Source: Squalus acanthias
Lineage: Eukaryota
Assembly (NCBI GenBank): GCA_030390025.1
Contig: CM059431.1
Location: 149,732,001-149,796,000 of the forward strand
Length of the DNA: 64,000 bases
Direction of reading: 5' to 3'
Part shown: piece by piece, positions 1 through 64,000 of the stretch
Layout of the letters: the number at the start of each line of letters is the position of its first letter
How positions within the stretch are numbered: the first letter of the stretch is position 1
The notes under the pieces: model-generated
Told to the model about the DNA's origin: nothing
What the model saw: the letters and a program-made list of their open reading frames with translations, nothing else
Databases searched by the model: none
Translations under genes and position numbers: made by a program

Positions 1-474
1 TTCCCTTTTCCACCACTAATTCCAACACACACACACTCCCCCTGGGGTCCCTGTGATCGTCCGGTAGTTGTCGTTCCCAGTCAGCTGTATTGTCCCCTAT
101 ATCCATGCTCAGCATCCTGAGCCACCACCACCTATCCAGGGGAATCCGTCCGTTGCATGTGAGAAACACACGTTTCCCTTCAGTGACGCTGACACTTGTA
201 GCAACGACCTGTACCCTGGGGCACGGGATGGAGGCCTCCACGTAGGTGAACCCGGTCTGGCAGGAGTATTTTGCAGAGTTAGACCCTAGCCACCCTGGCC
301 ACCTTCCGTCATGGAAGTAAATAGCCAGCAACTCCACACCTGGTTTGCCACCCCCAGCGGTAACGATCGGCGCTCTCTCTCTCCCGAGCACCCATAAATG
401 TGGGAGTCCTCCACGTCACCTCGGTCACCGATGCTCACCCCTACCAGGGCGAGCAGGAGCAGAACCTTCCTCAT
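1..474 (-). pseudogene. env: env N-terminus of provirus A (signal peptide plus Ig-like domain), frameshifted
   Basis: MRKVLLLLALVGVSIG signal peptide from ATG 474; another frame reads CPRVQVVATSVSVTEGKRVFLTCNGRIPLDRWWWLR, matching CPKVRIIAPRISVTVGKRICLTCSGNVPLSRWWWLR of provirus B env. Confidence 0.88.
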
Positions 475-2849
475 GCCGATTTCCTCTTTGTAGGTACACA
501 CAAAACAGATAGTGATGTCCCGAGAAGGTTGTCTGGTTTGACAGGTGATCGAGTCTCGAAAATTTAAACATACTTAATTAAAATAATTGATTAAATCTAA
601 AACTACCAAAACTGTAAAACACACCTAAATACCTAAAGCTCTGTACATCCGCGGTCCGTCTCCGGACAGCCAGGATAATTCCTGTTTGACCTCTATTTTG
701 GGCAGCTTCTGAGCAGCCTGTACGCCTGGGCATAAGCTGGCCTGTATAGCAGGACCCGGAGAGTCCTTTTTAAAACAACTCAGGGTTTCCCTGAATCCCT
801 GATAATCCGGGGAGTGTCCCCTAAAGTTCTATATAATACTACCCCCATTGGTGTGGCTGCTGAGTCCCTGTCCTGTCCTCTGGGTTCCTCGCAGCCTGAG
901 GCCGCAGGCTTGTGAAACCCTCTTCTTAGAATGATCCCTGACTTTGCGTATCCCTTTTCGGGATGCGGCCCTTGCTGGGCTGAACCATTGATGTGCTGGT
1001 GGCCACGGTAGTTTTGGCTGTGGTGTGCGAGGAGACCTTCTCAGGACTCTGGCTACTGGGGGCTCGGCGTCCGAGTCCCACGTAATTGGTGGGGTAGCCC
1101 CTCCGGTGACACAAACCACTGCCCCTAACGGTGCGGTCTGTGAATCTGCCACAGTCGCTAGCTGTGGATCTCTACCTTTTGGGTGGTTCGTCCTTGCTGG
1201 CTGTTCCCCTTTGGGGTTAAAGAGCTTACACTGTATAATATGCAATCACTTCGTGTGGCGGGGCATTTTTATGGCGTAGAACATGGGGCTTGCCTTGTCG
1301 ACTATGCTGTAAGGACCCATGTACAGTGCTTCGAAACTCCATACCTGGGCAACATTTCTAACTATCACCTGATCCCCTATCTCCCAATCATGTTGCTTGC
1401 GGGGTTCTAGCAGCAGTCGGTTACTCCGATGCTGTTTTCCCATGTTGCTAGCAGCCTGCCAGTGAACCTGTTTAAGATGTTCAAACAGATTCCTGACGAA
1501 GCTGTCTCGGTTCACCTCTCAGCACCGGGGCTAGCACATGGGTGGGTACCACATAATACTACCAGTCATGAGCTGGTGTCGGGAATATTCCATGATTTTT
1601 GACTGGCTGGCTCGGATCCCCATTAGGACCAACGATAAGACTTCTACCCACTTCTTCGGTGAGTCTCCCGTTTCCTTCCATAGCCTTTTCTTAATGGTAT
1701 GGTTTAAATGCTCCACAGGACCCGATGACTGCGGGTTGTGGGCGATGTGTCATTTCCCTTCAATGCCGAATAACCTGAGCGTCTCTTGCAAGGCCTGCCC
1801 GGTTAAATGACTTCACTGGTCGGACTCCACATACTGCGGTAGTCCCCATCGTGAGAACACTTCCCTGAACAGGATCCTAGCCGTACCCAGTGCGGTAGCA
1901 GTACAGCATGGGAACGCTTCCACCCACATTGAGAACACATCCACCAGGACTAGGGAGTACTTAAAGCCTCCATGGGCGGTGGGTAGGGGCCCAATGTAAT
2001 CGACCTAGATCGACTGCCATGTTCCCTCTCCCCCCTGATGTGTCTCATAGATACGTTCATTTTCTGGGGGACTGGTTTGTTAGCAGCACCCATCAAACAG
2101 CCGGCACAAAACTCGCGAACCTCTTCCCTGAGTACTGGCCAACATCCTGTCTGTACCATCCATTGCCAGGTGGTCTCAGGTCTGGGATGAACCGCTCCTG
2201 GACCCTGATAGGCGAGTTGGAGGAGTTCCCTTCGGTGTTGCTGCGGCACCACCCACTGCTCCGCACTGAACAGCATGCCTTCCTTTACAGTGATGACTCC
2301 TGTGCCATAAGGGACCTCTATCTTTTCCCCTTTTTCCAGGGCGTTCAGGACGCCTTGAGGACGGAATCCTGGGCTTGAGCCTGCTTTATGTCAGGGGCCA
2401 AGGCTACCCCTGGGTGCCTACCTTGCTCCGGATTGCGGCTACCGAACCTGTTTGGTACAGATCCCAGAATACCCCTTCTCATGCCCCCTGTTTGGCCAGT
2501 TCGTCTGCCTTACAGTTACCCTCCCACCTGGGCTCTGTCTTTGAATGGTCCTTCACCTTATGGATAAAGACGTTCCCTTCCTCCCCCACGGCCGCCATGA
2601 TTTTCTACAGCAGGTGCTTTATGGTGAGGGGTTTCCCATTAGCGGAGGTATATCCGCGACGTGACTAGATGGCCAGGTACTCCGTACACGAATTGCATGT
2701 GAACATGCTGTCCGAGCAAATCTTGTATGGGGTATGGAACTTATCGGGGTGTGTAACCACGTATACTACCGCAGAAAGTTCAGCCTGCTGGGCGCTCATG
2801 GTGCTGGGGAGTTTAATTGCCAGGGCAATGCCTGCCTCCGGGTCATAAA

Positions 2850-5793
2850 AATTCTAAAAGTTCTAAGAGCGTTAAAAAACAAGCCTGAAGGCTTTGTGTC
2901 TTAATGCGAGGAGCATTCGTAATAAGGTGGATGAATTAGCTGCGCAAATAGAGGTAAACAAATATGATATGATTGGGATTATGGAAACATGGCTCCAGAG
3001 TGACCAAGTCTGCGCACTCAACATACAGGGGTATTCAATATTCAGGAAAGATAGGCAAAAAGGAAAAGAAGGTGGGGTAGCATTGCTGGTTAAAGATGTG
3101 ATTAACACATTTGTAAGGAAGTATATTAGCTCTGATGATGTGGAATCTGTATGGGTAGAACTGAGATATACCAAGGGGCTGACAACGCAATTGGGAGTGG
3201 TGTGTAGACTCCAATCAGTAATATGGAGTTTGGGGATGGCAATAAAGGGGAAATTAGAGATGCGTGCAATAAGAACGCAGCAGTTATCATGGGCGACTTA
3301 TATCTACATATAGATTGGGCTAACCAAATTAGTAACAATACTGTGGAGGAGGAATTCCTGGAGTGTATACGGGATGGTTTCCTGGACCAATATGTCGAGG
3401 AACCAACCAGAGATCAGGCCATCTTAGACTGGGTATTATGTAATGAGAAAGGATTAATTAGCCATCTTGTTGTGCGAGGCCCCTTGGGTCGGAGCGATCA
3501 TAATATGACCGAATTCTTCATTAAGATGGAGAGTGAAGTACTTGACTCAGAGACTTGGGTCCTTAATTTCAATACTATAAACTACGATGGTATGAGGCGC
3601 GAGCTGGGCAGGATTGATTGGGGAATGTCACTCAAAGTGTTGACGGTGGAGAGGCAATGGCAAGCATTCAAAGATCGCATGAATGAATAACAGAATTTGT
3701 TCATCCCAGTTTGGCATAAAAATAAAACAAAAAAGGTGACTCAACCGTGGCTAACAACGGAAATTAGGGATAGCATAAGATCCAAGGAAAGGACATATAA
3801 ATTGGCTTGAAAAAGCAGAAAACCTGAGGATTGGGAGCAGTATAGGATTCAGCAAAGAAGGACAAAGGGAATAATTAAGAGGGGGGAAATAGAGTATGAG
3901 AGTAAGCTTGCGAGAAACATATAAACGGACTGTAAAAGCTTTTATAGATATGGGAAGAGAAAAAGATTGGTGAAGTCAAGCGTAGGTCCCTTGCAGTCAG
4001 AATCAGGGGAATTTATAATGGGGAACAAAGAAATGGCAGGCCAATTAAATACATACTTTGATTCTGTCTTCACAAAGGAGGACACAAATAACCTCCCAGA
4101 GATGTCGGGGAACATAGGGTCTAATGAGAAGGAGGAACTGAAAGAAATCAGTATTTTTAGGGAAATGGTGTTAGGGAAATTGACGGGATTGAAGGCCGAT
4201 AAATCCCCAGTGCCTGATAATCTACATCCTAGGGTACTTAAGGAAGTGGCCCTAGAAATAGTAGATGCATTGCTAGTCATCTTCCAAATTTCTATAGACT
4301 CTGGAACATTACCCATGGATTGGAGGGTAGCTAATGTTACCCCACTATTCAAAAAAGGTGGTAGAGAGAAAACGGGGAATTATAGACCAGTAAGCCTGAC
4401 ATCGGTAGTTAGGAAAATGCTAGAGTCCATTATAAAAGATGTAATAGCTGAGCAGTTGGAAAAGAGTGACAGGATCGGACAAAGTCAACAATGATTTACA
4501 AAAGGCAAATCGTGCTTGACTAATCTACTGGAATTTTTTGAGGATGTAACTGGTAAAATGGATAAGGGAGAACCAGTGGATGTGGTGTATTTGGACTTTC
4601 AGAAGTCTTTCGATAAGGTCCCGCATAAGATATTAGCGTGTAAAGTTAAGGCATATGGGATTGCGGGCAAGGTATTGACTTGGCTAGAGGACTGGTTGGC
4701 AGACAGAAAGCAAAGAGTTGGAATAAATGCCTCTTTTTCCGTGTGGCAGGCGGTGACTAGTGGGGCACCGCAGGGATCGATCCGAGGACCCCAGCTATTC
4801 ACAATATATATTAATGATCTGGACGATGGAATTGGATGTAATATCTCCAAGTTTCAAGACGACACAAAGCTGGGTGGGAGTGTGTGCCGGAAGGATGATG
4901 CCGAGAAACTCCAGTATGATTTGGACAGGTTGGGGGATTGGGCAGAAGCATGGCAGATGCAATATAATGTGGATACATGCGAGGTTATCCACTTTGGTGT
5001 CAAAAACTGGAAGGCAGATAATTATCTGAATGGCAATAGATTGGGAGAAGGGGAAATGCAACGAAACCTGGGTGTCCTAGTGCACCAATCGCTGAAGATA
5101 AGCATGCAGGTGCAGCAGGCGGTTAAGAAGGCAAATGGTAAGTTGGCATTCGTAGCGAAAGAGTTCGAGCACAGGAACAAGGATGTCTTGCTGCAGTTGT
5201 ACAGGTCCTTGGTGAGACCACATCTTGAGTATTGTGTGCTGTTTTGGTCGCCTTTTCTGAGGAAGGGTGTTCTTGCCATGGAGGAAGTGCAGCGAAGATT
5301 CACCAGGCTGATACCCGGGATGGCAGGAATGGAATGAGGAGAGATTGGGTCGATTGGGCTTATACTCACTGGAGTTTAGAAGAATGAGAGGGGATCTCAT
5401 GGAAACTTATAAAAATTTAACTGGACTAGACACACTAGATGCGGGAAGGATGTTCCCGATAGCCGGGGAGTCCAGAACCAGGGGTCACAGTCTAAGGTTA
5501 CGGGTAACCCATTTAGGACTGAGATGAGGAGGAATTTATTCACCCGGAGAGTGGTGAACCTGTGGAATTCTCTACCACAGAAGGCAGTAGAGGCCAATTC
5601 ATTAAATATATTCAAGAAGGAGTTAGATATATTTCTTAAAACTAAAGGGATCAAGGGTTATGGAGAGAAGGCAGGGACAGGGTGCTGAATTTGAAAGATC
5701 AGCCATGATCTCATTGAATGTCGGAGCAGGCTTGAGGGGCTTAATGGCCTATTCCTGCTCCTATCTTCTATGTTTCTATATTTCTATGTTTCT
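2850..5793 (+). mobile_element. CR1 LINE (5'-truncated, near-full ORF2: APE endonuclease plus RT) inserted in RNase H of provirus A
   Basis: CLNARSIRNK, MGDLYL, NYRPVSLTS, YLDFQKSFDKV, FQDDTKL motifs; 3' UTR with (TTTCTATG)n tail; flanking ATAAA duplication at 2845-2849 and 5794-5798 restores the host pol sequence. Confidence 0.95.
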
Positions 5794-7156
5794 ATAAATT
5801 CCACACCCGGTGAGTCGCTCGCCAGTAGATACTGTGCTCGAACCGTCCACATAGATTTCGCGGCCTCTGGGGTATATCCAAGCCCGAAAATCTATGTTGA
5901 CTTCCCATAACCCTTCAATGAAACACCGGTGGCCAGTCCCTGCGTAGATCATGGTGGCTGCGAGCTTCGGCTCGCAGAGACCTTTCACCCTTAGATCTAT
6001 CCGAGAGAGAAGCAGGGTCCAGCGAGCAATACGGGCACTGCTCACTGTAACGTCTTTGATACTCCCATCTAGGAGCATCTGTATGGGCGTGTGATGGATG
6101 AGGAGGGTGATGGGAGATGTCCCTGTAAAGATCAATGATCTTTTCGCAGCCCAGTGAGTGGCGATGTGGTGCCTCTCACAGTTGGAGTAGCCGTTCTCCT
6201 CATCGGTGAGTTTCCTGGAGGAGTAAACCACCGGTCTCAGCCGGTCGTGCCTCTCTTGGAGCAGCACGGCACTCAGACTGCCCCGCTGGCTGCCACCTCC
6301 AGGAAAAACTCCCTCTCCCCATCAATGGCCCCTAGAGCTGGCACGGTCTGCAGATCTTAATTTAACTTGAGAAATGCTGTCTCGCCACCCTCGTCCCAGG
6401 CCCACTCTACACCCTTATGTAGGATTCGGAGCAGAGGGGCTGCGGTGTCTGCGTAATCCTCAATGAAATCTCTGCAGTACCCGGTTAGCCCTGGAAAGGA
6501 TCTCAGTCCTGTGACACCGTGGTGGGCTGGTAACTCATGCACTGCTTTCCTTCTAGCTTTGTTGATGGCCCTTTCCCCAGCGCGCACAGCTAGCCCTAGG
6601 AATTTGAATTAATGTTGGCTAATCTGTACCTTTTTTGGGTTTACTTTGAAGCCTCCTTGCCGGAGCAGCTCCAGCAGTTCAGCCAGTAGTGGACCGTGTT
6701 CCTCTCCCTCATCAGTGAAAAGGAGTAGGTAATCCACATACTGTACCAACTGCCTTGGCCGGGTGAAGCCCTTCAAACAATTCGCCATGCATTGGTGAAA
6801 AATGCTCGAGCTGTTGTGGAAGCCATGAGGTAGGCAGTTCCAGATGTACTGTTTGCCTTAAAAGTGAAGGTGAACTTGTACTGGTCCTCTCTTCATACTG
6901 GGATGGACCAAAACCTGTTGGAAATGTCCAGCACTGTGAAAGTGGTCGCAGCTGCTGGGATACTTCCGATGAGGTCGGCGACGGCTGCTACCGTGGGTGC
7001 ACAGGCGGAGATGTTACGGTTGAGTACCCGATAGTCCACTGTGGCCCTCCAGGAGTTGTCAGGTTTTCTAACCGGCCACGTTGGAGAATTTACGTGACTG
7101 GCTATCGGTCTCAATACCCCCTGTGTTACTAAAGAAGCCATGGCACTTTCCATGTC

Positions 7157-7333
7157 GTGTAGCCTGATCCTGCTCCTATTTTCTGTGTCCAATTCTGTTA
7201 GATTCAGGAGATGGTTCTGTGATAGTAGATTGGTGGTTACGATCAGATCAGCCATGATCTTATTGAATTGCGGAGCAGGCTCGAGGGGCGAATTGGCCTA
7301 CTCCTGCCCTATTTCTTATGTTCTTATGTTCTT
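7157..7333 (+). mobile_element. Short retroposon with CR1 3' tail inserted in RT of provirus A
   Basis: 3' half is the CR1 3' end (agatcagccatgatc...ggagcaggctcgagggg...(TTCTTATG)n); flanked by ATGTC duplication at 7152-7156 and 7334-7338. Confidence 0.85.
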
Positions 7334-7985
7334 ATGTCAGCTTCTGCCTCCCTGAGTAAATTGTATTGCTTCTGTGATCGCTCATTGGGTCCTCGCTGAC
7401 ACTAACCTCGACCCCCTTTTCCCTCCCACATTCGTGCTTGTGATTGGCAAATGCTGCGAAGTGTGCTCGCACAAATGCCTGGTAGGCCATCGGAGTGTTA
7501 CTGACCATTTGTTCGAGGTCGTAACCTTCCTTTGGTTTCAGGGTGCACAAGGTCCCCTTGCCCTGTTTCCCTAGTATGACTGCCACTTCAGATTCCCTGC
7601 CAGTACATGCTCCCCACAGACAGTGGTTCCTAAGATCCACTAGAATCCTGCGGCCTACGATATATTCGGCCCCCAGGATCCCCGTCCCTTTCCGCTCCCA
7701 TTTCATCAGGACACAGGTCCACTTGGTGTGGAGTGCTCCTAAATGAATGGACAGCGTGATGGAGAACGAGCCAGCCTGCTCGTTAGCTGTAAACCCCACT
7801 AAGCTGTACGGGACCCTGTTGGACAGAGGTGAGGCGGCGGGGTTGGCTGAATAGACTATGGTGCTGGAAGCTCCAGTATCAAACAGATAAGTCCCTTTCC
7901 GCTTCTCTCCCTCCATCCTACCGAGCGGTCTCTTCCATGCGTCGTACTCCAGTGGACACAGGTAGACAGGCTGCGCTGGCTCTAG

Positions 7986-9766
7986 TCAAAAGTCTCCGTT
8001 AGGGGGGTGGGGGGGGGGCGGCAGATGGGGTTAAAGCACCAGTGGCGGTGGTTACTTTCCCTGGGACGTTTACTAGAGCTCGGATCGCAGCCACGACCGT
8101 GTCTAACGTGGGGGAAGAGGTCGGTGCTTCGGTGCTTGTGGCAGGAACTGGGGAGTTCTTCCCTATGGTATCTTTACACGGTTTCCTACAGTCTTTTCTC
8201 CAATGCCCACTCTTCCCGCACCTGAAGCAGTTACGCTTCGTGTCGGGAGGTTTACCCCCTTCCTGGTGCCACTCTTTCTTATTACTATGCTTCATTTCGA
8301 GTACCTTTCCTTTGGGTGCGTGCTCTTCTGTCCCTCTACCGTTCCAGTAAGCCAGGGTCAGTTGTCTGACCACTGTCTCCTCAGTGACCCGGGTGTATTC
8401 GGGTCAAACCACAGCTCAGCCTTGGCCCTGATTCGTGGCAAGCTGTTTGCCACCAGCTTCGGAGCAACTGGGCCAGCTCATACTGATTCAGGTGAGCCCG
8501 GTCGAGAGCCCATTTACAGGAACTCCTGTACACAGGCCACAGTCGGTCTGCGAAAGCCTGTGGGGTCTCCCCAATAGCTGGGTTGTCTTCTCCACCCGGG
8601 AGAAAGTACTACCCGTTCATTCCCATGGCCTCCATAACTCCCACCCGGATAGCGGGGTATCCACCCTGCCCTCTTTTACTCTCTGCGGAGAGGGACTGGT
8701 AGATGTTGCTATCTAGGAAGAATTGGCGCATTATTGCCATCTCGGCATCATCGCAGTCATTGATGCCAGCTGCCTGCACTATTTCCATGAAGTGGACCGA
8801 GGGGTCCCCCTTTTGGGTTGAGCTTGTCCAGGTGGCTTATCATAGCCCTAAGCTGTTCGGTGCCATGGGGAGCAACGAATTGGCTTTCAAGAGTTCCTTG
8901 ACCCCCACCACTTCGGGAGGGCCAAACTTTTGCTGCCGGACCGGGCACATCGGCACCGGCACCGACCTTTCCTGCATTGGTTCGCCCTCCCCTCCCTGCT
9001 GCCAAACCGAGTCAAAACCCGGCGCCACAGGTGGTGGTGTGCTCTTCCTGACGGCCTCACAAATCGCCCGTCCCTCCTGCTGCCAAACCGGGTCGTACAC
9101 CGGCGCCACAGGTGGCGTCCGAACAGTTTCCCCTTGCACTTCCAGGTCCCACCGGGCCGCAAACGGGCTTAGTAGGCATAGATAGAGCAAGGTTCAAACT
9201 CTCGATTTGTTTCTGGCAGGGGCTGTGATCTCCCGCCCCATACAACCTAGTGATTGCTATCTTGTAAGCTGCCTGGACGGCTCTCAACCTCTCCTCATGC
9301 TCTCTTACTTGTTTGGCAAGGCGGGCGTTCTCTTCCCGCACCAACAGTTCACTGGTTTTGGCTTCGGTGACCTGACACTGAAAATATTCCTGCCTGTTTC
9401 TGTGTGTTTCCACTAGCTGCATTTTTTACCCTGATTTCGGGTGGTTAGCTCATTCAGTAATGTTTCTCCTGCTAGGGCCGTTGCTTGAGACAGCTGAGCA
9501 GACTCCTGCAGTTCTGCCTTAAGTGCCTCAACACGTTTGTCTAACAGCTGGATCTGCCGCTGGGAGCAGATAAACCAGATGGCCTTTTCCACAGATTCCC
9601 TGTGGTCTTTGCTCTCAGTCCATTTAGCTGCAGCGTCCATTGGACGCTCAACACGCAACAGACTGAGTACCCATTTCTTGGTTATGTTCACTTTCTCGAA
9701 CACATAGGAGGAAATCCTCTCTTCCATCTCGGGTTCTTTCCTCAAATACAATGTCCTCTGCATCAC
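7986..9766 (-). pseudogene. gag: gag of provirus A, frameshifted
   Basis: YVFEKVNITKKWV, QVTEAK coiled-coil, EQLRAMISHL and CCHC knuckle segments match provirus B Gag. Confidence 0.9.
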
Positions 9767-9782
9767 ATTACTTTTGCCATGC

Positions 9783-9799
9783 TCCTGCCACGGTCGCCA
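9783..9799 (-). promoter_or_regulatory. Primer binding site (tRNA-Arg type) of provirus A
   Basis: Minus strand TGGCGACCGTGGCAGGA 3 nt after the LTR end CCCTTACA; one mismatch to the provirus B PBS. Confidence 0.85.
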
Positions 9800-9802
9800 T
9801 TA

Positions 9803-10186
9803 TGTAAGGGGTGGCGGTTTGTGTCAGCTTCACCTCTGACTTCTCAGCGGTTCGAATCGCTCCCATTCCCTTGGTTCTAGTCCTTGGTCTTATTTGGGGG
9901 TTGTGACAAAAAATGCAGCAGACAACTGGTTTTGATACAAGAACGTTGATCTTTATTCAAGAAAGTAAAACACAACACAAACACTCTTAACACTCTAAAA
10001 GTGGGGAACACTTCGGTACAAGCGAGGGAAATAATATTAAAAGAGTACTACACCCCTCCCAATCCCACTTTACTAGCTAGGTTGGACTCCAGAGGAACAG
10101 GGATGATACTCACCAGAATCCTTGACAGTTAGGTTAGTTCGCGGTTTTAGGGTTCACTCTATATGTCGGTAGGTGTCTGCCGTACC
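9803..10186 (-). repeat. Truncated 5' LTR (R/U5 part) of provirus A
   Basis: Ends CCCCTTACA next to the PBS; AATAAA on the minus strand near 9952-9957; sequence largely unlike the provirus B LTR. Confidence 0.75.
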
Positions 10187-10250
10187 CTGGGGAATACGCC
10201 TGATCCGGGTTAGCCCTAAAGGGGCAAGGCCTGGTAATTATCCCTTCAGT

Positions 10251-10268
10251 TGGCGCCGAACGTGTGTG
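10251..10268 (+). promoter_or_regulatory. Degenerate tRNA-Lys1,2 PBS of the foamy-like ERV
   Basis: TGGCGCCGAACGTGTGTG, 2 nt after LTR end CCCTTCA; resembles the canonical foamy PBS TGGCGCCCAACGTGGGGC. Confidence 0.8.
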
Positions 10269-10511
10269 TTACTGAGTTGATACGGAACCTATACTTATAT
10301 TTATATCTATATCCATCTTGTAGATTGTTAAGTATAGACGGAGTGTTTTACTGACAATGGTACTTAGACATAGATTGAAGTCTCTAGTGATGACAAATCC
10401 CTGATCAGGCCTTGTAGAACTTAAATCAGAACTTCCTCAATATACCATTGAGGTCTAGAAATTTCTGATAAAGTTTATATTAAACCCTCACCGAGGTTCG
10501 GTCCTGACGAA

Positions 10512-12067
10512 ATGGCAAACCCTGTCGGAATAGGACACGTTTTTTTATTAGGAAATTCAATTGATTGCTTTATGAGGGGAAATAATCCTATCCCTGTACC
10601 GCCACATAATCAAGTTATATATTTTGAAATAGAAGGCTTTTGTGCCAACTGAGCCGTTAGAACTCATGGCACGATTGATGTTGATCCCCAGAACCAGGGG
10701 ATACAGAATAACCGGTGGGATAATCAAACAAATACTCCAAATCCACTAAATTCCTTAATGATAAGGTGCACACCCGCACAATTGGGAGGCCTAATTAATG
10801 GTACCCAAAAAGGTGGTGGTAACCAAGGTGGAATAGTAGGACCCGGAGCAGGCTGTGCTCCTGGGGGGCAAGGATTCCGGTTAAGGTGGCAAAATCCTGA
10901 TGAAATAAATGACCAGAATCTTAGATAAAACTTTAGACAGTTTAGAATCCATTATAATCAATGCCGACAGGCACTAGCTCCAGCTTATCTATTTGCTGAA
11001 GGCGCAGTGATTACTGGTCCAGTAAGCCAAACCCAGCAACCACACATTGCGCCCTTAGGACAAGTAAACCTAAGCTCTATCTACACAATATGTGGTAGAT
11101 CGGGAAATACCAGCCGGGAAAAAATCCTGGTGGATTCTAACTAATCTTGATAAATTGGAAAACTGTTGCCAAGATTGGAAAGCCCAACACCTGAGGCAAC
11201 TACTGCAAATGATACTAAGTTCAGACTTAATTCCCCCGTTAACAGATGAGTTCAAATATACGCCTATGTTCTCACGGCAACTCAGGGAGGGCATGTAATG
11301 TGTTCCATCAAGGGAATACTCACTAATACCGCCACAACTAAAGGGCTGGTAGCTGCCTACAGATTAGGCAAAGACCTTACACAGGATAACTGGGAAATTG
11401 TCCATAGTTGCCTGACCAATTAATACCAAAATACACCCACAAACTTGCCTTTGAGGGTGCTCTAAACGATTATCGAGATAATCAACAAAGATGGGGTAAT
11501 TTCAATCGCATTATCCAATTAAATCATGACCTCTTAAGTGTACCCCAAACTAAACATATGATGAGATCAGAAACAAGGGATAAAAAACCGGAACAGGTAT
11601 CTTTGGTAATCAGAAACATTGACTGTAAAGACCTAAATCTCAAGTCCAGACAAAAACTCGTGGCTCGGGACCCCCGAGAGGGTATTCCAGAAGGTTTACT
11701 CCCCCAACTCGCCCACAATACGAGAAAGATTTCTCCCCAGAAAGAAGGGATAGACGAGTGGCCAGACCTCGAAAGGAAAGTGAAGGACAGTGGACTTCCT
11801 ATTTGAACAGCTTTTACACTTGCCAAACAATCAGAGAGCCATGGGAGGACACGGGAAAACCGAAATGGGGATCAACAAGTTTCCTGGCAGAACCAACGTC
11901 CACCCCAACAGGAGGATCGTCAAGATAATAATCGGACCGACAAACCCCCTAAGGGATCTGGAAAACATGAAACCCCCAAGAGGGAGGGACAAAAATCAGT
12001 TAAAATAATTAAGGAAAAAACAGCAAATGAAACTGAGGATCCTCAGGATGAACAATCCTAGGATTGA
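10512..12067 (+). pseudogene. gag: Foamy-like gag, many stops and frameshifts
   Basis: PHNQVIYFEIEGF resembles the foamy Gag N-terminus; GLVAAYRLGKDLTQDNWEIV resembles the foamy Gag central domain; R/G/P-rich C-terminus with no CCHC knuckle seen. Confidence 0.7.
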
Positions 12068-15000
12068 ATGCCTGGCACCCAGCCAGGGCCTCGTCAATTC
12101 CCCTACGCCCTGGCAACCTTTCCCACAAACACAAAAGTGAACGCCCTGGCTGATACGGGAGCTGATTACACTGTAATAGACCCTGCAATTATAAAATCTA
12201 AGTGGACAGATTTGGGGAGCCCAATTTGTAAAAGATCATTAGGGGTTTCACCCAAGACAAAACCAAAATAATTAATGTTTACATAATACCTATTATTATA
12301 TATGGCATCACGTTGACCCTAGATGTAGGACTGGTACCACATTTCGCCTATTCCCTCATTATAGGACAACCAGACATGAAACATTAAACATTAAAATCTC
12401 AACAAGACGTGCAGAAGCATCCAAAGATCAGGATGACAGGGCAAAACATGTTCCGAGACAGCTTGATCGAACTTGCCTTGAGGTTCTAGGCAGAGACCTC
12501 CTCGAGCAACTCATTAATAGATACTGCCCTTATATAAACGTCATCCAAATCAATGTGGAAAGATAGACATCAAACCACACCCACTTGATGCTGGCTGGCA
12601 CAAGCCTAAAAAACAGTGGCCTATTGAAGACCACAAAGGGAAATGATAACCCCTAACAACGCTCAAAGAACTAACAGAAGATGGTGTCTTAATCAAAATG
12701 GCATCTAGAACTAATTCACCATTGTTTGATGTTGCTAAACCAGATGGAAGGTGGAGATTAGTGATCGATTATACAGCCTCAAATAAGATAACAACCCCAC
12801 ATACTGCACAACAGCAAAATTCCACAGCCCTTCTCTCTGGAATCAGAAGGGAAAAAATTAAATCTTGTATTGATCTAGCAAACGGCTTCTGGTCACATCG
12901 AATCGAAAAAACTGATTGGCCAAAAACAGTGATGACTGGACCCGATGGCTATCAGTACTGCTGGTCCAGATTGCCCGAGGGAATTCAAAACAGCCCCGTT
13001 CTCTTTTCAGCCCACGTCATTGACCTTTTAAATGACCTACCTAACGTCAATTCTTATGTGGACGATATATATCTGTCACATGATAATCTCCAAGGGCACT
13101 TGAAAGCGTGTTTTATCCAGACTTACAACTGCTGGGTACTTAATAAACATATAAAATATTCAACTAATTAGGGAAGAAATAGATTTTCTGGGCCTGCGAA
13201 AAAATGGAAACGGTAGACGATTACATCAATCCTATAAAGAAAAATTAGCCACCATTCAATACCCTAAAACTCTGAAAAATTTGCAAGCAAGTTTAGGACT
13301 CCTGAATTTTGCTCGATCCTTTACGCAAGCCTTTGCCGATCTCTCAGCACCCGTGTATGCTAGAGTGGGCAAAGCAGCAAAAGGACCATTCATATTTTCA
13401 CCAGGCGATTACTCAAAATTACAACAATTATTCTTGGAGCTACAAAAAGATATAGACCTGGAACAGATGGTCCTACAAGTTCCACTCAATATTCTTCTCA
13501 GTTCATCACCTAAAGTGGCAGTTGCAGTTATCTATAATGAAAAGAGCGTAGTGCCCATTCAGTTCCATTCTTATATCTTTTCCAATGTTGAAAGGAGGTA
13601 AATTAAAAAAGAAAGGGTCATGACTGTGGTAATCCAATGCCTCATCAAGGCACGAACCCTTCAAGGGAAATACCTCATTACCATCTATATTGGGATACCC
13701 GATTTAAGATCAGTATTGAGGATGGCTTCTGATGAAAAAATTAGCCACCCAGATCCGTTCTGATAAATGGGCATCGTTATTGAATGATCCTACACTCATT
13801 TTTAAATATCTCTCCCCGGAAATGGACAGAGCATCTCCCCATCATGGAGGATGATGATACGGAGGAGGGAATCAGACAAATACCTATGAGATCGCTTAAA
13901 GAGTACCATCAAGACATTTACTCTGATGGATCTTCAATTACGATTATAAAAGCGATATCCCAACAATCCTCAGCTGGGATGCCATAGTAGCAGAGACTTT
14001 TCGAGATTCCTATTCTTTTTATATAGATGAATTACTGTCCATACCACTTGGCCATAAGACAGCGCAATATGCTGAAGCTGAAGCATTATGGTCTGCCTTA
14101 GAAAAGGCAGACCCTATTAAACCCACACTAATCTGTACAGATAGTGACTACTGTAAAAGAGGATATAACCAAGATCTAGTTTTCTGGGAACAAACACATT
14201 TTACCAATCATGAGGGTAAACCCATAAAACATGAGTCAGTTTGGGAAGACATTCTCCGTTCGAGAATGGATAAACAGAATTGTCAGGTGATTCATGTAAA
14301 CGGGCATAACAATGGGACAGTACACTCAAAAGGAAACAGTCTTGCAGACGAACAAGCGAAACGTTAGGTCTGCATGACACCCCCTTGAGAGGGGTCTGCC
14401 AATATTAGTGTAATCATTAGGGCAGAATGGGCAGCTAATCAGAATGAGGAACTGATTCAGCTATTAGACCCAACAAAAGAGAATCCACCAGGATATCCAC
14501 CAAAGTACTTTTACTCGGAAACCCCTACGGGTGTTGTGCTTGTTAAGTTTCCCAAGGGAAACCGAGAAGTACCCCCGAGACACAAACGAGTACAGCTTGT
14601 AACAGAAGGTCACGAGGCATAGGTCAAGCAGAGTGTGGTGCTAGAACAACATTCTGCAAATTGAGCCCCTTATATTGGTGGCCAGGCATGCTTTAGGCCT
14701 GTAAAACATATGTGGCAAATTGTGAGCCATGTTATTTATCAATAATTCATTCCTAATTTAGCCACCACCATTGGCTCCGGTGAAAGCTGATGAGCCACTG
14801 GGAAAATTCTTCATTGACTTTATTGGACCACTTGCCCCGTCTTTGGTGTAGGCTTCGCAAAATCCCACAGAAACTCGAACAGAGCCCTAAAGGGAGTGAT
14901 TTTTGGACTTTTCATACAAACTTGGGATGATGGGACCTCAGTGAAGTGATTTGATGTAAAAACCTAAAGATCACAAGAAGAAAACCTGAGGAAACTGATT

Positions 15001-16861
15001 TTTATGAATCTTATTGTTGGGAGAGACATTTTTTTTCACAGACAAGCTGCGAGGGGCGTGGCCGGTCAGTGAACGGATCAAGCTGTCTGGGAATTGTTTG
15101 AGACAATGCAAAACTCACAAGCACATTCAAATATGGATTGCCAGGGGCAAGCAAGATGCTGGTAATCTAAAAACGATTCAATGACAATATAAAACCGATC
15201 ACACAGTTTCATAGCCATTATCCCATCAAAAAAAAAAATCAAGCAGGGATCCAGAGAACAGATTTAAAAGCCTGCCAAACAGAAAGACAATAGAGTGAAG
15301 ATTTGGCGCGTAGATAAGGCCGTTTTTTGAATTGGAAAGCAATTAACACTAAGCAAAAACCATCGGAACTGGCCAGCCCGCCAAAAACGAGACAATTGGA
15401 AGAAGCAAGGGTCATTTACATTCAAAAAGGAATTAGTTTTAGTAAGGGGTTTTTGAGCGCGAAAAAGAAGCAGTATAATTTGAAAGCCAGTGCCATAATC
15501 TCTCTCTTTGGACTGACTGGCGACGTGGACACAGCTCTATCCCTGCTCCAGCAAAACTTACCACAAGCCACTAGGAAGAAGACCAGCACGCAAGACGAAA
15601 CCATAAGGGCCTTCCGGAGTCCTTTTAAACAAAAAGACTCTAATATCCTGTCAAGGATTCGTTGGTGAGCAGTATCCCTGATCTCCTGAAAACAAAAATC
15701 TAGCCAGATAGTGGGATATTTGGGAGGGATAAGGTTTTGTTTGATATATTGTCATTTCCCTCGCTTGTACCGTGGGTTCCCCGAATCTGTGTTTTAGTAA
15801 TAAGTGTGTTTCAAGTTTGTTAGCTTTTTTTTCTTTTAATAAAGTAAATTTCTTTCATCTGAAACTGTTTACAGCAATTTTGTTCACAACCCCTAAATAA
15901 GCCCAAAGTCTAGGAACCGGAGGGGTGTTGGTCGATTCGAACCACTCACTTAAGATACCCCTTACATTGGGAAACAGACATTTTCTCGTTTGTGCAGATG
16001 GATGCACTTCTTTCTGCTGGCTGGTCCCCACAAAAACTGTTTCGGAAAACGCACTCGCAAATGCTATTACTGATATAATTACTGTCGCTGGTGCACCCAA
16101 AATCTTACACTCCGATCAAGGCGGAGCCTTTGTCTCCAAAGTCTTCAAAGACTACTGCGAATAGGGGGGATTGGGTTAAAGCACAGCACGCCAAATCATC
16201 TGCAATCAGCGGGGCTGAGGAACGTAAAAACCATGAAGTAAATTAGCTATTGGTGAAACTGTTGAGAGTCAGGGGGAATAAGTGGACCACCGTCATTCCG
16301 GAGGTGCAGCTATCACTTAATAATGTGCCTGCATCTGCATCAGGGACAGTGTCCCCTAAAATTCCATATTATCTGATGTATGGTGTTGAGATGAATACAC
16401 CACTTACCCATAGCTATTTTATTGCCTTTACAATCTCTGAGTCCTTGATTCGACAGCGACAGATAGATTTAAAAAAAGAAGTAACAGAGGAGATTGATCA
16501 AATTGATCAGAGGATAAGGGAGTCACATATGAAGAAAAAAATGATAAACAAACTATGAAAACACCTAGTAGGAGAATGGGTACAGGAAAAGAAGTTCGAG
16601 CAAAAACATGGTTTAAGACCGAAGTGGGAAAAACCTGTTCAAATACATACTGTGATTAACAAAACAACAGTTAAAATACATACTAATCAGCCGAGAGGCA
16701 AGCATATTATTAAATCTGTCTCCAAAGACAGACTCAAAAGATGTCCTCCAGGATACCGAAAAGGAGGAACAATACAAGGTGCAGTCGTACACTGTCTTTC
16801 AAGACCCAGCTTGGAGCACGTCACAGGAAATGGATGCGATCGAACTTCTGACGATGGTTAG
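12068..16861 (+). pseudogene. pol: Foamy-like pol (PR-RT-RNase H-IN), disrupted; integrase split by a solo LTR
   Basis: ALADTGADYTVI protease, YVDD RT, LGLLNFARSF thumb, IYSDGS/AQYAE/ICTDSDY RNase H, IDFIGPL and HSDQG integrase. Confidence 0.9.
14847..15966 (+). mobile_element. Solo LTR (1120 bp), probably of a third lokiretrovirus-like family
   Basis: TGTAG...CCCCTTACA termini, 4-bp TSD TTGG (14843-14846 and 15967-15970), AATAAA at 15838-15843; removal restores integrase IGPLAPSLG|NRHFLVCAD. Confidence 0.88.
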
Positions 16862-17392
16862 TCAGACATTGTCGCCGACTTCTCCACATGATGGTTGGCA
16901 AAGCCTCAGGGATTGGATTTGCAAAAAGCCACAACCGAAACAAGGAAAGATCAACGAGTTGCTTCAATGAAGGAGGAATACACCGCGGATGAAGAAAGAA
17001 TCAACTGAGCGCCTGGCAAGGCCTTTACGAAAACAAGAATCTGTCACACGCTGGATCAAAGAACAGCGTGTCAAGCTTCAGATGTTCCAAATGACGTCTC
17101 CCTGTTTCGTATGAATAACTTACCTCAACGGAACGTACATCTGCTGATTGGACATTCTAAGTACATGCTGTTTCGCTAATTGCATGACAATGTACCTATC
17201 ATCCTTTTAAATTGTGTTCAATTTAAAATAAGGAAAAACATTGTCCTAGGATGACTTAAAAGGAATGTTCATGTGGCACAAGATTAGGCTCTTGTGAATT
17301 TCGTGAAATTAATGGGCTATTGTAACATTATTAATAACATTGAGCAAACACTGCTCTAAAGTTTTGAGTTCATTTTTTGGTCAAGAGAGGTG

Positions 17393-18698
17393 TGTGAAGG
17401 AATAAGCCATATTCAGAAATATACACTATCCTATGAAATATTCTGACCTTTGTAACATGACAAACTGGGCTTGCAAATCTAAAAAAACTAACAATGGAAA
17501 AGCTGTAAACAGTATACAGGCTGTTGAGATAAGATAAATTGTTGACACTGAATCAATAGCCTTGTTGAAACAGAAGGTTAAAGGTTCCTGAAGTCTGAAG
17601 CCTTGGAACGATTACAATGGTATACCACGTTAAGGTGTCTTAAATAACACATTGGAAAGAAACACATAAAAGAAGAAGAAACATATGCCTTCGTAAAAAT
17701 GACGTCAAAAGAACCACAGAAAATTAAGAAACATATGATTTGGTGAGAATGGCATCAAGTGGGGGAGGCACCAGCCATCACATTGTTTTTGTGTTGAACT
17801 TGGAACACCTAGGAGACACGATTCTGTGTGGCAACCAGCTGAGGTAACATAAGAACACCTTGGTAAGAATGACATCAAATAGATGCACCAGCTGGTCACA
17901 TCGTTTTTATGATAAGCTTCGAACACCTAAAGGAAAGACACGAGTCTGCTTGCTACCAGCTGAACTGACTGTAAGAATAGCAGGGGTCAACAGAAAAATG
18001 ACTAGAGATAATTAGCTTACATCAGCAGAAAACTTCAAAGGAAATACCACTGAAAAAGGGTATAAAAATTGTACTTTCAAATGGGATGATAGATTCGCTC
18101 AAAGGGGAAAAGCGATTCTCGGCTTCAGAGGCAAGCTCTGTAAGTCTACAACTCTTTGTATCTTGGGGATGAAGGTACTTTTATTTGATTTGGTATATAT
18201 CCTGGAATAAACAAAGATCTGTAAAACTAGCGAAGTTAAGATTTGAAAATAAGGATCTCTGAAAATAGAATTGTAATATTTATTTTTTTGGAACTGTTTG
18301 TGTTGCGATTGAATCACCAACTGGCAATTACATGTCAGTTTTTTTAATAAATCTATATATTTTTAGAATTGTCTCCATTAGTACTTCTGAATCAAACTCG
18401 CAAACTTAATCTCTGTACACTCTTTGGTGAGGAATTGCAGAATTCTGAGGGAGCTTTCCGGACCCTCATAATATCTGGAACATTACAGTCTAGCTAAACT
18501 CATTGAAAGTGCTATCTGGAGGATGGTAACATATTCAGGTTGTTCTTTTCCTTAAGGAAGAGATAGTCTGGAACTTGAGACCCAATTAAGCGTCTTTATG
18601 GTTCATCTACCTCAAAGTTTAGTTCAAAGTGGAGGACTGGGGAATATGACTGATCCGGGGTAGCCCTAAATGGGCTCGGACTAGTAATTAACCCTTCA
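17393..18698 (+). repeat. 3' LTR of the foamy-like ERV (~1.3 kb)
   Basis: Preceded by purine tract AAGAGAGG; TGTGAAGG...CCCTTCA termini; TATAAAA near 18061; start repeated at 23826 and end repeated at 10187-10248. Confidence 0.82.
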
Positions 18699-21600
18699 GA
18701 GAGATTCTCTCATTAAAATGGGCCCCTGAAGGGTATACACCCAATTTAAAAGGGGACTCTAATGGTGAGACTCCCTCTTTAAAAGTGGTCCCTGATGGTG
18801 AGACTCTCTCTTTAAAATGTGTCCCTGATGGTGAGAATACCTCTTTAATAGGGTTCCATTATGGGGAGACATCCTTTTTAAAAGGTGTAGCTGATGGCGA
18901 CACTCGCTCTTTTAAAGAGGTCCCTGATGGTTAGACTCTCACTTTAAAATATGTCCCTAATAGGAAGTTGTCTCTAAAGTGGTCCCTGATAGAAAGTCTC
19001 CCTCTTTGAAAGGGGACCTTGATAGAAAGACGCACTCTTTAAAATGGGACACAAGGGTGAGACTCCCTATTTAAAAAAGCTCCCTGATAGAAAGGCTCCC
19101 TCTTAAAAAGCGACTCTGATGGTGAGACGCCCTCTTTAATAAGGAAACCTAATGGGGAGACTTACTCTTAAAAGTGGTCCCTGATGCATAGACTCCCTCT
19201 TTCAAAGGGAATCCCTGATGGTGAGGCTCCCTCTGTAAAATGTGTCCCTGATGCTGTTCCACACATTTTAAAAGTGGTCCCTTTGGGTGAACCACGTTAA
19301 AAGGGTTCACTAATGGGGTGACTCTCTTTAAAATGTATCACTGATAGAAAGACTCTCTCTTTAAAGAGTCCCCGAGGGTGAAACTCCCTCTTTAAAACTG
19401 GTCACTGATGGTAAGATTCCCTCTTTAAAATTTGTCCCTGATGGTGAGACTTCCTTTTTAAAAGGGTTCCATGATGGTGAGACACATTATTTAAAAGAAG
19501 TCCCTGATGTTGAGACTGTCTCTTTAAAAGTGTTCCCTGGTGGAGATACTCTCTCATTAAAGGGTTCCCTGACGGGTATACTCCCTCTTTAAAAGGGGCT
19601 CCTGATGTTGAGACTCTCCCTTAAATAGGGGCCCCGGATGCTAAAACACTCTCTTTAAAAGGTTTTCCTGATGGTGAGACTCCCTATTTAAAGCGTTCCC
19701 TAATAGCGAGAATCTCTCTTTTAAAGTGGTCCCTGATGGAATAAAGTCCTCTTTAAAAGGGGTCCCCGAGTGTGAGACTCCCTCTTTAAATGTGTTCCCC
19801 GGTGGAGATACTCCCTCATTAAAAGGGGTCCCTAATGGGTATACTCCCTCATTAAAAGGGGCCACTGATGATGACACTCTCCCTTTAAAATGGGGCTCTG
19901 ATGCTGAAACACACTCCTTTAAAGGGTGTTCCTGATGGTGAGACTCCCTCTTTAAAGGGGGTCCCTATTAGCGAGACTCACTATTTTAAATTGGTCCCTG
20001 TTGGAAAGACGTCCCATTTAACAGGGGACTCTGATAGAAAGACTCTCTTTAAAATGGGTCTTCGAGTGTGAGACTCCCTGTTTAAAAGGGGTCCCTGATG
20101 CTGAGACTATTCTCTTTAAAATTGGTCCCTGATGGTGAGACTCTCTCTTTAATAGGATTGCCTGATGCTGAAACAGCCACTTTAAAAAGGATTCCTGATG
20201 GTGAGACTCCCTTTTTAAAAGGGGTCCTTCATGACGAGATTCTCTCTTTAAAAGGATTTGCTGATGGGGAAGACACCATCTTTAATAGAAGTCCCTGATG
20301 CTGAAACACCCTCTTTAAAGGTCGTCTCTGATGGTGAGATTCTCTGTTTAAAATGTTTCCTAACGGGGAGACACTCTTTAAAAAAGGCTCCCTGGTAGAA
20401 AGACTCTCCCATTAAAAAAGAGTCCCCGAGGGTGTCTCCCACTTTAAAAGGGGTCCTTGATAGAAATAATATCTTTAAAAGGGTTCCCTGAGAGAAATAC
20501 CCTCTCTTTAAAATTGGTCCCTCATATTGAGAATCGCTCTTTAAAAGCGGTCCCTGATGGTGATACTCTCTCTTTAAAAGGACTCCCTGATGGTGAGACT
20601 CTCTCTTTAAAAGAGCTCGCTGATGGTGAGACTCCCACTTAAAGGGACCCCTGATGCAGAGACACTCTTTAAAAGGCGTCCCTCATAGGAAAATTCTGTT
20701 TAAAACAGATCATTGCTAGAAAGTCTTTCTCTTTAAAAGTGATCCCTGATTGTGAGACTCCCTTTTATTAGGAGTCCCTGATGCTGAAACACCCTCTTTA
20801 AAAGTATCCCTAATTCGTAGACTTTCTCTTTAAAAGCGGTCACAAATAGAAAGGTTCCTTCTTTAAAAGTGTCCCTGATGCTGAACCCGCCTTTTTAAAA
20901 GTGGCCTCTGAGGGTGAGCAACTTTAAAAGGGATAACTAATGGGCAGATCTCTCTTTAAAAGGGGTCCCTGATAGAAAGACTATCTCTTTAAAAACAGTC
21001 CCCGAGGGAGAAAAGCCCTCTTTAAAAGGTGTCCCTGATGGTGAGACACCCTCTTTAAATGGGGTCCCTGATGGAGAGACTCTCTTTTTAAAAGGGTTCC
21101 CTGATGGTGAGACTCCCTCTTTAAAAGGACTCCCTGATAGAGAGACTCCATCTTTAAAAGGGGTCCCTGATGGTGAGACACACTCTTTAAAATGAGACCC
21201 AGATGGTGAGACACCCTCTTTAAAAGGAACTCTGATGGTGAGACTCCCTCTTTGAAAAGGATCCCTAATGGGGAGATACTCTCTTTAAAAGGGTTCCCTG
21301 ATGGTGAGACTCCCACTTTAAAAGGGGTCCCTGATGATGAAACACCCACTTTAAAAGGGGTTCCTGATGGTGAGACTCCCTCTTTAAAAGTGGTCCATGA
21401 AGGCGAGATTCTCCCTTGAACAGGGGTTGCTGATGGGGGAGACACCCTCTTTAATAGGAATCTCTGATGCTGAAATATCCTCTTTAAAAGGAGTCCCTGA
21501 TTGTGAGATTCCCTATTTAAAAGGGATCACTAATGGGGAGACTCTCTTTAAAAACGGCTCCCTGATAGATAGACGCCCTATTTAAAATGGGTCCATAATA

Positions 21601-23825
21601 GAAAGACTCTTTCTTGAAACTAGATCCGCGAGGGTGAGACTCCCTATTTAAAAGGGGTACCTGAAAGAAACACTCTCTCTTTAAAAGGTATCCCTGATGC
21701 TGAGACTCCTTCTTTAAAAGGGTCCCCTGATGGTGAGACACTCTCTCTAACAGTTGTCCCTGATAGTGAGACTCTCTCTTTAAAAGGTGCCCCTGATGGT
21801 GAGACTCCAACTTTAAAAGGGGTCCCTGATGGTGATACTCTCTTTAAAAGGGTCACTGATGGTGAGACTTCCTCTTTAAAAGTATCTCTGATGGTGTGGC
21901 TCCCTATTGAAATGGATTCCATGGTAGAAAGACACCCTCTTTAAAAGGGGTTCCTGATGCTGAAACACCCTCTTTAAAAGGGATTCCTGATGGTGAGACT
22001 CCCATTTTAAAAGGCGTCCTTGATGACGCGATTCTCCCTTTAAAAGGGGTTGCTGATGGGGGAGACACCATCTTTAATAGAAGTCCCTGATGCTGAAACA
22101 TCCTCTTTAAAAGGCGTCTCTGTTGGTGAGATTCTCTGTTTAAAAGGTTTCCGAATGAGGACACACTCTTTAAAAAAGGGCTCCCTGATAGAAAGACACT
22201 CTCTTTAAAAAGTGTCCCCGAGGGTGGGACTCACTGTTTAAAAGGGGTCCCTGTTCGTAAGATACTCTTTAAAAGTTCTCCCTGAGAGAAAGACAGCCTC
22301 TTTACAAGTTTCAGATGGTGAGACTCCCTCTTTAAAAGGGATGCCGCAAATAAAGTCCTCCCCTTTAAAATGGATCCCTGTTGGTTAGGCTCTCTTTAAA
22401 ATAGATCCCTGATCGAAAGACTCCCTCTTTATAAAATATCCTGATGGTGAGACTCACTCCTTAAAAGGGCTCCCTGAGAGAAAGACACCCTTTTAAAAAA
22501 GATCCCTCAAGGTGATACACCCACTTTAAATGGGGTCCCTGATGGTGCGACTCTCTCTTTAATTTGGGTCTCTGATGGTGAGTCTCCATCTTTAAAATGA
22601 CTCCCTGATAGGAAGACACACTCTTTAAAAGGGATCCACGATGGTGAGAATTCTTCTTTAAAAATGTTCCCTAATGGTGATAAGATCTCTTTAAAAGGGG
22701 ACCCTGATGCTGAGACTCCCTCTTTAAAAGGAGTCGCTGATAGAAAGACTCCCTCTATAAAAGGGGACACTGATGGCGAAACTGTCACTTTAAAATGGGT
22801 CCATGATGGGGAGACTGCCTCTTTAAAAGGGGTCGCTGATTCGGAGACACCCTCTTTGAAAGGGTTCCTGATGGAGAGACTCCCTCTTTAAAAGGAGTCG
22901 CTGTTGCTGAAACACCCTTTTTAAAAGGGGTCCCTGCTAGAAAGACGCTCTCTTTAAAAGTGATCACTGACAGAAAGTCTCTCTCTTTAAAAGGGGTCCC
23001 TGATAGTGAGATCCCGCTTTAAAAGGTCCCTAATGGTGAGACACCCTCTTTAAAAGGGGTGCCTGATGGTGAGGCTCCCTCTATAAAAGTGTTCACTGAT
23101 GGTGAGACACACTCTTTAAAATGTCTCTGATGGTGAGGCTCCCTCTTTAAAAGGAATCCCTGAAAGAAAGACTCCATCTTTAAAAGGGGTCCCTGATGGA
23201 GAGAGTCACTCTTTAAAAGGAGACCCTGATGTGGACACTCCATCTTTAATATAGTCTCTGATGGTGAGACTCCCTCTTTGAAAGTGATCCCGAATGGGGT
23301 TATTCTCTATCTTTAAAAGGGGTCCCTGATGGTGAAATTCCCTCTTTAAAAGCGGTCCCTGAGTGTGAGACTCCATCTTTAAAAGGGGTCCCTCATGGTA
23401 AGACTCACTTTAAAAAAGCTCCCTGATAGAAAGACTATTTTTAAAAGGGATCCATGATGTTAAGATTCACGCTTTAAAGGGGATCTCTGATTGTGAGACT
23501 CACTCTTTGAAAGGGCTCCCTGAGAGAAAGTCTCACTCTTTAAAACGGCTCCCTGATGGTGAGACGCCCTCTTTAAAAATAGTCCTGATGGAGACACTTC
23601 CTCTTTAGAAGTGGTCCCTGATGGAAACACTCCCTCTTTAAACGGGATCTCTGTTGGTGAGACTCACTCTTTAAAATGGCTCCCTGATGGTGAGAGTCAC
23701 TCTTTAAAAGTAGTCCTGATGGTGAGACGCCCTCTTTAAAAGGCGTCCCTGGTAGTGAGTCTTTCTCTTAAAAAGGGATCCCTGAATGTGAGACTCCCTT
23801 TTTTTATAGTGGTACCTGGTGGAGA
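18699..23825. repeat. Satellite array, ~33-bp monomer GGGGTCCCTGATGGTGAGACTCCCTCTTTAAAA, roughly 150 diverged copies
   Basis: Directly visible tandem repetition over 5.1 kb with variant monomers (GATAGAAAGAC, GATGCTGAAAC). Confidence 0.97.
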
Positions 23826-23987
23826 TGTGAAGGAGTAAGCCACATTCAGAAAAATACACCATTCTATGAAATATTCTGCTCTTTGTAACATGACAAACTG
23901 GGCATGAAAATCTAAAAAACTAACAATGGAAAAGCTGTAAACAGCATACAGGCATTTGAGATAAGATAAGTTGTTGAAACTGAATCA
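23826..23987 (+). repeat. 5' fragment of a second foamy-like LTR copy
   Basis: TGTGAAGGAGTAAGCCACATTCAGAAA...TGAATCA matches 17393-17555. Confidence 0.9.
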
Positions 23988-24325
23988 GTGTATCACTGAA
24001 ATCCCCCTGTATAATAGAGCCGTATTCTAAACACACTGAAACCCCCCTGTATAATGCCCCCTGTATACTACACTCCTCTGAAACCCACATTTATAATTCC
24101 CCCAGTGAACTACACCCCTGTGAAACACCCCCTGTTAATTATCCAGTATACTACACCGCTCTGAAAACCCCCTGTATAATACGACATTATTCTACAACCC
24201 TGTGAAACTCCCCGGTATATTACCCCGGAGAAAAGACCTCCTGTAAAATACTCCATTATTCTACACTCATGTGAAACCCCCCTGCATAATCCCGGCCGTA
24301 GACTACGCCCCTGTCTAATAATTCC
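23988..24325. repeat. C-rich degenerate minisatellite (CCCCCTGTATAAT / TACACCCCTGTGAAA), left part
   Basis: Visible repeats; the same repeat resumes at 28152-28720. Confidence 0.8.
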
Positions 24326-24327
24326 TG

Positions 24328-24464
24328 TTGAAACTTATAACATTCTAACAGGACCAAACGTACTAGATGCAGGAAGTGTGTTCCCGATGGCGGGGGAGTC
24401 AAGAACCAGAGGTCACAGTTTAAGGATAAGGGGTAAGCCATTTGGGACTGAGATGAGGAGGAAT
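24328..24464 (+). mobile_element. CR1 3' fragment, left half (continues at 27899-28150)
   Basis: gaaacttataa...ggactgagatgaggaggaat continues as acccagagagttgtgaacctgtgg after the nested minus-strand CR1. Confidence 0.8.
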
Positions 24465-27400
24465 AGAAGCATAGGAGCATAGAAGCATAGAAGATAGGAG
24501 CAGGAGTAGGCCATTAGGCCCCTCGAGCCTGCTCCGCCATTTAATGAGATCGTGGCTGATCATCCAAATTCAGTACCCTGCCCTTGCTTTCTCCCCATAT
24601 TCCTTGATCCCTGTAGCCTTAAGAAATATATCTATTTCCTTCTTGAATATATTTAATAAATTGGCCTCAAATGCCCTCTGTTGTAGAGAATTCCACAGGT
24701 TCACCACGCACTTGGTGAATAAATTCCTCCTCATCTCAGTCCTAAATGGCTTGCACATTATCCTTAGACTGTGACCTCTGGTTCTGGAATCCCCCGCCAT
24801 CCGAAAAATACTTCCTGCATCTAGTTTGTCTAGTCCTGTTAGAATTTTAAAAATTTCAATGAGATCCCCTCTCATTCTTCGAAACTCTAGCGAATATAAG
24901 ACTAATTGACCCAATCTCTCTCCATACGTCATTCCTGACATCCCAGCTATCATACTGGTAAATCTACTCAGCCGTCCCTCTATAGCAAGAACATCCTTCC
25001 TCAGATAAGGCGACCAAAAGTGCACACAATACTCAAGGTGTGGTCTCACCAAGGCCTTGTACAACTGCAGCAAGTCATCCTTGCTCCTGTACTCGAATCC
25101 TCTCGCTATGAAGGCCAACATACCATTTGCCTTCTTTACCGCCTGCTGCACATGCATGCTTACCTTAAGCGACTGGTGCACAAGGAGTCTCAGATCTCGT
25201 TGCACTTCCCCTTTTCCTAATCTATTGCCGTTCAGGTAATAATCTGTCTTCCTGTTTTGCCACCAAAGTGGATAACCTCGCATTTATCCACATTATACTG
25301 CATCTGCCATGCATCGGCCCAATCACACAACCTATCCATATTATACTGGATTTTCTCTGCATCCTCCTCACAGCATACACGCCCACCCAGCTTTGTGTCG
25401 TCTGCAAACTTAGAGATATTACATCTAGTTCCCTCGTCTAGATTATTAATATATATTGTGAAAAGCTGGAGTCCTAGCATCGATCCCTGTGGTACCCCAC
25501 TACTCACTGCCTGCCACTCGGAAAAAGACCCGTTTATTGCAACACTTTGCATCCTGTCTGCCAATAAGTTATCTATCCAAATCACTACCACACCCCCAAT
25601 CCCATGTGCTTTAACTTTGCACGCTAATCTCTTATGCAGGAACTTATCGAACGCCTTCTGATAGTCCAAATACCCCACATCCACTGTTTCTCACTTATCT
25701 ATTCTACCAGTTAAATCCTCAAAAATTTAAAGCATATTGTTAGGCATGATTTCCCTTTTGTAAATCCATGTTGACTTTGTACGATCCTGGCACTGTTTTC
25801 CAAGCGCTCTGCTATTACATTTTTTATAATGGACTGTAGCATTTTGCCACTATCGATGTCAGGCTTACCGGTCTATAATTCCCGGTTTTTTCTCTACCAC
25901 CTCTTTTAAATAGTGCGGTTACATTAGCTACTCTCCAATCCATGGGAACTGTTCCAGAGTCGATAGAATTTTGAAAGATGACCAGCAATGCTTCTACTTT
26001 TACTAGGGCCACTTCCTTAATACCCTAGGATAAAAATTATCAGGCCCTGGGGTGTTATCGGCATTCAATCCCGCCAATTACCCTAACACCATTTCCCTAC
26101 AAATAGTGATGTCATTCAATTCCTCCCTCTCATTAGACCCTATTTACCCCAACATCTCTGGGAGAATTTTTGTGTCCTCCTTTGTGAAGACAGAACCAAT
26201 GTATGTATTTAATTAGGCAGCCATATATTTGTTCCCCATTATAAAATCCCCTGATTCTGATTGCAAGGGACCTACGATTGACTTCACCAATCTTTTTCTC
26301 TTCACATATCTATAGAAGCTTTTACAGCCAGTTTTTATGTTCCCCGATAGCTCACTCTCATAATCTATTTTCCCCCTATTAATTAATACCTTTGTCTTCC
26401 TTTGCTGAAATCTAAACTGTTCCCAAACCAGAGGTTTGCTGCTTTTTCTGTCCAATTTATATGTCCTCGCCTTGGATTTCTGCTATCCCTAATTTCCCTT
26501 GCTAGCCACGGTTTAGTCACCTGTTTTGTTTTATTTTTATGTAAAACAGTGATGAACAAATTCTGTAGTTCATCCATACGATCTTTAAATGTTTGGCATT
26601 GCCTATCCATCGTCAACCCTTTAAGAAACGCTTCCCAATCCACCCAAGCCAACTCGCGCCTCATACCATCGTAGTTTCCTTTTTTTAAGCTCAGGACGCT
26701 AGTCTCTGAGTCAACGACTTCACTCTCCGTCTTAATGAAGAATTCTATCATATTTTGATCGCTCCACCCCAAGGGCCAATGCACAACAAGATTGCAAATT
26801 AATCCTTTCTCATTACATAATACTCTGTCTAAGATGGCCTGATCTGTAGTTGGTTCCTCGACATAATGGTTCAGGAAACCAACCCGTATACACTCTTAGG
26901 AATTCCTCCTCCAAAGTAGTGTTACTAATTTGTTAAGCCCAATCTATATGATAACTGCTGTTCCCTTATTGCACGCGTCTGTAATTTTCGTTTTAATGAC
27001 AGCACCAAACTTAGCATTACTCTTTGGGGGTCTGTATACAACACCCTGTCACGTTTTCTGCCCCTTGATATTTCTCAGCTCTACCCATACAGATTCCACA
27101 TCATCAGAGCTAATATCCTTCCTTACTATTCTGTTAATGTCGTCCTTAACCAGCAATGCTACCCCACCTCCTTTTCCTTTTTGTCTGTCCTTCCTGAATA
27201 TAGAATACCCCTGGATGTTGAATTCCCAGCCTTGGTCACCCTGCAGCCATGTCTCCGTATCCCAATTATATCATATCCATTTACATCTATTTGTGCAGCT
27301 AATTCATCCACCTTATCACGATTGCTCCTCGCATTAAGACACAAAGCTTTCAGGCTTGTTTTTTTAACACTGTTATTCCTTTTAGAATTATAATTTAGTG

Positions 27401-27898
27401 TAGCCCTGCTTGATTTACGCCCCTGATTAATCTGCCTTCCACTTTTGCTTTTCCCCTTCCTGTCTTTTGCTTCTATCCTTGCTTCCCTTTCCTCTGCTTC
27501 CCTGCACAGGTGCCCAACCCCCTGCCATTTCAGTTTAAACCCTCCCTAACAGCACTAGCAAACACTCCGCCTAGGACATCGGTCCCGGTCCTGCCCAGGT
27601 GCAAACCGTCCAGTTTGTACTGGTCGCACCTCCCCCAGAACCGGTTCCAATGTACCAGGAATTTGAATCCCTACCCCTTGCCCCATTATTCTAACCACGT
27701 ATTCATCTGAAATATCCTTCTATTTCTACTCTGACTAGAACGTGGCACCGTTAGCAATCCTGAGATTACTACCTTTGAGGTCAATGTTTTAATTTATCTC
27801 CTAACTCCCTATATTCAGCTTTTAGGACCTCATCCCATTTTTTCCTTATATCGTTGGTGCCTATATGCACCACGACAACTGGCTGTTCACCCTCCCCC
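24465..27898 (-). mobile_element. CR1 LINE, 5'-truncated (end of ORF1 plus full ORF2, degraded)
   Basis: FADDTKL RT, YLDYQKAFDK, CLNARS endonuclease, EQPVVVVHIGTND ORF1 esterase-like motif, (CTATGCTT)n tail at 24465-24495. Confidence 0.95.
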
Positions 27899-28150
27899 TC
27901 ACCCAGAGAGTTGTGAACCTGTGGAATTCTCTACCACAGAAGGCAGTTGAGCCTAATTAATTAAATATATTCAAGAAAGAGATAGATACATTTCCTATGG
28001 CTAATGGTATCAAGTGATATGGGGAGAAAGCAGAGACAGGGTACTGAATTTGGATGAGCAGCCATGATCTAATTAAAACGCGGAGCAGGCTCGAGTCACC
28101 GAATGGCCTACTCCAGCTCCTATCGTCTATGCTTCTATGCTATGCTTCTA
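27899..28150 (+). mobile_element. CR1 3' fragment, right half with tail
   Basis: Matches 5540-5790; ends in (CTATGCTT)n. Confidence 0.85.
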
Positions 28151-28151
28151 T

Positions 28152-28720
28152 AGTACACCTTCGGAAACCCCCCTGTTTAATAAACACCATAATCTTCCCC
28201 AGTGAATCCCCACTGTATAATCCCCCCCTATACTACACCCCTGTGAAACCCTGTGTAATACCCCCGTAAACTACACCCCACTGAACCACCCCTGTATATT
28301 ACCCCAGTACACTACACCCCTGTGAAACTCCTCCTCCCCGTGTAATTCCCCGCATGAAATTCCGCATTTAATCTCCTTGTAAATTCGCCCCTTTTAAATG
28401 CCCCGTTTAATCCCCCATGTGAATTCAATCCAACTGTAAAATAGCAGCAAATAATTCGCCCACCCCGCTTATCTCCTCCACCCTTGTGAACAGTTATCCA
28501 GAAAAATTCCCCCCGTCAACCTTCCCCTGTATAATATCCCTTCTGTATAATACGCCCGTACACTGCATCTACTCCCGTATAAACACTCCCCCTGTGAAAT
28601 TGCCCGCTGTGATATTCCCCGTCTCCCTGCACGCTGTACAATTCGCTCTGTGGACCTCCTCTTTACATCTCTTCCCCTCTGTGAAACTCCTTCCACCCCC
28701 GCACCCCCACCCGTGATACG
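28152..28720. repeat. C-rich degenerate minisatellite, right part
   Basis: Same motif as 23988-24325. Confidence 0.75.
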
Positions 28721-28999
28721 CCATTTTGCCCTTTCTGTGACTTACTTTACTGGGTATGGGTGCAACACACGACCCTCTTTAATTTGGTTTTATTTCAAGT
28801 CCATACAAACAGAAACTTTGTAAAATACTCCCCCCGCAGCCAGCACAAAATAGCTGCACCACCACAGCAAACACAAAATGGCTGTCGGCGCTCTCTTCGT
28901 GGCTGTGTAAAGCATGGCTGGAAAATTATTTGGAGAGAGACTGAGATGGGGTGGGTGGGGCACGCTCTGGGAAAATGGCCGGGTAGAGTAATGTGTGCA

Positions 29000-29617
29000 C
29001 AAAGTGGTACAAGATTAAAGACGTCTAAATAAAATTATATAGGGCCCTGGTGAGACCTGACTTGGAGTATCGTGTACAGTTTAGATCTACTTAACTAAGG
29101 AACGATATACTTGCCGTAGAGGGATTGAAACGAAGGTTCACCAGACTGGTTCCTGGGATGGGGGGATTGTGCTATGAGGAGAGGTTGAGTAGAATCGGCC
29201 GATATTCTCTAGAGTTTAGAAGATTGAGAGATGATCTCATTGAAACATACACAATTCTTGCAGGGCTTGACTGGGTAGATGCACGGAGGATGTTTCACCT
29301 GGCTGGAGAGTCTAGAACCAGGGATCACAGTATCAGAATAAAGGGTCGGCCATTGAGATGTTGATGAGGAGAAATTTCTTCACTCAGAGGGTGGCGAAAC
29401 TTTGGAATTCAATACCCCAGAGGGCTGTTGAGGCTCTGTCGTGGAGTATATTCAAGACGGAGATCGATCGGTTTTTGAATATTGAGGGAATCAGGCGATA
29501 TGGGGATAGTAAAGGAATGTGGAGTTGAGGTAAAAGATCAACCATGATGTTATTGAATTGCGGAGCAGGCTCGACCGGCCAAATGGCCTACTCCTGCTCC
29601 TATATGTTATGTTCTTA
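29000..29617 (+). mobile_element. CR1 3' fragment
   Basis: RRFTRLVPGMGGLCYEERL...YSLEFRRLR and CR1 3' UTR with tail. Confidence 0.9.
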
Positions 29618-30429
29618 AGTGCGGTTCAGAGCGAATGGGTCTATGTGCAACTGTAAGAAATGCAGAGTGAAGGAAGGGAGGGCAAAGCCAAGCGTTTTTC
29701 CTGCGAGCTGCCAGTGAGAACACTGCTGACCAGGGAGGAGCCGCTTGGGCAAACTATGCTGGCAGTGAGTCTCACGGTGTTCCTCCACCGCAAACCCAGC
29801 TCCCAATAGCGGATTTTGAAAATACAACAACTTTCGCCTGATTTGAACGGTGGGGGGTTTCAAGGGAATTCTGATTTTTGCAGTGAGGAGAGAGGACTGT
29901 TTATAAAATGCCACATTCCAAACACAGTTTATAGAAGTAAATACGTCGGGCAACAGGTTGGTGGGAAACTCCATTAAAATGCAGCAGCGGTGGTGATTTC
30001 TCTGCAATATCAGCAAGCTGGCTCACTTCAGTCAGAGTTCCAACCGCCAATAGCTGCTCTGTGAAAAGTTGCCAGCGGTTTTTACCGGCGGACTTGATGA
30101 GTCACTTGGTGAGTCACTTGGTGAGTGACAGCCGCACCAATCAATCGTGTGCGGAGCGGTATTGAAGATCAGCCAATGGAATTTGCGATGGGCGGTGCAC
30201 ACTCCGGTGATTGACAGGTCGGATCGGGAGCGTGTGTTTGGGAAGCTCTGCTTCAGGGACCAAACTTCAAATGGAAGTGTTGCTGATTTTGTGGGGATTT
30301 ATGTCTGATGCGCGCTGTGCATAATTAAGACAATATATATTTGCGGTGATGTCGTGATGGATTCTTCCCTATAGTGTCATTTTAGAAATGGAAAGTGTTG
30401 AGAATGTGAAACGAATCCCCCTTCGCTCT

Positions 30430-31580
30430 GTCTCTCGCCAAAGTTTCTCTCCCTCTTTCTCTCTCTCTCTCACCCCCAGTCTCTCTCTCACCCCCAGTCT
30501 CCTTCTCTCCCCAGTCTCTCTCTCTCATCCCCAGTCTCTCTCTCTCCCTTGTCTCACTCTCTCTCTCTCCCTTTCCCCCAGTCTCTCTATCTCTCCCCAA
30601 GCCTTTCTCTATCCCCCAATCTCTTTCTCTCTATCCCCCAGTCTCTCTCACTCTCTCCCCAGTCTCTCTCTCTCCAGCAGTCTCTCTCAGTCCCCCAGTC
30701 TCTCTCTCTCTCCACCAGTCTCTATCTCTCCCCAGTCTCTCTCTCATCCCCAGTCTCTCTCTCTCACCCCCAGTCTTTCTCTCCCCAGTCTCTCTCGCTC
30801 TCTCTTTCCCCAGTCTCTCTCTGACCCCCAGTATTTCTCTCTCTCCTCCAGTCTCTCTCTCCCCCAGTCTCTCTCTCTCTCCACAGTCTCTCTCGCTCTC
30901 TACCCCAGTCTCTCTCTCCCCAGTCTCTCTCTCTCCCCAGTGTCTCTCTCTCTCTCCCCAATCTCTCTCTGTCCCCAATCTCTTTCTATCCCCAGTCTCT
31001 CTCTCTCTCTGCAGTCTCTCTCTCTCCCAGTCTCTTTCTCTCCCCAGTCTCTCTCTCTTTCTCTCTCCCGTCTCTCTCTCTCTCTCTCACACACCAGTCT
31101 CTCTCTATCCCCAATCTTGCCCTCTCCCCTGAGAGAGAGTAAGAGATAGTATGGAAGAGACTGAGATAGATTGAGACAGAGACTGAGAGAGAGTGTCTCA
31201 AAAACAGAGAGAAATTAAGGCAGAGATTGAGAACAAGTGAGAGAGCGACAGAGAGAGAGAAAGCGCGTGACAGAGAGATAAGAAGATTGAGAGAGTGACA
31301 GCAATAGAGAAGATAGATAGATTGAGATAGAGTGAGGAGATATTATTAGATATACATAGGGAGAGAGAGGGTAACGGAGATAGAGGAGACGTAGATGGAG
31401 ATAGAAAGGTGAGAGATTATTATATATAGATAGAGAGAGAGGGGAAGACATAGATAGAGGATATTTAGATGGAGAAAGAGAGACCTGATATTAGATATAG
31501 ATAGAGAGAGGGTGGGACAGAGATAAAGGAGAGATATTTGATAGGAGACCAACGCGGAGTGAGAAGCAGATTATAGATAG
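30430..31580. repeat. Compound microsatellite: CT-rich (CCCCAGTCTCTCT)n followed by GA-rich tract
   Basis: Directly visible; strand composition flips near 31130. Confidence 0.95.
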
Positions 31581-31844
31581 AGGGAAGGTGTATTTCCCTT
31601 TTGATTATGTGAAATTCTGTATGCTGCTGGCCCTTTGAGCTGTTAATGATCCTTTGAAAGAGTGTGCTTTATTACTGAGTGTGATCGCAGATCTTTTATC
31701 TCCAATGATGGCACAGTGCTGAGCTGTTTCCAACTAAACCGAAGCCACTGGTTGGAAGGTGAGAAGAATTGTTCCATTAAGCAAGTGGATTAATTTAAAT
31801 ACACTGGGACGACAGAAGCATTAGTTGCTTACTCGAAATAACAA

Positions 31845-32752
31845 CAGAAAACGCTGGAAAAACTCAGGTGGCCAGACAACATCCCTGGAGAGAGAAACAG
31901 AGTTAACGTTTCAGGTCGAAATCCTTCGTCGGAACTGAAAGAGCAGGAATTTAAACAGATAAAAATGCAAGGGGAGGCTGTGGGGGAGGAATAACAGAAC
32001 AAAGGGGTGGGGGTCTATGTTAAGTAGAGACATTAAGAGATGCTCAAGGCAAGACGAGATGGTAATGGAAAGGTTAAGAAACAAAAGGTGAGGTGTGAAA
32101 TGCTGGCAGAATGAGAGACAGCTGCCGTGGGGGGAGAGAGAGAAAAAAAGGAAAAAGACACGGACCAAAAGAGTGGATAAAATGTATACATATGTGGTAG
32201 GGGCCGGGGTTATGATCTGAAATTGTTGAACTCGATATTAGGTCCGGAAGGCTGTAAAGTGCCTAAACGAAAGATGAGGTGCTGTTCCTCGAGCAACGCT
32301 GCGCTTCCTTGGAACAATGCAAGAGGCCGAGGACGGTGAGGTCTGAGTGGGCGTGGAGGGGTGAATTAAAATGACAAACGACCGGAAGCTCGGGATCACC
32401 ATTACGGACTGAACGGAGGTGCTCCGCAAAGCGGTCACCCAATCCGTGTTTAGTCTCCCCAGTGTAGAGGAGACCACATCGTGAGCAGCGAATACTGTAT
32501 ACTAGATTGCAAGAAGTACAAGTAAATCGCTGTTTCACCTGGAAGGGGTGTTTGGGGCCCTGTAGAGTGGGAAGGGTGGATGTATAAGGGCAGGTGTTGC
32601 ATCTCATGCGCTTGCACGGGAAGGTGCCGGGTGAAGGGGAAGGGGTGCTGTGGGTGAAAGAGGAGTGGACTAGGGTGTCTCGGAGGGAGCGGTCCCTACG
32701 GAATGCTGAAAGGGGAGGTGAGGGGAAGATACGTTTGATGGTGGGATCACGT
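31845..32752 (-). mobile_element. Penelope-like retroelement fragment (GIY-YIG endonuclease)
   Basis: RCNTCPY...FTCTSCNLVYSIRCSRCGLLYTGETK...RFAEHLRSV...VVCHFN is the GIY-YIG domain typical of vertebrate Penelope-like elements. Confidence 0.88.
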
Positions 32753-32849
32753 TGCTTCTGTTGGTGTTACTGTTAAGTCTCCACATCCAGCAATTAGATC
32801 TTTACACCACTTCCACTGTATTACTGTGTTTGTCATTTCAATCTTTGTA

Positions 32850-33310
32850 AGATCAAAGCAATTGTCTTCGGTCCTCGTCACAAAGTTATTCTTTTGTCCA
32901 TCAATTCAGTCTCCCTCGCTCGGCAATGTCTGAGGATGAACCAGACTGTTCACAACCACGGCATTCTCTTTGACTCTGAGCTGATGTTCCGACCATGTAT
33001 TCTCTGAATCACTGGTCCTACCTACTGCCACCTCCATAATATCAATCGTCTCCAACCCTCCTCAGCCCTTCCGCTGCATAAACCCTCACTCGAGCCTTTG
33101 TTAAATCCAGACTCAACTATTCCAATACTCACCTGGCTGGCCTCCCAGTTACAAGCTTCCATAAGCTAGAGCTCATCCAAAACTCTGCTGCCCATATCCT
33201 AACACGCATAATGTCACGTTCACCCATCACCCCTTTGCTCGCTGAGCACCATTTGTTCCCAATCGGGAAATGCCTCGGTCTGAATATTCTGATCCTTTAA
33301 ATCAAATCCC
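32850..33310 (+). mobile_element. Old L2-type LINE RT 3' fragment
   Basis: Degenerate AFVKSRLNYSNTHLAGLP...LELIQNSAAHILT...SPITPLL. Confidence 0.7.
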
Positions 33311-33494
33311 ACCATGGATTCACTTCTCCAATTAGTCTCATTTCCCAGTTCTTTATCCATAGTTCTGCAAATTGTGACCCTTCAAGTATTTATCCAATTT
33401 CCCTTTTAAAGTTAATTTCTTCCCCTCTGTACCTCAGCCAGTCTTTTAATCTTTATTTTTCTTTCTCTCTGACACTCTCTCTGTTGCTTGCTCA

Positions 33495-34060
33495 TAGAAT
33501 CATCGAATGGTACAGCACATACGGAGGCCATTCGGCCCATCGTGTCAGTGCCGTCTCTTTGAAAGAGCTATCTCATTAGTCCTACTCTTTAGCCAGAGCC
33601 CTGTAAAAATTTTCCCTTCAACTAATTATCCCTTTAACTTTCAAAATGTATTATTGTATCTACATCAACCACGTTCTCAGACAGTGCATTCCAGATCACA
33701 ACAGTTCACTGCGTAATGGAAATTCTCCTCATCTCCCCTCTGGATCTTTGAAATCTGTGTCCTATGTTTACCCACCATTCTGCCACTGGAAAAAAATCGA
33801 CATATGCCCCCTATCGAATCCCAGCAAAATTTTGATCATCTATATTAAATATCCTCTTATGAAAAAGGGCAAAGATAGTTCCGGTGTAAAAGTTTTCAAT
33901 TGGGGAGCGGCCAATTTTATTAAGCTGAGATGTGATTTAGCAAAGGTGAACTGGAAAAAGCTACTTGAAGGTAAATCAGTGTCAGAGCAATGGGAGGGGT
34001 CATTCACGGAGGAGGTAGTTCGGGTTCAGAGCAAATATTTTACCACAAAGAAAAAGGGAA
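33495..34060. mobile_element. Small CR1 fragments (minus-strand 3' tail, then plus-strand ORF2 piece)
   Basis: catagaatcat...ggaggccattcggcccatc tail; VFNWGAANFIKLRCDLAKVNW ORF2 piece. Confidence 0.65.
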
Positions 34061-34067
34061 ACAAAAG

Positions 34068-35232
34068 ATTTTTATTTGTATGGCGCCTTTCACGACCACG
34101 GGACGTCTCAAAACGCTCTACAGACAATGAAATACATTTGCAGTGCAGTCACTGTTGTAATGTAGGAAACGCGTTAGCCAATTGGCGCATAGCCAGGTCC
34201 CACAAACTTCAATGGCCCAGAAATTCAGGTCCCCATGGGTGAGTACGCGCTGAGTACTCATCTGTCGGGCCACCGGATATGCCGGGTTCGCGCATGCACT
34301 GCGCATGCACGGAAAACCGGAACTTCCGGTCTCGTGATGGAAGCGGTAAGCGCGTCAACCACGTGGGCGGAAGAGGCAGCGCGTACGCATCGATATTCCG
34401 CTTTTTCTACAGGTTTCGCCGTCCGTGTAAGTCGCTAGCATCTGCTTTTAACAAGGTAAGAGGTGATTTAAGTAAAATTGAAACATTTTTTCCACACGTT
34501 TTTCATTTCTAAATATTTTAAAGAAAGGTAAGTTTACTTTTAGCCCCGTTAAAAATGTAATTAACTTTGTAAAAAAATTAAATTTTTGTTTAAAATAGTT
34601 AATTCATGTAATTTATAGTTATTTTATACATGTGATTTAAAAAAAAATATTTCACTTTTACTTAGGTTTTGTGCCAGATCTTCCTGTCAAATCTATGAAA
34701 GGAGATTCCCTGCTCCGATTGGCTCCCCATGGCCCACGTGATCCCAGGGGATTCTGCGAACTAGCTTCACCGCTGGGATATGCAAGCACTGCACACCGGC
34801 AGCTGGAGGAGGCCCAGGATCGGAATCGCACGCGGTCCCACAGCACAATGGCAGGCAATCTAGGTAAGTGCAGGTCGGGGGCTTGCGCCCGCGGGAAGCC
34901 TCCGACCCGAATTTCTGGGCTAATGTGATAATAACCAGATAATCTGTTTTGTTATGTTGAATGTGGGATAAATATTGGCCACGGCACCGGGGTTAACTCC
35001 CCTGCTCTTCTTCGAAATATTGCCATGGGGTCCTTTCCGTCCACCTGAGAGAGCAGACGAGGCCACGGTTTAACGTGTAATCCGAAAGACAGCACCTACG
35101 ACAGTGCAGCACTCCCTCAGCACTGCACTTGCGTGTCAGCATAGCTTTATCTGCTCAGGTCCCTGGAGTCGGACTTGAACCGACAAGCTTCTGACCCTGA
35201 GACGAATGAGCTACCAACTGAGCCACAACTGG
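34068..35232 (-). mobile_element. tRNA-derived Deu-domain SINE (SacSINE1-like), split by a MITE
   Basis: tRNA-like head at 35160-35232 (ggacttgaacc...gagctaccaactgagccac on +), core ctcccctgctcttcttcgaaat...gacagtgcagcactccctcag, tail at 34068-34210. Confidence 0.75.
34214..34921. mobile_element. Non-autonomous DNA transposon (MITE, PIF/Harbinger-like)
   Basis: TIRs GCCCAGAAATTC / GAATTTCTGGGC, 3-bp AAT duplication, GC-rich arms with AT-rich centre; interrupts a SINE cleanly. Confidence 0.8.
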
Positions 35233-35289
35233 CAAAAGGGATGGGACTCTCAAATCTAAATGCCACTAGCTGTCAAGGAGCATAAAGGC

Positions 35290-38060
35290 CTTTTGGCCCA
35301 ACCAGTCTATGCCGATGTTTAGGCTCCACTCGAGCCTCCTCCCGTCTTTCCTCATCTAATTCTATTAGTATAACCCTCCATTTCCTTCTCCCTCATTTGC
35401 TTATCTAACCGCCCCTTCAATGCATCTATACTATTCGCTTGAACCACTCACCGTGGTACCGAGTTACACATACTCACCACAATCTGGGTAAAGATGTTTA
35501 TTCTGAATTCAACTATTTCATTTCTTGGTGAATATCTTATATTGATGACCTCTAGTTTTGTTCTTCCCCAAAAGTGGGAAGACTCTCTCTGTATCTACTC
35601 TATCAAAATCTTTCATGATAATGACCTCTATTAGGTCACCCCGCAGACTTCTCTTTTCAAGAGAAAAGTGACCCTGACTGTTCATCTTTTCCTGATAGTT
35701 GTGCCCTGGCATTTCTGGAATCGTCTTTGTAAATCTTCTCTGCATCCTCCCCAATGCCTCTGTATTTTTTTTTTAATTTAGCGACCAGAATTACCCACTC
35801 TACGCCAAGTGTGGTCTAACCAAGTCCACAACAAGGCTCGATACAAGTTTAGCATAACTTCACTACTTTTCAATTCAATCCCTCTTGAAATAAATCTTAG
35901 TGCTTGCTTTGCTTTTTGTATTGCCTTGTTAACCTGTGTCGAATCTTTTCAGTGATTTGTGAATTTGTACTCCGAGATCTCTTTGCACCTATACCCCATT
36001 TTAGATTCTTATTTTCCAAGTAATATGTGACCTCCCAATTTTTCTTACCAAAATGTAATACCTCACAATTATCTGTGTTGCATTTCATTTGCTAATTATA
36101 TGCCCATTCTTCAAGTTTATTATTTCTTCCGGTAATTTGTTGCAGTGCTCGTCAGTATTGGCTGTCCCCTCCAATTTGGTGTCGTCCACAAATATAGAAC
36201 ATATGTTTTTGATTCCAAAGTCTAAATCGTTAATGTAAATTGTGAACAACAGTGTTCCCAGCATTGCACCTTGTAGAACACCAGGACACAACTTCTTCAA
36301 CTATGAATAGCTAACCTTTACCTCTAATCACTGCTTTCTGTCTTGAAGCCAGCTAGCTATCCATTCTGCTACTTGTCCCCTGAATCCGCATTGCCTGACC
36401 TTACTTATTAGTCTATTACGGTGTCCCTTATCTAAGGCCTTTTCAAAATCTTGATAGATTACATCTACTGCATTAGCATTGTCTACTCTCTCTGTTACCT
36501 CTTCAAAATAGTCATTTAGTTTGCTCAAGCATGAATCTCCCTTTAGATATCCATATTGAATTCATTATTATATTTTTTATTTCTAGATGTTCTCATATTT
36601 TCTCATTTAGTCGTGCTTCCATTACTTTTCCTAACACCGATGTTCATCTGACTGGATTATAGATCCCTGGACATGTTCTATCTCCCTTCTAAGATATATA
36701 CCTATTACGTTAGCTATCCGCCCGTCCTCTGGAACTACACCTTTTTCTAACGAATTATTAAATATGTGTAGTAATGCCTCTGCTATCTCTTCCCTAGATT
36801 CTCTTAAAATGCGGGGATATAGCCGTCCACACCAGTGGGATTATCCACTTTTAGTTTGAATAGTTTATTTAATATATCTATTCATTTTATTGTAAATGCA
36901 GTTAACTCATTACTAATCTCATCATCCGAAGACATCACCACCTGTTCTATATCCCTGGTAAATACTGAAGCAAAGGAATTATTTAATCTCTCTGCCAGCT
37001 CTCTATTGCTGTCTGTGGCATTATCTTCTTCATCGCACTTCGGCCCTATTGACATCAAGACATTCAGTTTTTTTTACTGATATGCCTGTAAACTATTTTA
37101 ATGTTTCGTTTTATAGTCCTTGATAAATTAATTCCATAGTTAATGTTTGCCTTCCTAATTGTTTTTTGCCTTCTCTTCTAATCCCTTCATATTACCCCTT
37201 ATCATACTCTCCCCTGCTGTCCATGTACTTAATGTATGCCGCTTTCCTTATGCTCAACTTTTCCTTACGGTTTATTCATCCACGGTGTCTCATTGTGGTT
37301 TAGCTTGTACTTCTTTATTAGCAGAATATAATTTTCCTGGACTGTGTTGAATACTGCTTTAAATGTTTCGCATTGCTGTTCCTCATCATTGTTTGACAAT
37401 GTTGATCATTTTATTTCCCAAGTGCTATTCTGAGCCCCACAAAATCAGCTATTCTCCTATCTGTTTCCCTGGTCTTTGTCATACCAATGTTCTTCTCAAT
37501 TATTATCAGCAAGCGTAATATATTGTGATCACTATTGCCTAGATGTTATCCTCCATTTACTTCTCTTAGCTGCTCTGGTTCATTACACATTACTAGATCC
37601 AATAGTGAATCCTCCCTTGTTGAGCGTTTTACATCTTGGATTAAAAGGAGTCATGTACACATTGTAGAAACTCTATTCCCTTAACCCCTAACTGCTTAAT
37701 TTGTCCAATTAATATCTGGGAATTGGAAATCCCCCATGATTATTATACTCTGTTTGTATACTAATTTCCCTAACTTGTCTGCATATTTCTTCCTCCACCT
37801 CTGTTCCACTATTATGAGGTCTGTTTTCTACCCCTATTAGTGTGATTGAACCTTTTTTGTTTTTTAACTCTATCCACATGAATTCTATTTCTGTCTTGCT
37901 GATACCTGCGTCACATTTATCTACAGCCATTATATATTCCTAATAGTATATATACTCCACCTCCCCTTTTCCACTCTCCATCTATCTTTTCTAAATATGT
38001 TATAACCTGCAATGTTTAATTCCCTTTCCTAATTTGTCAGTATCCATGTCTCAGTGAAAG
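35290..38060 (-). mobile_element. Old degraded CR1 LINE ORF2
   Basis: FEEVTERVD...DVIYQDFEKALDK, LLFTIYINDLD...FVDDTKL, QRRFTKTIPEM fragments. Confidence 0.88.
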
Positions 38061-39155
38061 CAAAGAGAGGGATTGAAAAAATATTAAGAAGTTAAATCAA
38101 GGAAAACCCACAATGTTTTATAAATAAATAAAGAGTAAGAGGATAATTAAGGACAGAGTTGGGCATATTAGAGACCAAAAAGATAACCTGTGTGTGGAGG
38201 CGGAAGACATGGGTGTGGTTCTAAAGGAATACGTTGTGTCCGTCTTCACAGAAAAGACGGAGAATGCAGACATTGTATTTATCGAGGAAGTATGTGAAAT
38301 ATTAGATGGGATTAGCATAGAGAGAGAGGAAGTATTTAGAGGTATTGCATCTTTGAAAGTAGATACATCGCAAGGCCGGATGAAATGTATCCCAGGCTTT
38401 CAAGAGAGGCAAGAGAAGTTTGTCTCTGAGTAATTTGATTGCATTTTATGAGGAGGTAACGAGGACGGTTGATGACGGTAGTGCATTAGTTGTAGTCAAC
38501 ATAGATATTAGCCAAGGCCTTTGACAAGATCCCAAAAGACAGGTTGGTCAAAAAAATAAAAGCCCCTGGGATCCAAGGAAAGTGGCAAGTTGGATCTAAA
38601 ATCGGCTCAGTGGCATGAAGAAAAGGGTCGACGGGTGTTATTTCTGACTGGGAGGCTGTTTCCAGTTGGGTTCTACAGGGCTCACTACCAGCTCCCTTTG
38701 GTTCTTGTGGTATACATTGTGGAGCTCAATGTAGAGAACATGATTAATATGTTTGCAGATGATACAACATTGGCCGTTTAGGTGGATAGTGAGGAAGAAA
38801 GCTGTAGACTGCAGGAAGATATCAATGGACTGGTGAGGTGGAAAGAAAAGTAGCAGATGGAATTCAATCCGGAGAAGTGGGGACAGTTCACAAGGCAAGG
38901 AAATGCACAATAAATGACAGGATACTGAGTTTTGCAGAGGAACAGAGGGGCTTTGAACTGCATGTCCATAGATCCCAAAAGTTAACAGGACAGGTAGATA
39001 AGGTGGTTAAGAATGTATACAGGCTACTCCCCTTTATTAGCCGAGGCACACAATATAAGAGCAGAGAGGTTATGCTAGAAAAGTATAAAACACTAGTTAG
39101 GCCACAGCTAGAATACTGCGTACAGTTCTGGTCACATTACAGGAATCTGTGTTTG
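38060..39155 (+). mobile_element. Degraded CR1 ORF2, left of provirus B insertion
   Basis: MFADDT, LVRPQLEYCVQFWS; continues at 51892 (ALERAQWRFTRMLPGL). Confidence 0.85.
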
Positions 39156-40796
39156 TGTAAGGGATTCTGCCCCTGCGTGTCTCGCAGCCTGTGAGATTCA
39201 CGCGGCTCTGTGCAGCCTGTATGTCAGTGCGGGTTTAGGCCTTGTTGCCTGTTCTGGTCTCCAGCCAGTCTGGGAGCACTAGACACACCTGTGAGTGGTT
39301 CGAATCACTCGCCCTTACGGTTCTAGACACTGGACTTAGATGCGAGAGCAGTAATGGAGATGAAACTCATGTAGACTCGGTTGAATGGTACGAAATGGAA
39401 AATCTTTATTGCATGATATTTAAGATTACGAAATACATGTCATAAGCACAGATTAATGACAGTACAATCTTACAAGCAGTTATATAGCTGATCCTAGGGA
39501 AACGAGGAACGAACGACACACCGTAAATAGGGGCACACATTACAAGTATCCTTAATACTTAAACCCTCCCCTATCAATATCTGTCCTAGCTAGATTCGTA
39601 GGATTTCGAGACTCATGCTCACCACTCGTGATAACTCGGAGAAATTCCGAATAGCTGATCGGATGTTTTTCACCGCAGCACCCACGTGTCGGTCAGGAGG
39701 TCTCCTGGTCCCACTTGTTTACTTGCTTCTGCTCCGGCTAGCAGGCTGGACCGTCTGCTGTGATGAAGATCTGTGTTTGTTGGTTTAACAGGCACTTTCC
39801 GAAGACAGCCCAGTCAATATCATCTTTGACGATCCGTTCTTGCAAGTTCAAAGAAGTCTTCCTGGCAAGGAAAACTTGGCTGTTCGACCTACAGGCACGG
39901 TCGGGATTTACTGACCGTGGCGATGAGTATGGTCTTCCTCTCTTCTCATCTCATCTCATCTCATCTCATCTCATCTCGTGCCTTTGGTTCCGATGCCAGT
40001 TACCAACATAGGTCTTCGTTACGCGACACGAGGTAGATCCGAACGGATCAGAAAGTCCAACAGTCTTTTTCAAAGAGGCACCAGGCAAGCAGGAACAAGA
40101 CTACGAGTCAGAAACAGAGGAGCAGCCACGAGGTTACGAGTCGATCGGATAAGAGAATAAGAGAAAGATGGACGGTTGGAGCTTGTAATTATAGTACAAA
40201 ATCTTCCGTTTCCCGCCCAACCTTAATGTCCTTTCTTTTGTTTGAGTTTGGCGCTCAAATGTCTTGTATGGGTGATCTCCGTTCTTAATGGGTTTCGGGG
40301 CTACTCGTAACTGTCTGAGTACCTGTTAATATTTCTCCCATTGTTAAATCGGTCGGTGTTCTCCCTGGAGGGGTTTTGGGGCTTCCAAGTGTTTTGTATA
40401 ACTACCTGCTAACGGCTCTCTCATCGTAGAGTCGTTGGGATTTTACATATTAATGTCTTTTGGATGGGCCCTTGATTACTCGGTACAATAGCTTTCATTC
40501 GTACCTGGGAGACCGATTTCAGTATTTATGTGTATACTGCAAACCCATAATGTCTCGTGTATTATCTTCACTGTGCTGAATCTTAATCGATCTTGCACAA
40601 ATGTTTATTGGAACGCCATCTTGTCTGCCTGTCGAAAAGTCTAGAATGTTCTGTCACGAGGTGCGGCGGCCATTTTACAGGCTGCTTGTGTCCACTTTGA
40701 GAAACCTGACAGCATTCTGCTGAAATAAAAGCTGTTTGAACGAGACTCTGTGTTTTCTCCTTATTAATAAAATCGCGATATATTGCGAATTCTACA
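39156..40796 (-). repeat. 3' LTR of provirus B (1641 bp)
   Basis: Near-identical to 50246-51891; minus-strand AATAAA at 39405-39410; internal (TCTCA)n. Confidence 0.97.
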
Positions 40797-40808
40797 GTCC
40801 CTCCTGTT
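40797..40808 (-). promoter_or_regulatory. Polypurine tract candidate
   Basis: Minus strand AACAGGAGGGAC directly precedes the 3' LTR start TGTAGAA. Confidence 0.6.
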
Positions 40809-41249
40809 GATGCGAATAACTCCGCTTATCGTATCAAAAATCATACTGGTGAGCAATATTATCTCGATTTCTCTCCGAATCCAGCAAATTAATCCCATAA
40901 CTTTAACCTAAATAGGGTCTCCGTGTCGTCCTTATTTCCCAACAAAATTACATTTTATATCACCGTGGGCCTTTATTTGCCCTTAAACTTACACCACTTG
41001 TTTTCCTTCCCGGCGTAACCAGGCCGATGCCTCTCGTATCACCTGTATATTCATCTTTTATTCAGGGAAAGGAAAAAACAAAACCCAAAACCAAACAATC
41101 ATTTTTAACTATAACACCATCACCAAAAATAATCAACACCAACTCTTAAAACATGTCGAGTTCCAAACGTATTTACAGTCTTTGAAAATCATTATCGAGT
41201 ACAAACTTCCGCGGCGCACGTGGCGAGCGGGAATGACGCCATTTTCCGA

Positions 41250-43601
41250 TTACACGGTGCTTTCATCGTGCACGCGCACGTAACGTTCTCGCCACTCTCC
41301 CGTGTTTTCATGCTTGGTGAGGCGTTTGTCTCTTTTACAATGTACGACCAATAGGTACACTACAATAAACACTTGACATACGACTAAAATGTGGGAGGCT
41401 ATTCTGATCCATGAAGGCACTTCAATATTGGTGAACAGATTCCACCACGGTGGAACTACTATATCCAGAATGTCTGTTCCTATTTCGACAGTTTTCTGCT
41501 CTAATGTGTAAAAATGTTTCTGTGACACCGCGACGGCTTTTAAAAGCTTGGTGAGGTGTTCAGGGAGAGGGGGAATGAGGTATCCGAAATGCGCGACGAA
41601 TCTTTGCAAGTCGGTGAAATTCTCTTTTACTGTGAGATGAACAGTGGATGGTTCAGTGATTGGGATAATTCGCTGTTGTGCTACTTGAACTTCCGCCCTG
41701 GGTTCAAAACAGAAACTGTTGTCACTCACCGGACACCGGCTACGGTTTCCATGCTGGTAGTGTTGCGCTGCAGTGGTAACACAATATGTTCCACCCCCGA
41801 TGTATGCTACCTGCGGAGGCACATGATCTTGTGACATTGCCTCCATGGTACAATTCATGGACTTGGCGCCAGTCGTTCTGAACCCGCACTGTGGTGTTAA
41901 AAAGGCATTCAAGTGCTGGGGGCACAGTATTATGTGTGCTCCCCTGCCACGACAACCAGAGAGATCTGTACCTGTCATCGTTTGCTCCCAGCGGATGACG
42001 TAAGGTGGAACCGCTGCATAACGAATGTGGGCTCCCCCCTGAATGACACCAATGTTCTCTACCCGATACACCGGGGCGGGCTTTGCTGTGTCGCCCAAAA
42101 CCGGCATGCGTAAAACTATACCCATAATGGTATGGTTTGATCGTCCGCAGTCCACGGGGACTGGGTATGCTTCTGAAGCTAGCCTGAGCTGGCACGGACT
42201 TAATGCGTTCTGAAAAGGGTGGAGCGCCCGCAGGTGTTTGTTACTTATCCAGGACGGGACCAAACCTTGTTTTAAATCCTCCAAATTACTGCGGCCCTCG
42301 CCCAGTAACCACGCCCCGTAAAGCACGCACACCTCGTTCTGCGCAGCTTGATCGGATGCATTCCGATCTTCCCTAATCAGGGCATTTACCGTCTTTGCAT
42401 GTTTCTCCAGCTCTGCTATAATTTCCTTTAAATGGAGAGTCATGGCTTGGTCCTCATGTAGACCCGACCCTACCACTTTATTCTCATCTGTTAGAATGTC
42501 TTTTAATTGTGTCTTTAAACCATTAATCTGGGTCTGCAGCTCCACACTGTCTAGAGCGTTGACCACAGATGTACCCGTGTTAAAAGCAGTGAACGCATCG
42601 TTCACCAAACCCCTTCTTTGCCTCCCTACTTGATCCAAAACTTCCTGTGGTGCGGTGTACAAACTTGTTTTATCAATTTCCGCGAAATCGAATTCGTAAA
42701 ATTGTCTGAACATCTTGGTCAACAGGACCTGATACAACTGTTCCGTCTTTTTGGGGCACCACTCTGGTAACCGCACCTCGGTGAGATTTAAAATCACCGA
42801 GGCCACCGCGTAATGTACCCCCTGAAATAGTATCTGGTCTGTGGGGACCAGTACCAAACCATTCCCGGGTCCCTTACTAGTTTTAGGGCACCCTTCTTCC
42901 TCAGCTAGAACCACCGGAATCGTGGGAGGGGCTTTGCGTGGGCGCGTAATGAGCTCAGTGGCATTTACCGGGATCGAAGAGTATGGGGCTCCGCACCCCC
43001 TGGTGCTCGCATCCCACCTCATCCCCTGTCCGTTATCCTGCCACTGATTAATGAAAAATATGGATATGCCTTTGGGGCAAGGGTATTTTGACCCCCACAT
43101 GCATACATAAATTCCCTCGTCCGGTTCCCACCATTTGTCCCAACAGACTTTCACTTGTCCGTTTGTCCCCGTAATTGTCCGATGGGTATTATTACCCAGT
43201 CGTTCCCACTCGACCGAAGAGTTCCTCATAGTTTTGCTCAGCTTTCGCAGCCACCACCATCGGCTCAATGGGACATTCCCACTACAAGTCAAACAAATCC
43301 GTTTGCCGACGGTGACGCTGATCCTGGGTGCGATGATCCTTACTTTGGGGCACAGTAAAGAAGTCTCTTGGTAGGCAAACCCCGATGTGCTAGAATACTC
43401 CGTTGAGTTCGTTCCCAGCCATCCTGGCCACCTTCCCTTGTGGAAATAGGTGCTGGTCTCCTCTGCCTCCCGTCTTCCGGTCCCATCCACCGCGATGGGG
43501 GCCGTGTCCCCGGAACATCCAAACACCACGACATCCTTGGTGCGGCCTCGATAGGCCAATCCACATCCGATTGCCGCGAGCAATACTAGAATTCGTTCCA
43601 T
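41250..43601 (-). CDS. env: Envelope / class I fusion glycoprotein (783 aa from ATG 43601) with N-terminal Ig-like domain
   Basis: Signal peptide MERILVLLAAIGCGLA; furin site RQRR (42612-42623), fusion peptide and heptad region; Cys-rich ectodomain; TM helix IASHILVVCQVFIVVYLLVV; short tail; candidate splice acceptor at ~43615. Confidence 0.93.
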   Translation of the reverse strand: MERILVLLAAIGCGLAYRGRTKDVVVFGCSGDTAPIAVDGTGRREAEETSTYFHKGRWPGWLGTNSTEYSSTSGFAYQETSLLCPKVRIIAPRISVTVGKRICLTCSGNVPLSRWWWLRKLSKTMRNSSVEWERLGNNTHRTITGTNGQVKVCWDKWWEPDEGIYVCMWGSKYPCPKGISIFFINQWQDNGQGMRWDASTRGCGAPYSSIPVNATELITRPRKAPPTIPVVLAEEEGCPKTSKGPGNGLVLVPTDQILFQGVHYAVASVILNLTEVRLPEWCPKKTEQLYQVLLTKMFRQFYEFDFAEIDKTSLYTAPQEVLDQVGRQRRGLVNDAFTAFNTGTSVVNALDSVELQTQINGLKTQLKDILTDENKVVGSGLHEDQAMTLHLKEIIAELEKHAKTVNALIREDRNASDQAAQNEVCVLYGAWLLGEGRSNLEDLKQGLVPSWISNKHLRALHPFQNALSPCQLRLASEAYPVPVDCGRSNHTIMGIVLRMPVLGDTAKPAPVYRVENIGVIQGGAHIRYAAVPPYVIRWEQTMTGTDLSGCRGRGAHIILCPQHLNAFLTPQCGFRTTGAKSMNCTMEAMSQDHVPPQVAYIGGGTYCVTTAAQHYQHGNRSRCPVSDNSFCFEPRAEVQVAQQRIIPITEPSTVHLTVKENFTDLQRFVAHFGYLIPPLPEHLTKLLKAVAVSQKHFYTLEQKTVEIGTDILDIVVPPWWNLFTNIEVPSWIRIASHILVVCQVFIVVYLLVVHCKRDKRLTKHENTGEWRERYVRVHDESTV

Positions 43602-43911
43602 CCTTCCTTGGTTCCTGTGATCAGATAGAATGAGGTAGCCAGCCTCGCAAGAGTCTCTGGCTTTTGTGAAGGGTGAGCGGGTCCCCTGACCTCGCCTCAC
43701 GTAAACTTCAACGTTCGCTGAATAAACTTTAACTAAACCTATCTTTAAAGCTCCCATCATTTTATCGTTTTCTGTTAAAAACACTACAAACTTAACCTTA
43801 TTAAAGCTATAAACTTATTCTTAACCTTGGACTATAAACTTAAACTTAAACTATGAACTTAAACTTAAAACTTATTACTGTACAGCACCGCCCGTTCCCA
43901 GGGCGGCCCCT

Positions 43912-46900
43912 TTAAATTCTGAGAAGGCTGCTGCGAGCTCTTCCCGACGGTGGGAGGGCACTGACCCTTCCCTTTGATCTGCCGCAGCCTGTTGCTGCAC
44001 TGATTCCTTCCTCTGATCTGCCGCAGCCTGTTGCTGTTGCGATGGGGCCGGGCTGTATCTGGGTTGCCTTAACCTTAAGTCTACGCCTTGGGGCAGTCTG
44101 GGGACATGACCACATCCTCCTGGGCTGGGGTTCTCTACTTGACCTACGGGGAGTTGCCATGGGCGGGGGTTCCGTGACTGACGGACCGGGTTCCGAGACT
44201 TCCATCGGGACGACCTGGGGTTCCACCACAGTCGCTGGCTCCGCCTCCGCTGACTCCGCCTCCCTAACCTCGGGGCTCGCAGTTTGTGGCTCCGCCCTGC
44301 TCGGCCCAGCAGGCGGCCCTTCACTCGTGATCTCTGCCTCCCCCGAGGACGGGACGTTCAAAGCGGGCAGCTCTGTCTCTGGGGTCCTCACCGTCACTCC
44401 CTGTGCTCCCACAGCGGCTGGCCCCGCCTCCCCTAGCTCCTCCCTCCTGTCTTCGGGACCTGCAGCTTGTGTGTCCACCCTGTGTGGATCTCTATCTGCA
44501 GCCCGTATCCTCCCTATACCTAAAATGGGACCGTTCCCCAAAAACCACTCGTCTTCATCACTATCCTCATCTGACTCGAGTTCCCGGAATTCTCCCTCAT
44601 CTGACTCCCAACCCCACAAAAATGCTTCATGATCTTCCAGGATGTCCCCTCCCCTGATGCAAGCTGCTTTGCCTGCCTGTGTGCCTTGTGGTCCGACCTG
44701 GGGCTGTGCTTCCCCACTGGCGGGGTTTACCCCTGTGGTTTTCCCTTGCACACCTGGCTTGTACAGTTTGCATTGGTTTACGTGGAACCACTTAGTGCGC
44801 CGAGGTACTTTTACGGCGTATACCATGGGACTCGCCTTGTCTACAATGTTGTAGGGTCCCATATACAGTGGTTCCAGACTCCCTACTCTGGCGTAGTTTC
44901 TGACCATGACCTGGTCTCCTACTTCCCACTCCCGCGTTTTGCGGGGTTCCAGCAACAAGCGATTGCCCTGATGCTGCCTTCCCATGTTCCCAGCCGCCTG
45001 CTCATAAACCTGCTTCAGGCGCTCCAAGAGAGTCTGGGCGAACTTGTCCCTGCTTATCTCTTGGAGCTGACCCTCAGTGAGCACCGGCGCTAGCACATGG
45101 GTGGGGGTTCGCATGAGCCTCCCAGTCATCACCTCGTGCGGGGAGTACCCCGTACTTTTTGACTGACTGGCCCGGACCCCCATGAGGACTAAAGGCAGAA
45201 CTTCCGCCCATTTTTGGGGCGAGTTCCTAGTCTCTTTCCTCAATTTCTCCTTCAGGGTCCGGTTCATGCGTTCAACAATCCCGGATGACTGGGGATTGTG
45301 TGCTACGTGCCACTTCCCTTCAATGCCCAAAAGCATGAGGGTGTTCTGCATCACCTGGCCGGTGAAATGACTCCCTTGGTCTGACTCCACAGAACGGGGA
45401 AGTCCCCACCGCGAGAACACTTCCCGGACCAAGATTTTTGCTGTACCCAGTGCCGTAGCTGTTCGACAGGGGAAGGCTTCCACCCACTTGGAAAACACAT
45501 CCACCAAGACGAGGCAGTATTTATAACCTCCCTGGGTGGTGGGCAGGGGTCCTATATAGTCGATCTGTATCGACTGCCATGGTCCCTCTACCCTTCTTAC
45601 GTGTCCCATGGGCACCTTCCTTTTCTGGGGGTCTGGGTTGTTTGCAGCGTTCACAAGACAGTTTGCACAGAACTCGCGGACTTGTTCCCTGAGCCCTGGC
45701 CACCATCCCGCTTGCTCTACCCGTTGCCAGGTAACCTCGAGCCCGGGGTGCCCTGCCCCCGGTCCCTCGTGAGCCAACTGGAGGAATTCCCTCCTGTGCT
45801 GCTGCGGCACAACCCACTGCTCCTCGCGGAACAGCATGCCTTCCTTAACTGAGAGGGTTGCCGTACTGTACGGACCTTCTACCTGCCTCCCCTCAGCAAT
45901 GTTTTTTAGGACTGCTTTTAGGGCGGGATCCTGGGTTTGGACGGTCTTAAGGTCTAGGGGCAATGCTACCCTGGTGTTCCCGGGATTCCCGTCCCTGCCT
46001 TGGATCGCTGCTATGGGTCTGGTCCCATAGGGGTCCCAGAAAATGCCGTTGCGGGCACCTTCCCTGGCTAGCGCATCCGCCTGCTGGTTGCCCTCCCCAC
46101 GGGGCTCTGTGGAGGAGTGAGCTTTCACCTTATGGATGAAAATCTCTCCTTCCTCCCCTACTGCTGCTGCTAAGATCTTTTCCAGCAAGGGCTTCACCGT
46201 TAAAGGTCGCCCGTCCGCGGAGGTGTATCCACGGCGGGACCAAATGGCCAGGTATTCCGTACACGAATTGCAGGTGAACATACTGTCCGAGCAAATCGTG
46301 TATGGGGTTGGGAAAATGTCTGGGTGGGTAACAACGTACACCACGGCAGACAGCTCAGCCTGCTGCGCGCTCATGGTGCTGGGGAGCTTGATCGCCAGGG
46401 CAAGGTTTGCCGCAGGGTCATAAACTCCACACCCCATGAGTCGTTCGCCAGCAGATACTGTGCTAGACCCATCAACATAAATCTCGCGCCCAGTGGGATG
46501 TATCCCGGCCCGTAAACCTATGTTGACGTCCCACTCCCCTTCCACCGAACACCGGTGGGCTGTACCGGGGTATACCAAATTGGCCGCAAGCCTGGGCTCG
46601 CAAAGACCTTTTACTTTAAGATCCATCTGGGAAAGAAGAAGGGTCCAGCGCGCAATGCGCACGCTGCTTACGGTCCCATCTTTAATCGTCCCATCTAGAA
46701 GCATCTTAGTTGGTGTGTAATGTGTGAGGAGAGTGATGGGAGAGAGCCCTGTGAAGATCGCTGATCTTTTCACAGCCCAATGCGTGGCTAAAAGGTGCCT
46801 TTCGCAATTGGAGAAACTTCTCTCCACATCCGTTAACACCCTGGATGAATAGACAACCGGCCTCAGCTTGCCGTGACGCTCTTGGAGCAGCACAGCGCTC

Positions 46901-48432
46901 AAGCTGTCTCCGCTGGCAGCTACCTCCAGGAAAAACTCCTTCCCCCCATCTATGGCCCCTAAGGCTGGCGCGGTCTGCAGATCCCTTTTTAACTTCTCGA
47001 AGGCTGCTTGGCAGCCCTCGTCCCAAGACCACTCCACCCCCTTATGGAGGAGTCGGAGGAGCGGCGCTGCTGTGGCCGCATAGTCTTCGATAAAGTCCCT
47101 GCAGTAACCGCTCAGTCCCAAGAAGGACCTCACACCCCTTATGTTGTTTGGAATCGGTAATTCTTGCACCGACTCCCTCCTCGCTTTGTCTATGGCTCTT
47201 TCCCCAGCGCGTATGGTCAGTCCCAGGAATTTTACTTCCCGCTGACCGATACGTGCTTTCTTAGGATTTATTTTAAAACCCTTTCTCGCTAGCAGCTCCA
47301 ATAACTCGTCCAGTAGTGGTCCATGCTCCTCCCTTGAGTCCGTAAATAGGAGCAAATCATCCACGTACTGCACTATCTGATTGGGCTGACTAAACTCCTT
47401 TAAACTTCCTGCCATACACTGATGGAAAATACTGGGGCTATTGTGGAAACCCTGTGGCAGACAGTTCCATGTGTACTGTTGTCCTTTGAAAGTAAAGGCA
47501 AACTTGTACTGGTCCTCTCGCCTCAGCGGGATGGACCAAAAACCGTTCGAGATATCCAGCACCGTGAACGTGGTCGCGGACGCTGGGATGCTCCCTATTA
47601 GGTCAGCAACTGCTGCTACCGTGGGCGCGCAGGCGGGAATGTTACTGTTAAGGACTCTGTAGTCCACCGTGGCTCTCCACGAATTATCCGGCTTCCTAAC
47701 CGGCCATAATGGGGAGTTCACGTGTGTGGCTATCGGCCTCAACATGCCCTGCTGCACCAAGGAGGACATTGCTGTCTCCATATCGGGTTCTGCTTCTTTG
47801 GGGAAGTTATACTGCTTTTGGGGTCGGGTCATGGGGTCCCCATCTACGCTGACCTCAAACCCGATAACCCTCCCACAATCGTGCTTGTGGGTTGCAAACG
47901 CGTGCATATTATCTGACACGTACGTTTGCATGTCCGTTGGGACATCTGCGACCATAAGCCTGAGGTCGTAGCCTCCGGATGGCTGTACGGTACACAGGAC
48001 CCCTGTTTCTTCCTCCCCCGGACTCACTACGACCTCGCCTTTTTCACCCTTAGCCCCCCAGAGACAGTGATTTCTGAGGTCCACGAGGATCCCGTGTCCC
48101 GATAGAAGATCAGACCCGAGAATACCTCTTCCACCCCCCTCCTGCCATTCCATCAGTATACACTTCCACTTAAGGTGAAGTGCTCCCAAACGAATGGATA
48201 GCGGAAGGGAGAACGCGCCAGCCTGTTCTTTTCCTGTGAACCCCGCTAACGTGAATGGGACCCTGGTAGATAGCGGCGAGTCAAAAGGGCTATCTGTATG
48301 GATTATGGTGCAAGAAGCTCCCGTGTCCAACAAATACCTACCCCTCTGTTTCTCTACCTCCATCTCCACCAAAGGTCGCTTCCACGCATCATAGCTAAGC
48401 GGACACAGGTAGACGGGCTGCGCGGGTTCTAG
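43912..48432 (-). CDS. pol: Pol polyprotein (protease, RT, tether, RNase H, integrase, low-complexity tail), in frame with gag
   Basis: LLDTGAS; LPQGFHNSP; YVDD (47356-47367); IYVDGSS/AQQAEL/SDS/GNQQADALA; H-H-C-C; QIDYIGP/SDQGSHF/VERMN; no internal stop. Confidence 0.97.
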   Translation of the reverse strand, partial: LEPAQPVYLCPLSYDAWKRPLVEMEVEKQRGRYLLDTGASCTIIHTDSPFDSPLSTRVPFTLAGFTGKEQAGAFSLPLSIRLGALHLKWKCILMEWQEGGGRGILGSDLLSGHGILVDLRNHCLWGAKGEKGEVVVSPGEEETGVLCTVQPSGGYDLRLMVADVPTDMQTYVSDNMHAFATHKHDCGRVIGFEVSVDGDPMTRPQKQYNFPKEAEPDMETAMSSLVQQGMLRPIATHVNSPLWPVRKPDNSWRATVDYRVLNSNIPACAPTVAAVADLIGSIPASATTFTVLDISNGFWSIPLRREDQYKFAFTFKGQQYTWNCLPQGFHNSPSIFHQCMAGSLKEFSQPNQIVQYVDDLLLFTDSREEHGPLLDELLELLARKGFKINPKKARIGQREVKFLGLTIRAGERAIDKARRESVQELPIPNNIRGVRSFLGLSGYCRDFIEDYAATAAPLLRLLHKGVEWSWDEGCQAAFEKLKRDLQTAPALGAIDGGKEFFLEVAASGDSLSAVLLQERHGKLRPVVYSSRVLTDVERSFSNCERHLLATHWAVKRSAIFTGLSPITLLTHYTPTKMLLDGTIKDGTVSSVRIARWTLLLSQMDLKVKGLCEPRLAANLVYPGTAHRCSVEGEWDVNIGLRAGIHPTGREIYVDGSSTVSAGERLMGCGVYDPAANLALAIKLPSTMSAQQAELSAVVYVVTHPDIFPTPYTICSDSMFTCNSCTEYLAIWSRRGYTSADGRPLTVKPLLEKILAAAVGEEGEIFIHKVKAHSSTEPRGEGNQQADALAREGARNGIFWDPYGTRPIAAIQGRDGNPGNTRVALPLDLKTVQTQDPALKAVLKNIAEGRQVEGPYSTATLSVKEGMLFREEQWVVPQQHRREFLQLAHEGPGAGHPGLEVTWQRVEQAGWWPGLREQVREFCANCLVNAANNPDPQKRKVPMGHVRRVEGPWQSIQIDYIGPLPTTQGGYKYCLVLVDVFSKWVEAFPCRTATALGTAKILVREVFSRWGLPRSVESDQGSHFTGQVMQNTLMLLGIEGKWHVAHNPQSSGIVERMNRTLKEKLRKETRNSPQKWAEVLPLVLMGVRASQSKSTGYSPHEVMTGRLMRTPTHVLAPVLTEGQLQEISRDKFAQTLLERLKQVYEQAAGNMGRQHQGNRLLLEPRKTREWEVGDQVMVRNYARVGSLEPLYMGPYNIVDKASPMVYAVKVPRRTKWFHVNQCKLYKPGVQGKTTGVNPASGEAQPQVGPQGTQAGKAACIRGGDILEDHEAFLWGWESDEGEFRELESDEDSDEDEWFLGNGPILGIGRIRAADRDPHRVDTQAAGPEDRREELGEAGPAAVGAQGVTVRTPETELPALNVPSSGEAEITSEGPPAGPSRAEPQTASPEVREAESAEAEPATVVEPQVVPMEVSEPGPSVTEPPPMATPRRSSREPQPRRMWSCPQTAPRRRLKVKATQIQPGPIATATGCGRSEEGISAATGCGRSKGRVSALPPSGRARSSLLRI

Positions 48433-50241
48433 TCATGGGGTACTATTACACGGTCCTGTGGCACCTACGGGGCCGGTTGCGACCGCCACCTTTCCATGTG
48501 CACTCAATAGATTGCGCATGGCTCCTAACACTACTTCGAGGTCGTCGGGAGGGGTGGGTGCATTAGCTTCCCTAGCCGGGACAGGCGCCTGGGCTCGGAC
48601 CGCGGGTTTTTTATCCTTGGAATCTTTCCAAGGGTTTCTGCAATGCTTGCGCCAGTGCCCTGTCTTCCCACACCCGTAACAAGCATTACTTGCCTGTGGG
48701 GCGCGATTACCCTCCTGATGCCACTCTCTTTGATACGGGGCTGCGGGTCGTACCTCATGTACTTTTCCCTTAAGGGGACGTGTTGCCATACCCCTTATAT
48801 TGCGATATCCTAACGTGAGTCGATTCAAGACCAACTCTTCCGTAATGTTGGGGTCATTGGGATCAAACCATGCTTTTGCCTGCTCTCTGACGGCTGGTAA
48901 ACTGTTGGCTATTATGCACCTAAGCCAATGAGCTAAACCGGCGCCTTCCACATCTTCGCGCTCGGGCGCACCTAGACAGCTGCGCTCATATACTGGCCAC
49001 AGCCTGTCGGCAAAAACCTTCGGGGGTTCTCCCTCCATCTGCACTGTCTGTCCCACTCTAGCAAACGGACCTTAATCGTCCGCCCCCAACACTTCCAGGA
49101 CCTCATTCTTTAATGCCTCATAAGTCTTGGTTCCCCTCTTGCTCTCGCCTGAGAGACACTGAAGGACCGAGCTGTCTAATGAGAACAGCAGCATTTTTGC
49201 TGTTTCCCCATCATCGCAGCCGTTAATGGCTGCGGCTTGCTCAACTTCTCTGAAATGTACGGAAGGGTCGTCTGACTCAGACAGCTTCCGTACGTGACTG
49301 ATCATAGCCCTCAGCTGGTGTGAGCTGTGAGGCAACACAAGCTGTCCGAGGAGATCCCCTGGTTCTTCCCCACCGTTTCTGTTTGGGCCCCTTTTAATAC
49401 CCGTTACTGGATACAACGGTCCCTTTTCCACTTCTTTCTCAATGGGCTCTTTCGTTTCTTCCATTGCTTCCTCCCTAACCCAGGTTTCCGAATAGCTGGG
49501 TGGCGCGGAGGGCGCAGTGGCTACTACTTCCTCTGCTTTACTTGGTGGGGATTTCTTAAACTTCTCACTTACTAGCGGCTGGTGTGCTGACGGACTGATA
49601 AGGCACACCATGCCGTGCGCTTTGTTCACGGCCTTTTTGAGGTGCTCTATCTCTTTTTGGCAGGTGCTATGATCGGCTCCCTGAAACTTATCCTCAAGGG
49701 CCAACTTATATGCCGCCCTAACCCCCGTTAAGCTCTCTTCCTGAGTTCTTATCAGGGCAGCTTGGCGGGCACATCTTTCCTTTAACCTGCTCTCATTTAA
49801 CTTTGCCTCAGTGACCTGGCACTCGAGGTAATCTATCCTTGTTTTATGGTGACTGGAGATTTCCTGGCGTTCTTGGTGCAACGCACTTAAATTCCTAATG
49901 AGCATTTCCCCTCCAGAAACCTTCTCATCCATTTCTCCCTCTAAATGACTGATTCGAGCTGTTAGCGCTGTAATGGTCTGGTTTGAAATCTGGACCTGCC
50001 TTTTGTAACACATTAGCGAGACTGCTTTCTCGAGTGTCTTTTTATGTTCTTTACTATCTGTCCACCTTTCGGCTGCCTCTAGCGGGCTTTTATCCGCTAA
50101 CAATTCACTTATCCATTTCTTAGTTAGATTAACCTTTCCGAACACATAATCTGCTATATTTTCCTGCATAACATTTCGTACAGTCATTCCAAAGTCTAAC
50201 ACACTACCCTCTCGCTGCCAGTGTCCTGCCGCGGTCGCCAT
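48433..50241 (-). CDS. gag: Gag (coiled-coil N-terminus, PSAPPSY late domain, capsid-like region, CCHC knuckle) with one in-frame TAA at 49072-49074
   Basis: ORFs 49072-50241 and 48433-49056 share a frame; CYGCGKTGHWRKHC knuckle. True start may be a later ATG because the first overlaps the PBS. Confidence 0.9.
50223..50240 (-). promoter_or_regulatory. Primer binding site, tRNA-Arg(UCG)
   Basis: Plus strand GTCCTGCCGCGGTCGCCA equals the 3' 18 nt (with CCA) of vertebrate tRNA-Arg(TCG) as I recall it; 5 nt from the LTR end. Confidence 0.88.
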
Positions 50242-50245
50242 TTTC

Positions 50246-51891
50246 TGTAAGGGATTCTGCCCCTGCGTGTCTCGCTGCCTGTGAGATTCACGCGGCTCTG
50301 TGCAGCCTGTATGTCAGTGCGGGTTTAGGCCTTGTTGCCTGTTCTGGTCTCCAGCCAGTCTGGGAGCACTAGACACACCTGTGAGTGGTTCGAATCACTC
50401 GCCCTTACGGTTCTAGACACTGGACTTAGATGCGAGAGCAGTAATGGAGATGAAACTCATGTAGACTCGGTTGAATGGTACGAAATGGAAAATCTTTATT
50501 GCATGATATTTAAGATTACGAAATACATGTCATAAGCACAGATTAATGACAGTACAATCTTACAAGCAGTTATATAGCTGATCCTAGGGAAACGAGGAAC
50601 GAACGACACACCGTAAATAGGGGCACACATTACAAGTATCCTTAATACTTAAACCCTCCCCTATCAATATCTGTCCTAGCTAGATTCGTAGGATTTTGAG
50701 ACTCATGCTCACCACTCGGGATAACTCGGAGAAATTCCGAATAGCTGATCGGATGTTTTTCACCGCAGCACCCACGTGTCGGTCAGGAGGTCTCCTGGTC
50801 CCACTTGTTTACTTGCTTCTGCTCCGGCTAGCAGGCTGGACCGTCTGCTGTGATGAAGATCTGTGTTGGTTGGTTTAACAGGCACTTTCCGAATACAGCC
50901 CAGTCAATATCATCTTTGACGATCCGTTCTTGCAAGTTCAAAGAAGTCTTCCTGGCAAGGAAAACTTGGCTGTTCGACCTACAGGCACGGTCGGGATTTA
51001 CTGACCGTGGCGATGAGTATGGTCTTCCTCTCTTCTCATCTCATCTCATCTCATCTCATCTCATCTCATCTCGTGCCTTTGGTTCCGATGCCAGTTACCA
51101 ACATAGGTCTTCGTTACGCGACACGAGGTAGATCCGAACGGAACAAAAAGTCCAACAGTCTTTTTCAAAGAGGCACCAGGCAAGCAGGAACAAGACTACG
51201 AGTCAAAAACACAGGAGCAGCCACGAGGTTATGAGTCGATCGGATAAGAGAATAAGAGAAAGATGGAGGGCTGGAGCTTGTAATTATAGCACAAAATCTT
51301 CCGTTTCCCGCCCAACCTTAATGTCCTTTCTTTTGTTTGAGTTTGGCGCTCAAATGTCTTGTATGGGTGATCTCCGTTCTTAATGGGTTTCGGGGCTACT
51401 CGTAACTGTCTGAGTACCTGTTAATATTTCTCCCATTGTTAAATCGGTCGGTGTTCTCCCTGGAGGGGTTTTGGGGCTTCCAAGTGTTTTGTATAACTAC
51501 CTGCTAACGGCTCTCTCATCGTAGAGTCGTTGGGATTTTACATATTAATGTCTTTTGGATGGGCCCTTGATTACTCGGTACAATAGCTTTCATTCGTACC
51601 TGGGAGACCGATTTCAGTATTTATGTGTATACTGCAAACCCATAATGTCTCGTGTATTATCTTCACTGTGCTGAATCTTAATCGATCTTGCACAAATGTT
51701 TATTGGAACGCCATCTTGTCTGCCTGTCGAAAAGTCTAGAATGTTCTGTCACGAGGTGCGGCGGCCATTTTACAGGCTGCTTGTGTCCACTTTGAGAAAC
51801 CTGACAGCATTCTGCTGAAATAAAAGCTGTTTGAACGAGACTCTGTGTTTTCTCCTTATTAATAAAATCGCGATATATTGCGAATTCTACA
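50246..51891 (-). repeat. 5' LTR of provirus B (1646 bp)
   Basis: Near-identical to 39156-40796 with one extra TCTCA unit; TATAAT-like box on the minus strand near 51283-51288. Confidence 0.97.
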
Positions 51892-52395
51892 TTTGCACTA
51901 GAGAGAGCACAGTGGAGATTTACGAGGATGTTGCCAGGACTGGAGAACTTTAGTTATGAGGAAAGATTGGACAGGCTCGGTTTGCTTTCTTTGGAACAGA
52001 TGAGGCTGAGGGAGATTTAGTTAATGTACATAAAATTATAAGCGGCCTAGATACAGTGGATAGGAAGCAGCTTCTTCCCTTAGCAGAGATGTCAATAACC
52101 AGGGGCACAGATTTAACGTAGTTGGTAAAAGGATTCGAGGAGAGTTGAGAATTCCTTTTACACGGTGTGTGGTGGGAGTCAGGAACTCACTGCCTGAAAG
52201 GGTGGTAGAGGCAGAAAACCTCATCACATTAAAAAGTACTTGGATCTGCACTTGAATTGCCACAACTTGCAAGGCTACGGAGCAAGAGCTGAAAGTGGGA
52301 TCAGTCTGGATTGGTCTTCTGCGGCCGGGACTGACACGATGGGCCGAATGGCCTCCTTCTGTGTCGTGCTTTTCTGTGATTCAATAATTCTATGT
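51892..52395 (+). mobile_element. CR1 3' end, right of provirus B insertion
   Basis: Continues the CR1 from 39155 through the 3' UTR and tail. Confidence 0.85.
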
Positions 52396-52399
52396 TGTT

Positions 52400-53200
52400 T
52401 AACCTTCTCTGCTCTGAAAAGAACAGTCCCAGCTTCTCCAGTCTCTACACGTAACTGAAGTCCCAGATCCCTGGTACCCTTCTGGTATATCCCTAAACCT
52501 TGTCTAATCCTTGACATGCTTTCCAAACTGTGGTGCCCAGAATTGGACACAATGCTCCAGTTGGGCCCTAGCCAGTGATTTAGAAATGGTTAGCATTTCC
52601 TCCTGGATTGTGTTACTCTGTGTCTCTGTTTGTAGAATCATAGAATTATAGAAAGTTACATAACGGAAGGAGGCCATTTCGGCCCATCGTGTCCACGCCA
52701 GCCAACAAAGAGCTATCCAAACTAATCCCACTTCCCAGCTGTTGTAAAGCCAAGGACGCCGTATGCTTTAATAGCATCTGTCGCAAGTTGTCCTGACACC
52801 TTCACAGATTCGGGTAATTACATCCCGAGTCTGTATGATCGTGCATCCACTTTAAAATAGTACCGTTTAGTATATATTGCCTCTGCTCATACTGCCTACC
52901 AAAATGTATCACTTCACACTTCTCTGTGTTAATTTTTTTCTGCCATGTAACTGCCCATTTCACCTGTCTGTCTATGTGCTCCTGAGGTCTGTTACTACAC
53001 GGCTCACTGTTAATTAACATTTCCGAGTTTCCTATCATCTGCAAACTTTGAAATTATGTGCTGTATACCCTAGTCCATGGCCTTGAAATACATGAAAAGA
53101 GCAATGGTCTCAATGCCGATCCCTAGGGCGCACCAATTTATACTTCCTCCAGTCTGAAAAACAACCGTTTACCTATACTCTCTGCTTTCTGTCTCTTAGC
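52400..53200 (-). mobile_element. Degraded CR1 fragments with a nested CR1 tail
   Basis: QLEHCVQFWAP, EKCEVIHFGR, tail at 52630-52740. Confidence 0.7.
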
Positions 53201-53229
53201 CAATGTCCTAGTCCAAGTCAGGGGACCAA

Positions 53230-55225
53230 TCTTAGTTCAATAAGGAGTGTAGCAGAGCATGGCGGGAGCATGACCAGGCGTACCTAAAAATGAGGTGCTA
53301 ATCTGGGGAAGCTGCAACACAGGACGATATGCATGCTAAAACGTGGAAGCAGCATGCTATAGACAGGGCGAAGCGATCCCACAATCAACGGATCAGATCA
53401 AAGCTCTGCAGCCCTGCTATATCCACTCGTGAATAGTGGTGGACCATTAAACAACTAACGGGAGGAAGAGGCTTCATGAATATCCCCATCCTCAATGATG
53501 GTGCAGCCTAACACGTGAGTACAAAAGTCAAGGCTTAAGTATTTTGAACCGTCTTCACCCAGAAGTGCTGAGTTGATGATAGATATCGGCCACCTCTTGA
53601 GGTCCCCACCATTACAGAAGCTAACCTTCAGCCAAATCGATTCACTCCACGTGACGTCAAGAAACGGCTCAGCGCACTGGATACAACAAAGGCTATGGGT
53701 TACCGACAGCAGCCCGGCTGTCGTGCTGAAAACTTGTGCTCCAGAACTAGCCGCCACACGAGCCTTGCTGCTCCAGTACAGCTACTACACTGGCATCTAT
53801 CCGACAATGTGGAAAACTGCCCAGGTATGTCCTGGCCACAAAAAGCAGGACAAATCCAATCCGCCCAATAACTGCCCCATCAGTCCACTATCACTCATCT
53901 GCAAAGTGATGCAAGGTGTCATCGACAGTGAAATCAAGCCGCACTTACTCATCAATAACCTGCTCATTGATGCCCAGTTAGTGTTCCGCCAAGACCACTC
54001 GGCCCTCGACCTCATTACAGCCTTGGTCAAAACATGGAATTGAATTCCAGAGGAGAGGTGAGAGTGACTGCCCGTGACATCAAGGCTGCAATTGACCGAG
54101 TGTGGCATCAAGGAGCCCTAGTAAAATTGAATTCATTGGGAATCAGGGGGAAAACTCTCCACTGACTGGAGTCATACCTCGCACAAAGGAAGATGGTTGT
54201 GGTGGTTGAGGTTCAATCATCACAGCCCCAGGACATCGATGCAGGAGTTACTCAGGGCAGAGTCCTCGACCCAAACATCTTCAGATGCTTCATCAGTGAA
54301 CTTCCCTCCAACATAATGTCAGAAATGGGAATGTTCGCTGATGACTGCACAGTGTTCAGCGCCATTCACAACTCCTCAGATAATGAAGTAGTCCATGCCC
54401 GAATGTAACAAGACCTGGACGACTTTCAGGCTTGGGCTGATAGCATTCGCACCACAAAAGTGCCAGGGAATGATTATCTCCAACAAGCGAGAGTCTCACC
54501 ACATCCCCTTGACATTCAACGGCATTGCCATCGCCGAATCACAAACCATCAACATCCTGGTTGGCACCATTGACCAGGAACTTAACTGGACCAGCCACAT
54601 AAATACTGTGGCATCAAGAGCAGGTCAGAGGCTAGGTATTCTGCGGCGAGTGTCTCAGCTCCTGACTCCCAAGAGGCAATCCACCATCCACAAGTCACAA
54701 TTAAGGAGTGTGTTGGAATACCCTTCAATTGCCTGGATGAGTGCAGCTCCAACAACAGTCAAGCAGCTCAAAACCATCCAGGACAAAGCAGCCCGTTTGA
54801 TTGGCACCCCATCCAGCACCGGGATCATTCACTCCCTCCAGCACCGGTGTACCGTGGATGCAACATGTACCATCTACAAGATGCACTGCAGCAACTCCCC
54901 AAGGCTTCTGCGGCAGCATCTCCCAAATCCGCGACCTCTTCCACCGAGCAGGACAAGGCAGCAAGCGCATGGGAAAACCATCAAATCCACGTTCCCCTCT
55001 AAGCCACACACCACCCCGGATTGGAAATATATCGGTCGATCCAGCATCGTCGCTGGGTTAAAATCCTGGAAATCCCTACCAACCAGCACTGTGCGATTAC
55101 CTTCACCACACGGACTGCAGCAGTTCAAGAAGGCGGCCCACAACCACCTTCTCAAGGGCTTATAAGGGATGACCATTAAATGCTGCCTTGCCAGTGACGC
55201 CCACATAACAAAAGCGAATTTAAAA
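53230..55225 (+). mobile_element. CR1/L2-clade LINE of a different family, RT region plus 3' end
   Basis: VLKTCAPELA, NNCPISPLSLICK, MFADDCTV, AGQRLGILRRV, AAHNHLLKG. Confidence 0.88.
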
Positions 55226-55229
55226 AATC

Positions 55230-55712
55230 ATCACAATACCAGGACATCGCAGGAGAAGTTCCGCAGGGCAGTGTCCTAATCCCAAACATCTTCAGCTGCT
55301 TTACAATGAGCTTCCCTCCAACATAAGGTAAGAAATGGGAATGTTTGCTTATGACTGCACATTGTTCAGCACCATTTACAACACCTCATATATTGAAGCA
55401 GTCAATGCCCGCAAGTAACAAGACCTGGACGATATTCAGGCTTGGACTGATAAGTGGCAGTCTTATTCGCGCCACAGAAGTGCCAGGCAATGACTATCTC
55501 CAACAAGCGAGAGTCTAACCTCCTCCCCTTGAGATTCAACTGCGTTATAATCACCAAATCCCAAACCATCAAAAGCCTGGGGTTCACCATTGACGAAAAA
55601 CTTGACTGGACCAGGCACATAAATTATGTGGCAACCAGAGCAGGCCAGAGGCGAGGTATTCTGCGGCGAGTGTCTCACCTCCTGACTCCATACAGCCTTT
55701 CCACCATCTACA
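55230..55712 (+). mobile_element. Second partial copy of the same LINE RT segment (matches ~54220-54690)
   Basis: caggacatcg...ccaaacatcttcag...gtattctgcggcgagtgtctca repeated. Confidence 0.85.
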
Positions 55713-56228
55713 AGCACTCCCTCAGTACCGACGCACCGACAGTGCAAAGCACCCTCAGTACTGCCCCTCCGACAGTACTGCTTTCCCTCATTACCGTCCC
55801 TCCGACATGGAGGCGCTCCCTCTGTACTGCCCCTCCGACAGTGCAGCATTCCCTCAGTTTGAAGCCTCCCACAGTGTTACGCCCCCTCAGTTCTGCCCCT
55901 CCTGCAGTGCAGTGCTCCCTCAGTCCTGCAACTCCGACAGTGCAGTGCTCCCGCAGTACTGTCCCTCCAGATATGCTGCGCTCCCTCGTACTGTCCACTC
56001 TGACAGAGCAACGCTCCGTAAGTACTGTGCCTTCGACAGCGCAGCGCTCCCTCAGTACTGCCCCTCCAATAGCGCATCGCTGACTCAGTACAGCCACTCC
56101 GACAGTGCAGCGGTCCCACAGAACTGCCCCTCCGAAAATGCAGCGCCCCCTCAGTACTGCTCCAGCGACAAAGCAGCGCTCAATCAGTACTTCCCCTCCG
56201 ACAGTACAGTGCTCCCTCAGTACTGACC
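55712..56228. repeat. ~33-bp minisatellite CAGTGCAGCGCTCCCTCAGTACTGCCCCTCCGA derived from the SINE core
   Basis: Visible tandem units; monomer matches gacagtgcagcactccctcagcactgc at 35100-35128. Confidence 0.88.
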
Positions 56229-56229
56229 C

Positions 56230-58797
56230 TTCGCGGGCTTTTTTGCAGAGAACAGTGCCGGGAGCGGAGAGAGCAGCAGCACAGTGAGTAGTTAAACTCA
56301 CTTTCGCGGGCTTTTTTGCAGAGAACAGTGCCGGGTGCGGAGAAAGCTGCAGCACAGTCATGATTTAAACTCACTTTCGCGGGCGTTTTTGCAGAGGGCA
56401 GTGTCGGGAGCGGAGAGAGCAGCAGCACAGTGAGTAGTTAAACTCACTTTCGCGGGCTTTTTTGCAGAGGCCAGTGTCGGGAACGGAGAGTGCTGCAGCA
56501 CAGTGATGATTTAAACTCACTTACGTGTGCTTTTTTGCAGAGGCTTACCATTCTCACAGACCGGCGGCAGCGTTCCAGATCCACGTCACAATTCAAAAAG
56601 TGACGTGAACATGAGAAGCAGCTGATTGGGTGAGTACGGCCAGGTGAGTATTTATACTGTTCTGCAGTTTGACAGTTAAGGTTAACAGTTTATAAAGTTT
56701 TATAGATCATAATTTTTGTGGTTATATTTCGAAGGTCTCTGTTGTGTAGCAGGGAGTGCTAGTATCAAGGGCCCTTGAGTGTATCATTTAATTGTAGTGT
56801 CATTTGTGGTATTGATTTGAGTTAATTTAAATTAATGAAAGGAAAAGTCATGGCAGCACAGCTCAGCCCCGTGGCATGCTCCTCATGCACAATGTGGGAA
56901 ATCAGGGACACTTCCTGTGTCCCTGTTGACCATGTGTGCGAGAAGTGTATCCAGCTGCAGCTACTGGCAGACCGCATTGCGGCGCTGGAGCTGCGAATAG
57001 TTGCATACTGGAGCATTCGCGATGCTGAGGATATCATGGATAGCACATTTAGGGAGTTGGTCACAAGGCAGGTAAAGGCTGCACAGGCAGGAAGAGAATG
57101 GATAACCACCAGGCAGAGTAGTAGGCACAGGAAGGTAGTGCAGGGGTCCCCTGTGGACATCCCGCTCTGAAACAGATATACCACTTTGGAAATGGTTGAG
57201 GGAGATGCCTTATCGGGGGAAGGCAGTAGCAGCAAACTTCCTGTTCACCATGGGTGGTTCTTCTGCACAGGACGAGAGGAAAAAGAGCGGGAGAGCTATA
57301 GTGTTAGCGGATTCTATTGCAAGGGGAATAGATAGGCGTTTCTGCGGCCGCAAACGAGACTCCAGAATTGTATGTTGCCTCCCTGGTGCAAGGGTCAAGG
57401 ATGTCTCGGAGCGGCTGCAGGGCATTCTGGAAGGGGAGGGTGAACAGCCACTTGTCGTGGTGCATATATGTACCAATGATATAGGTAAATAACGGGATAA
57501 GGTCCTAAAAGCTGAATATAGGGAGTTAGGAGCTAAATTAAAAAACATGACCTCAAAGGTTGTAATCTCAGCATTGCTACCGGTGCCACGTGCAAGTCAG
57601 AGTAGAAATAGAAGGATATTGCAGAAAAATAAGTAGCGAGAGGAATGGTGCAAGGGGGAGGAATTCAAATTCTTGGGACATTGGAACCGTTTCTGGGGGA
57701 GTTGGGACAATTACAAACTGGACGTTTTGCACCAGGGCAGGACCGCGACCGATGTCCTAGGGGGAGTGTTTGCTAGTGCTGTTGTGGAGGGTTTAAACTG
57801 AAATGGCAGGGTGTTGGGAACCTGTGCAGCGAAACAGAGGAAAGGGAAGCAAGGATAGAAGCAGAAGACAGGAAGGAGAAAAGCAAAAGTGGAAGGCAGA
57901 GAAATCAAGTGTGTAAATCAAACAGGGCTACAGTAAATAATAATTGTAAAATGACTAAGAGTTTTAAAACACAAGCCTAAAGTCTTTGTGGCTTATTGCG
58001 AGGAGCATTTGTAATAAGTTGGATGAATTAGCTGTGCAAATAAATGTAAGCGGATATGATATAATTGGGATTACGGAGGCATGGCTCCAGATGACCAAGG
58101 CAAGGAATTCAACATCCAGGGGTATACAATATTTAGGAAGGACAGTCAAAAACGAAAAGGAGGTGGGGTAGCATTGCTGGCTAAAAAGGAGATTAACACA
58201 ATAGTAAGGAAGGATATTAGCTTTGATGATGTGGAATCTGTATGTGTAGAGCTGAGCAATATCAATTGGCAGAAAAAAATTAAGTGGGAGTTGTATACAG
58301 ACCCCCAAACAGTAATGCTGAATTTGGGTATGGCATTACACGGGAATTAGAGACGCGTGCAATAAGGGCACAGCAGTTATCATGGGTGACTTTAATCTAC
58401 ATACAGATTGGGCTAACCAAATTAGTAACAATACTGTGTGTATGGAATTCCTAGAGTGTATACGGGATGGTTTCCTGGACCAATATGTCGAGGAGCCAAC
58501 TAGAGATCAGGCCCTCTTAGACTGGGTATTATGTGATGAGAAAGTAGTAATTAGCAATCTTGTTTTGCGAGGCCACTAGGGGAGGAGCGATCATAATATG
58601 ATAGAATTCTTCGTTAAGATGGTGAATGAATTAGTTGACTCAGAGACTAGGGTTCTGAATTTAAATAAAGGGAACTACGATTGGATGAGGCACTAGTTCG
58701 CTAGGATGGATTTAGGAGCGTTTCTTAAAGGGTTGACGATGGATAGGCAATGGCAAACATTTAAAGATCGCAGGAATGAACTAATGAATTTGTTTGT
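56230..58797 (+). mobile_element. CR1 LINE 5' portion: 73-bp tandem repeats, 5' UTR, ORF1 (zinc finger plus SGNH/esterase-like) and start of ORF2
   Basis: CSSCTMWE...CEKC zinc finger; VLADSIARG, CLPGARVKDV, VVHICTNDIG; ORF2 IARSICNK, MGDFNL; 3'-truncated. Confidence 0.92.
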
Positions 58798-58799
58798 TC

Positions 58800-59325
58800 T
58801 GTCTTGGGCCGGGGAGTCCCAGGTGTCGGTGGGGATGTTACACTTTTTAAGGAGGCTTTGAGGGTGTCCTTGAAACGTTTCCTCTGCCCACCTGGGGCTC
58901 TCTTGCCGTGCCGGAGATCCGAGTAGAGCACTTACTTTGGGAGTCTCGTATCAGGCATGCAGACGATGTGACCCGTCCATCGGAGCTGATCGAGCGTGGT
59001 CAAAGCTTCGATGTTGGGGATGCTGCCCAGACCAAGTACATTGACGTTGGTGCGCCTATCCTGCCAATGGATTTGCAGTATCTTGCGGAGGCAGCGTTGG
59101 TGGTACCTCTCCAGTACTTTGAGGTGCCTGCTGTACATAGTCCATGTCTCTGAGGCATACAGCAGGGCGGGTATCACTGCTGCCCTGTATACCATGAGCT
59201 TAGTGCCGGGTTTGAGTTCTTGGTGTTCAAACACTCTCTTCCTCAGGCTACCGAAGGCTGCACTGGCACACTGAAGGCGGTGTTGGACTTCGTCGTCGAC
59301 GTCTGCCCTTGTTGACAGCACTTCG
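58800..59325 (-). mobile_element. RTE (BovB-like) LINE fragment
   Basis: TKLMVYRAAVIPALLYASETWT...HQRCLRKILQIHWQDR...QLRWTGHIVCMPDTRLPK. Confidence 0.9.
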
Positions 59326-60150
59326 CACCGCTCACTGTAACACACTCTGTTATACCGCACCCCCTCACTGTAACACATACTGATATACATCACAACCCAC
59401 ACTGTAACACTCTAAAACAAGCCACACAGCAATACCCTGAAATACCCCAAACTCATGATTATAAAATTCTGATATACCCCACATCCCTCAATGTAACAAT
59501 CTGATTTACTCCGCACGACTTACTGTAACACTCTGATATACCACATACCCCTCATGGTAACACTCTGATATACCCCACACCGCTCACTATAACATTCTGA
59601 TATACCGACAGCGCTCACTGTAACATTCTCTGATATACCCCACACACCTCACGTTAAAACTCTGATATACTGCTCACCCTCACTGTAACACACATTGATA
59701 CACCTCACACCCCTCACTGTAACACTTTGGTATACCCCACACCCCTCGCTGTCATAGTCTGATATACTCCACACCCATCACTGTAACCGATTGATATACC
59801 CCACACCCCTCTCTGTTACACACTGATATATTCCACCCATTCAGTGTAACACACTGTGATATACCCCATACTCCTCTCTTTAACACTCTGATATACAACA
59901 CACCCCTCACTTTAACGGTCTGATATACCCTTACAACACTCACTGTAACAGACTGATATATCCCACAACCCTCACTGTAACGCTCTGATATACCGCACAA
60001 CATTCAAGGTAACACACTGATACATGACTCGCTCTGGACTGTTACTCCCCACATCACTCACAGTAACCCACTGATACATGCCACACTCTGGATTGTTTCA
60101 CCCACACCAGTCAATCTAATACTGATATACCTCGTACCACTCACTGTTGC
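59326..60150. repeat. ~30-bp minisatellite CTCACTGTAACACACTGATATACCCCACACC
   Basis: Visible tandem units. Confidence 0.9.
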
Positions 60151-60419
60151 CACTGCCACTTTAATCTCGTGGACTTCATTTTTGGTAATATGTGGTACTT
60201 TATCAAGCAACTTTTCAAAATATAGGGAAATTGGGAAAGTGTGAGTAGTATAAATCATAAAACCATAGAATTGTTGAGCCAAGTTGTGTTGACATTTTTT
60301 TTAGCGGAACATGACTTCTCACTCTGACCACAGACCTCGCCTGGTTTCAATCAGTGAATTTCAAAATCAGTGATTTTATTCCCATTTTATTATTTATATT
60401 TATTTGTTCTCACTATATA

Positions 60420-61070
60420 GGTGAAGCTGTCAAGGCTGATAATACTTGCCCATTCCCAGTTACCCATGATAAAATGGTGGGCCTTCATCCTGAATTTCTG
60501 CAGTCTGTGTGGTGAAGGTGCTCCCACAATACTATTACGTATGGAATTTCTGGCTTTTGACCCAATGACGATGAATGAACGGCGATATATTTGAAGGGTA
60601 AAGCAGCATATTGGTTATGTTGCTCGACTAGTAAACCAGATGCCTGGACGAATAATCCTGAGTTCAAATCCCACTGCTAGGGAATTTAAATTATATTAAT
60701 AAAACAAATCTGGAATAAAAAGTTAGTGTCAGTAATGGTGACCATGAAACTACCGGATTGTCGGAAACAGCACATTTGATTCACTAATGTCCTTCAGGGA
60801 AGGGAAGCTGCTGTCGTACCCATTTTGGACGAAATGTGACTTCAAACCCACAGCAATGTGTTTGACATAACAACAGAAAACGCTGGAAAAACTCAGCAGG
60901 CCAGGGAGCATGTTTGACTATTGACGACACACTGAAATGTCCCAGCAAGCCACTCAGTTGTATGAGGCGGCTCATCAACACCTTCTCCAGGGCAATTAGT
61001 GATGGACAATAAATGCTGGCCTTGCCTGCGACGTCCATATTCCAAGAATGAATCAAACAATGATTTCTTA
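60420..61070. mobile_element. Short degraded SINE/LINE 3' fragments
   Basis: gagttcaaatcccac B-box-like head at ~60660; cttctccagggcaattag...aataaatgctggccttgcc LINE/SINE 3' end at ~60980-61030. Confidence 0.55.
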
Positions 61071-61109
61071 ATGATCATAATGATTTATAAAGATTTATAA
61101 TGTTGTAAC

Positions 61110-61640
61110 CAGAGCCGCCATCTTTGTTATGGGGCCCCAGAGCCGCCATCTTTGAGCGGGATGCCGGAGCCGCCATTTTTGAGCGGGATGCCGGAGACGC
61201 CATTTTTGTTAGGGGCGTCGGAGTAGCTGTCTTTGTGCGGTGCAACGGAGACGATATCTTTGTGCGGGGCACCGGAGGCGCAATTTTTGTGCGGCACGTT
61301 GTTTCCAACATTTTTGTGCGGGGCACTGGAATCGCCGTCATTGTTCGGGACCCCGGGAAGCCAGCATTGTGCGTGGTGCCGGGCAGCCATCTCTTTGCTG
61401 GGCGCCGGGGACGGCATCTTTGTGCTTCGCGCCGGGGCCGCTATCTTTGTGCTGGGCGCCGTAGCCGCCATCTTTGTGGGGAGCGCCAGGGCCGGCTTCT
61501 AGTGTGGGGCGCCGAGGCTACCATCTTGGTGACGAGCGCCAGGTCCGCCATCTTGTGCGCGACGCTGAGGCCAACATCTTTGTGCGGGGCACCGGGGCCG
61601 CCATCTTTGTGCGGGACGCCGGAGCCGCCATCTTTGTTAT
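61110..61640. repeat. GC/CpG-rich ~30-bp minisatellite GCCGCCATCTTTGTGCGGGGCACCGGA
   Basis: Visible tandem units, most with CGCCATCTT or a variant. Confidence 0.88.
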
Positions 61641-61730
61641 GTGAATTTCACCGCGGCGGGCGGCCCGGCCCGTGGAAAACGGCTCGCCACAATATTGGGA
61701 GCTCTCAGGCTGCAAAGTTTCCGCTTCACA

Positions 61731-62632
61731 TCATCCTTTAATGAATTTTACAATTAGAGTAAATGGATATTTCCCCACATTCTTCAACTGCTCTCTGAAG
61801 TTAGTCTGGGTGAAGGCATAAATCCCAGTGTTTGTGCAGCAACTCATCATCTGCAGCATCAATCCTATTTCCCTTACAAAATGCGGAAGAATTATAGACA
61901 CAGTCCACAAATACCTTATCCGGCTCAATATATAATACACCATAAACACTGTCCATAACAGGATGAAGTTGCCGGAGATTAGAAGCAGTAAAATGATGGA
62001 TTTCCTGCGGCTCTCCATCTCTGGGTCTCTGGGATTCTCCCCACTGCTGGGACCCCGGAGTCTCCTGCGGGCTCTGCTGGACACTAAAATGTGTCTGACG
62101 GTGAGAGCATTGAGCAGCAGAATCACAACAAATGAGACCCCTGGGGTGAGAATATAATGAAGGAACTCAATTGCTCCCCAGACCAGTGAAAACATAACAT
62201 CTATTGTTACACCACAAAACCAGGGGAGGTTCGTTAGCGAATATTGATCTGTGAACATAAAATACCAGAACATGTTCTTTAAACCGCTCAGCACAGTCAC
62301 TGTTCCCAGAACCACAGCCGCCGTTTTCTCGGTGCAATATTTAGTTTTCAGCTTCTGGCGGCAAATGGCCACAAATCGATCAAAGGTGAAAGTGACGGTG
62401 AACCAGACAGAACAGTCTGTGGCTGCATAAAGCAGGACGGCGTGGATATTACACACGGGGATGGACTCCACGAAACGAAACTGTTCACTAAAAACAATCG
62501 GAATCTGCCTCAATATCAGGTCCAGGATAACGACCAGTAGATCAGCCGCTGCCATGGCCACCAGGTAGCGAGAAACACATTTGGAGAGACCGCACTTTCC
62601 CCGAGACAAGATTACAATCGTCACTAAGTTCA
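61731..62632 (-). CDS. Main coding exon of a class A orphan GPCR (GPR139/GPR142-like family); first exon not found in window
   Basis: 300-codon open frame with TM1(part)-TM7, YLVAMAAADLL, FTFDRFVAIC, CCTNTGIY; pyrimidine tract plus AG acceptor (tatttcccttcctctcag) ending at 62633. Confidence 0.9.
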
Positions 62633-64000
62633 CTGAGAGGAAGGGAAATAAACAGGGAAATTATACATCAGGCTGCGAGCAAGAGCAGCAGTTTGATGGA
62701 AATCGGGCTGAAATCTGCGAATCAATAGCGACATTCAATGATATAATCTAATTCTATTACCCTTAGAGCTGAATGCAGGGTTTCCTGTAAGAGTAATCGG
62801 GAATACATTGTGGGATTAAGAAATGAAACGGGGATAAATACAACATGAAAGTATCAGATGTTTGATCAATGAGAGATTAAATGGTAGATCTATTTTTAGC
62901 CCCGCAGACAAAAACATCGCCCGACGTACCAGGGACACAAAGGACCAGAACATCTCAGGAAGCCTACGTGTCCCGGGATCAGTCAGCATTTGGAGCGGTG
63001 TAATTCGCTTCAGTGCCCCTGTGTTCGGGAGGGGCAAATCCCGCTTGGATTCCTGCTCCTGGTTACATTATCCATTTTATTTAGAACTGAAAGTGAATGC
63101 AACGGTAAAATACAGAAACTGTAATCTTGGTATGCAATAATTACAGGCAATTGGATTTAAACTGTACGGCGGTAATATGCAAGTACTACGATAATAAATA
63201 AAAGTGCACTGCAGTTATAAAGATAACTGAGAATTAAGAAGTGTTTGAAGAGTGAGCTTTCCATAGTTTTGTTGAAATACTCAAATTGTGGCTCATTAAA
63301 AGGAAGATTTTCCAAATAAAATTGCTGAGAATGGAATCTGAATTAAAATACATAGTTATGATTGACCAGGTAATATCCCACTCATTGCATTTATTAGCTT
63401 CATGATTATGCGACTCATCCCACAGGCAGCGAGCCGCCGAACGCTTTCGTAAAGTATCTGAAAACAAATGGAAGTTAAATATCCTCGAACTTTTTCACCT
63501 GTTTGTTTTCAACTTATGAAAGGATTTTCTTATCCTCGGTACTTCAGTTACAATCAGATGGGATTGTTTATCCTGCAGTACAGCAGGAGGCAATAGAGAA
63601 TCACTCTGGGTCTCACTGAGAGATCCATTGAACCGTGACAGACGGGCACGGGATCCAATTGTAAATTCAAAACAAATATTGGAAATAAACGCATTGAAAT
63701 ATGGCTGACGGAACGTTTTTTGAGAATTTTAATTATCCTTGTAATCCTATTGTAACCATCAGAAACAGTTTCAATAATGCAGATCTGGAGTTGGTGGGAA
63801 AGGAGACACTGACTGGAACTGAATGATTTGCGGATATTTCAGACATTTAAAAATGTGTTTGTGATCTGCCAGGATTTGTTCCTGTGACACTGTGTCAGTA
63901 ACCATGCCGAGCATTCACTGAAAACAATATCAAATTACTGTGGATGCTGAAAATCTGAAATAAGAACAGGAAATGTTTTAAATACTCAGCAGGTCAGGCA

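Follow-up and report, generated by a model that had tools for sequence, protein, structure and literature searches.

The window (the whole stretch of 64,000 nucleotides that was analyzed) almost certainly contains a dead, broken provirus of the foamy virus lineage. The parts still present are a 62-bp stub of the 5' LTR, a lysine-type primer site, broken gag and pol genes, and a 3' LTR of 1,306 bp. A host satellite and the start of a further LTR from this family lie beyond it:

10187 to 10248, + strand: terminal 62 bp of the 5' LTR, all that is left of it, adjoining the LTR of a retroelement in the opposite orientation
10251 to 10268, + strand: decayed primer-binding site of the tRNA-Lys type, starting 2 nt past the LTR's CA
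10512 to 12058, + strand: gag, broken by stops and frameshifts (Gag_FV_central match)
12068 to 12400, + strand: protease remnant, with a Met codon at 12068 and a DTG motif at 12152 (RVP, E = 0.007 to 0.018)
12530 to 13751, + strand: reverse transcriptase (RT) and connection, frameshifted, with YVDD at 13055 to 13066
13927 to 14364, + strand: RNase H (Pfam RNase_H, E = 1.7e-16)
14565 to 16858, + strand: integrase (N-terminal part, core, and SH3-type end), broken and interrupted (tblastn; rve, E = 1.2e-7; SH3_11, E = 1.2e-4)
14847 to 15966, + strand: insert of 1,120 bp, TG...CA, with 4-bp direct repeats, splitting the integrase
16830 to 17392, + strand: post-pol stretch where env is expected, 531 nt from the pol stop to the LTR (length, hydropathy)
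17380 to 17392, + strand: polypurine tract after a T-rich run (sequence)
17393 to 18698, + strand: 3' LTR, TG...CA (sequence, contig depth)
18699 to 23825, no strand: 33-bp host satellite of about 156 units, the element's insertion site (Tandem Repeats Finder, phase analysis)
23826 to 23987, + strand: 162 bp from the start of a further family LTR, with 14 differences in 162 positions from 17393 to 17555

The original prediction, a foamy-like endogenous retrovirus (ERV), holds up: remnants of RT, RNase H, and integrase lie at the positions listed and track foamy virus Pol in Pfam (RVT_1, RNase_H, rve, and SH3_11), in tblastn, and in the RT tree. Simian foamy Pol (P0001) aligned to the RT and connection at 45.6% and 31.8% identity. 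Among 204 PDB sequences matched by the open RT stretch (12650 to 13168) were five foamy-type Pol chains (E = 1.9e-43 to 4.7e-41); the sixth match, which we take to be Ty3-type, had E = 1.4e-15. The top three of nine RT homologues were simian foamy virus Pol (48 to 50% identity). Summed over the element, tblastn bits were 519 to 564 for mammalian foamy Pol, 489 for P0015, and at most 277 for the others of 174 proteins. By whole-protein E-value, P0010 came out on top, but it is an arachnid Gypsy-type protein that matches three RT stretches at 27% identity, and we rejected it.

In the RT tree, mammalian and newt foamy viruses share a 10-row clade with the element (support 98/94); Gypsy, a bird class III-type element, and the teleost foamy-like elements fall outside it. 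The alignment has 28 rows and 155 columns and is without coelacanth, reptile, bird, caecilian, and 2023 cartilaginous-fish foamy sequences; ERV-L itself is also absent. AU tests rejected both of the groupings that had been named as refuting the foamy assignment: P was 0.011 for Gypsy and 0.002 for the bird class III-type element.

The insert in the integrase probably represents another ERV family's solo LTR. It is 70% like the LTR of the neighboring retroelement (9846 to 10128), and contigs skip it in all four runs; its depth is near zero in runs X6, X8, and X9 and high in X1.

The spumavirus central domain, Gag_FV_central, was the only Gag family match of note in Pfam, and it was weak (E = 3.2e-4; for 11250 to 11420 alone, E = 1.5e-5 and 25.1 bits, under the 30-bit cut-off). 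A newt foamy Gag (P0177) also matched weakly (E = 0.014). With stops read as X, gag gave no relevant hit among 7 PDB matches or 1,615 candidates, and a single-sequence prediction of the N-terminal fold had a pLDDT of 35. Gag had been described as having no visible CCHC knuckle, and indeed none of the three forward frames across gag contains CX2CX4HX4C; because gag is decayed, this absence is weaker evidence than it would otherwise be. The C-terminal Gag stretches contain 13 to 22% arginine plus glycine, with no clear GR boxes. As for the protease, Spuma_A9PTase (PF03539) did not match this stretch, which is broken after about 66 codons, at E-values of up to 10. The element has DTG, whereas P0001 and P0011 have DSG or DSQ. 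At the gag-pol junction of this heavily broken copy, the Met codon at 12068 comes after two stops that are in frame with the final gag stretch; P0015, from the same RT clade, has a single Gag-Pol frame.

The 3' LTR measures 1,306 bp, in line with the earlier figure of about 1.3 kb and inside the foamy virus range of about 950 to 1,700 nt (PMC6955096). In three of the four runs its contig depth is the highest of the element, and in X1 it ranks with the highest. The primer site, predicted to be of the Lys type, matches the Lys-type site of PMC6955096 at 12 of 18 positions (counted by eye), but most class III ERVs share such a site, so it is not diagnostic of foamy viruses. The border motif between polypurine tract and LTR, GGGTG, is present in four of five bases (17388 to 17392), but the integrated left edge at 23826 begins 2 nt further in. 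That edge and the right edge at 18698 are in phase and have four satellite bases in common; this variant occurs in 6 of 63 regularly spaced units. The two edges may nevertheless belong to separate insertions, and this copy's own left edge is lost.

The stub of the 5' LTR matches 18637 to 18699 at 85.7%. The nine or so differences that had been counted by eye between 10187 to 10248 and 18637 to 18698 are exactly nine in 62 positions (two transitions and seven transversions). The claim that the insertion is old is plausible, but its basis is 62 bp of LTR sequence, from two LTRs that cannot be verified as a pair. With a rate of 0.5e-9, borrowed from PMC10699275, these 62 bp (K2P distance 0.16; 95% range of the raw difference, 7 to 26%) would give about 160 million years, and the 162 bp at 23826 (K2P distance 0.09) about 90 million years. 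We distrust both ages because the pairing is unverified, seven of the nine changes are transversions, and the rate is borrowed.

Contigs from the runs of four organisms contain 7,423, 14,631, 16,759, and 15,423 pieces of this family, as a measure of depth and not of copy number. This is a many-copy family common to several species, likely sharks. In run X8, 45 contigs continue upstream of 10187, and 57 continue past 10248 into unlike flanks (agreement 0.34), which indicates many separate insertion sites. The family also includes RT-deleted variants: a joint that omits about 1,263 nt of RT appears in three of the four runs, and a similar joint appears in the fourth. Pattern scans for related loci returned 15 matches in viral contigs and 68 in metagenomes, none of which was a related locus.

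Only 531 nt separate pol from the LTR; this copy has therefore lost env and the accessory genes. The post-pol stretch is possibly the start of env, with a hydrophilic and then a hydrophobic run; a likeness to a foamy Env leader is presumed from hydropathy. Searches with this stretch gave no relevant match in Pfam, among 3 PDB matches, or among 179 candidates, and no detectable likeness to Env; WxxW, the motif of the Env leader peptide, was not found there. Contigs cover the post-pol bins as deeply as gag in all four runs. The listing covers 15 of the 115 joints and 24 of the 3,117 loose ends, and none of these lies from 16862 to 17392. The contigs are about 200 nt long, and of those listed a single one spans the LTR edge, with an overhang of only 12 nt; given this sampling, env-bearing copies may also exist. 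As the env, internal-promoter, and accessory features were likely lost, we file the element as a defective relative of the Spumaretrovirinae lineage rather than as a full member.

Wang, Chen, and Cui (J Virol, 2023, PMC9972966) reportedly described a cartilaginous-fish endogenous foamy virus, by its title one rooting to vertebrate foamy viruses. Among the sampled rows, our element's RT takes such a position, and the element likely belongs to the lineage of that virus. The 2023 work is said to cover sharks and rays and to include a catshark lineage that groups with ray-finned fish elements, and P0087 would presumably fit that lineage. Simply recording a foamy ERV in a genome of shark type adds little beyond the 2023 report. 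The view that such elements are sparsely sampled in cartilaginous fishes is dated, given that J Virol paper and the 293 elements of ERV-Spuma.0-Sca in the small-spotted catshark (PMC10699275). ERV-Spuma.0-Sca resembles our family in being a foamy-like ERV family of a shark with hundreds of elements, but it differs in its 866-bp LTR with another start, its annotated env, its longer leader, and its grouping with ray-finned fish elements (PMC10699275). Because of LTR length and start, env, and tree position, we rejected the idea that the two are the same.

The element resembles mammalian (simian and feline) foamy viruses in its RT (47 to 50% identity), YVDD, SH3-type integrase end, Lys-type primer, long LTR, lack of a Cys-His box, and weak match to central Gag. 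Unlike them, it is endogenous and many-copy, and it is without env, room for bel/tas, WxxW, an A9 protease match, or clear GR boxes. A mechanistic model may come from elsewhere: env-less "superspreader" ERVs were reportedly described by Magiorkinis in 2012. ERV-L and MuERV-L, which are likewise env-deficient class III elements, are described as amplified in the germ line (PMC5930517); the bird class III-type element did not group with our element's RT. The newt foamy-like ERVs (Pleurodeles P0018, P0028, and P0177) share the RT clade and the Gag_FV_central domain, but NviFLERV from newt is described as keeping env and an accessory gene and as having an Asn primer (PMC5512871). We found no env-less shark foamy family in a literature search by titles and the starts of abstracts, with most subscription papers outside the search. 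Foamy viruses are described as endogenizing rarely (PMC10581153).

We think it probable that the family multiplied in the germ line by retrotransposition after losing most of env and the accessory genes. First, an enveloped foamy virus would have infected the germ line of an ancestral cartilaginous fish. Second, a deletion would have taken most of env and everything downstream to the polypurine tract. Third, the env-less capsids would have remained in the cell, because foamy Gag requires Env for exit (PMC3705263, PMC7828637); reverse transcription there would have started from the Lys primer, and the new copies would have integrated again with 4-bp duplications. Fourth, RT-deleted variants would have been mobilized in trans, and solo LTRs would have accumulated. 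Finally, this copy would have entered the 33-bp satellite and decayed; a younger LTR of foreign origin would have split its integrase, and most of the 5' LTR would have disappeared. Primate foamy virus is described as capable of retrotransposition in cells; however, retrotransposition of feline foamy virus is described as inefficient, which counts against this proposal (PMC3705263 for both).

An unlikely alternative is that repeated infection by an enveloped virus spread the family and that only this copy, or a minor branch, has lost env. Teleost foamy-like ERVs are described as keeping env under purifying selection (PMC5210030) and most high-copy anamniote ERVs with a gamma-type Env as retaining it (bioRxiv 10.1101/2021.11.23.469661), and the joints and loose ends are known only in part. 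However, none of those listed falls between the pol stop and the LTR, though LTR edges and other deletions surfaced, and the cover is even in every run. Somewhat less probable again, the env-less form might be the common one but depend for packaging and spread on a helper virus with env, not on intracellular retrotransposition. The RT-deleted variants already demonstrate mobilization in trans, and complementation is among the proposals for young fish foamy-like ERVs (PMC5512871); against this, no helper was seen, with the host assembly outside the scope of the search.

We consider it improbable that the element is instead an independent class III lineage, or is related to the teleost or chimaera foamy-like elements, drawn to the foamy viruses by a short alignment. 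The non-A9 protease would fit, and AU tests gave P values of only 0.045 for the teleost-type clade and 0.030 for the Callorhinchus protein, for groups named after the tree had been seen. But the RT is 49% identical to simian foamy Pol, and for five further unbroken Pol stretches the best match was mammalian foamy Pol (three) or P0015 of the same clade (two), in a comparison where several references are without these domains. Also, the element's Gag has its weak foamy match, whereas PMC5210030 describes the Gag of the teleost elements as without detectable foamy homology. Lastly, DNA-level duplication along with the satellite, rather than reverse transcription, is very improbable as the main source of copies: the edges at 18698 and 23826 are alike as a tandem duplication would leave them, but the 57 contigs run into unlike flanks, and the LTR bins far exceed the internal bins in depth.

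More tentatively, the retrotransposing family may be the earliest-branching sampled relative of the tetrapod foamy viruses, turned retrotransposon: one env deletion, predating several cartilaginous-fish splits, might have founded an env-less "superspreader" family with its own RT-deleted parasites, and the plain DTG protease and the gag-pol junction may preserve the state before Pol and Gag were separated. If a many-copy, env-less family does branch basally to the tetrapod foamy viruses, then the retrotransposition seen in culture would also have run in the germ line, and its many copies across related species would offer orthologous loci for dating the deep history of retroviruses.

The foamy element is a decayed foamy-virus-lineage provirus with the following features.

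10187-18698, + strand: decayed provirus (from sequence)
62 bp at the left end, from 10187, + strand: 5' LTR remnant (matches the end of the 3' LTR)
10251-10268, + strand: primer site (from sequence)
10512 to about 12058, + strand: gag (profile and sequence comparison)
from 12068, + strand: protease (sequence comparison)
12530-13751, + strand: RT and connection (sequence comparison)
13927-14364, + strand: RNase H (sequence comparison)
to 16858, + strand: integrase (sequence comparison)
531 nt after pol, then polypurine tract, then 1,306-bp 3' LTR, + strand (from sequence)

The LTR ends match over 63 bp (85.7% identity, E = 4.5e-14), a likeness that exceeds chance. They differ at 9 of 62 sites, which agrees with the roughly nine differences counted by eye in the original prediction. 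The 5' LTR is truncated at the point where the likewise truncated LTR of an oppositely oriented neighbour starts. Stops or frameshifts occur in every gene, so this copy is dead. The 3' LTR contains an internal duplication of about 105 bp (17740-17963, 76% alike), where contig joints are variable.

Several comparisons place Pol with foamy viruses. When the open RT stretch was compared to PDB (204 sequences matched), five foamy-type Pol chains scored at or near E = 1.9e-43, and the next match was at 1.4e-15. The best three of nine RT homologues were simian foamy Pol. Just two of 1.84 billion representatives reached 1e-30: feline foamy Pol and one Gypsy-type protein, whose score at that level is a sum over three RT stretches. 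For the other five unbroken Pol stretches, the best score was to mammalian foamy Pol (three) or to the protein record P0015 (two). In Gag, the one notable Pfam match was to the spumavirus central domain, with a score below its cut-off. The protease has a DTG motif, and the Pfam search gave no match to the spumavirus A9 family.

Besides the foamy element, the final RT tree (IQ-TREE, 53 rows, 155 columns) comprised its 42 nearest rows from a 159-row FastTree, 9 rows as outgroup, and the third element in the window. The foamy element lies in a 10-row clade (support 98/94), whose other members are foamy elements of simian, feline, and newt origin plus two further proteins. Within this clade it is the first branch, and the remaining nine rows are grouped at only 89/72. 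A separate 15-row clade (99/98) contains teleost proteins and one from Scyliorhinus torazame, and a Callorhinchus protein falls outside both; the names "teleost foamy-like," "class III," and "Gypsy" were assigned from hosts and domains. In AU tests on 28 of the 53 rows, the p value for grouping the foamy element with Gypsy was 0.011; with a bird element, 0.002; with Callorhinchus, 0.030; with the teleost-type clade, 0.045; and with mammalian foamy viruses alone, 0.139. The clade support and the tests against Gypsy and the bird element bear out the original call of a foamy-like retrovirus: the element is real and of foamy lineage. P0015, also inside this clade, is a 1,687-amino-acid single-frame Gag-Pol with a DTG protease, a foamy-lineage element whose Pol is not separate.

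The window holds other elements. A young provirus of another family (39152-51500, - strand) has 1,259-bp LTRs that are 98.5% identical and a gag with one stop. Its pol frame is open over 1,506 codons and encodes two RNase H-type domains; where env would lie there is another open frame, of 854 codons, whose Ig-chain matches are only weak (E = 0.4-0.75). Its RT lies outside the foamy-like clade. The neighbour (1-10186, - strand) is related to that family (71-74% alike) and older, with a CCHC Gag; its truncated 5' LTR lies head to head with that of the foamy element, and the neighbour is split by a LINE (2850-5795) with more copies at 24463-27389 and 57430-58794 (about 83-88% identity).

The integrase of the foamy element is interrupted by a 1,120-bp TG...CA insert with 4-bp repeats, which resembles the neighbour's LTR. 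Among four sequencing runs compared, the insert is missing in three and abundant in one, and contigs bypass it in all four; it is therefore a later, lineage-limited addition.

On the other side, the 3' LTR abuts a 33-bp satellite (18699-23825), which shows a 131-bp higher-order period. Another LTR of the family starts at 23826, and its junction with the satellite falls on the same four bases of the unit. This shared phase fits either one insertion that was tandemly duplicated or a pair of insertions that favoured this phase. Other satellites lie at about 55700-56600, 59300-60100, and 61100-61650.

Between the stop of pol and the start of the LTR there are only 531 nt, which leaves no room for envelope and accessory genes. 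A frame from 16830 has about 80 hydrophilic codons and then turns hydrophobic, an order like that of the foamy Env leader as described in part of PMC7828637. With nine stops, no WxxW, and no Pfam, PDB, or homologue match, this likeness is a lead only.

Small shares of the foamy element, at most 0.27, were present in 20 of the 22 runs listed, under eight organism codes. We examined family contigs in four of these runs, from four coded organisms. Each had 7,400-16,800 contig pieces across the whole element, most of them less than 99% alike. LTR bins were far deeper than internal bins, a pattern that would be expected from solo LTRs, and in one run 57 contigs continued past the end of the LTR into flanks that differ from one another. 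Three runs show a deletion that removes about 1,263 nt of RT, and the fourth has a similar one. Post-pol bins were as deep as gag bins in all four, and none of the joints (15 of 115) or loose ends (24 of 3,117) listed fell within 16862-17392. This suggests that most copies lack env, short of proof because few joints and loose ends were listed, the contigs were short, and copy number cannot be read from depth.

According to the portion of PMC3705263 consulted, foamy Gag has no membrane-targeting domain and its budding requires Env, and primate foamy virus is capable of intracellular retrotransposition while feline foamy virus is poor at it. Given these properties, a provirus without env but with working gag and pol would copy itself in place. 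Weighed against three alternatives (repeated infection, packaging by a helper, and duplication at the DNA level), such retrotransposition is, in our judgement, a fairly probable route of spread for this family.

Foamy-like elements are on record from a chimaera, teleosts, and amphibians (PMC5512871, PMC5210030, and PMC4422223, each in part). The catshark family in the accessible part of PMC10699275 has an 866-bp LTR and env and is not the family described here. Judged by title alone, the nearest published report is Wang, Chen and Cui 2023 on cartilaginous fish, whose text bears directly on novelty; no publication on an env-less shark foamy family was found in the literature searched, which excludes that text. 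A shark host, as in the original prediction, is probable, given repeats of shark type. LTR dating is unreliable for this element; from its decay and its presence in several species, an age of tens of millions of years or more is likely. Most likely, the element belongs to an already reported cartilaginous-fish lineage, and its added interest is its apparent env-less, many-copy state.

Follow-up and report, generated by a model that had tools for sequence, protein, structure and literature searches.

An F-type retroviral envelope protein with a probable immunoglobulin-like N-terminal module in a cartilaginous fish

F-type scaffolds in known viruses

Fusion proteins of the F type (subclass Ib) are known to take three forms: a bare fusogen that needs a partner in the paramyxoviruses, a protein with large N-terminal receptor domains in the coronavirus spike, and one with an inserted receptor-binding domain (RBD) in the foamy viruses (FV). 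The core of paramyxovirus F begins directly after the signal peptide, and a separate attachment protein is needed. Immunoglobulin (Ig)-type folds are also known as viral receptor-binding platforms, in the V-like core of HSV gD and the Ig-like beta-sandwich of gammaretroviral RBDs. In HSV the platform is a protein of its own, gD, which acts as the trigger of gH/gL and gB, while the gammaretroviral RBDs are mounted on a gamma-type (subclass Ia) TM and show no IgSF signature in their sequence.

Fernandez et al. (2024, Sci Adv; PMC11468914) describe F as a minimal scaffold, 'subclass Ib', that takes up receptor-binding modules, N-terminally in the coronavirus spike and by insertion in FV Env, where the RBD lies upstream of the furin site and the N-terminus is a leader peptide with a membrane span. 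Lokiretroviruses, as described by Wang & Han (2021, PMC7947760), are retrovirus-like elements found in lower vertebrates; they encode a dual RNase H, their Env is akin to the F proteins of Mononegavirales, and by definition their RT forms the sister branch of all other retroviruses. Their Env is tied to F by sequence (PF00523, E 2.2e-7) and is modelled with a signal peptide, an RXKR site, a fusion peptide, a coiled coil and a TM; the main text of that paper does not mention 'immunoglobulin', 'N-terminal' or 'receptor'. According to PMC3542737, gamma- and epsilonretroviruses express gag-pol via an in-frame stop.

Provirus layout and the envelope fusion core

We analysed a window of 64,000 nucleotides (the whole stretch of DNA under study) that contains copies of an endogenous, young and very high-copy retrovirus of a cartilaginous fish. 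The host genome holds thousands of near-identical copies of this family, many with open env frames. Provirus B lies on the minus strand, as do all features described here, with its 5' LTR at 50242..51891 and its 3' LTR at 39152..40796, matched to one another by blastn over a 1650-nt alignment at 98.85% identity. The gag region (48433..50241) consists of two ORFs in the same frame, the second with a CCHC zinc knuckle, and the pro-pol ORF (43912..48372) encodes PR, RT, a tether RNase H-like domain, RNase H and IN (Pfam), with a low-complexity tail of ~280 aa C-terminal of IN. Gag and pol occupy one frame, from 50241 to 43914, and are separated by a TGA at 48433-48435; the copy has one further in-frame stop, a TAA at 49072-49074 between the two gag ORFs. 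Foamy viruses are not known to share this single-frame layout with an intervening stop. The arrangement is that of gamma/epsilon-type retroviruses, with putative readthrough, and the stop is UGA-C, as against the UAG-R listed in PMC3542737. No second glycoprotein gene was found for provirus B among the ORFs of the window.

Within Pol, Pfam places RT_RNaseH_2 at aa 450-538 and RNase_H at aa 630-773. Against the PDB, RT matched MLV RT (2.9e-68), foamy PR-RT (7.4e-65) and Ty3 (6.4e-41), and the best match of IN was PFV IN (4e-32). The family has a gamma/epsilon/spuma-like look on three counts: how gag and pol are arranged, what RT matches, and which named viruses are the structural neighbours of Env. 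The best named viral neighbours of the Env model in BFVD are the Envs of epsilonretroviruses (Q9WHI8, E 3.9e-15, and A4GTG3, E 4.0e-11; walleye epidermal hyperplasia virus 1 and walleye dermal sarcoma virus). Epsilonretroviruses resemble provirus B in their fish hosts and gag-pol in-frame stop, but their Envs are 1159-1317 aa long, against 783 aa here, and phmmer of Env gave no sequence-level match to an epsilonretrovirus Env.

The lokiretrovirus label implied by the preliminary description is one that we consider doubtful. Provirus B does have a dual RNase H, although this trait is common to all retroviruses, and relatives of its Env occur in coelacanth and frogs, both of which are lokiretrovirus hosts (PMC7947760). 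However, its Env resembles F by structure only and has no PF00523 match, whereas the lokiretrovirus Env resembles F by sequence. Moreover, the supplement of PMC7947760 reports three Orectolobiformes (Chondrichthyes) screened and none positive, yet Env relatives are present in Chiloscyllium punctatum.

The env ORF (783 aa) spans 41253..43601, with its stop codon at 41250-41252. We assigned the F2-like part of the fusion core to aa 237-330 (42612..42893) from AF2, Foldseek and motifs: it opens with C-P-x(5-10)-G-L, a motif found throughout the family, and closes with a furin-type RQRR (aa 327-330, window 42612-42623), a putative cleavage site that is followed by GLVNDAFTAFNTGTSVV. The F1-like fusion subunit (aa 331-783, 41253..42611; AF2, Foldseek) starts with the hydrophobic fusion peptide GLVNDAFTAF... 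and continues through long, heptad-bearing helices (349-444), beta-rich domains (477-645) and a further helix (681-713) to a C-terminal TM at approximately aa 731-755 (41337-41411) and a short tail.

The preliminary description's F-like core is borne out by predicted structure. The fusion-core blocks of the AF2 model have pLDDT values of 80-94, and Foldseek returned 226 PDB matches at E<=1e-3, headed by PIV5 F (4wsg_B, 1.9e-11) and then the F proteins of hPIV3, Nipah, Hendra, RSV and HMPV; paramyxo- and pneumovirus F dominate the best 40 of the 226. A BFVD structure search gave 53 matches at E<=1e-3, and feline FV Env was also matched (E 3.2e-5). Assignment of the core to the paramyxo/pneumovirus F type, with the domain I-II-III fold to which the N- and C-subunits contribute in nested fashion, is thus well supported at the level of the model. 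With these F proteins (PIV5, hPIV3, Nipah, RSV; 4wsg, 2b9b, 1ztm, 5evm) Env has in common the fold of aa ~237-730, an internal furin-type site, a hydrophobic fusion peptide, long heptad helices and a TM, but no detectable sequence similarity. PF00523 (Fusion_gly) did not match Env at E<=10 and, for the 51 family members at E<=1, was absent from the 25 most-matched of 50 families; a whole-family profile (A5) found no F protein among PDB sequences, its best match being the HERV-K Env TM (E 0.032). One family member matched Baculo_F (E 0.0011).

The N-terminal module

Env begins with a predicted signal peptide (aa 1-17, MERILVLLAAIGCGLAY, 43551..43601), recognised as a hydrophobic helix that spans residues 2-12 or 2-17 in the AF2 models. 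It is followed by a conserved segment of aa 18-87 (43341..43550), with the elements GCSG..API and GRWPGWLGSNST.YSS..GFTY in alignment A1 and pLDDT below 50 in both AF2 models, and then by the Ig-like (V/I-type) domain, which we place at aa 88-190 (43032..43340) from its signature, similarity searches and AF2. A linker (aa 191-236, 42894..43031) with Cys203 and a sequon at N213 leads into the core. The Pro-rich linker of the preliminary description is present, as RPRKAPPTIPVVLAEEEGCP, but is only mildly Pro-rich, with one short stretch; it is the least conserved region of the ectodomain (48% identity between lineages) and has pLDDT below 50 in the full-length model.

The Ig signature previously claimed at 43095-43352 is present. 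It corresponds to Env residues 84-169 (reverse complement, frame 0), which read CPKVRIIAPRISVTVGKRICLTCSG...RWWWLRK...QVKVCWDKWWEPDEGIYVCMW. The B-strand cysteine is Cys106, within '..CLTC', and Trp115-117 lie 9-11 residues C-terminal of it; D-x-G-x-Y-x-C is D161-E-G163-I-Y165-V-C167, with Cys167 61 residues past Cys106. Both spacings are those of V/I-set domains (55-75 residues between the cysteines, 10-15 from the first Cys to the C-strand Trp). We searched all six frames of the window for G-x2-h-x-h-x-C-x(8-16)-W-x(30-60)-D-x-G-x-Y-x-C and obtained a single match, at 43101-43307; the same motif was found in none of 100 block-shuffled windows and none of 20000 shuffled Env proteins. The signature is not a chance product. 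Beyond the canonical C106-C167, the domain has cysteines at 84, 103, 153 and 175, and N-glycosylation sequons lie within it at 127 and 137.

Similarity searches all pointed the same way, and every Ig similarity test fell short of conventional thresholds (E 0.022 at best for a profile against the PDB). Pfam matched aa 88-167 to Ig_3 and to no other family; E fell from 0.48 for whole Env to 0.082 when the scan was confined to the N-terminal 250 aa and to 0.018 for the domain by itself, at 11-17 bits against a gathering cut-off of 30. Ig_3 was likewise matched by 7 of the 51 whole family members and, at E<=10, by 6 of 8 family N-terminal domains (best 0.0015), the latter in a per-member scan, the sole use made of a poor MAFFT alignment of close and distant N-termini (A3). 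In phmmer against the PDB, 10 of the 12 matches at E<=10 were antibody V domains or JAM, all on aa 80-177. The best three of six PDB matches to profile A4 were CRTAM IgV (E 0.022 and 0.038) and DIP-eta, with profile positions 11-102 aligned to 7-97 of the 101-aa CRTAM chain.

To these we added a profile-profile comparison by hhalign with 30 bona fide Ig_3 exons of the same genome. The Env-Ig profile scored 24.8 (P 4.4e-4), a value reached by 0 of 300 column shuffles (mean 11.5, sd 2.6, max 22.3), and the reversed control gave P 0.96. The alignment spans the whole domain, with C106, W117 and DxGxYxC falling on the host B, C and F strands. All ESM-feature neighbours with an assigned family were Ig (scores 0.88-0.90 for Env and 0.83-0.87 for P0010); these serve as leads only, and the pattern of all ten neighbours sharing a clan also arose in one third of shuffled proteins.

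AF2 models of the region are of low confidence. Mean pLDDT was 38.7 for aa 1-235 from a 9-row alignment and 61 for full-length Env from 51 rows, in which the N-terminal 235 aa were again low; in both runs the strands of the Ig region reached 50-58 and its loops stayed below 50. The two runs nevertheless gave an identical seven-strand pattern, with strands predicted in the domain at 94-96, 101-107, 116-121, 133-135, 141-146, 149-155, 161-169 and ~180-183, in an order and spacing that fit A'-B-C-C'-D-E-F-G. Foldseek with the N-terminal model came back empty at E<=1e-3, and its weaker rows included cohesins. VIA-align of the same low-confidence model against 48161 chains gave a best 50 made up almost entirely of Ig V-type chains, judged by their titles (antibody V, CTLA-4, CD28, CD8, MPZ, butyrophilin, pIgR, IgNAR and titin), at Z 4.1-5.0, where values up to 5 are the common range, with rmsd 3.2-5.8 A over 76-107 residues; at least one fifth of the rows span model residues 85-183. 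Taken as several concordant, individually weak tests, these results are best read as an Ig-like domain, and we hold it quite likely that the N-terminal module has the predicted Ig fold.

The Ig-like module recurs in skate and shark relatives at 49-76% identity, and within one sub-lineage its dN/dS was 0.13 and 0.11, compared with 0.32 and 0.31 for all of Env. Further afield, the N-terminus of P0036, an uncharacterised Logan relative, matched the host Ig profile with P 6.3e-6, as did a frog pair (P0020 and P0048) with P 0.0049 over 70 columns and with the canonical residues aligned. The shark relative P0013, whose UniRef name is 'Ig-like domain-containing protein', matched host Ig over 12 columns only. 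Two other shark members, P0012 and P0023, have a different, Cys-rich N-terminus with no Ig signal in hhalign (P 0.27 and 0.28), and in P0039, which is 38% identical to P0036 across the core, the signal peptide runs straight into the core. Lineages of the Env family differ in bearing an Ig-like module, another N-terminal module, or none. Compared directly by hhalign, the Env Ig profile did not detectably match the frog and P0036 N-terminal domains (P 0.16 and 0.19), and with P0013 too it gave no more than a short or non-significant alignment, so the Ig-like modules across the family could be independent gains. A second, word-based family search added 5 new fragments. Public gene models also hold pieces of this Env family fused to host genes.

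Provirus A, whose env start (P0004) is at 2..391, runs off the start of the window. The front half of the motif, placed at ~120-210 by the preliminary description, is in frame at 193..116 (minus strand) as VSVTEGKRVFLTCNG...RWWWLR; the frame then breaks after W-E-R, and tblastn recovers the remainder as pieces in three frames. Because of this break and the window edge, only strands A'-C are kept, and the domain cannot be called conserved in both proviruses.

Candidate role and origin of the module

The reading that best accounts for these observations, to which we give a probability of about 0.6, is an F-type Env with an Ig-like N-terminal receptor-binding module. Env would belong to the class-I fusion proteins built like paramyxovirus F and be made as a single polypeptide, in which cleavage at RQRR330 would yield F2-like and F1-like subunits, the F2-like subunit being extended at its N-terminus by ~215 residues. 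Residues ~85-190 of this extension would form a V/I-type IgSF-like beta-sandwich with a C106-C167 core disulfide, a Trp on strand C, D-x-G-x-Y-x-C on strand F and two further pairs of cysteines, a disulfide pairing that we infer. The pairs predicted beyond 106-167 are, tentatively, 103-153, 84-175 and 203-238. Binding of a receptor by the module would then release the metastable F-like core for fusion. Since the virus has only one env gene and lacks an attachment protein of its own, the N-terminal module, being exposed, glycosylated and conserved by selection, is the likeliest receptor-binding unit; for the claim that it binds the receptor and triggers fusion, we put the odds at about even.

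Consistent with the preliminary description, we found no account of this architecture in the literature searched. The Cys-Trp-DxGxYxC signature and the fusion to an F-type core set the module apart from gD and the gammaretroviral RBDs, and the ~215 additional N-terminal residues, in a virus with no second glycoprotein gene, set Env apart from paramyxovirus F. FV Env gp130 is likewise a retroviral Env with an F-like core, but its RBD is inserted, lies behind a leader and is not described as Ig-like in the account of FV Env in PMC11468914, whereas the provirus B module is N-terminal and sits behind an ordinary signal peptide. The overall 'F scaffold plus N-terminal receptor module' design proposed for Env is the one known from the coronavirus spike (Fernandez et al. 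2024, PMC11468914).

It is possible, though rather unlikely, that the Ig-like domain is real and yet is not the receptor binder. The domain might instead cap or clamp the prefusion F-like head as a glycan-bearing stabiliser or shield, or be an immune-modulating or interference surface that engages, for example, a host IgSF partner, with attachment residing in aa 18-87, aa 191-236 or the core. The sequons N127 and N137 inside the domain would suit such roles, the flanking aa 18-87 are strongly conserved with no assigned fold, and P0039 has a core without any N-terminal module. Between lineages, moreover, the loops of the module are about as conserved as its framework (invariant columns), unlike a fast-evolving receptor interface. 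Against this, a single-env retrovirus must have attachment somewhere, and the coronavirus spike carries its receptor modules at the N-terminus of an F scaffold (PMC11468914). The low dN/dS of the module fits any function and does not discriminate between these roles.

We consider it improbable that there is no Ig fold at all, such that a Cys/Trp-rich viral beta region carries an Ig-like motif by accident and a few of its residues attract the matches. The sub-threshold scores, the low AF2 confidence in both runs, the empty Foldseek search at E<=1e-3, and the WWW and WDKWW runs and four extra cysteines, which are atypical of IgSF domains, would all be expected of such a region. An accidental motif, however, is difficult to reconcile with its absence from the shuffled Env proteins, with a profile-profile score that no shuffle attained and an alignment that runs the length of the domain instead of resting on a few residues, with Pfam, phmmer, PDB profile, ESM, hhalign and VIA-align pointing independently to Ig, and with the predicted strand order and spacing.

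The preliminary description's own version, in which an IgSF exon recently taken from the host was joined to an F protein, is very improbable: the canonical signature does suggest cellular ancestry at some time, and not merely an Ig-like viral beta-sandwich, and an Ig domain, being usually one exon, is easily captured, but an exhaustive phmmer search of 1.84 billion representatives with Env found no host IgSF protein among its 51 matches at E<=1e-3, every match covering aa 88-190 had Env-specific flanks, all six matches to the Ig-region profile among longer proteins were Env-like (weak evidence), and skate and several shark lineages already have the module. The absence of a host IgSF match from these database searches makes only a recent capture unlikely, and searches of the host's own genome are blind to a donor gene because ERV copies saturate the candidate list (6057 and 5236 candidates, 150 scored each). 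On the reading that we favour, the Ig-like module is old in the virus lineage, and is not a recent host capture.

If Env is indeed an F-type protein with an Ig-like receptor module, we tentatively suggest a wider picture, in which ancient F-core retroviruses of vertebrates may have gained attachment through exchangeable N-terminal modules: an IgSF domain of cellular ancestry that binds a host IgSF or other partner in skate and shark, perhaps independently in frogs, and a Cys-rich module or none in sister lineages. Such a family would form a natural series, from a bare F fusogen to a self-sufficient attach-and-fuse protein, within viruses that replicate still, or did so very recently, in cartilaginous fish. 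The 783-aa Env, with one Ig-like domain before its F-like core, would be the simplest attachment-plus-fusion version so far, and would offer a tractable model for the acquisition and swapping of receptor modules. Recognising the Env family would also clean up the annotation of gene models that contain its pieces, and the many near-identical copies with open env frames lead one to ask whether the virus can infect today or could do so until recently.

An immunoglobulin-like region near the Env N-terminus

Residues 84-169 of the provirus B Env (window 43095-43352, minus strand) contain a complete set of canonical immunoglobulin (Ig) positions, namely Cys106, Trp115-117 and D161-x-G163-x-Y165-x-C167, with a C106-C167 spacing of 61 residues. 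These residues are exactly those that the preliminary description, made from the sequence alone, had read as an Ig signature, and shuffling excludes chance as their source: the corresponding regular expression gave one match in a six-frame translation of the window, and none in 100 shuffled windows or 20000 shuffled Env proteins.

Sequence methods applied to this region all favoured Ig, though each stayed short of its conventional threshold. The sole Pfam family on the stretch is Ig_3, with E-values of 0.48 for the whole Env, 0.082 for its first 250 residues and 0.018 when the domain was scanned by itself, and scores of 11-16 bits where the cut-off is 30; it also appeared in 7 of the 51 whole members and, at E<=10, in six of eight N-terminal domains of family members (best E 0.0015). 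Ten of the 12 phmmer matches of Env to PDB sequences (E<=10) are antibody V domains or JAM, all lying on aa 80-177, the remaining two falling on other parts of Env. A profile built from six Ig regions of skate, shark and the S. acanthias genome itself placed CRTAM IgV first in the PDB (E 0.022 and 0.038, in an end-to-end alignment) and DIP-eta next, the other three of its six matches being unrelated. For a calibrated comparison, we used hhalign to align the Env Ig profile with 30 bona fide Ig_3 domains of the host genome, giving a score of 24.8 (P 4.4e-4, 73 columns) that none of 300 column-shuffled controls reached (mean 11.5, sd 2.6, max 22.3); the reversed alignment gave P 0.96. When the alignment was made global in style (90 columns, P 0.0036), C106, W117 and DxGxYxC fell on the columns of host strands B, C and F. 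Neighbours by ESM features were all Ig where a family was assigned (scores 0.83-0.90), which by that tool's statistics is a lead only.

Structure prediction gave a consistent strand pattern for this region, at low confidence. AlphaFold2 gave a mean pLDDT of 38.7 for the N-terminal 235 aa (9-row alignment), and at most 50-58 for the Ig strands in the full-length Env (51 rows), yet both runs shared strands at 94-96, 101-107, 116-121, (133-135), 141-146, 149-155 and 161-169. Foldseek found no match to the low-confidence N-terminal model at E<=1e-3, its weak rows mixing antibody V, titin and Dscam domains with cohesins. VIA-align of the same model against 48161 chains returned 926 at Z>=2, and the top rows were by title nearly all Ig V-type (antibody V, CTLA-4, CD28, CD8, MPZ, butyrophilin, pIgR, IgNAR V, titin), at Z 4.1-5.0 (values the tool describes as common), rmsd 3.2-5.8 A and 76-107 aligned residues; at least a fifth of these hits spanned model residues 85-183. 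Taking sequence and structure together, we consider an Ig fold for this region probable, at about 0.8.

The F-like core and the proviral context

The core of Env is, as modelled, F-like. Many of its 10-residue blocks reach pLDDT 80-94 in AlphaFold2, and Foldseek gave 226 PDB matches (E<=1e-3), the best being PIV5 F (4wsg_B, 1.9e-11), followed by the F proteins of hPIV3, Nipah, Hendra, Langya, RSV and HMPV. Among viral models, the best named neighbours were walleye epidermal hyperplasia virus 1 Env (3.9e-15) and walleye dermal sarcoma virus Env (4.0e-11); also matched were arli-, lispi- and filo-like glycoproteins, baculovirus F, paramyxovirus F0 and, at 3.2e-5, the Env of feline foamy virus. 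At the sequence level, PF00523 did not match Env and was not one of the 25 families listed as most often matched by the 51 members, and a family-profile search of PDB sequences returned no F protein. The core carries a furin-type site, RQRR (aa 327-330), with a hydrophobic peptide directly after it, predicted helices at aa 349-444 and 681-713, and a predicted TM segment at aa ~731-755. Its F2-like start is marked family-wide by the motif C-P-x(5-10)-G-L (C238 in Env), which places the Ig-like domain within a ~215-aa N-terminal extension of the F2-like subunit. On its C-terminal side lies a poorly conserved linker (aa 191-236); before it lies a strongly conserved segment without an assigned fold (aa 18-87; window 43341-43550, minus strand), in which G63, N65, S66, S70 and Y77 are invariant across nine sequences, and for which we found no family match and no confident AlphaFold2 structure. 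This segment may belong to the same head as the Ig-like domain or form a separate small domain.

The provirus itself spans 12.7 kb on the minus strand inside the window, with LTRs at 39152-40796 and 50242-51891 that are 98.85% identical across 1650 nt (a difference of 1.15%), gag at 50241-48433, pro-pol at 48372-43912 (PR, RT, RNase H-like tether, RNase H, IN) and a single env gene at 43601-41253 encoding 783 aa. A tail of ~280 aa past integrase (window 43912-44740, minus strand) is acidic, rich in Pro, Ala and Glu, and without a Pfam match. About 3.8 kb past the 5' LTR end (51891), two adjoining tandem arrays occupy 55698-56594, with 13 copies at 33-nt and 4 at 73-nt spacing.

The label 'lokiretrovirus' is doubtful: Pol does contain the dual RNase H, but this is common to all retroviruses, and the PF00523 sequence link that defines lokiretrovirus Env is absent. 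Relatives of the Env occur in Chiloscyllium, moreover, although the consulted portion of the Wang & Han supplement (PMC7947760) gives Orectolobiformes as 0 of 3 genomes positive for lokiretroviruses. RT matched MLV RT (2.9e-68) and foamy PR-RT (7.4e-65) about equally, and the best match of IN was PFV IN (4e-32). Gag, pro and pol share one frame of 2110 codons, with a TGA at the gag-pol boundary (48433-48435, minus strand; next base C) and, in this copy, a second in-frame stop within gag (TAA, 49072-49074, minus strand). Such a single-frame gag-stop-pol layout is listed for gamma- and epsilonretroviruses in the consulted section of PMC3542737, and to judge from the sequence provirus B, with its TGA, is of this gamma/epsilon-style readthrough type.

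Distribution, copies and origin of the module

An exhaustive phmmer search of 1.84 billion representatives found 51 Env relatives (E<=1e-3), and the hosts of those looked up were a skate (Rhinoraja), sharks (Pristiophorus, Chiloscyllium, Scyliorhinus, Heterodontus, Mustelus), coelacanth and frogs (Xenopus, Mantella, Pelodytes). The Ig-like module is present, at 49-76% identity, in the skate and several shark entries, and also in two further sub-lineages of the S. acanthias genome. More distant full-length relatives vary N-terminal to the C-P...G-L motif. The Logan contig P0036 has a V-set-like N-terminal domain of ~155 aa (full-length Pfam V-set E 0.045; P 6.3e-6 over 63 columns in hhalign with host Ig), two frog proteins (P0020 and P0048) jointly matched host Ig at P 0.0049 over 70 columns with canonical residues aligned, and the shark protein P0013 gave a 12-column match only. 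Relatives P0012 and P0023 have a Cys-rich N-terminal region with no Ig signal against host Ig (P 0.27 and 0.28), and a second Logan contig, P0039, has just a signal peptide ahead of a core 38% identical to that of P0036. Not all family members thus carry the module, but provirus B is not alone in having it. Compared directly, the Env Ig profile did not significantly match the frog and P0036 domains (P 0.16 and 0.19), a result equally compatible with one ancient origin and with repeated gains. In three public gene models (P0002, P0003, P0040), from Pristiophorus japonicus and Heterodontus francisci, Env pieces are joined to host genes (a ZFP2-like zinc-finger protein, a Niban 1-like gene and an fbxo15 isoform); these are probably annotation artefacts at ERV insertions.

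Retention of the module in provirus A, as the preliminary description had it, is confirmed for the stretch VSVTEGKRVFLTCNG...RWWWLR at window 193..116, but the env, which begins at window 391 and extends beyond the window start, loses its frame past W-E-R and lies in three frames overall. The Env N-terminus (window 42897-43601) gave 6057 first-look candidates in the S. acanthias genome; the 150 copies that were scored were all 98-100% identical, and 78 of them lie in frames open for 840 aa or more. A second set of sub-lineages (150 scored out of 5236 candidates), sharing 74-87% identity with provirus A, includes intact env frames of 782-788 aa that are 69-70% identical to the window Env. The ERV family is extremely abundant and young in this genome. 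In two sequencing runs of uncertain type (X1 and X3; 'RNA?' is a guess), contig word-depth was ~95-430 over env (window 41000-43780) against ~16-60 over most of pol (43781-48400), an excess that could reflect subgenomic env RNA or env-only copies and is no evidence of expression as such; in run X9 the two were broadly alike, bar isolated peaks and one empty bin.

Within one sub-lineage, dN/dS for two pairs of env copies (L044/L045 and L045/L046) was 0.13 and 0.11 in the Ig region, compared with 0.32 and 0.31 across the entire Env. Between lineages, where dS is saturated, amino acid identity was 0.52 for aa 1-87, 0.65 for the Ig region, 0.48 for the linker, 0.71 for the F2-like part and 0.80 for the F1 ectodomain. 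The proposal that the module had been captured from a host IgSF gene did not fare well: no host IgSF protein was among the 51 phmmer matches (E<=1e-3), and when longer proteins were searched with a profile of the Ig region, the six matches were all Env-like (weak evidence, by the tool's account), which makes a recent capture unlikely. Only the IgSF signature points to an ancient cellular origin.

A putative receptor-binding head

The combination of an Ig-like module with an F-type Env was put forward as new, and we likewise found no description of it. The word 'immunoglobulin' is absent from the main text of both lokiretrovirus papers, and from a 2026 ERV-structure review, an errantivirus-Env preprint and an SU-modelling preprint; searches on Ig-like domains in lokiretroviruses, paramyxovirus-like ERVs and walleye dermal sarcoma virus Env found none, and among the papers listed for shark ERVs none was on topic by title or opening of the abstract. 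Within that literature, an IgSF-like module at the N-terminus of a retroviral F-type Env is apparently undescribed, bar the automatic UniRef name 'Ig-like domain-containing protein' on P0013.

The main alternative for its function is that the Ig-like domain shields, clamps or modulates immunity. In paramyxoviruses the F-type core relies on a distinct attachment protein, and provirus B has one env gene. In the part of Fernandez et al. (PMC11468914) consulted, F is a minimal scaffold to which receptor-binding modules are added N-terminally, as in coronavirus spike, or inserted, as in foamy virus Env; the provirus B Env matches the spike design, with the Ig-like domain as the module. Together, the single env gene and this design lead us to read the N-terminal extension as a receptor-binding head, of which the Ig-like domain would be the sole recognisable fold. 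On this reading, to which we give roughly even odds, the head would control the triggering of the F-like core.

Follow-up and report, generated by a model that had tools for sequence, protein, structure and literature searches.

How does a retrovirus produce its enzymes when gag closes on a stop codon and pol follows in the same frame? The question is raised by the gag-pol junction of provirus B, one of two related proviruses (A, degraded, and B) in the window analysed here, a 64,000-nt stretch of Squalus acanthias DNA (GCA_030390025.1, contig CM059431.1, positions 149,732,001 to 149,796,000). An earlier note had proposed that Gag-Pol is made by UGA suppression. Shared frame, conserved stop position, coding constraint and a shared predicted fold support this as the best explanation, and we consider it likely on sequence grounds.

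Architecture of provirus B and its gag-pol junction

The following features were located (positions within the window):
50246–51891, minus strand: 5′ LTR, bounded by TG...CA and matching the 3′ LTR at 98.8% identity, with a 4-bp target duplication (CAAA)
39156–40796, minus strand: 3′ LTR
50223–50240, minus strand: primer binding site, 5 nt past the LTR
48433–50241, minus strand: gag, with a coiled-coil N-terminal part, a putative capsid-like part and one CCHC knuckle; its ATG overlaps the primer binding site
43912–48432, minus strand: pol frame, PR-RT-tether-RH-IN followed by a low-complexity C-terminal tail
41250–43814, minus strand: env frame, with signal peptide, probable Ig-like domain, RQRR cleavage site, fusion fold of the paramyxo/pneumovirus F type and transmembrane segment
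48433–48435, minus strand: gag stop TGA of provirus B, sharing its frame with pol
48429–48432, minus strand: CTA G context (+4 to +7); UGACUA is the Beier–Grimm type II hexamer
7982–7988, minus strand: TGA CTA G heptamer in provirus A, which is degraded and whose pol is 68% identical to that of B in amino acids

Provirus B is recent, its LTRs being 98.8% alike. The order LTR-PBS-gag-pro-pol-env-LTR, the target duplication and an RT within the retrovirus clade mark it as an endogenous member of the Retroviridae, with a primer binding site that we take to be of the tRNA-Arg type. The pol frame encodes protease, RT, a tether-type RH, RNase H and an integrase whose best match is PFV IN. Env falls into the F0 cluster of the Atlas (0.93) and matches hPIV3 F in Foldseek (E=2e-11), a relationship to paramyxo/pneumovirus F that is not diagnostic, as foamy (Z 8.1) and walleye retrovirus Env match too. 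The initial Env model, built from four sequences, reached a pLDDT of 31; across 28 Env members, Pfam found an F family only as one weak Baculo_F match, and our literature search found nothing on F-type env together with snakehead retrovirus.

In the RT tree, the element lies in a 35-row retrovirus clade (100/96), with the Loki-motif sequence P0024 outside; grouping with P0024, the single Loki-type row in the tree, was rejected (p-AU 0.0098). The RT motif also differs, LPQGFHNSPSIF here vs. PFG[YL][SA]NSPAEF in Loki Pol (accessible text of PMC7947760). Membership of the lokiretroviruses was rejected on tree, AU test and motif. The nearest tree rows are amphibian and coelacanth elements, at a weak node (80/78) of a tree without foamy RT. 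Among named viruses, snakehead retrovirus (SnRV) has the best RT identity (43%) and is not a supported sister; we take our locus L081 to be this virus, its TAG GGC junction agreeing with a review. A single-protein search of viral contigs yielded 0 relatives, and none of the 12 viral loci and best 80 of 294 metagenome loci from an alignment search belongs to this lineage, only L001 and L002 among the latter being retrovirus-like (TAG CGC junction). The element is probably a simple endogenous retrovirus of a cartilaginous-fish lineage.

At the junction, plus-strand CTAGTCA (48429–48435) corresponds to minus-strand TGA CTA G, in which an in-frame UGA is followed by CUA, one of the two type II contexts (CUA or CGG). 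As the earlier note had stated, pol continues in the gag frame, which stays open for 1506 codons (43912–48432) and begins with the codons quoted there; the TGACTAG of provirus A (7988–7982) and the codons after it were likewise confirmed. The note's further remark that sequence upstream of the junction diverges in A holds as to the divergence, part of which is decay (indels, stops). Indeed, the Gag-like frame of A carries several indels and stops and is off the pol frame just upstream of TGA, so that the in-frame junction is directly visible in B only; A and B are also the two copies from which the DNA context of the junction is known in this lineage. With 7 matches vs. 7.5 expected, the heptamer shows no enrichment and is informative by position alone, not by frequency. 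Codon counts put the a priori chance of a TGA-CTA pair at roughly 1/3 × 14/1240, or ~0.4%. Of the aligned Leu pairs, 11 have CTA in B and 3 of these still have it in A; the two copies alone are weak evidence of codon constraint. No variant falls in 48429–48435 among the 40 of 783 variants listed for the contigs of four runs, a sample that cannot prove invariance.

The stop might instead have arisen as a disabling mutation within a gag-pol ORF that was once fused. This would fit a second gag stop in B (near 49072–49074), which prevents this copy from making full-length Gag or Gag-Pol, and the single gag-pol ORF seen in 10 of 24 lokiretrovirus consensus sequences. Yet the second stop is private to this copy, contigs of 4/4 runs differing there, whereas the junction stop is shared with A despite 68% Pol identity, and the same Gag end recurs in both Gag clusters found. 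At the protein level, two relatives of this Gag, P0168 (skate, 53% identity) and P0169 (46%), terminate in the same column of the alignment to within one codon, as do two more full-length skate Gag members, one of three fetched being a short form; these protein matches show the position of the stop, not its codon or context. A close relative with fused Gag-Pol was not found within the length classes searched, which is not evidence of absence. A selenocysteine codon fares no better: Rfam gave three weak matches, nothing relevant, no SECIS family and none at the junction. Both readings, largely refuted by these observations, were rejected as barely credible.

Coding constraint between the stop and the first methionine

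The first possible start codon of the pol frame lies beyond the junction:
48361–48363, minus strand: earliest ATG in the pol frame, at codon 24, which falls inside the fold of the protease near HIV-1 PR residue 13

The 23 codons ahead of it are under coding constraint. Between A and B, 9 are identical, 11 synonymous and 3 changed, so 20 of 23 residues are kept, and 12 of 19 differences fall at third positions; over 414 four-fold sites, by comparison, the copies share 46% identity. Pol residues 16–45 align with HIV-1 protease 5–34, and a start at Met24 would thus lose the N-terminal protease strand. Frameshifting was rejected as the Gag-Pol mechanism, gag and pol sharing one frame and B lacking a slippery heptamer from –120 to +150.

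Pol might be translated separately, starting at Met24 after reinitiation, internal entry or transcription from an internal promoter; the stop would then be a true terminator, and the downstream hairpin would have a role in initiation or packaging. Met24 is retained in B, A and P0002, and Tca2 has a minor promoter at its junction (accessible text of PMC2194720). Tca2 is also a precedent against the readthrough reading itself, as its in-frame UGA junction fragment gave no readthrough in a reporter. However, the constrained 23 codons hold the first protease strand, which speaks against a start downstream of them. Furthermore, packaging of Pol normally requires fusion to Gag, foamy viruses excepted. 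We regard separate translation as extremely unlikely.

Alternatively, pol could be expressed as in foamy viruses, through splicing of its mRNA, and CTAG would then be retained because its YAG acts as a 3′ splice acceptor. The acceptor core is indeed matched by TAG|A or TAG|G, another AG at +40 is preceded by 0.72 pyrimidines in both copies, and the integrase and Env matches noted above are foamy-like traits. Against this, no good acceptor was found at the junction: the pyrimidine fraction ahead of CTAG is 0.5 in both copies, without a polypyrimidine tract, and TGA occupies a place where pyrimidines are preferred. Nor does the pol frame have an ATG of its own ahead of the protease, as expected for spumavirus-type expression, its first ATG lying inside the fold. 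In lokiretroviruses, albeit a different lineage, the AG shifts by one base (CTAG vs. CTAAG) while TGA CTA stays constant, which argues for a codon signal rather than a fixed-phase acceptor. None of the 15 joints listed out of 19 lies at the site, a weak point as the RNA status of the contigs is a guess. Taken together, splicing appears very unlikely, and readthrough of the UGA remains the preferred reading.

A predicted extended stem-loop downstream of the stop

Folding of a longer stretch past the stop predicted one extended structure in both copies:
48414–48430, minus strand: 5′ arm (+6 to +22) in provirus B, pair probabilities 0.85–1.0 in both copies
48210–48225, minus strand: 3′ arm (+211 to +226) in provirus B
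7763–7983, minus strand: the stem-loop in provirus A, arms 7967–7983 and 7763–7778

The earlier note did not mention this structure. A and B have 45 pairs in common in the junction segment (two changed on both sides, five on one), ranking first of 51 aligned segments (next 31, median 9), with the caveat that the longer segment was picked after inspection of the data and that the fold model excludes pseudoknots. Under a null that keeps relatedness, none of 300 draws reached 45 shared pairs, and 1 of 300 reached the 14 basal pairs. One basal pair, +12:+220, is compensatory, C-G in B and A-U in A, and the change alters a residue. Position +12 is variable in 4/4 runs; the 40 of 783 variants listed do not include its partner, +220. 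Conservation is seen in two sequences only and comprises the shared stem and this single compensatory basal pair. The fold has z=–4.73 in B and is not unusually stable in A (z=–1.09); segments of 90 and 150 nt past the stop gave no stable fold. Stability by itself is not special, since 7 of 30 segments across B pol have z below –3 relative to synonymous shuffles. The predicted stem begins at +6, within the ribosome footprint, whereas proven stimulators begin at about +12 to +16, and the extended stem-loops that go with type II signals at about +9 to +16.

These data also bear on whether there is a dedicated signal at all. A weak UGA might leak at a basal level only, CUA and hairpin being by-products of protease coding and shared ancestry. 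The generally structured pol of B and the retention of CTA in just 3 of 11 comparable Leu pairs would fit, and other fish and frog retroviruses cope with UGA-AGA, -CGA and -AGU (accessible text of PMC13517186). On the other hand, the junction comes first of 51 in shared pairs and has a compensatory change that alters a residue, and CTA follows the gag stop in 8/8 visible lokiretrovirus junctions. Basal leakage alone is judged improbable, and a programmed signal is preferred.

Under programmed readthrough, gag and pol would form one frame split by a leaky stop. Most ribosomes would halt at UGA and free Gag, while presumably a few percent would insert an amino acid (by analogy, we assume Arg, Cys or Trp) and continue into Gag-Pol. 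The UGA-CUA(G) context would set the level of leakage. The extended stem-loop, which resembles those of Sindbis virus and VEEV in having its 5′ arm at the mRNA entry of the ribosome and its 3′ arm far downstream (here ~190 nt), probably lifts it; from the modelled fold, we lean slightly towards such stimulation.

Lokiretroviruses and known readthrough systems

The published lokiretrovirus consensus sequences (Wang and Han 2021, PMC7947760) carry TGA CTA at 7/7 unambiguous in-frame gag stops, with frames assigned by eye: TGA CTA G in Ofa, Cne, Pyo and Sau, TGA CTA A in Bsp, Dcl and Lro; Tfu has TGN CTA A. The earlier note had suggested looking for conservation across copies and in lokiretroviruses, and both comparisons bear on its reading: the heptamer recurs in A, relatives' Gag proteins end at the same position, and these consensus sequences share the motif. 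Like the present element, lokiretroviruses have gag-pol-env, a coiled-coil Gag N-terminus, an F-type Env with R-x-x-R site, and a tether plus second RNase H (the last common to all retroviruses), in addition to TGA CTA at the gag end; unlike them, the element lies outside by RT motifs and tree, and chondrichthyans are not among the host classes listed in PMC7947760. The main text of that paper and of the Odin paper mentions no readthrough, suppression or stop codon, and our search, which left out most subscription papers, found no literature joining lokiretroviruses with readthrough. The dogfish locus highlights this overlooked motif. Lokiretroviral pol genes have been published with downstream codons as their starts, and may be made by readthrough as part of Gag-Pol; annotation pipelines truncate such proteases.

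Whether a complete alphavirus-type cassette (UGA-CUA plus extended stem-loop) governs Gag-Pol both in an undescribed chondrichthyan lineage with F-type env and in the lokiretroviruses, which are sister to all retroviruses, we regard as evenly balanced. If it does, UGA-CUA readthrough would either have arisen repeatedly by convergence or represent an ancient Gag-Pol mode older than UAG-pseudoknot readthrough and frameshifting. The locus offers a specific candidate signal and stimulator for a basal retrovirus, and bears on the evolution of Gag:Pol control and on the convergence of recoding signals among retroviruses, alphaviruses and host genes.

To our knowledge, gammaretroviral UAG-pseudoknot readthrough is the only proven retroviral case. 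In MoMLV (type III), as here, the stop is in frame and lies after the NC knuckle and ahead of the DTG of the protease, but MoMLV uses UAG-G with an H-type pseudoknot at +12, whereas the element has UGA-CUA. The earlier note had held that gamma- and epsilonretroviruses use UAG. Of eight gammaretrovirus-like loci with a protease N-terminus (L082–L089), seven have TAG G at the junction (L089 is ambiguous). UGA is already described in fish and frog retroviruses: SSSV (UGAAGA), ZFERV (UGACGA) and RMEV (UGAAGU) in the accessible text of PMC13517186, and XtERV-S (TGA) in that of PMC8278194. These share an in-frame UGA with presumed readthrough; contexts in the first three are AGA, CGA and AGU, and the accessible texts report neither CUA nor a stimulator for any of the four. 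The same 2026 review (PMC13517186), as far as accessible, describes epsilonretrovirus readthrough as unverified with unclear cis-elements, and lists no retroviral UGA-CUA context. SnRV agrees in junction position and differs in its UAG GGC context. Retroviruses with UGA between gag and pol were thus known before, and it is the CUA context that sets the element apart.

Outside retroviruses, the fission-yeast Ty3/gypsy elements Tj1, Tosmo1-3 and Tcry1 have a GAA TGA CT(A/G) gag-pol junction with proposed readthrough (accessible text of bioRxiv 2022.12.06.519325), but are fungal retrotransposons without env from an unrelated lineage. Vertebrate readthrough genes (OPRL1, MDH1 and others) have the identical heptamer, yet there it yields cellular C-terminal extensions. 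The closest parallel in design is the alphavirus nsP3-nsP4 junction, for which the earlier note's description of UGA-CUA(G) as a leaky context is upheld by SINV (UGA CUA A) and ONNV (UGA CUA G), VEEV having UGA CGG. According to the accessible text of PMC13517186, UGACUA is a type II motif, UGACUAG readthrough amounts to at least ~1.3%, and stem-loops of 177 nt in SINV and 126 nt in VEEV stimulate readthrough, with arms 100–200 nt apart. Both systems place a polymerase downstream of a UGA-CUA context, with an extended stem-loop that is a predicted one in the present element; here, by contrast, the setting is a retrovirus and the putative control is that of Gag:Gag-Pol, with a predicted stem of ~220 nt starting at +6.

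The gag–pol junction in proviruses B and A

The gag frame of provirus B opens with an ATG at 50241 and ends at TGA CTA G (48429–48435, minus strand), past which 1506 codons lie open in the same frame. This bears out the claim of the earlier note that gag stops in frame with pol, and the TGA CTA G junction is a real feature of the element. Provirus B is young, as its two LTRs share 98.8% identity and have a 4-bp duplication at their outer flanks; one internal stop in its gag is private to that copy.

Features of provirus B and tandem arrays in the window
50246–51891 and 39156–40796, minus strand: LTRs of provirus B
41250–43814, minus strand: env of provirus B
Minus strand: pol products of provirus B (protease, RT, tether-type RNase H, RNase H, integrase)
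18600–23850, 55700–56250, 59400–60030 and 61100–61660: degenerate tandem arrays (units of 33, 33, 32 and 27 bp, respectively)

Provirus A, a degraded second copy whose Pol is 68% identical to that of provirus B, carries the identical heptamer TGACTAG at 7988–7982 (minus strand). For this copy, the shared heptamer noted earlier stands; its gag is fragmented and, close to the junction, out of frame. TGACTAG occurs seven times in the window versus 7.5 expected, and is thus informative by position only. CTA is a minor Leu codon in the element (14 of 124), and retention of 3 of 11 CTA codons between A and B is by itself weak evidence for constraint.

The pol of provirus A is interrupted by insertion of a repeat element, present at 2850–5795, 24463–27900 and 57430–58794 in copies 83–85% identical. 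Head to head with provirus A lies a third, degraded retroelement (~11500–14400, plus strand), with an RT 30% identical to that of provirus B and motifs that may be foamy-like. In both proviruses, the start codon of gag overlaps the primer binding site (PBS), 5 nt past the LTR (50223–50246 and ~9783–9806, minus strand), an unusual arrangement among retroviruses. PBS and gag are not separated by a leader, so the signals for packaging and the splice donor must sit in the 1.65 kb LTR or within gag. A skate Gag has the same MAT..GHWQ N-terminus. Beyond the integrase core, the pol frame continues for ~270 acidic, Pro/Ala/Arg-rich codons (43912–44700, minus strand); a protein resembling that of snakehead retrovirus (SnRV; P0011) is likewise tailed, terminating in an RRRSPR-type motif.

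Stop position and entry into pol

Gag terminates in the same alignment column, to within a single codon, in both Gag clusters found in total by the relative search (skate protein, 53% identity; the other, 46%), pointing to the stop as a fixed feature of the lineage. From the stop to the first ATG there are 23 codons, over which A and B share 20 residues with 11 synonymous changes; at four-fold sites over the whole of pol, their identity is only 46%. Pol residues 16–45 align to residues 5–34 of HIV-1 protease, placing Met24 inside the protease fold, and the SnRV, MoMLV and SSSV loci have the same protease segment after a readthrough stop. Judged from the sequence, the codons after the gag stop appear to be translated. 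A search for a slippery heptamer near the provirus B junction and for a pyrimidine tract ahead of its CTAG returned neither, and readthrough would be the simplest way into these codons. Stop position, constrained 23 codons, protease alignment and lack of a slippery heptamer together make it likely that Gag-Pol is produced by UGA suppression, as proposed earlier.

In an annotated coelacanth protein (P0005, 1480 aa), Gag-like sequence continues into protease without a stop, which may reflect a genuinely fused reading frame or an error in the gene model. Two metagenome contigs (L001, 159–164; L002, 1280–1285) carry TAG CGC at the in-frame gag–pro junction of a retrovirus-like element, a context outside types I–III.

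A predicted downstream stem-loop

RNA folds of 90–150 nt at the junction were unremarkable. A downstream stem-loop, absent from the earlier note, was seen in folds of 234–300 nt, where +6 to +22 pair with +211 to +226 in both copies (probabilities 0.85–1.0; CTA G occupies +4 to +7). The junction window has 45 predicted pairs common to A and B, ranking first among 51 aligned windows (next 31, median 9), and none of 300 draws from a null that preserves the count and type of the A/B differences attained this value; the window length, however, was picked after the data were seen. At +12:+220, B has a predicted C-G pair and A an A-U pair, the 3′ change altering a residue, and +9:+223 is A-U versus G-U. 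Position +12 varies in all four sequencing runs compared; its partner +220 is not among the variants listed. The fold z is –4.73 for B and only –1.09 for A, and 7 of 30 pol windows show comparable stability. The stem start at +6 falls within the ribosome footprint, which counts against a stimulator. In architecture, the predicted stem is similar to the 126-nt VEEV and 177-nt SINV stems, as described in the accessible part of PMC13517186. Stimulation of readthrough by this extended stem-loop is, on these folding models, a fair lead, slightly more likely than not.

Classification and comparison with known readthrough systems

In an RT tree of 46 rows selected from the matches, with long-branch rows omitted, the element was placed within the retrovirus clade (100/96) and the single lokiretrovirus-type row outside; grouping the two was rejected (p-AU 0.0098). 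The RT motif is unlike that in the published lokiretrovirus sequences accessible, and motif, placement and p-AU rule out lokiretrovirus membership by RT. Elements from amphibians and coelacanth lie nearest in the tree, in a branching order without firm support, and the best named RT match is SnRV (43%). Env joins a probable N-terminal Ig-like domain to an F-type fusion protein (model pLDDT 66); as foamy and walleye retrovirus Env have the F-type fold too, it is not diagnostic of lokiretroviruses. Close Env relatives occur in skate and sharks and more distant ones in frogs, with 16 near-identical family members in Mantella; this distribution suggests that the host is a cartilaginous fish. With this Ig-like and F-type Env, the element possibly represents an undescribed retrovirus lineage.

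The 24 lokiretrovirus consensus sequences in the accessible material of PMC7947760 comprise 10 single gag–pol ORFs and 14 with a separate pol entry, six of which (Aro, Ape, Lch, Bpe, Lca, Rca) yielded no junction. Conservation in lokiretroviruses, a point raised earlier, was found in seven, gag ending in TGA CTA followed by G (Ofa, Cne, Pyo, Sau) or A (Bsp, Dcl, Lro); Tfu reads TGN CTA A, with an apparent frameshift further downstream. As these junctions fall into about two subgroups, they do not count as eight separate occurrences. In each of the seven, judged by eye, the conserved pol N-terminus is encoded in the frame that continues past the stop, the annotated pol start of Bsp sitting in a different frame, and apparent hairpins, likewise judged by eye, begin at +19 in Ofa and +14 in Sau. 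The type II cassette is apparently present in lokiretroviruses too; the terms readthrough, suppression and stop codon have no match in the whole main text of that paper.

The provirus junction context is the type II motif (UGACUA/UGACGG); according to the accessible part of PMC13517186, UGACUAG supports readthrough of at least about 1.3%, and the retroviral contexts listed are UAG-G and, for three viruses of fish and frogs, UGA-AGA, -CGA and -AGU. Within the literature searched, mostly without subscription papers, we found no report of UGA-CUA in a retrovirus or of lokiretrovirus readthrough, including in the accessible portions of PMC12440569, bioRxiv 2024.03.25.586437 and, by term search, PMC9040795. 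Partial texts of other sources describe an in-frame TGA with presumed suppression in XtERV-S (PMC8278194), GAA TGA CT in fission-yeast Tj1-type retrotransposons (bioRxiv 2022.12.06.519325), and a Tca2 UGA junction fragment that failed to promote readthrough in a reporter (PMC2194720). The class of mechanism is already known; the type II cassette in a retrovirus would be a new variant. Whereas the SnRV junction reads UAG GGC, that of provirus B reads UGA CUA.
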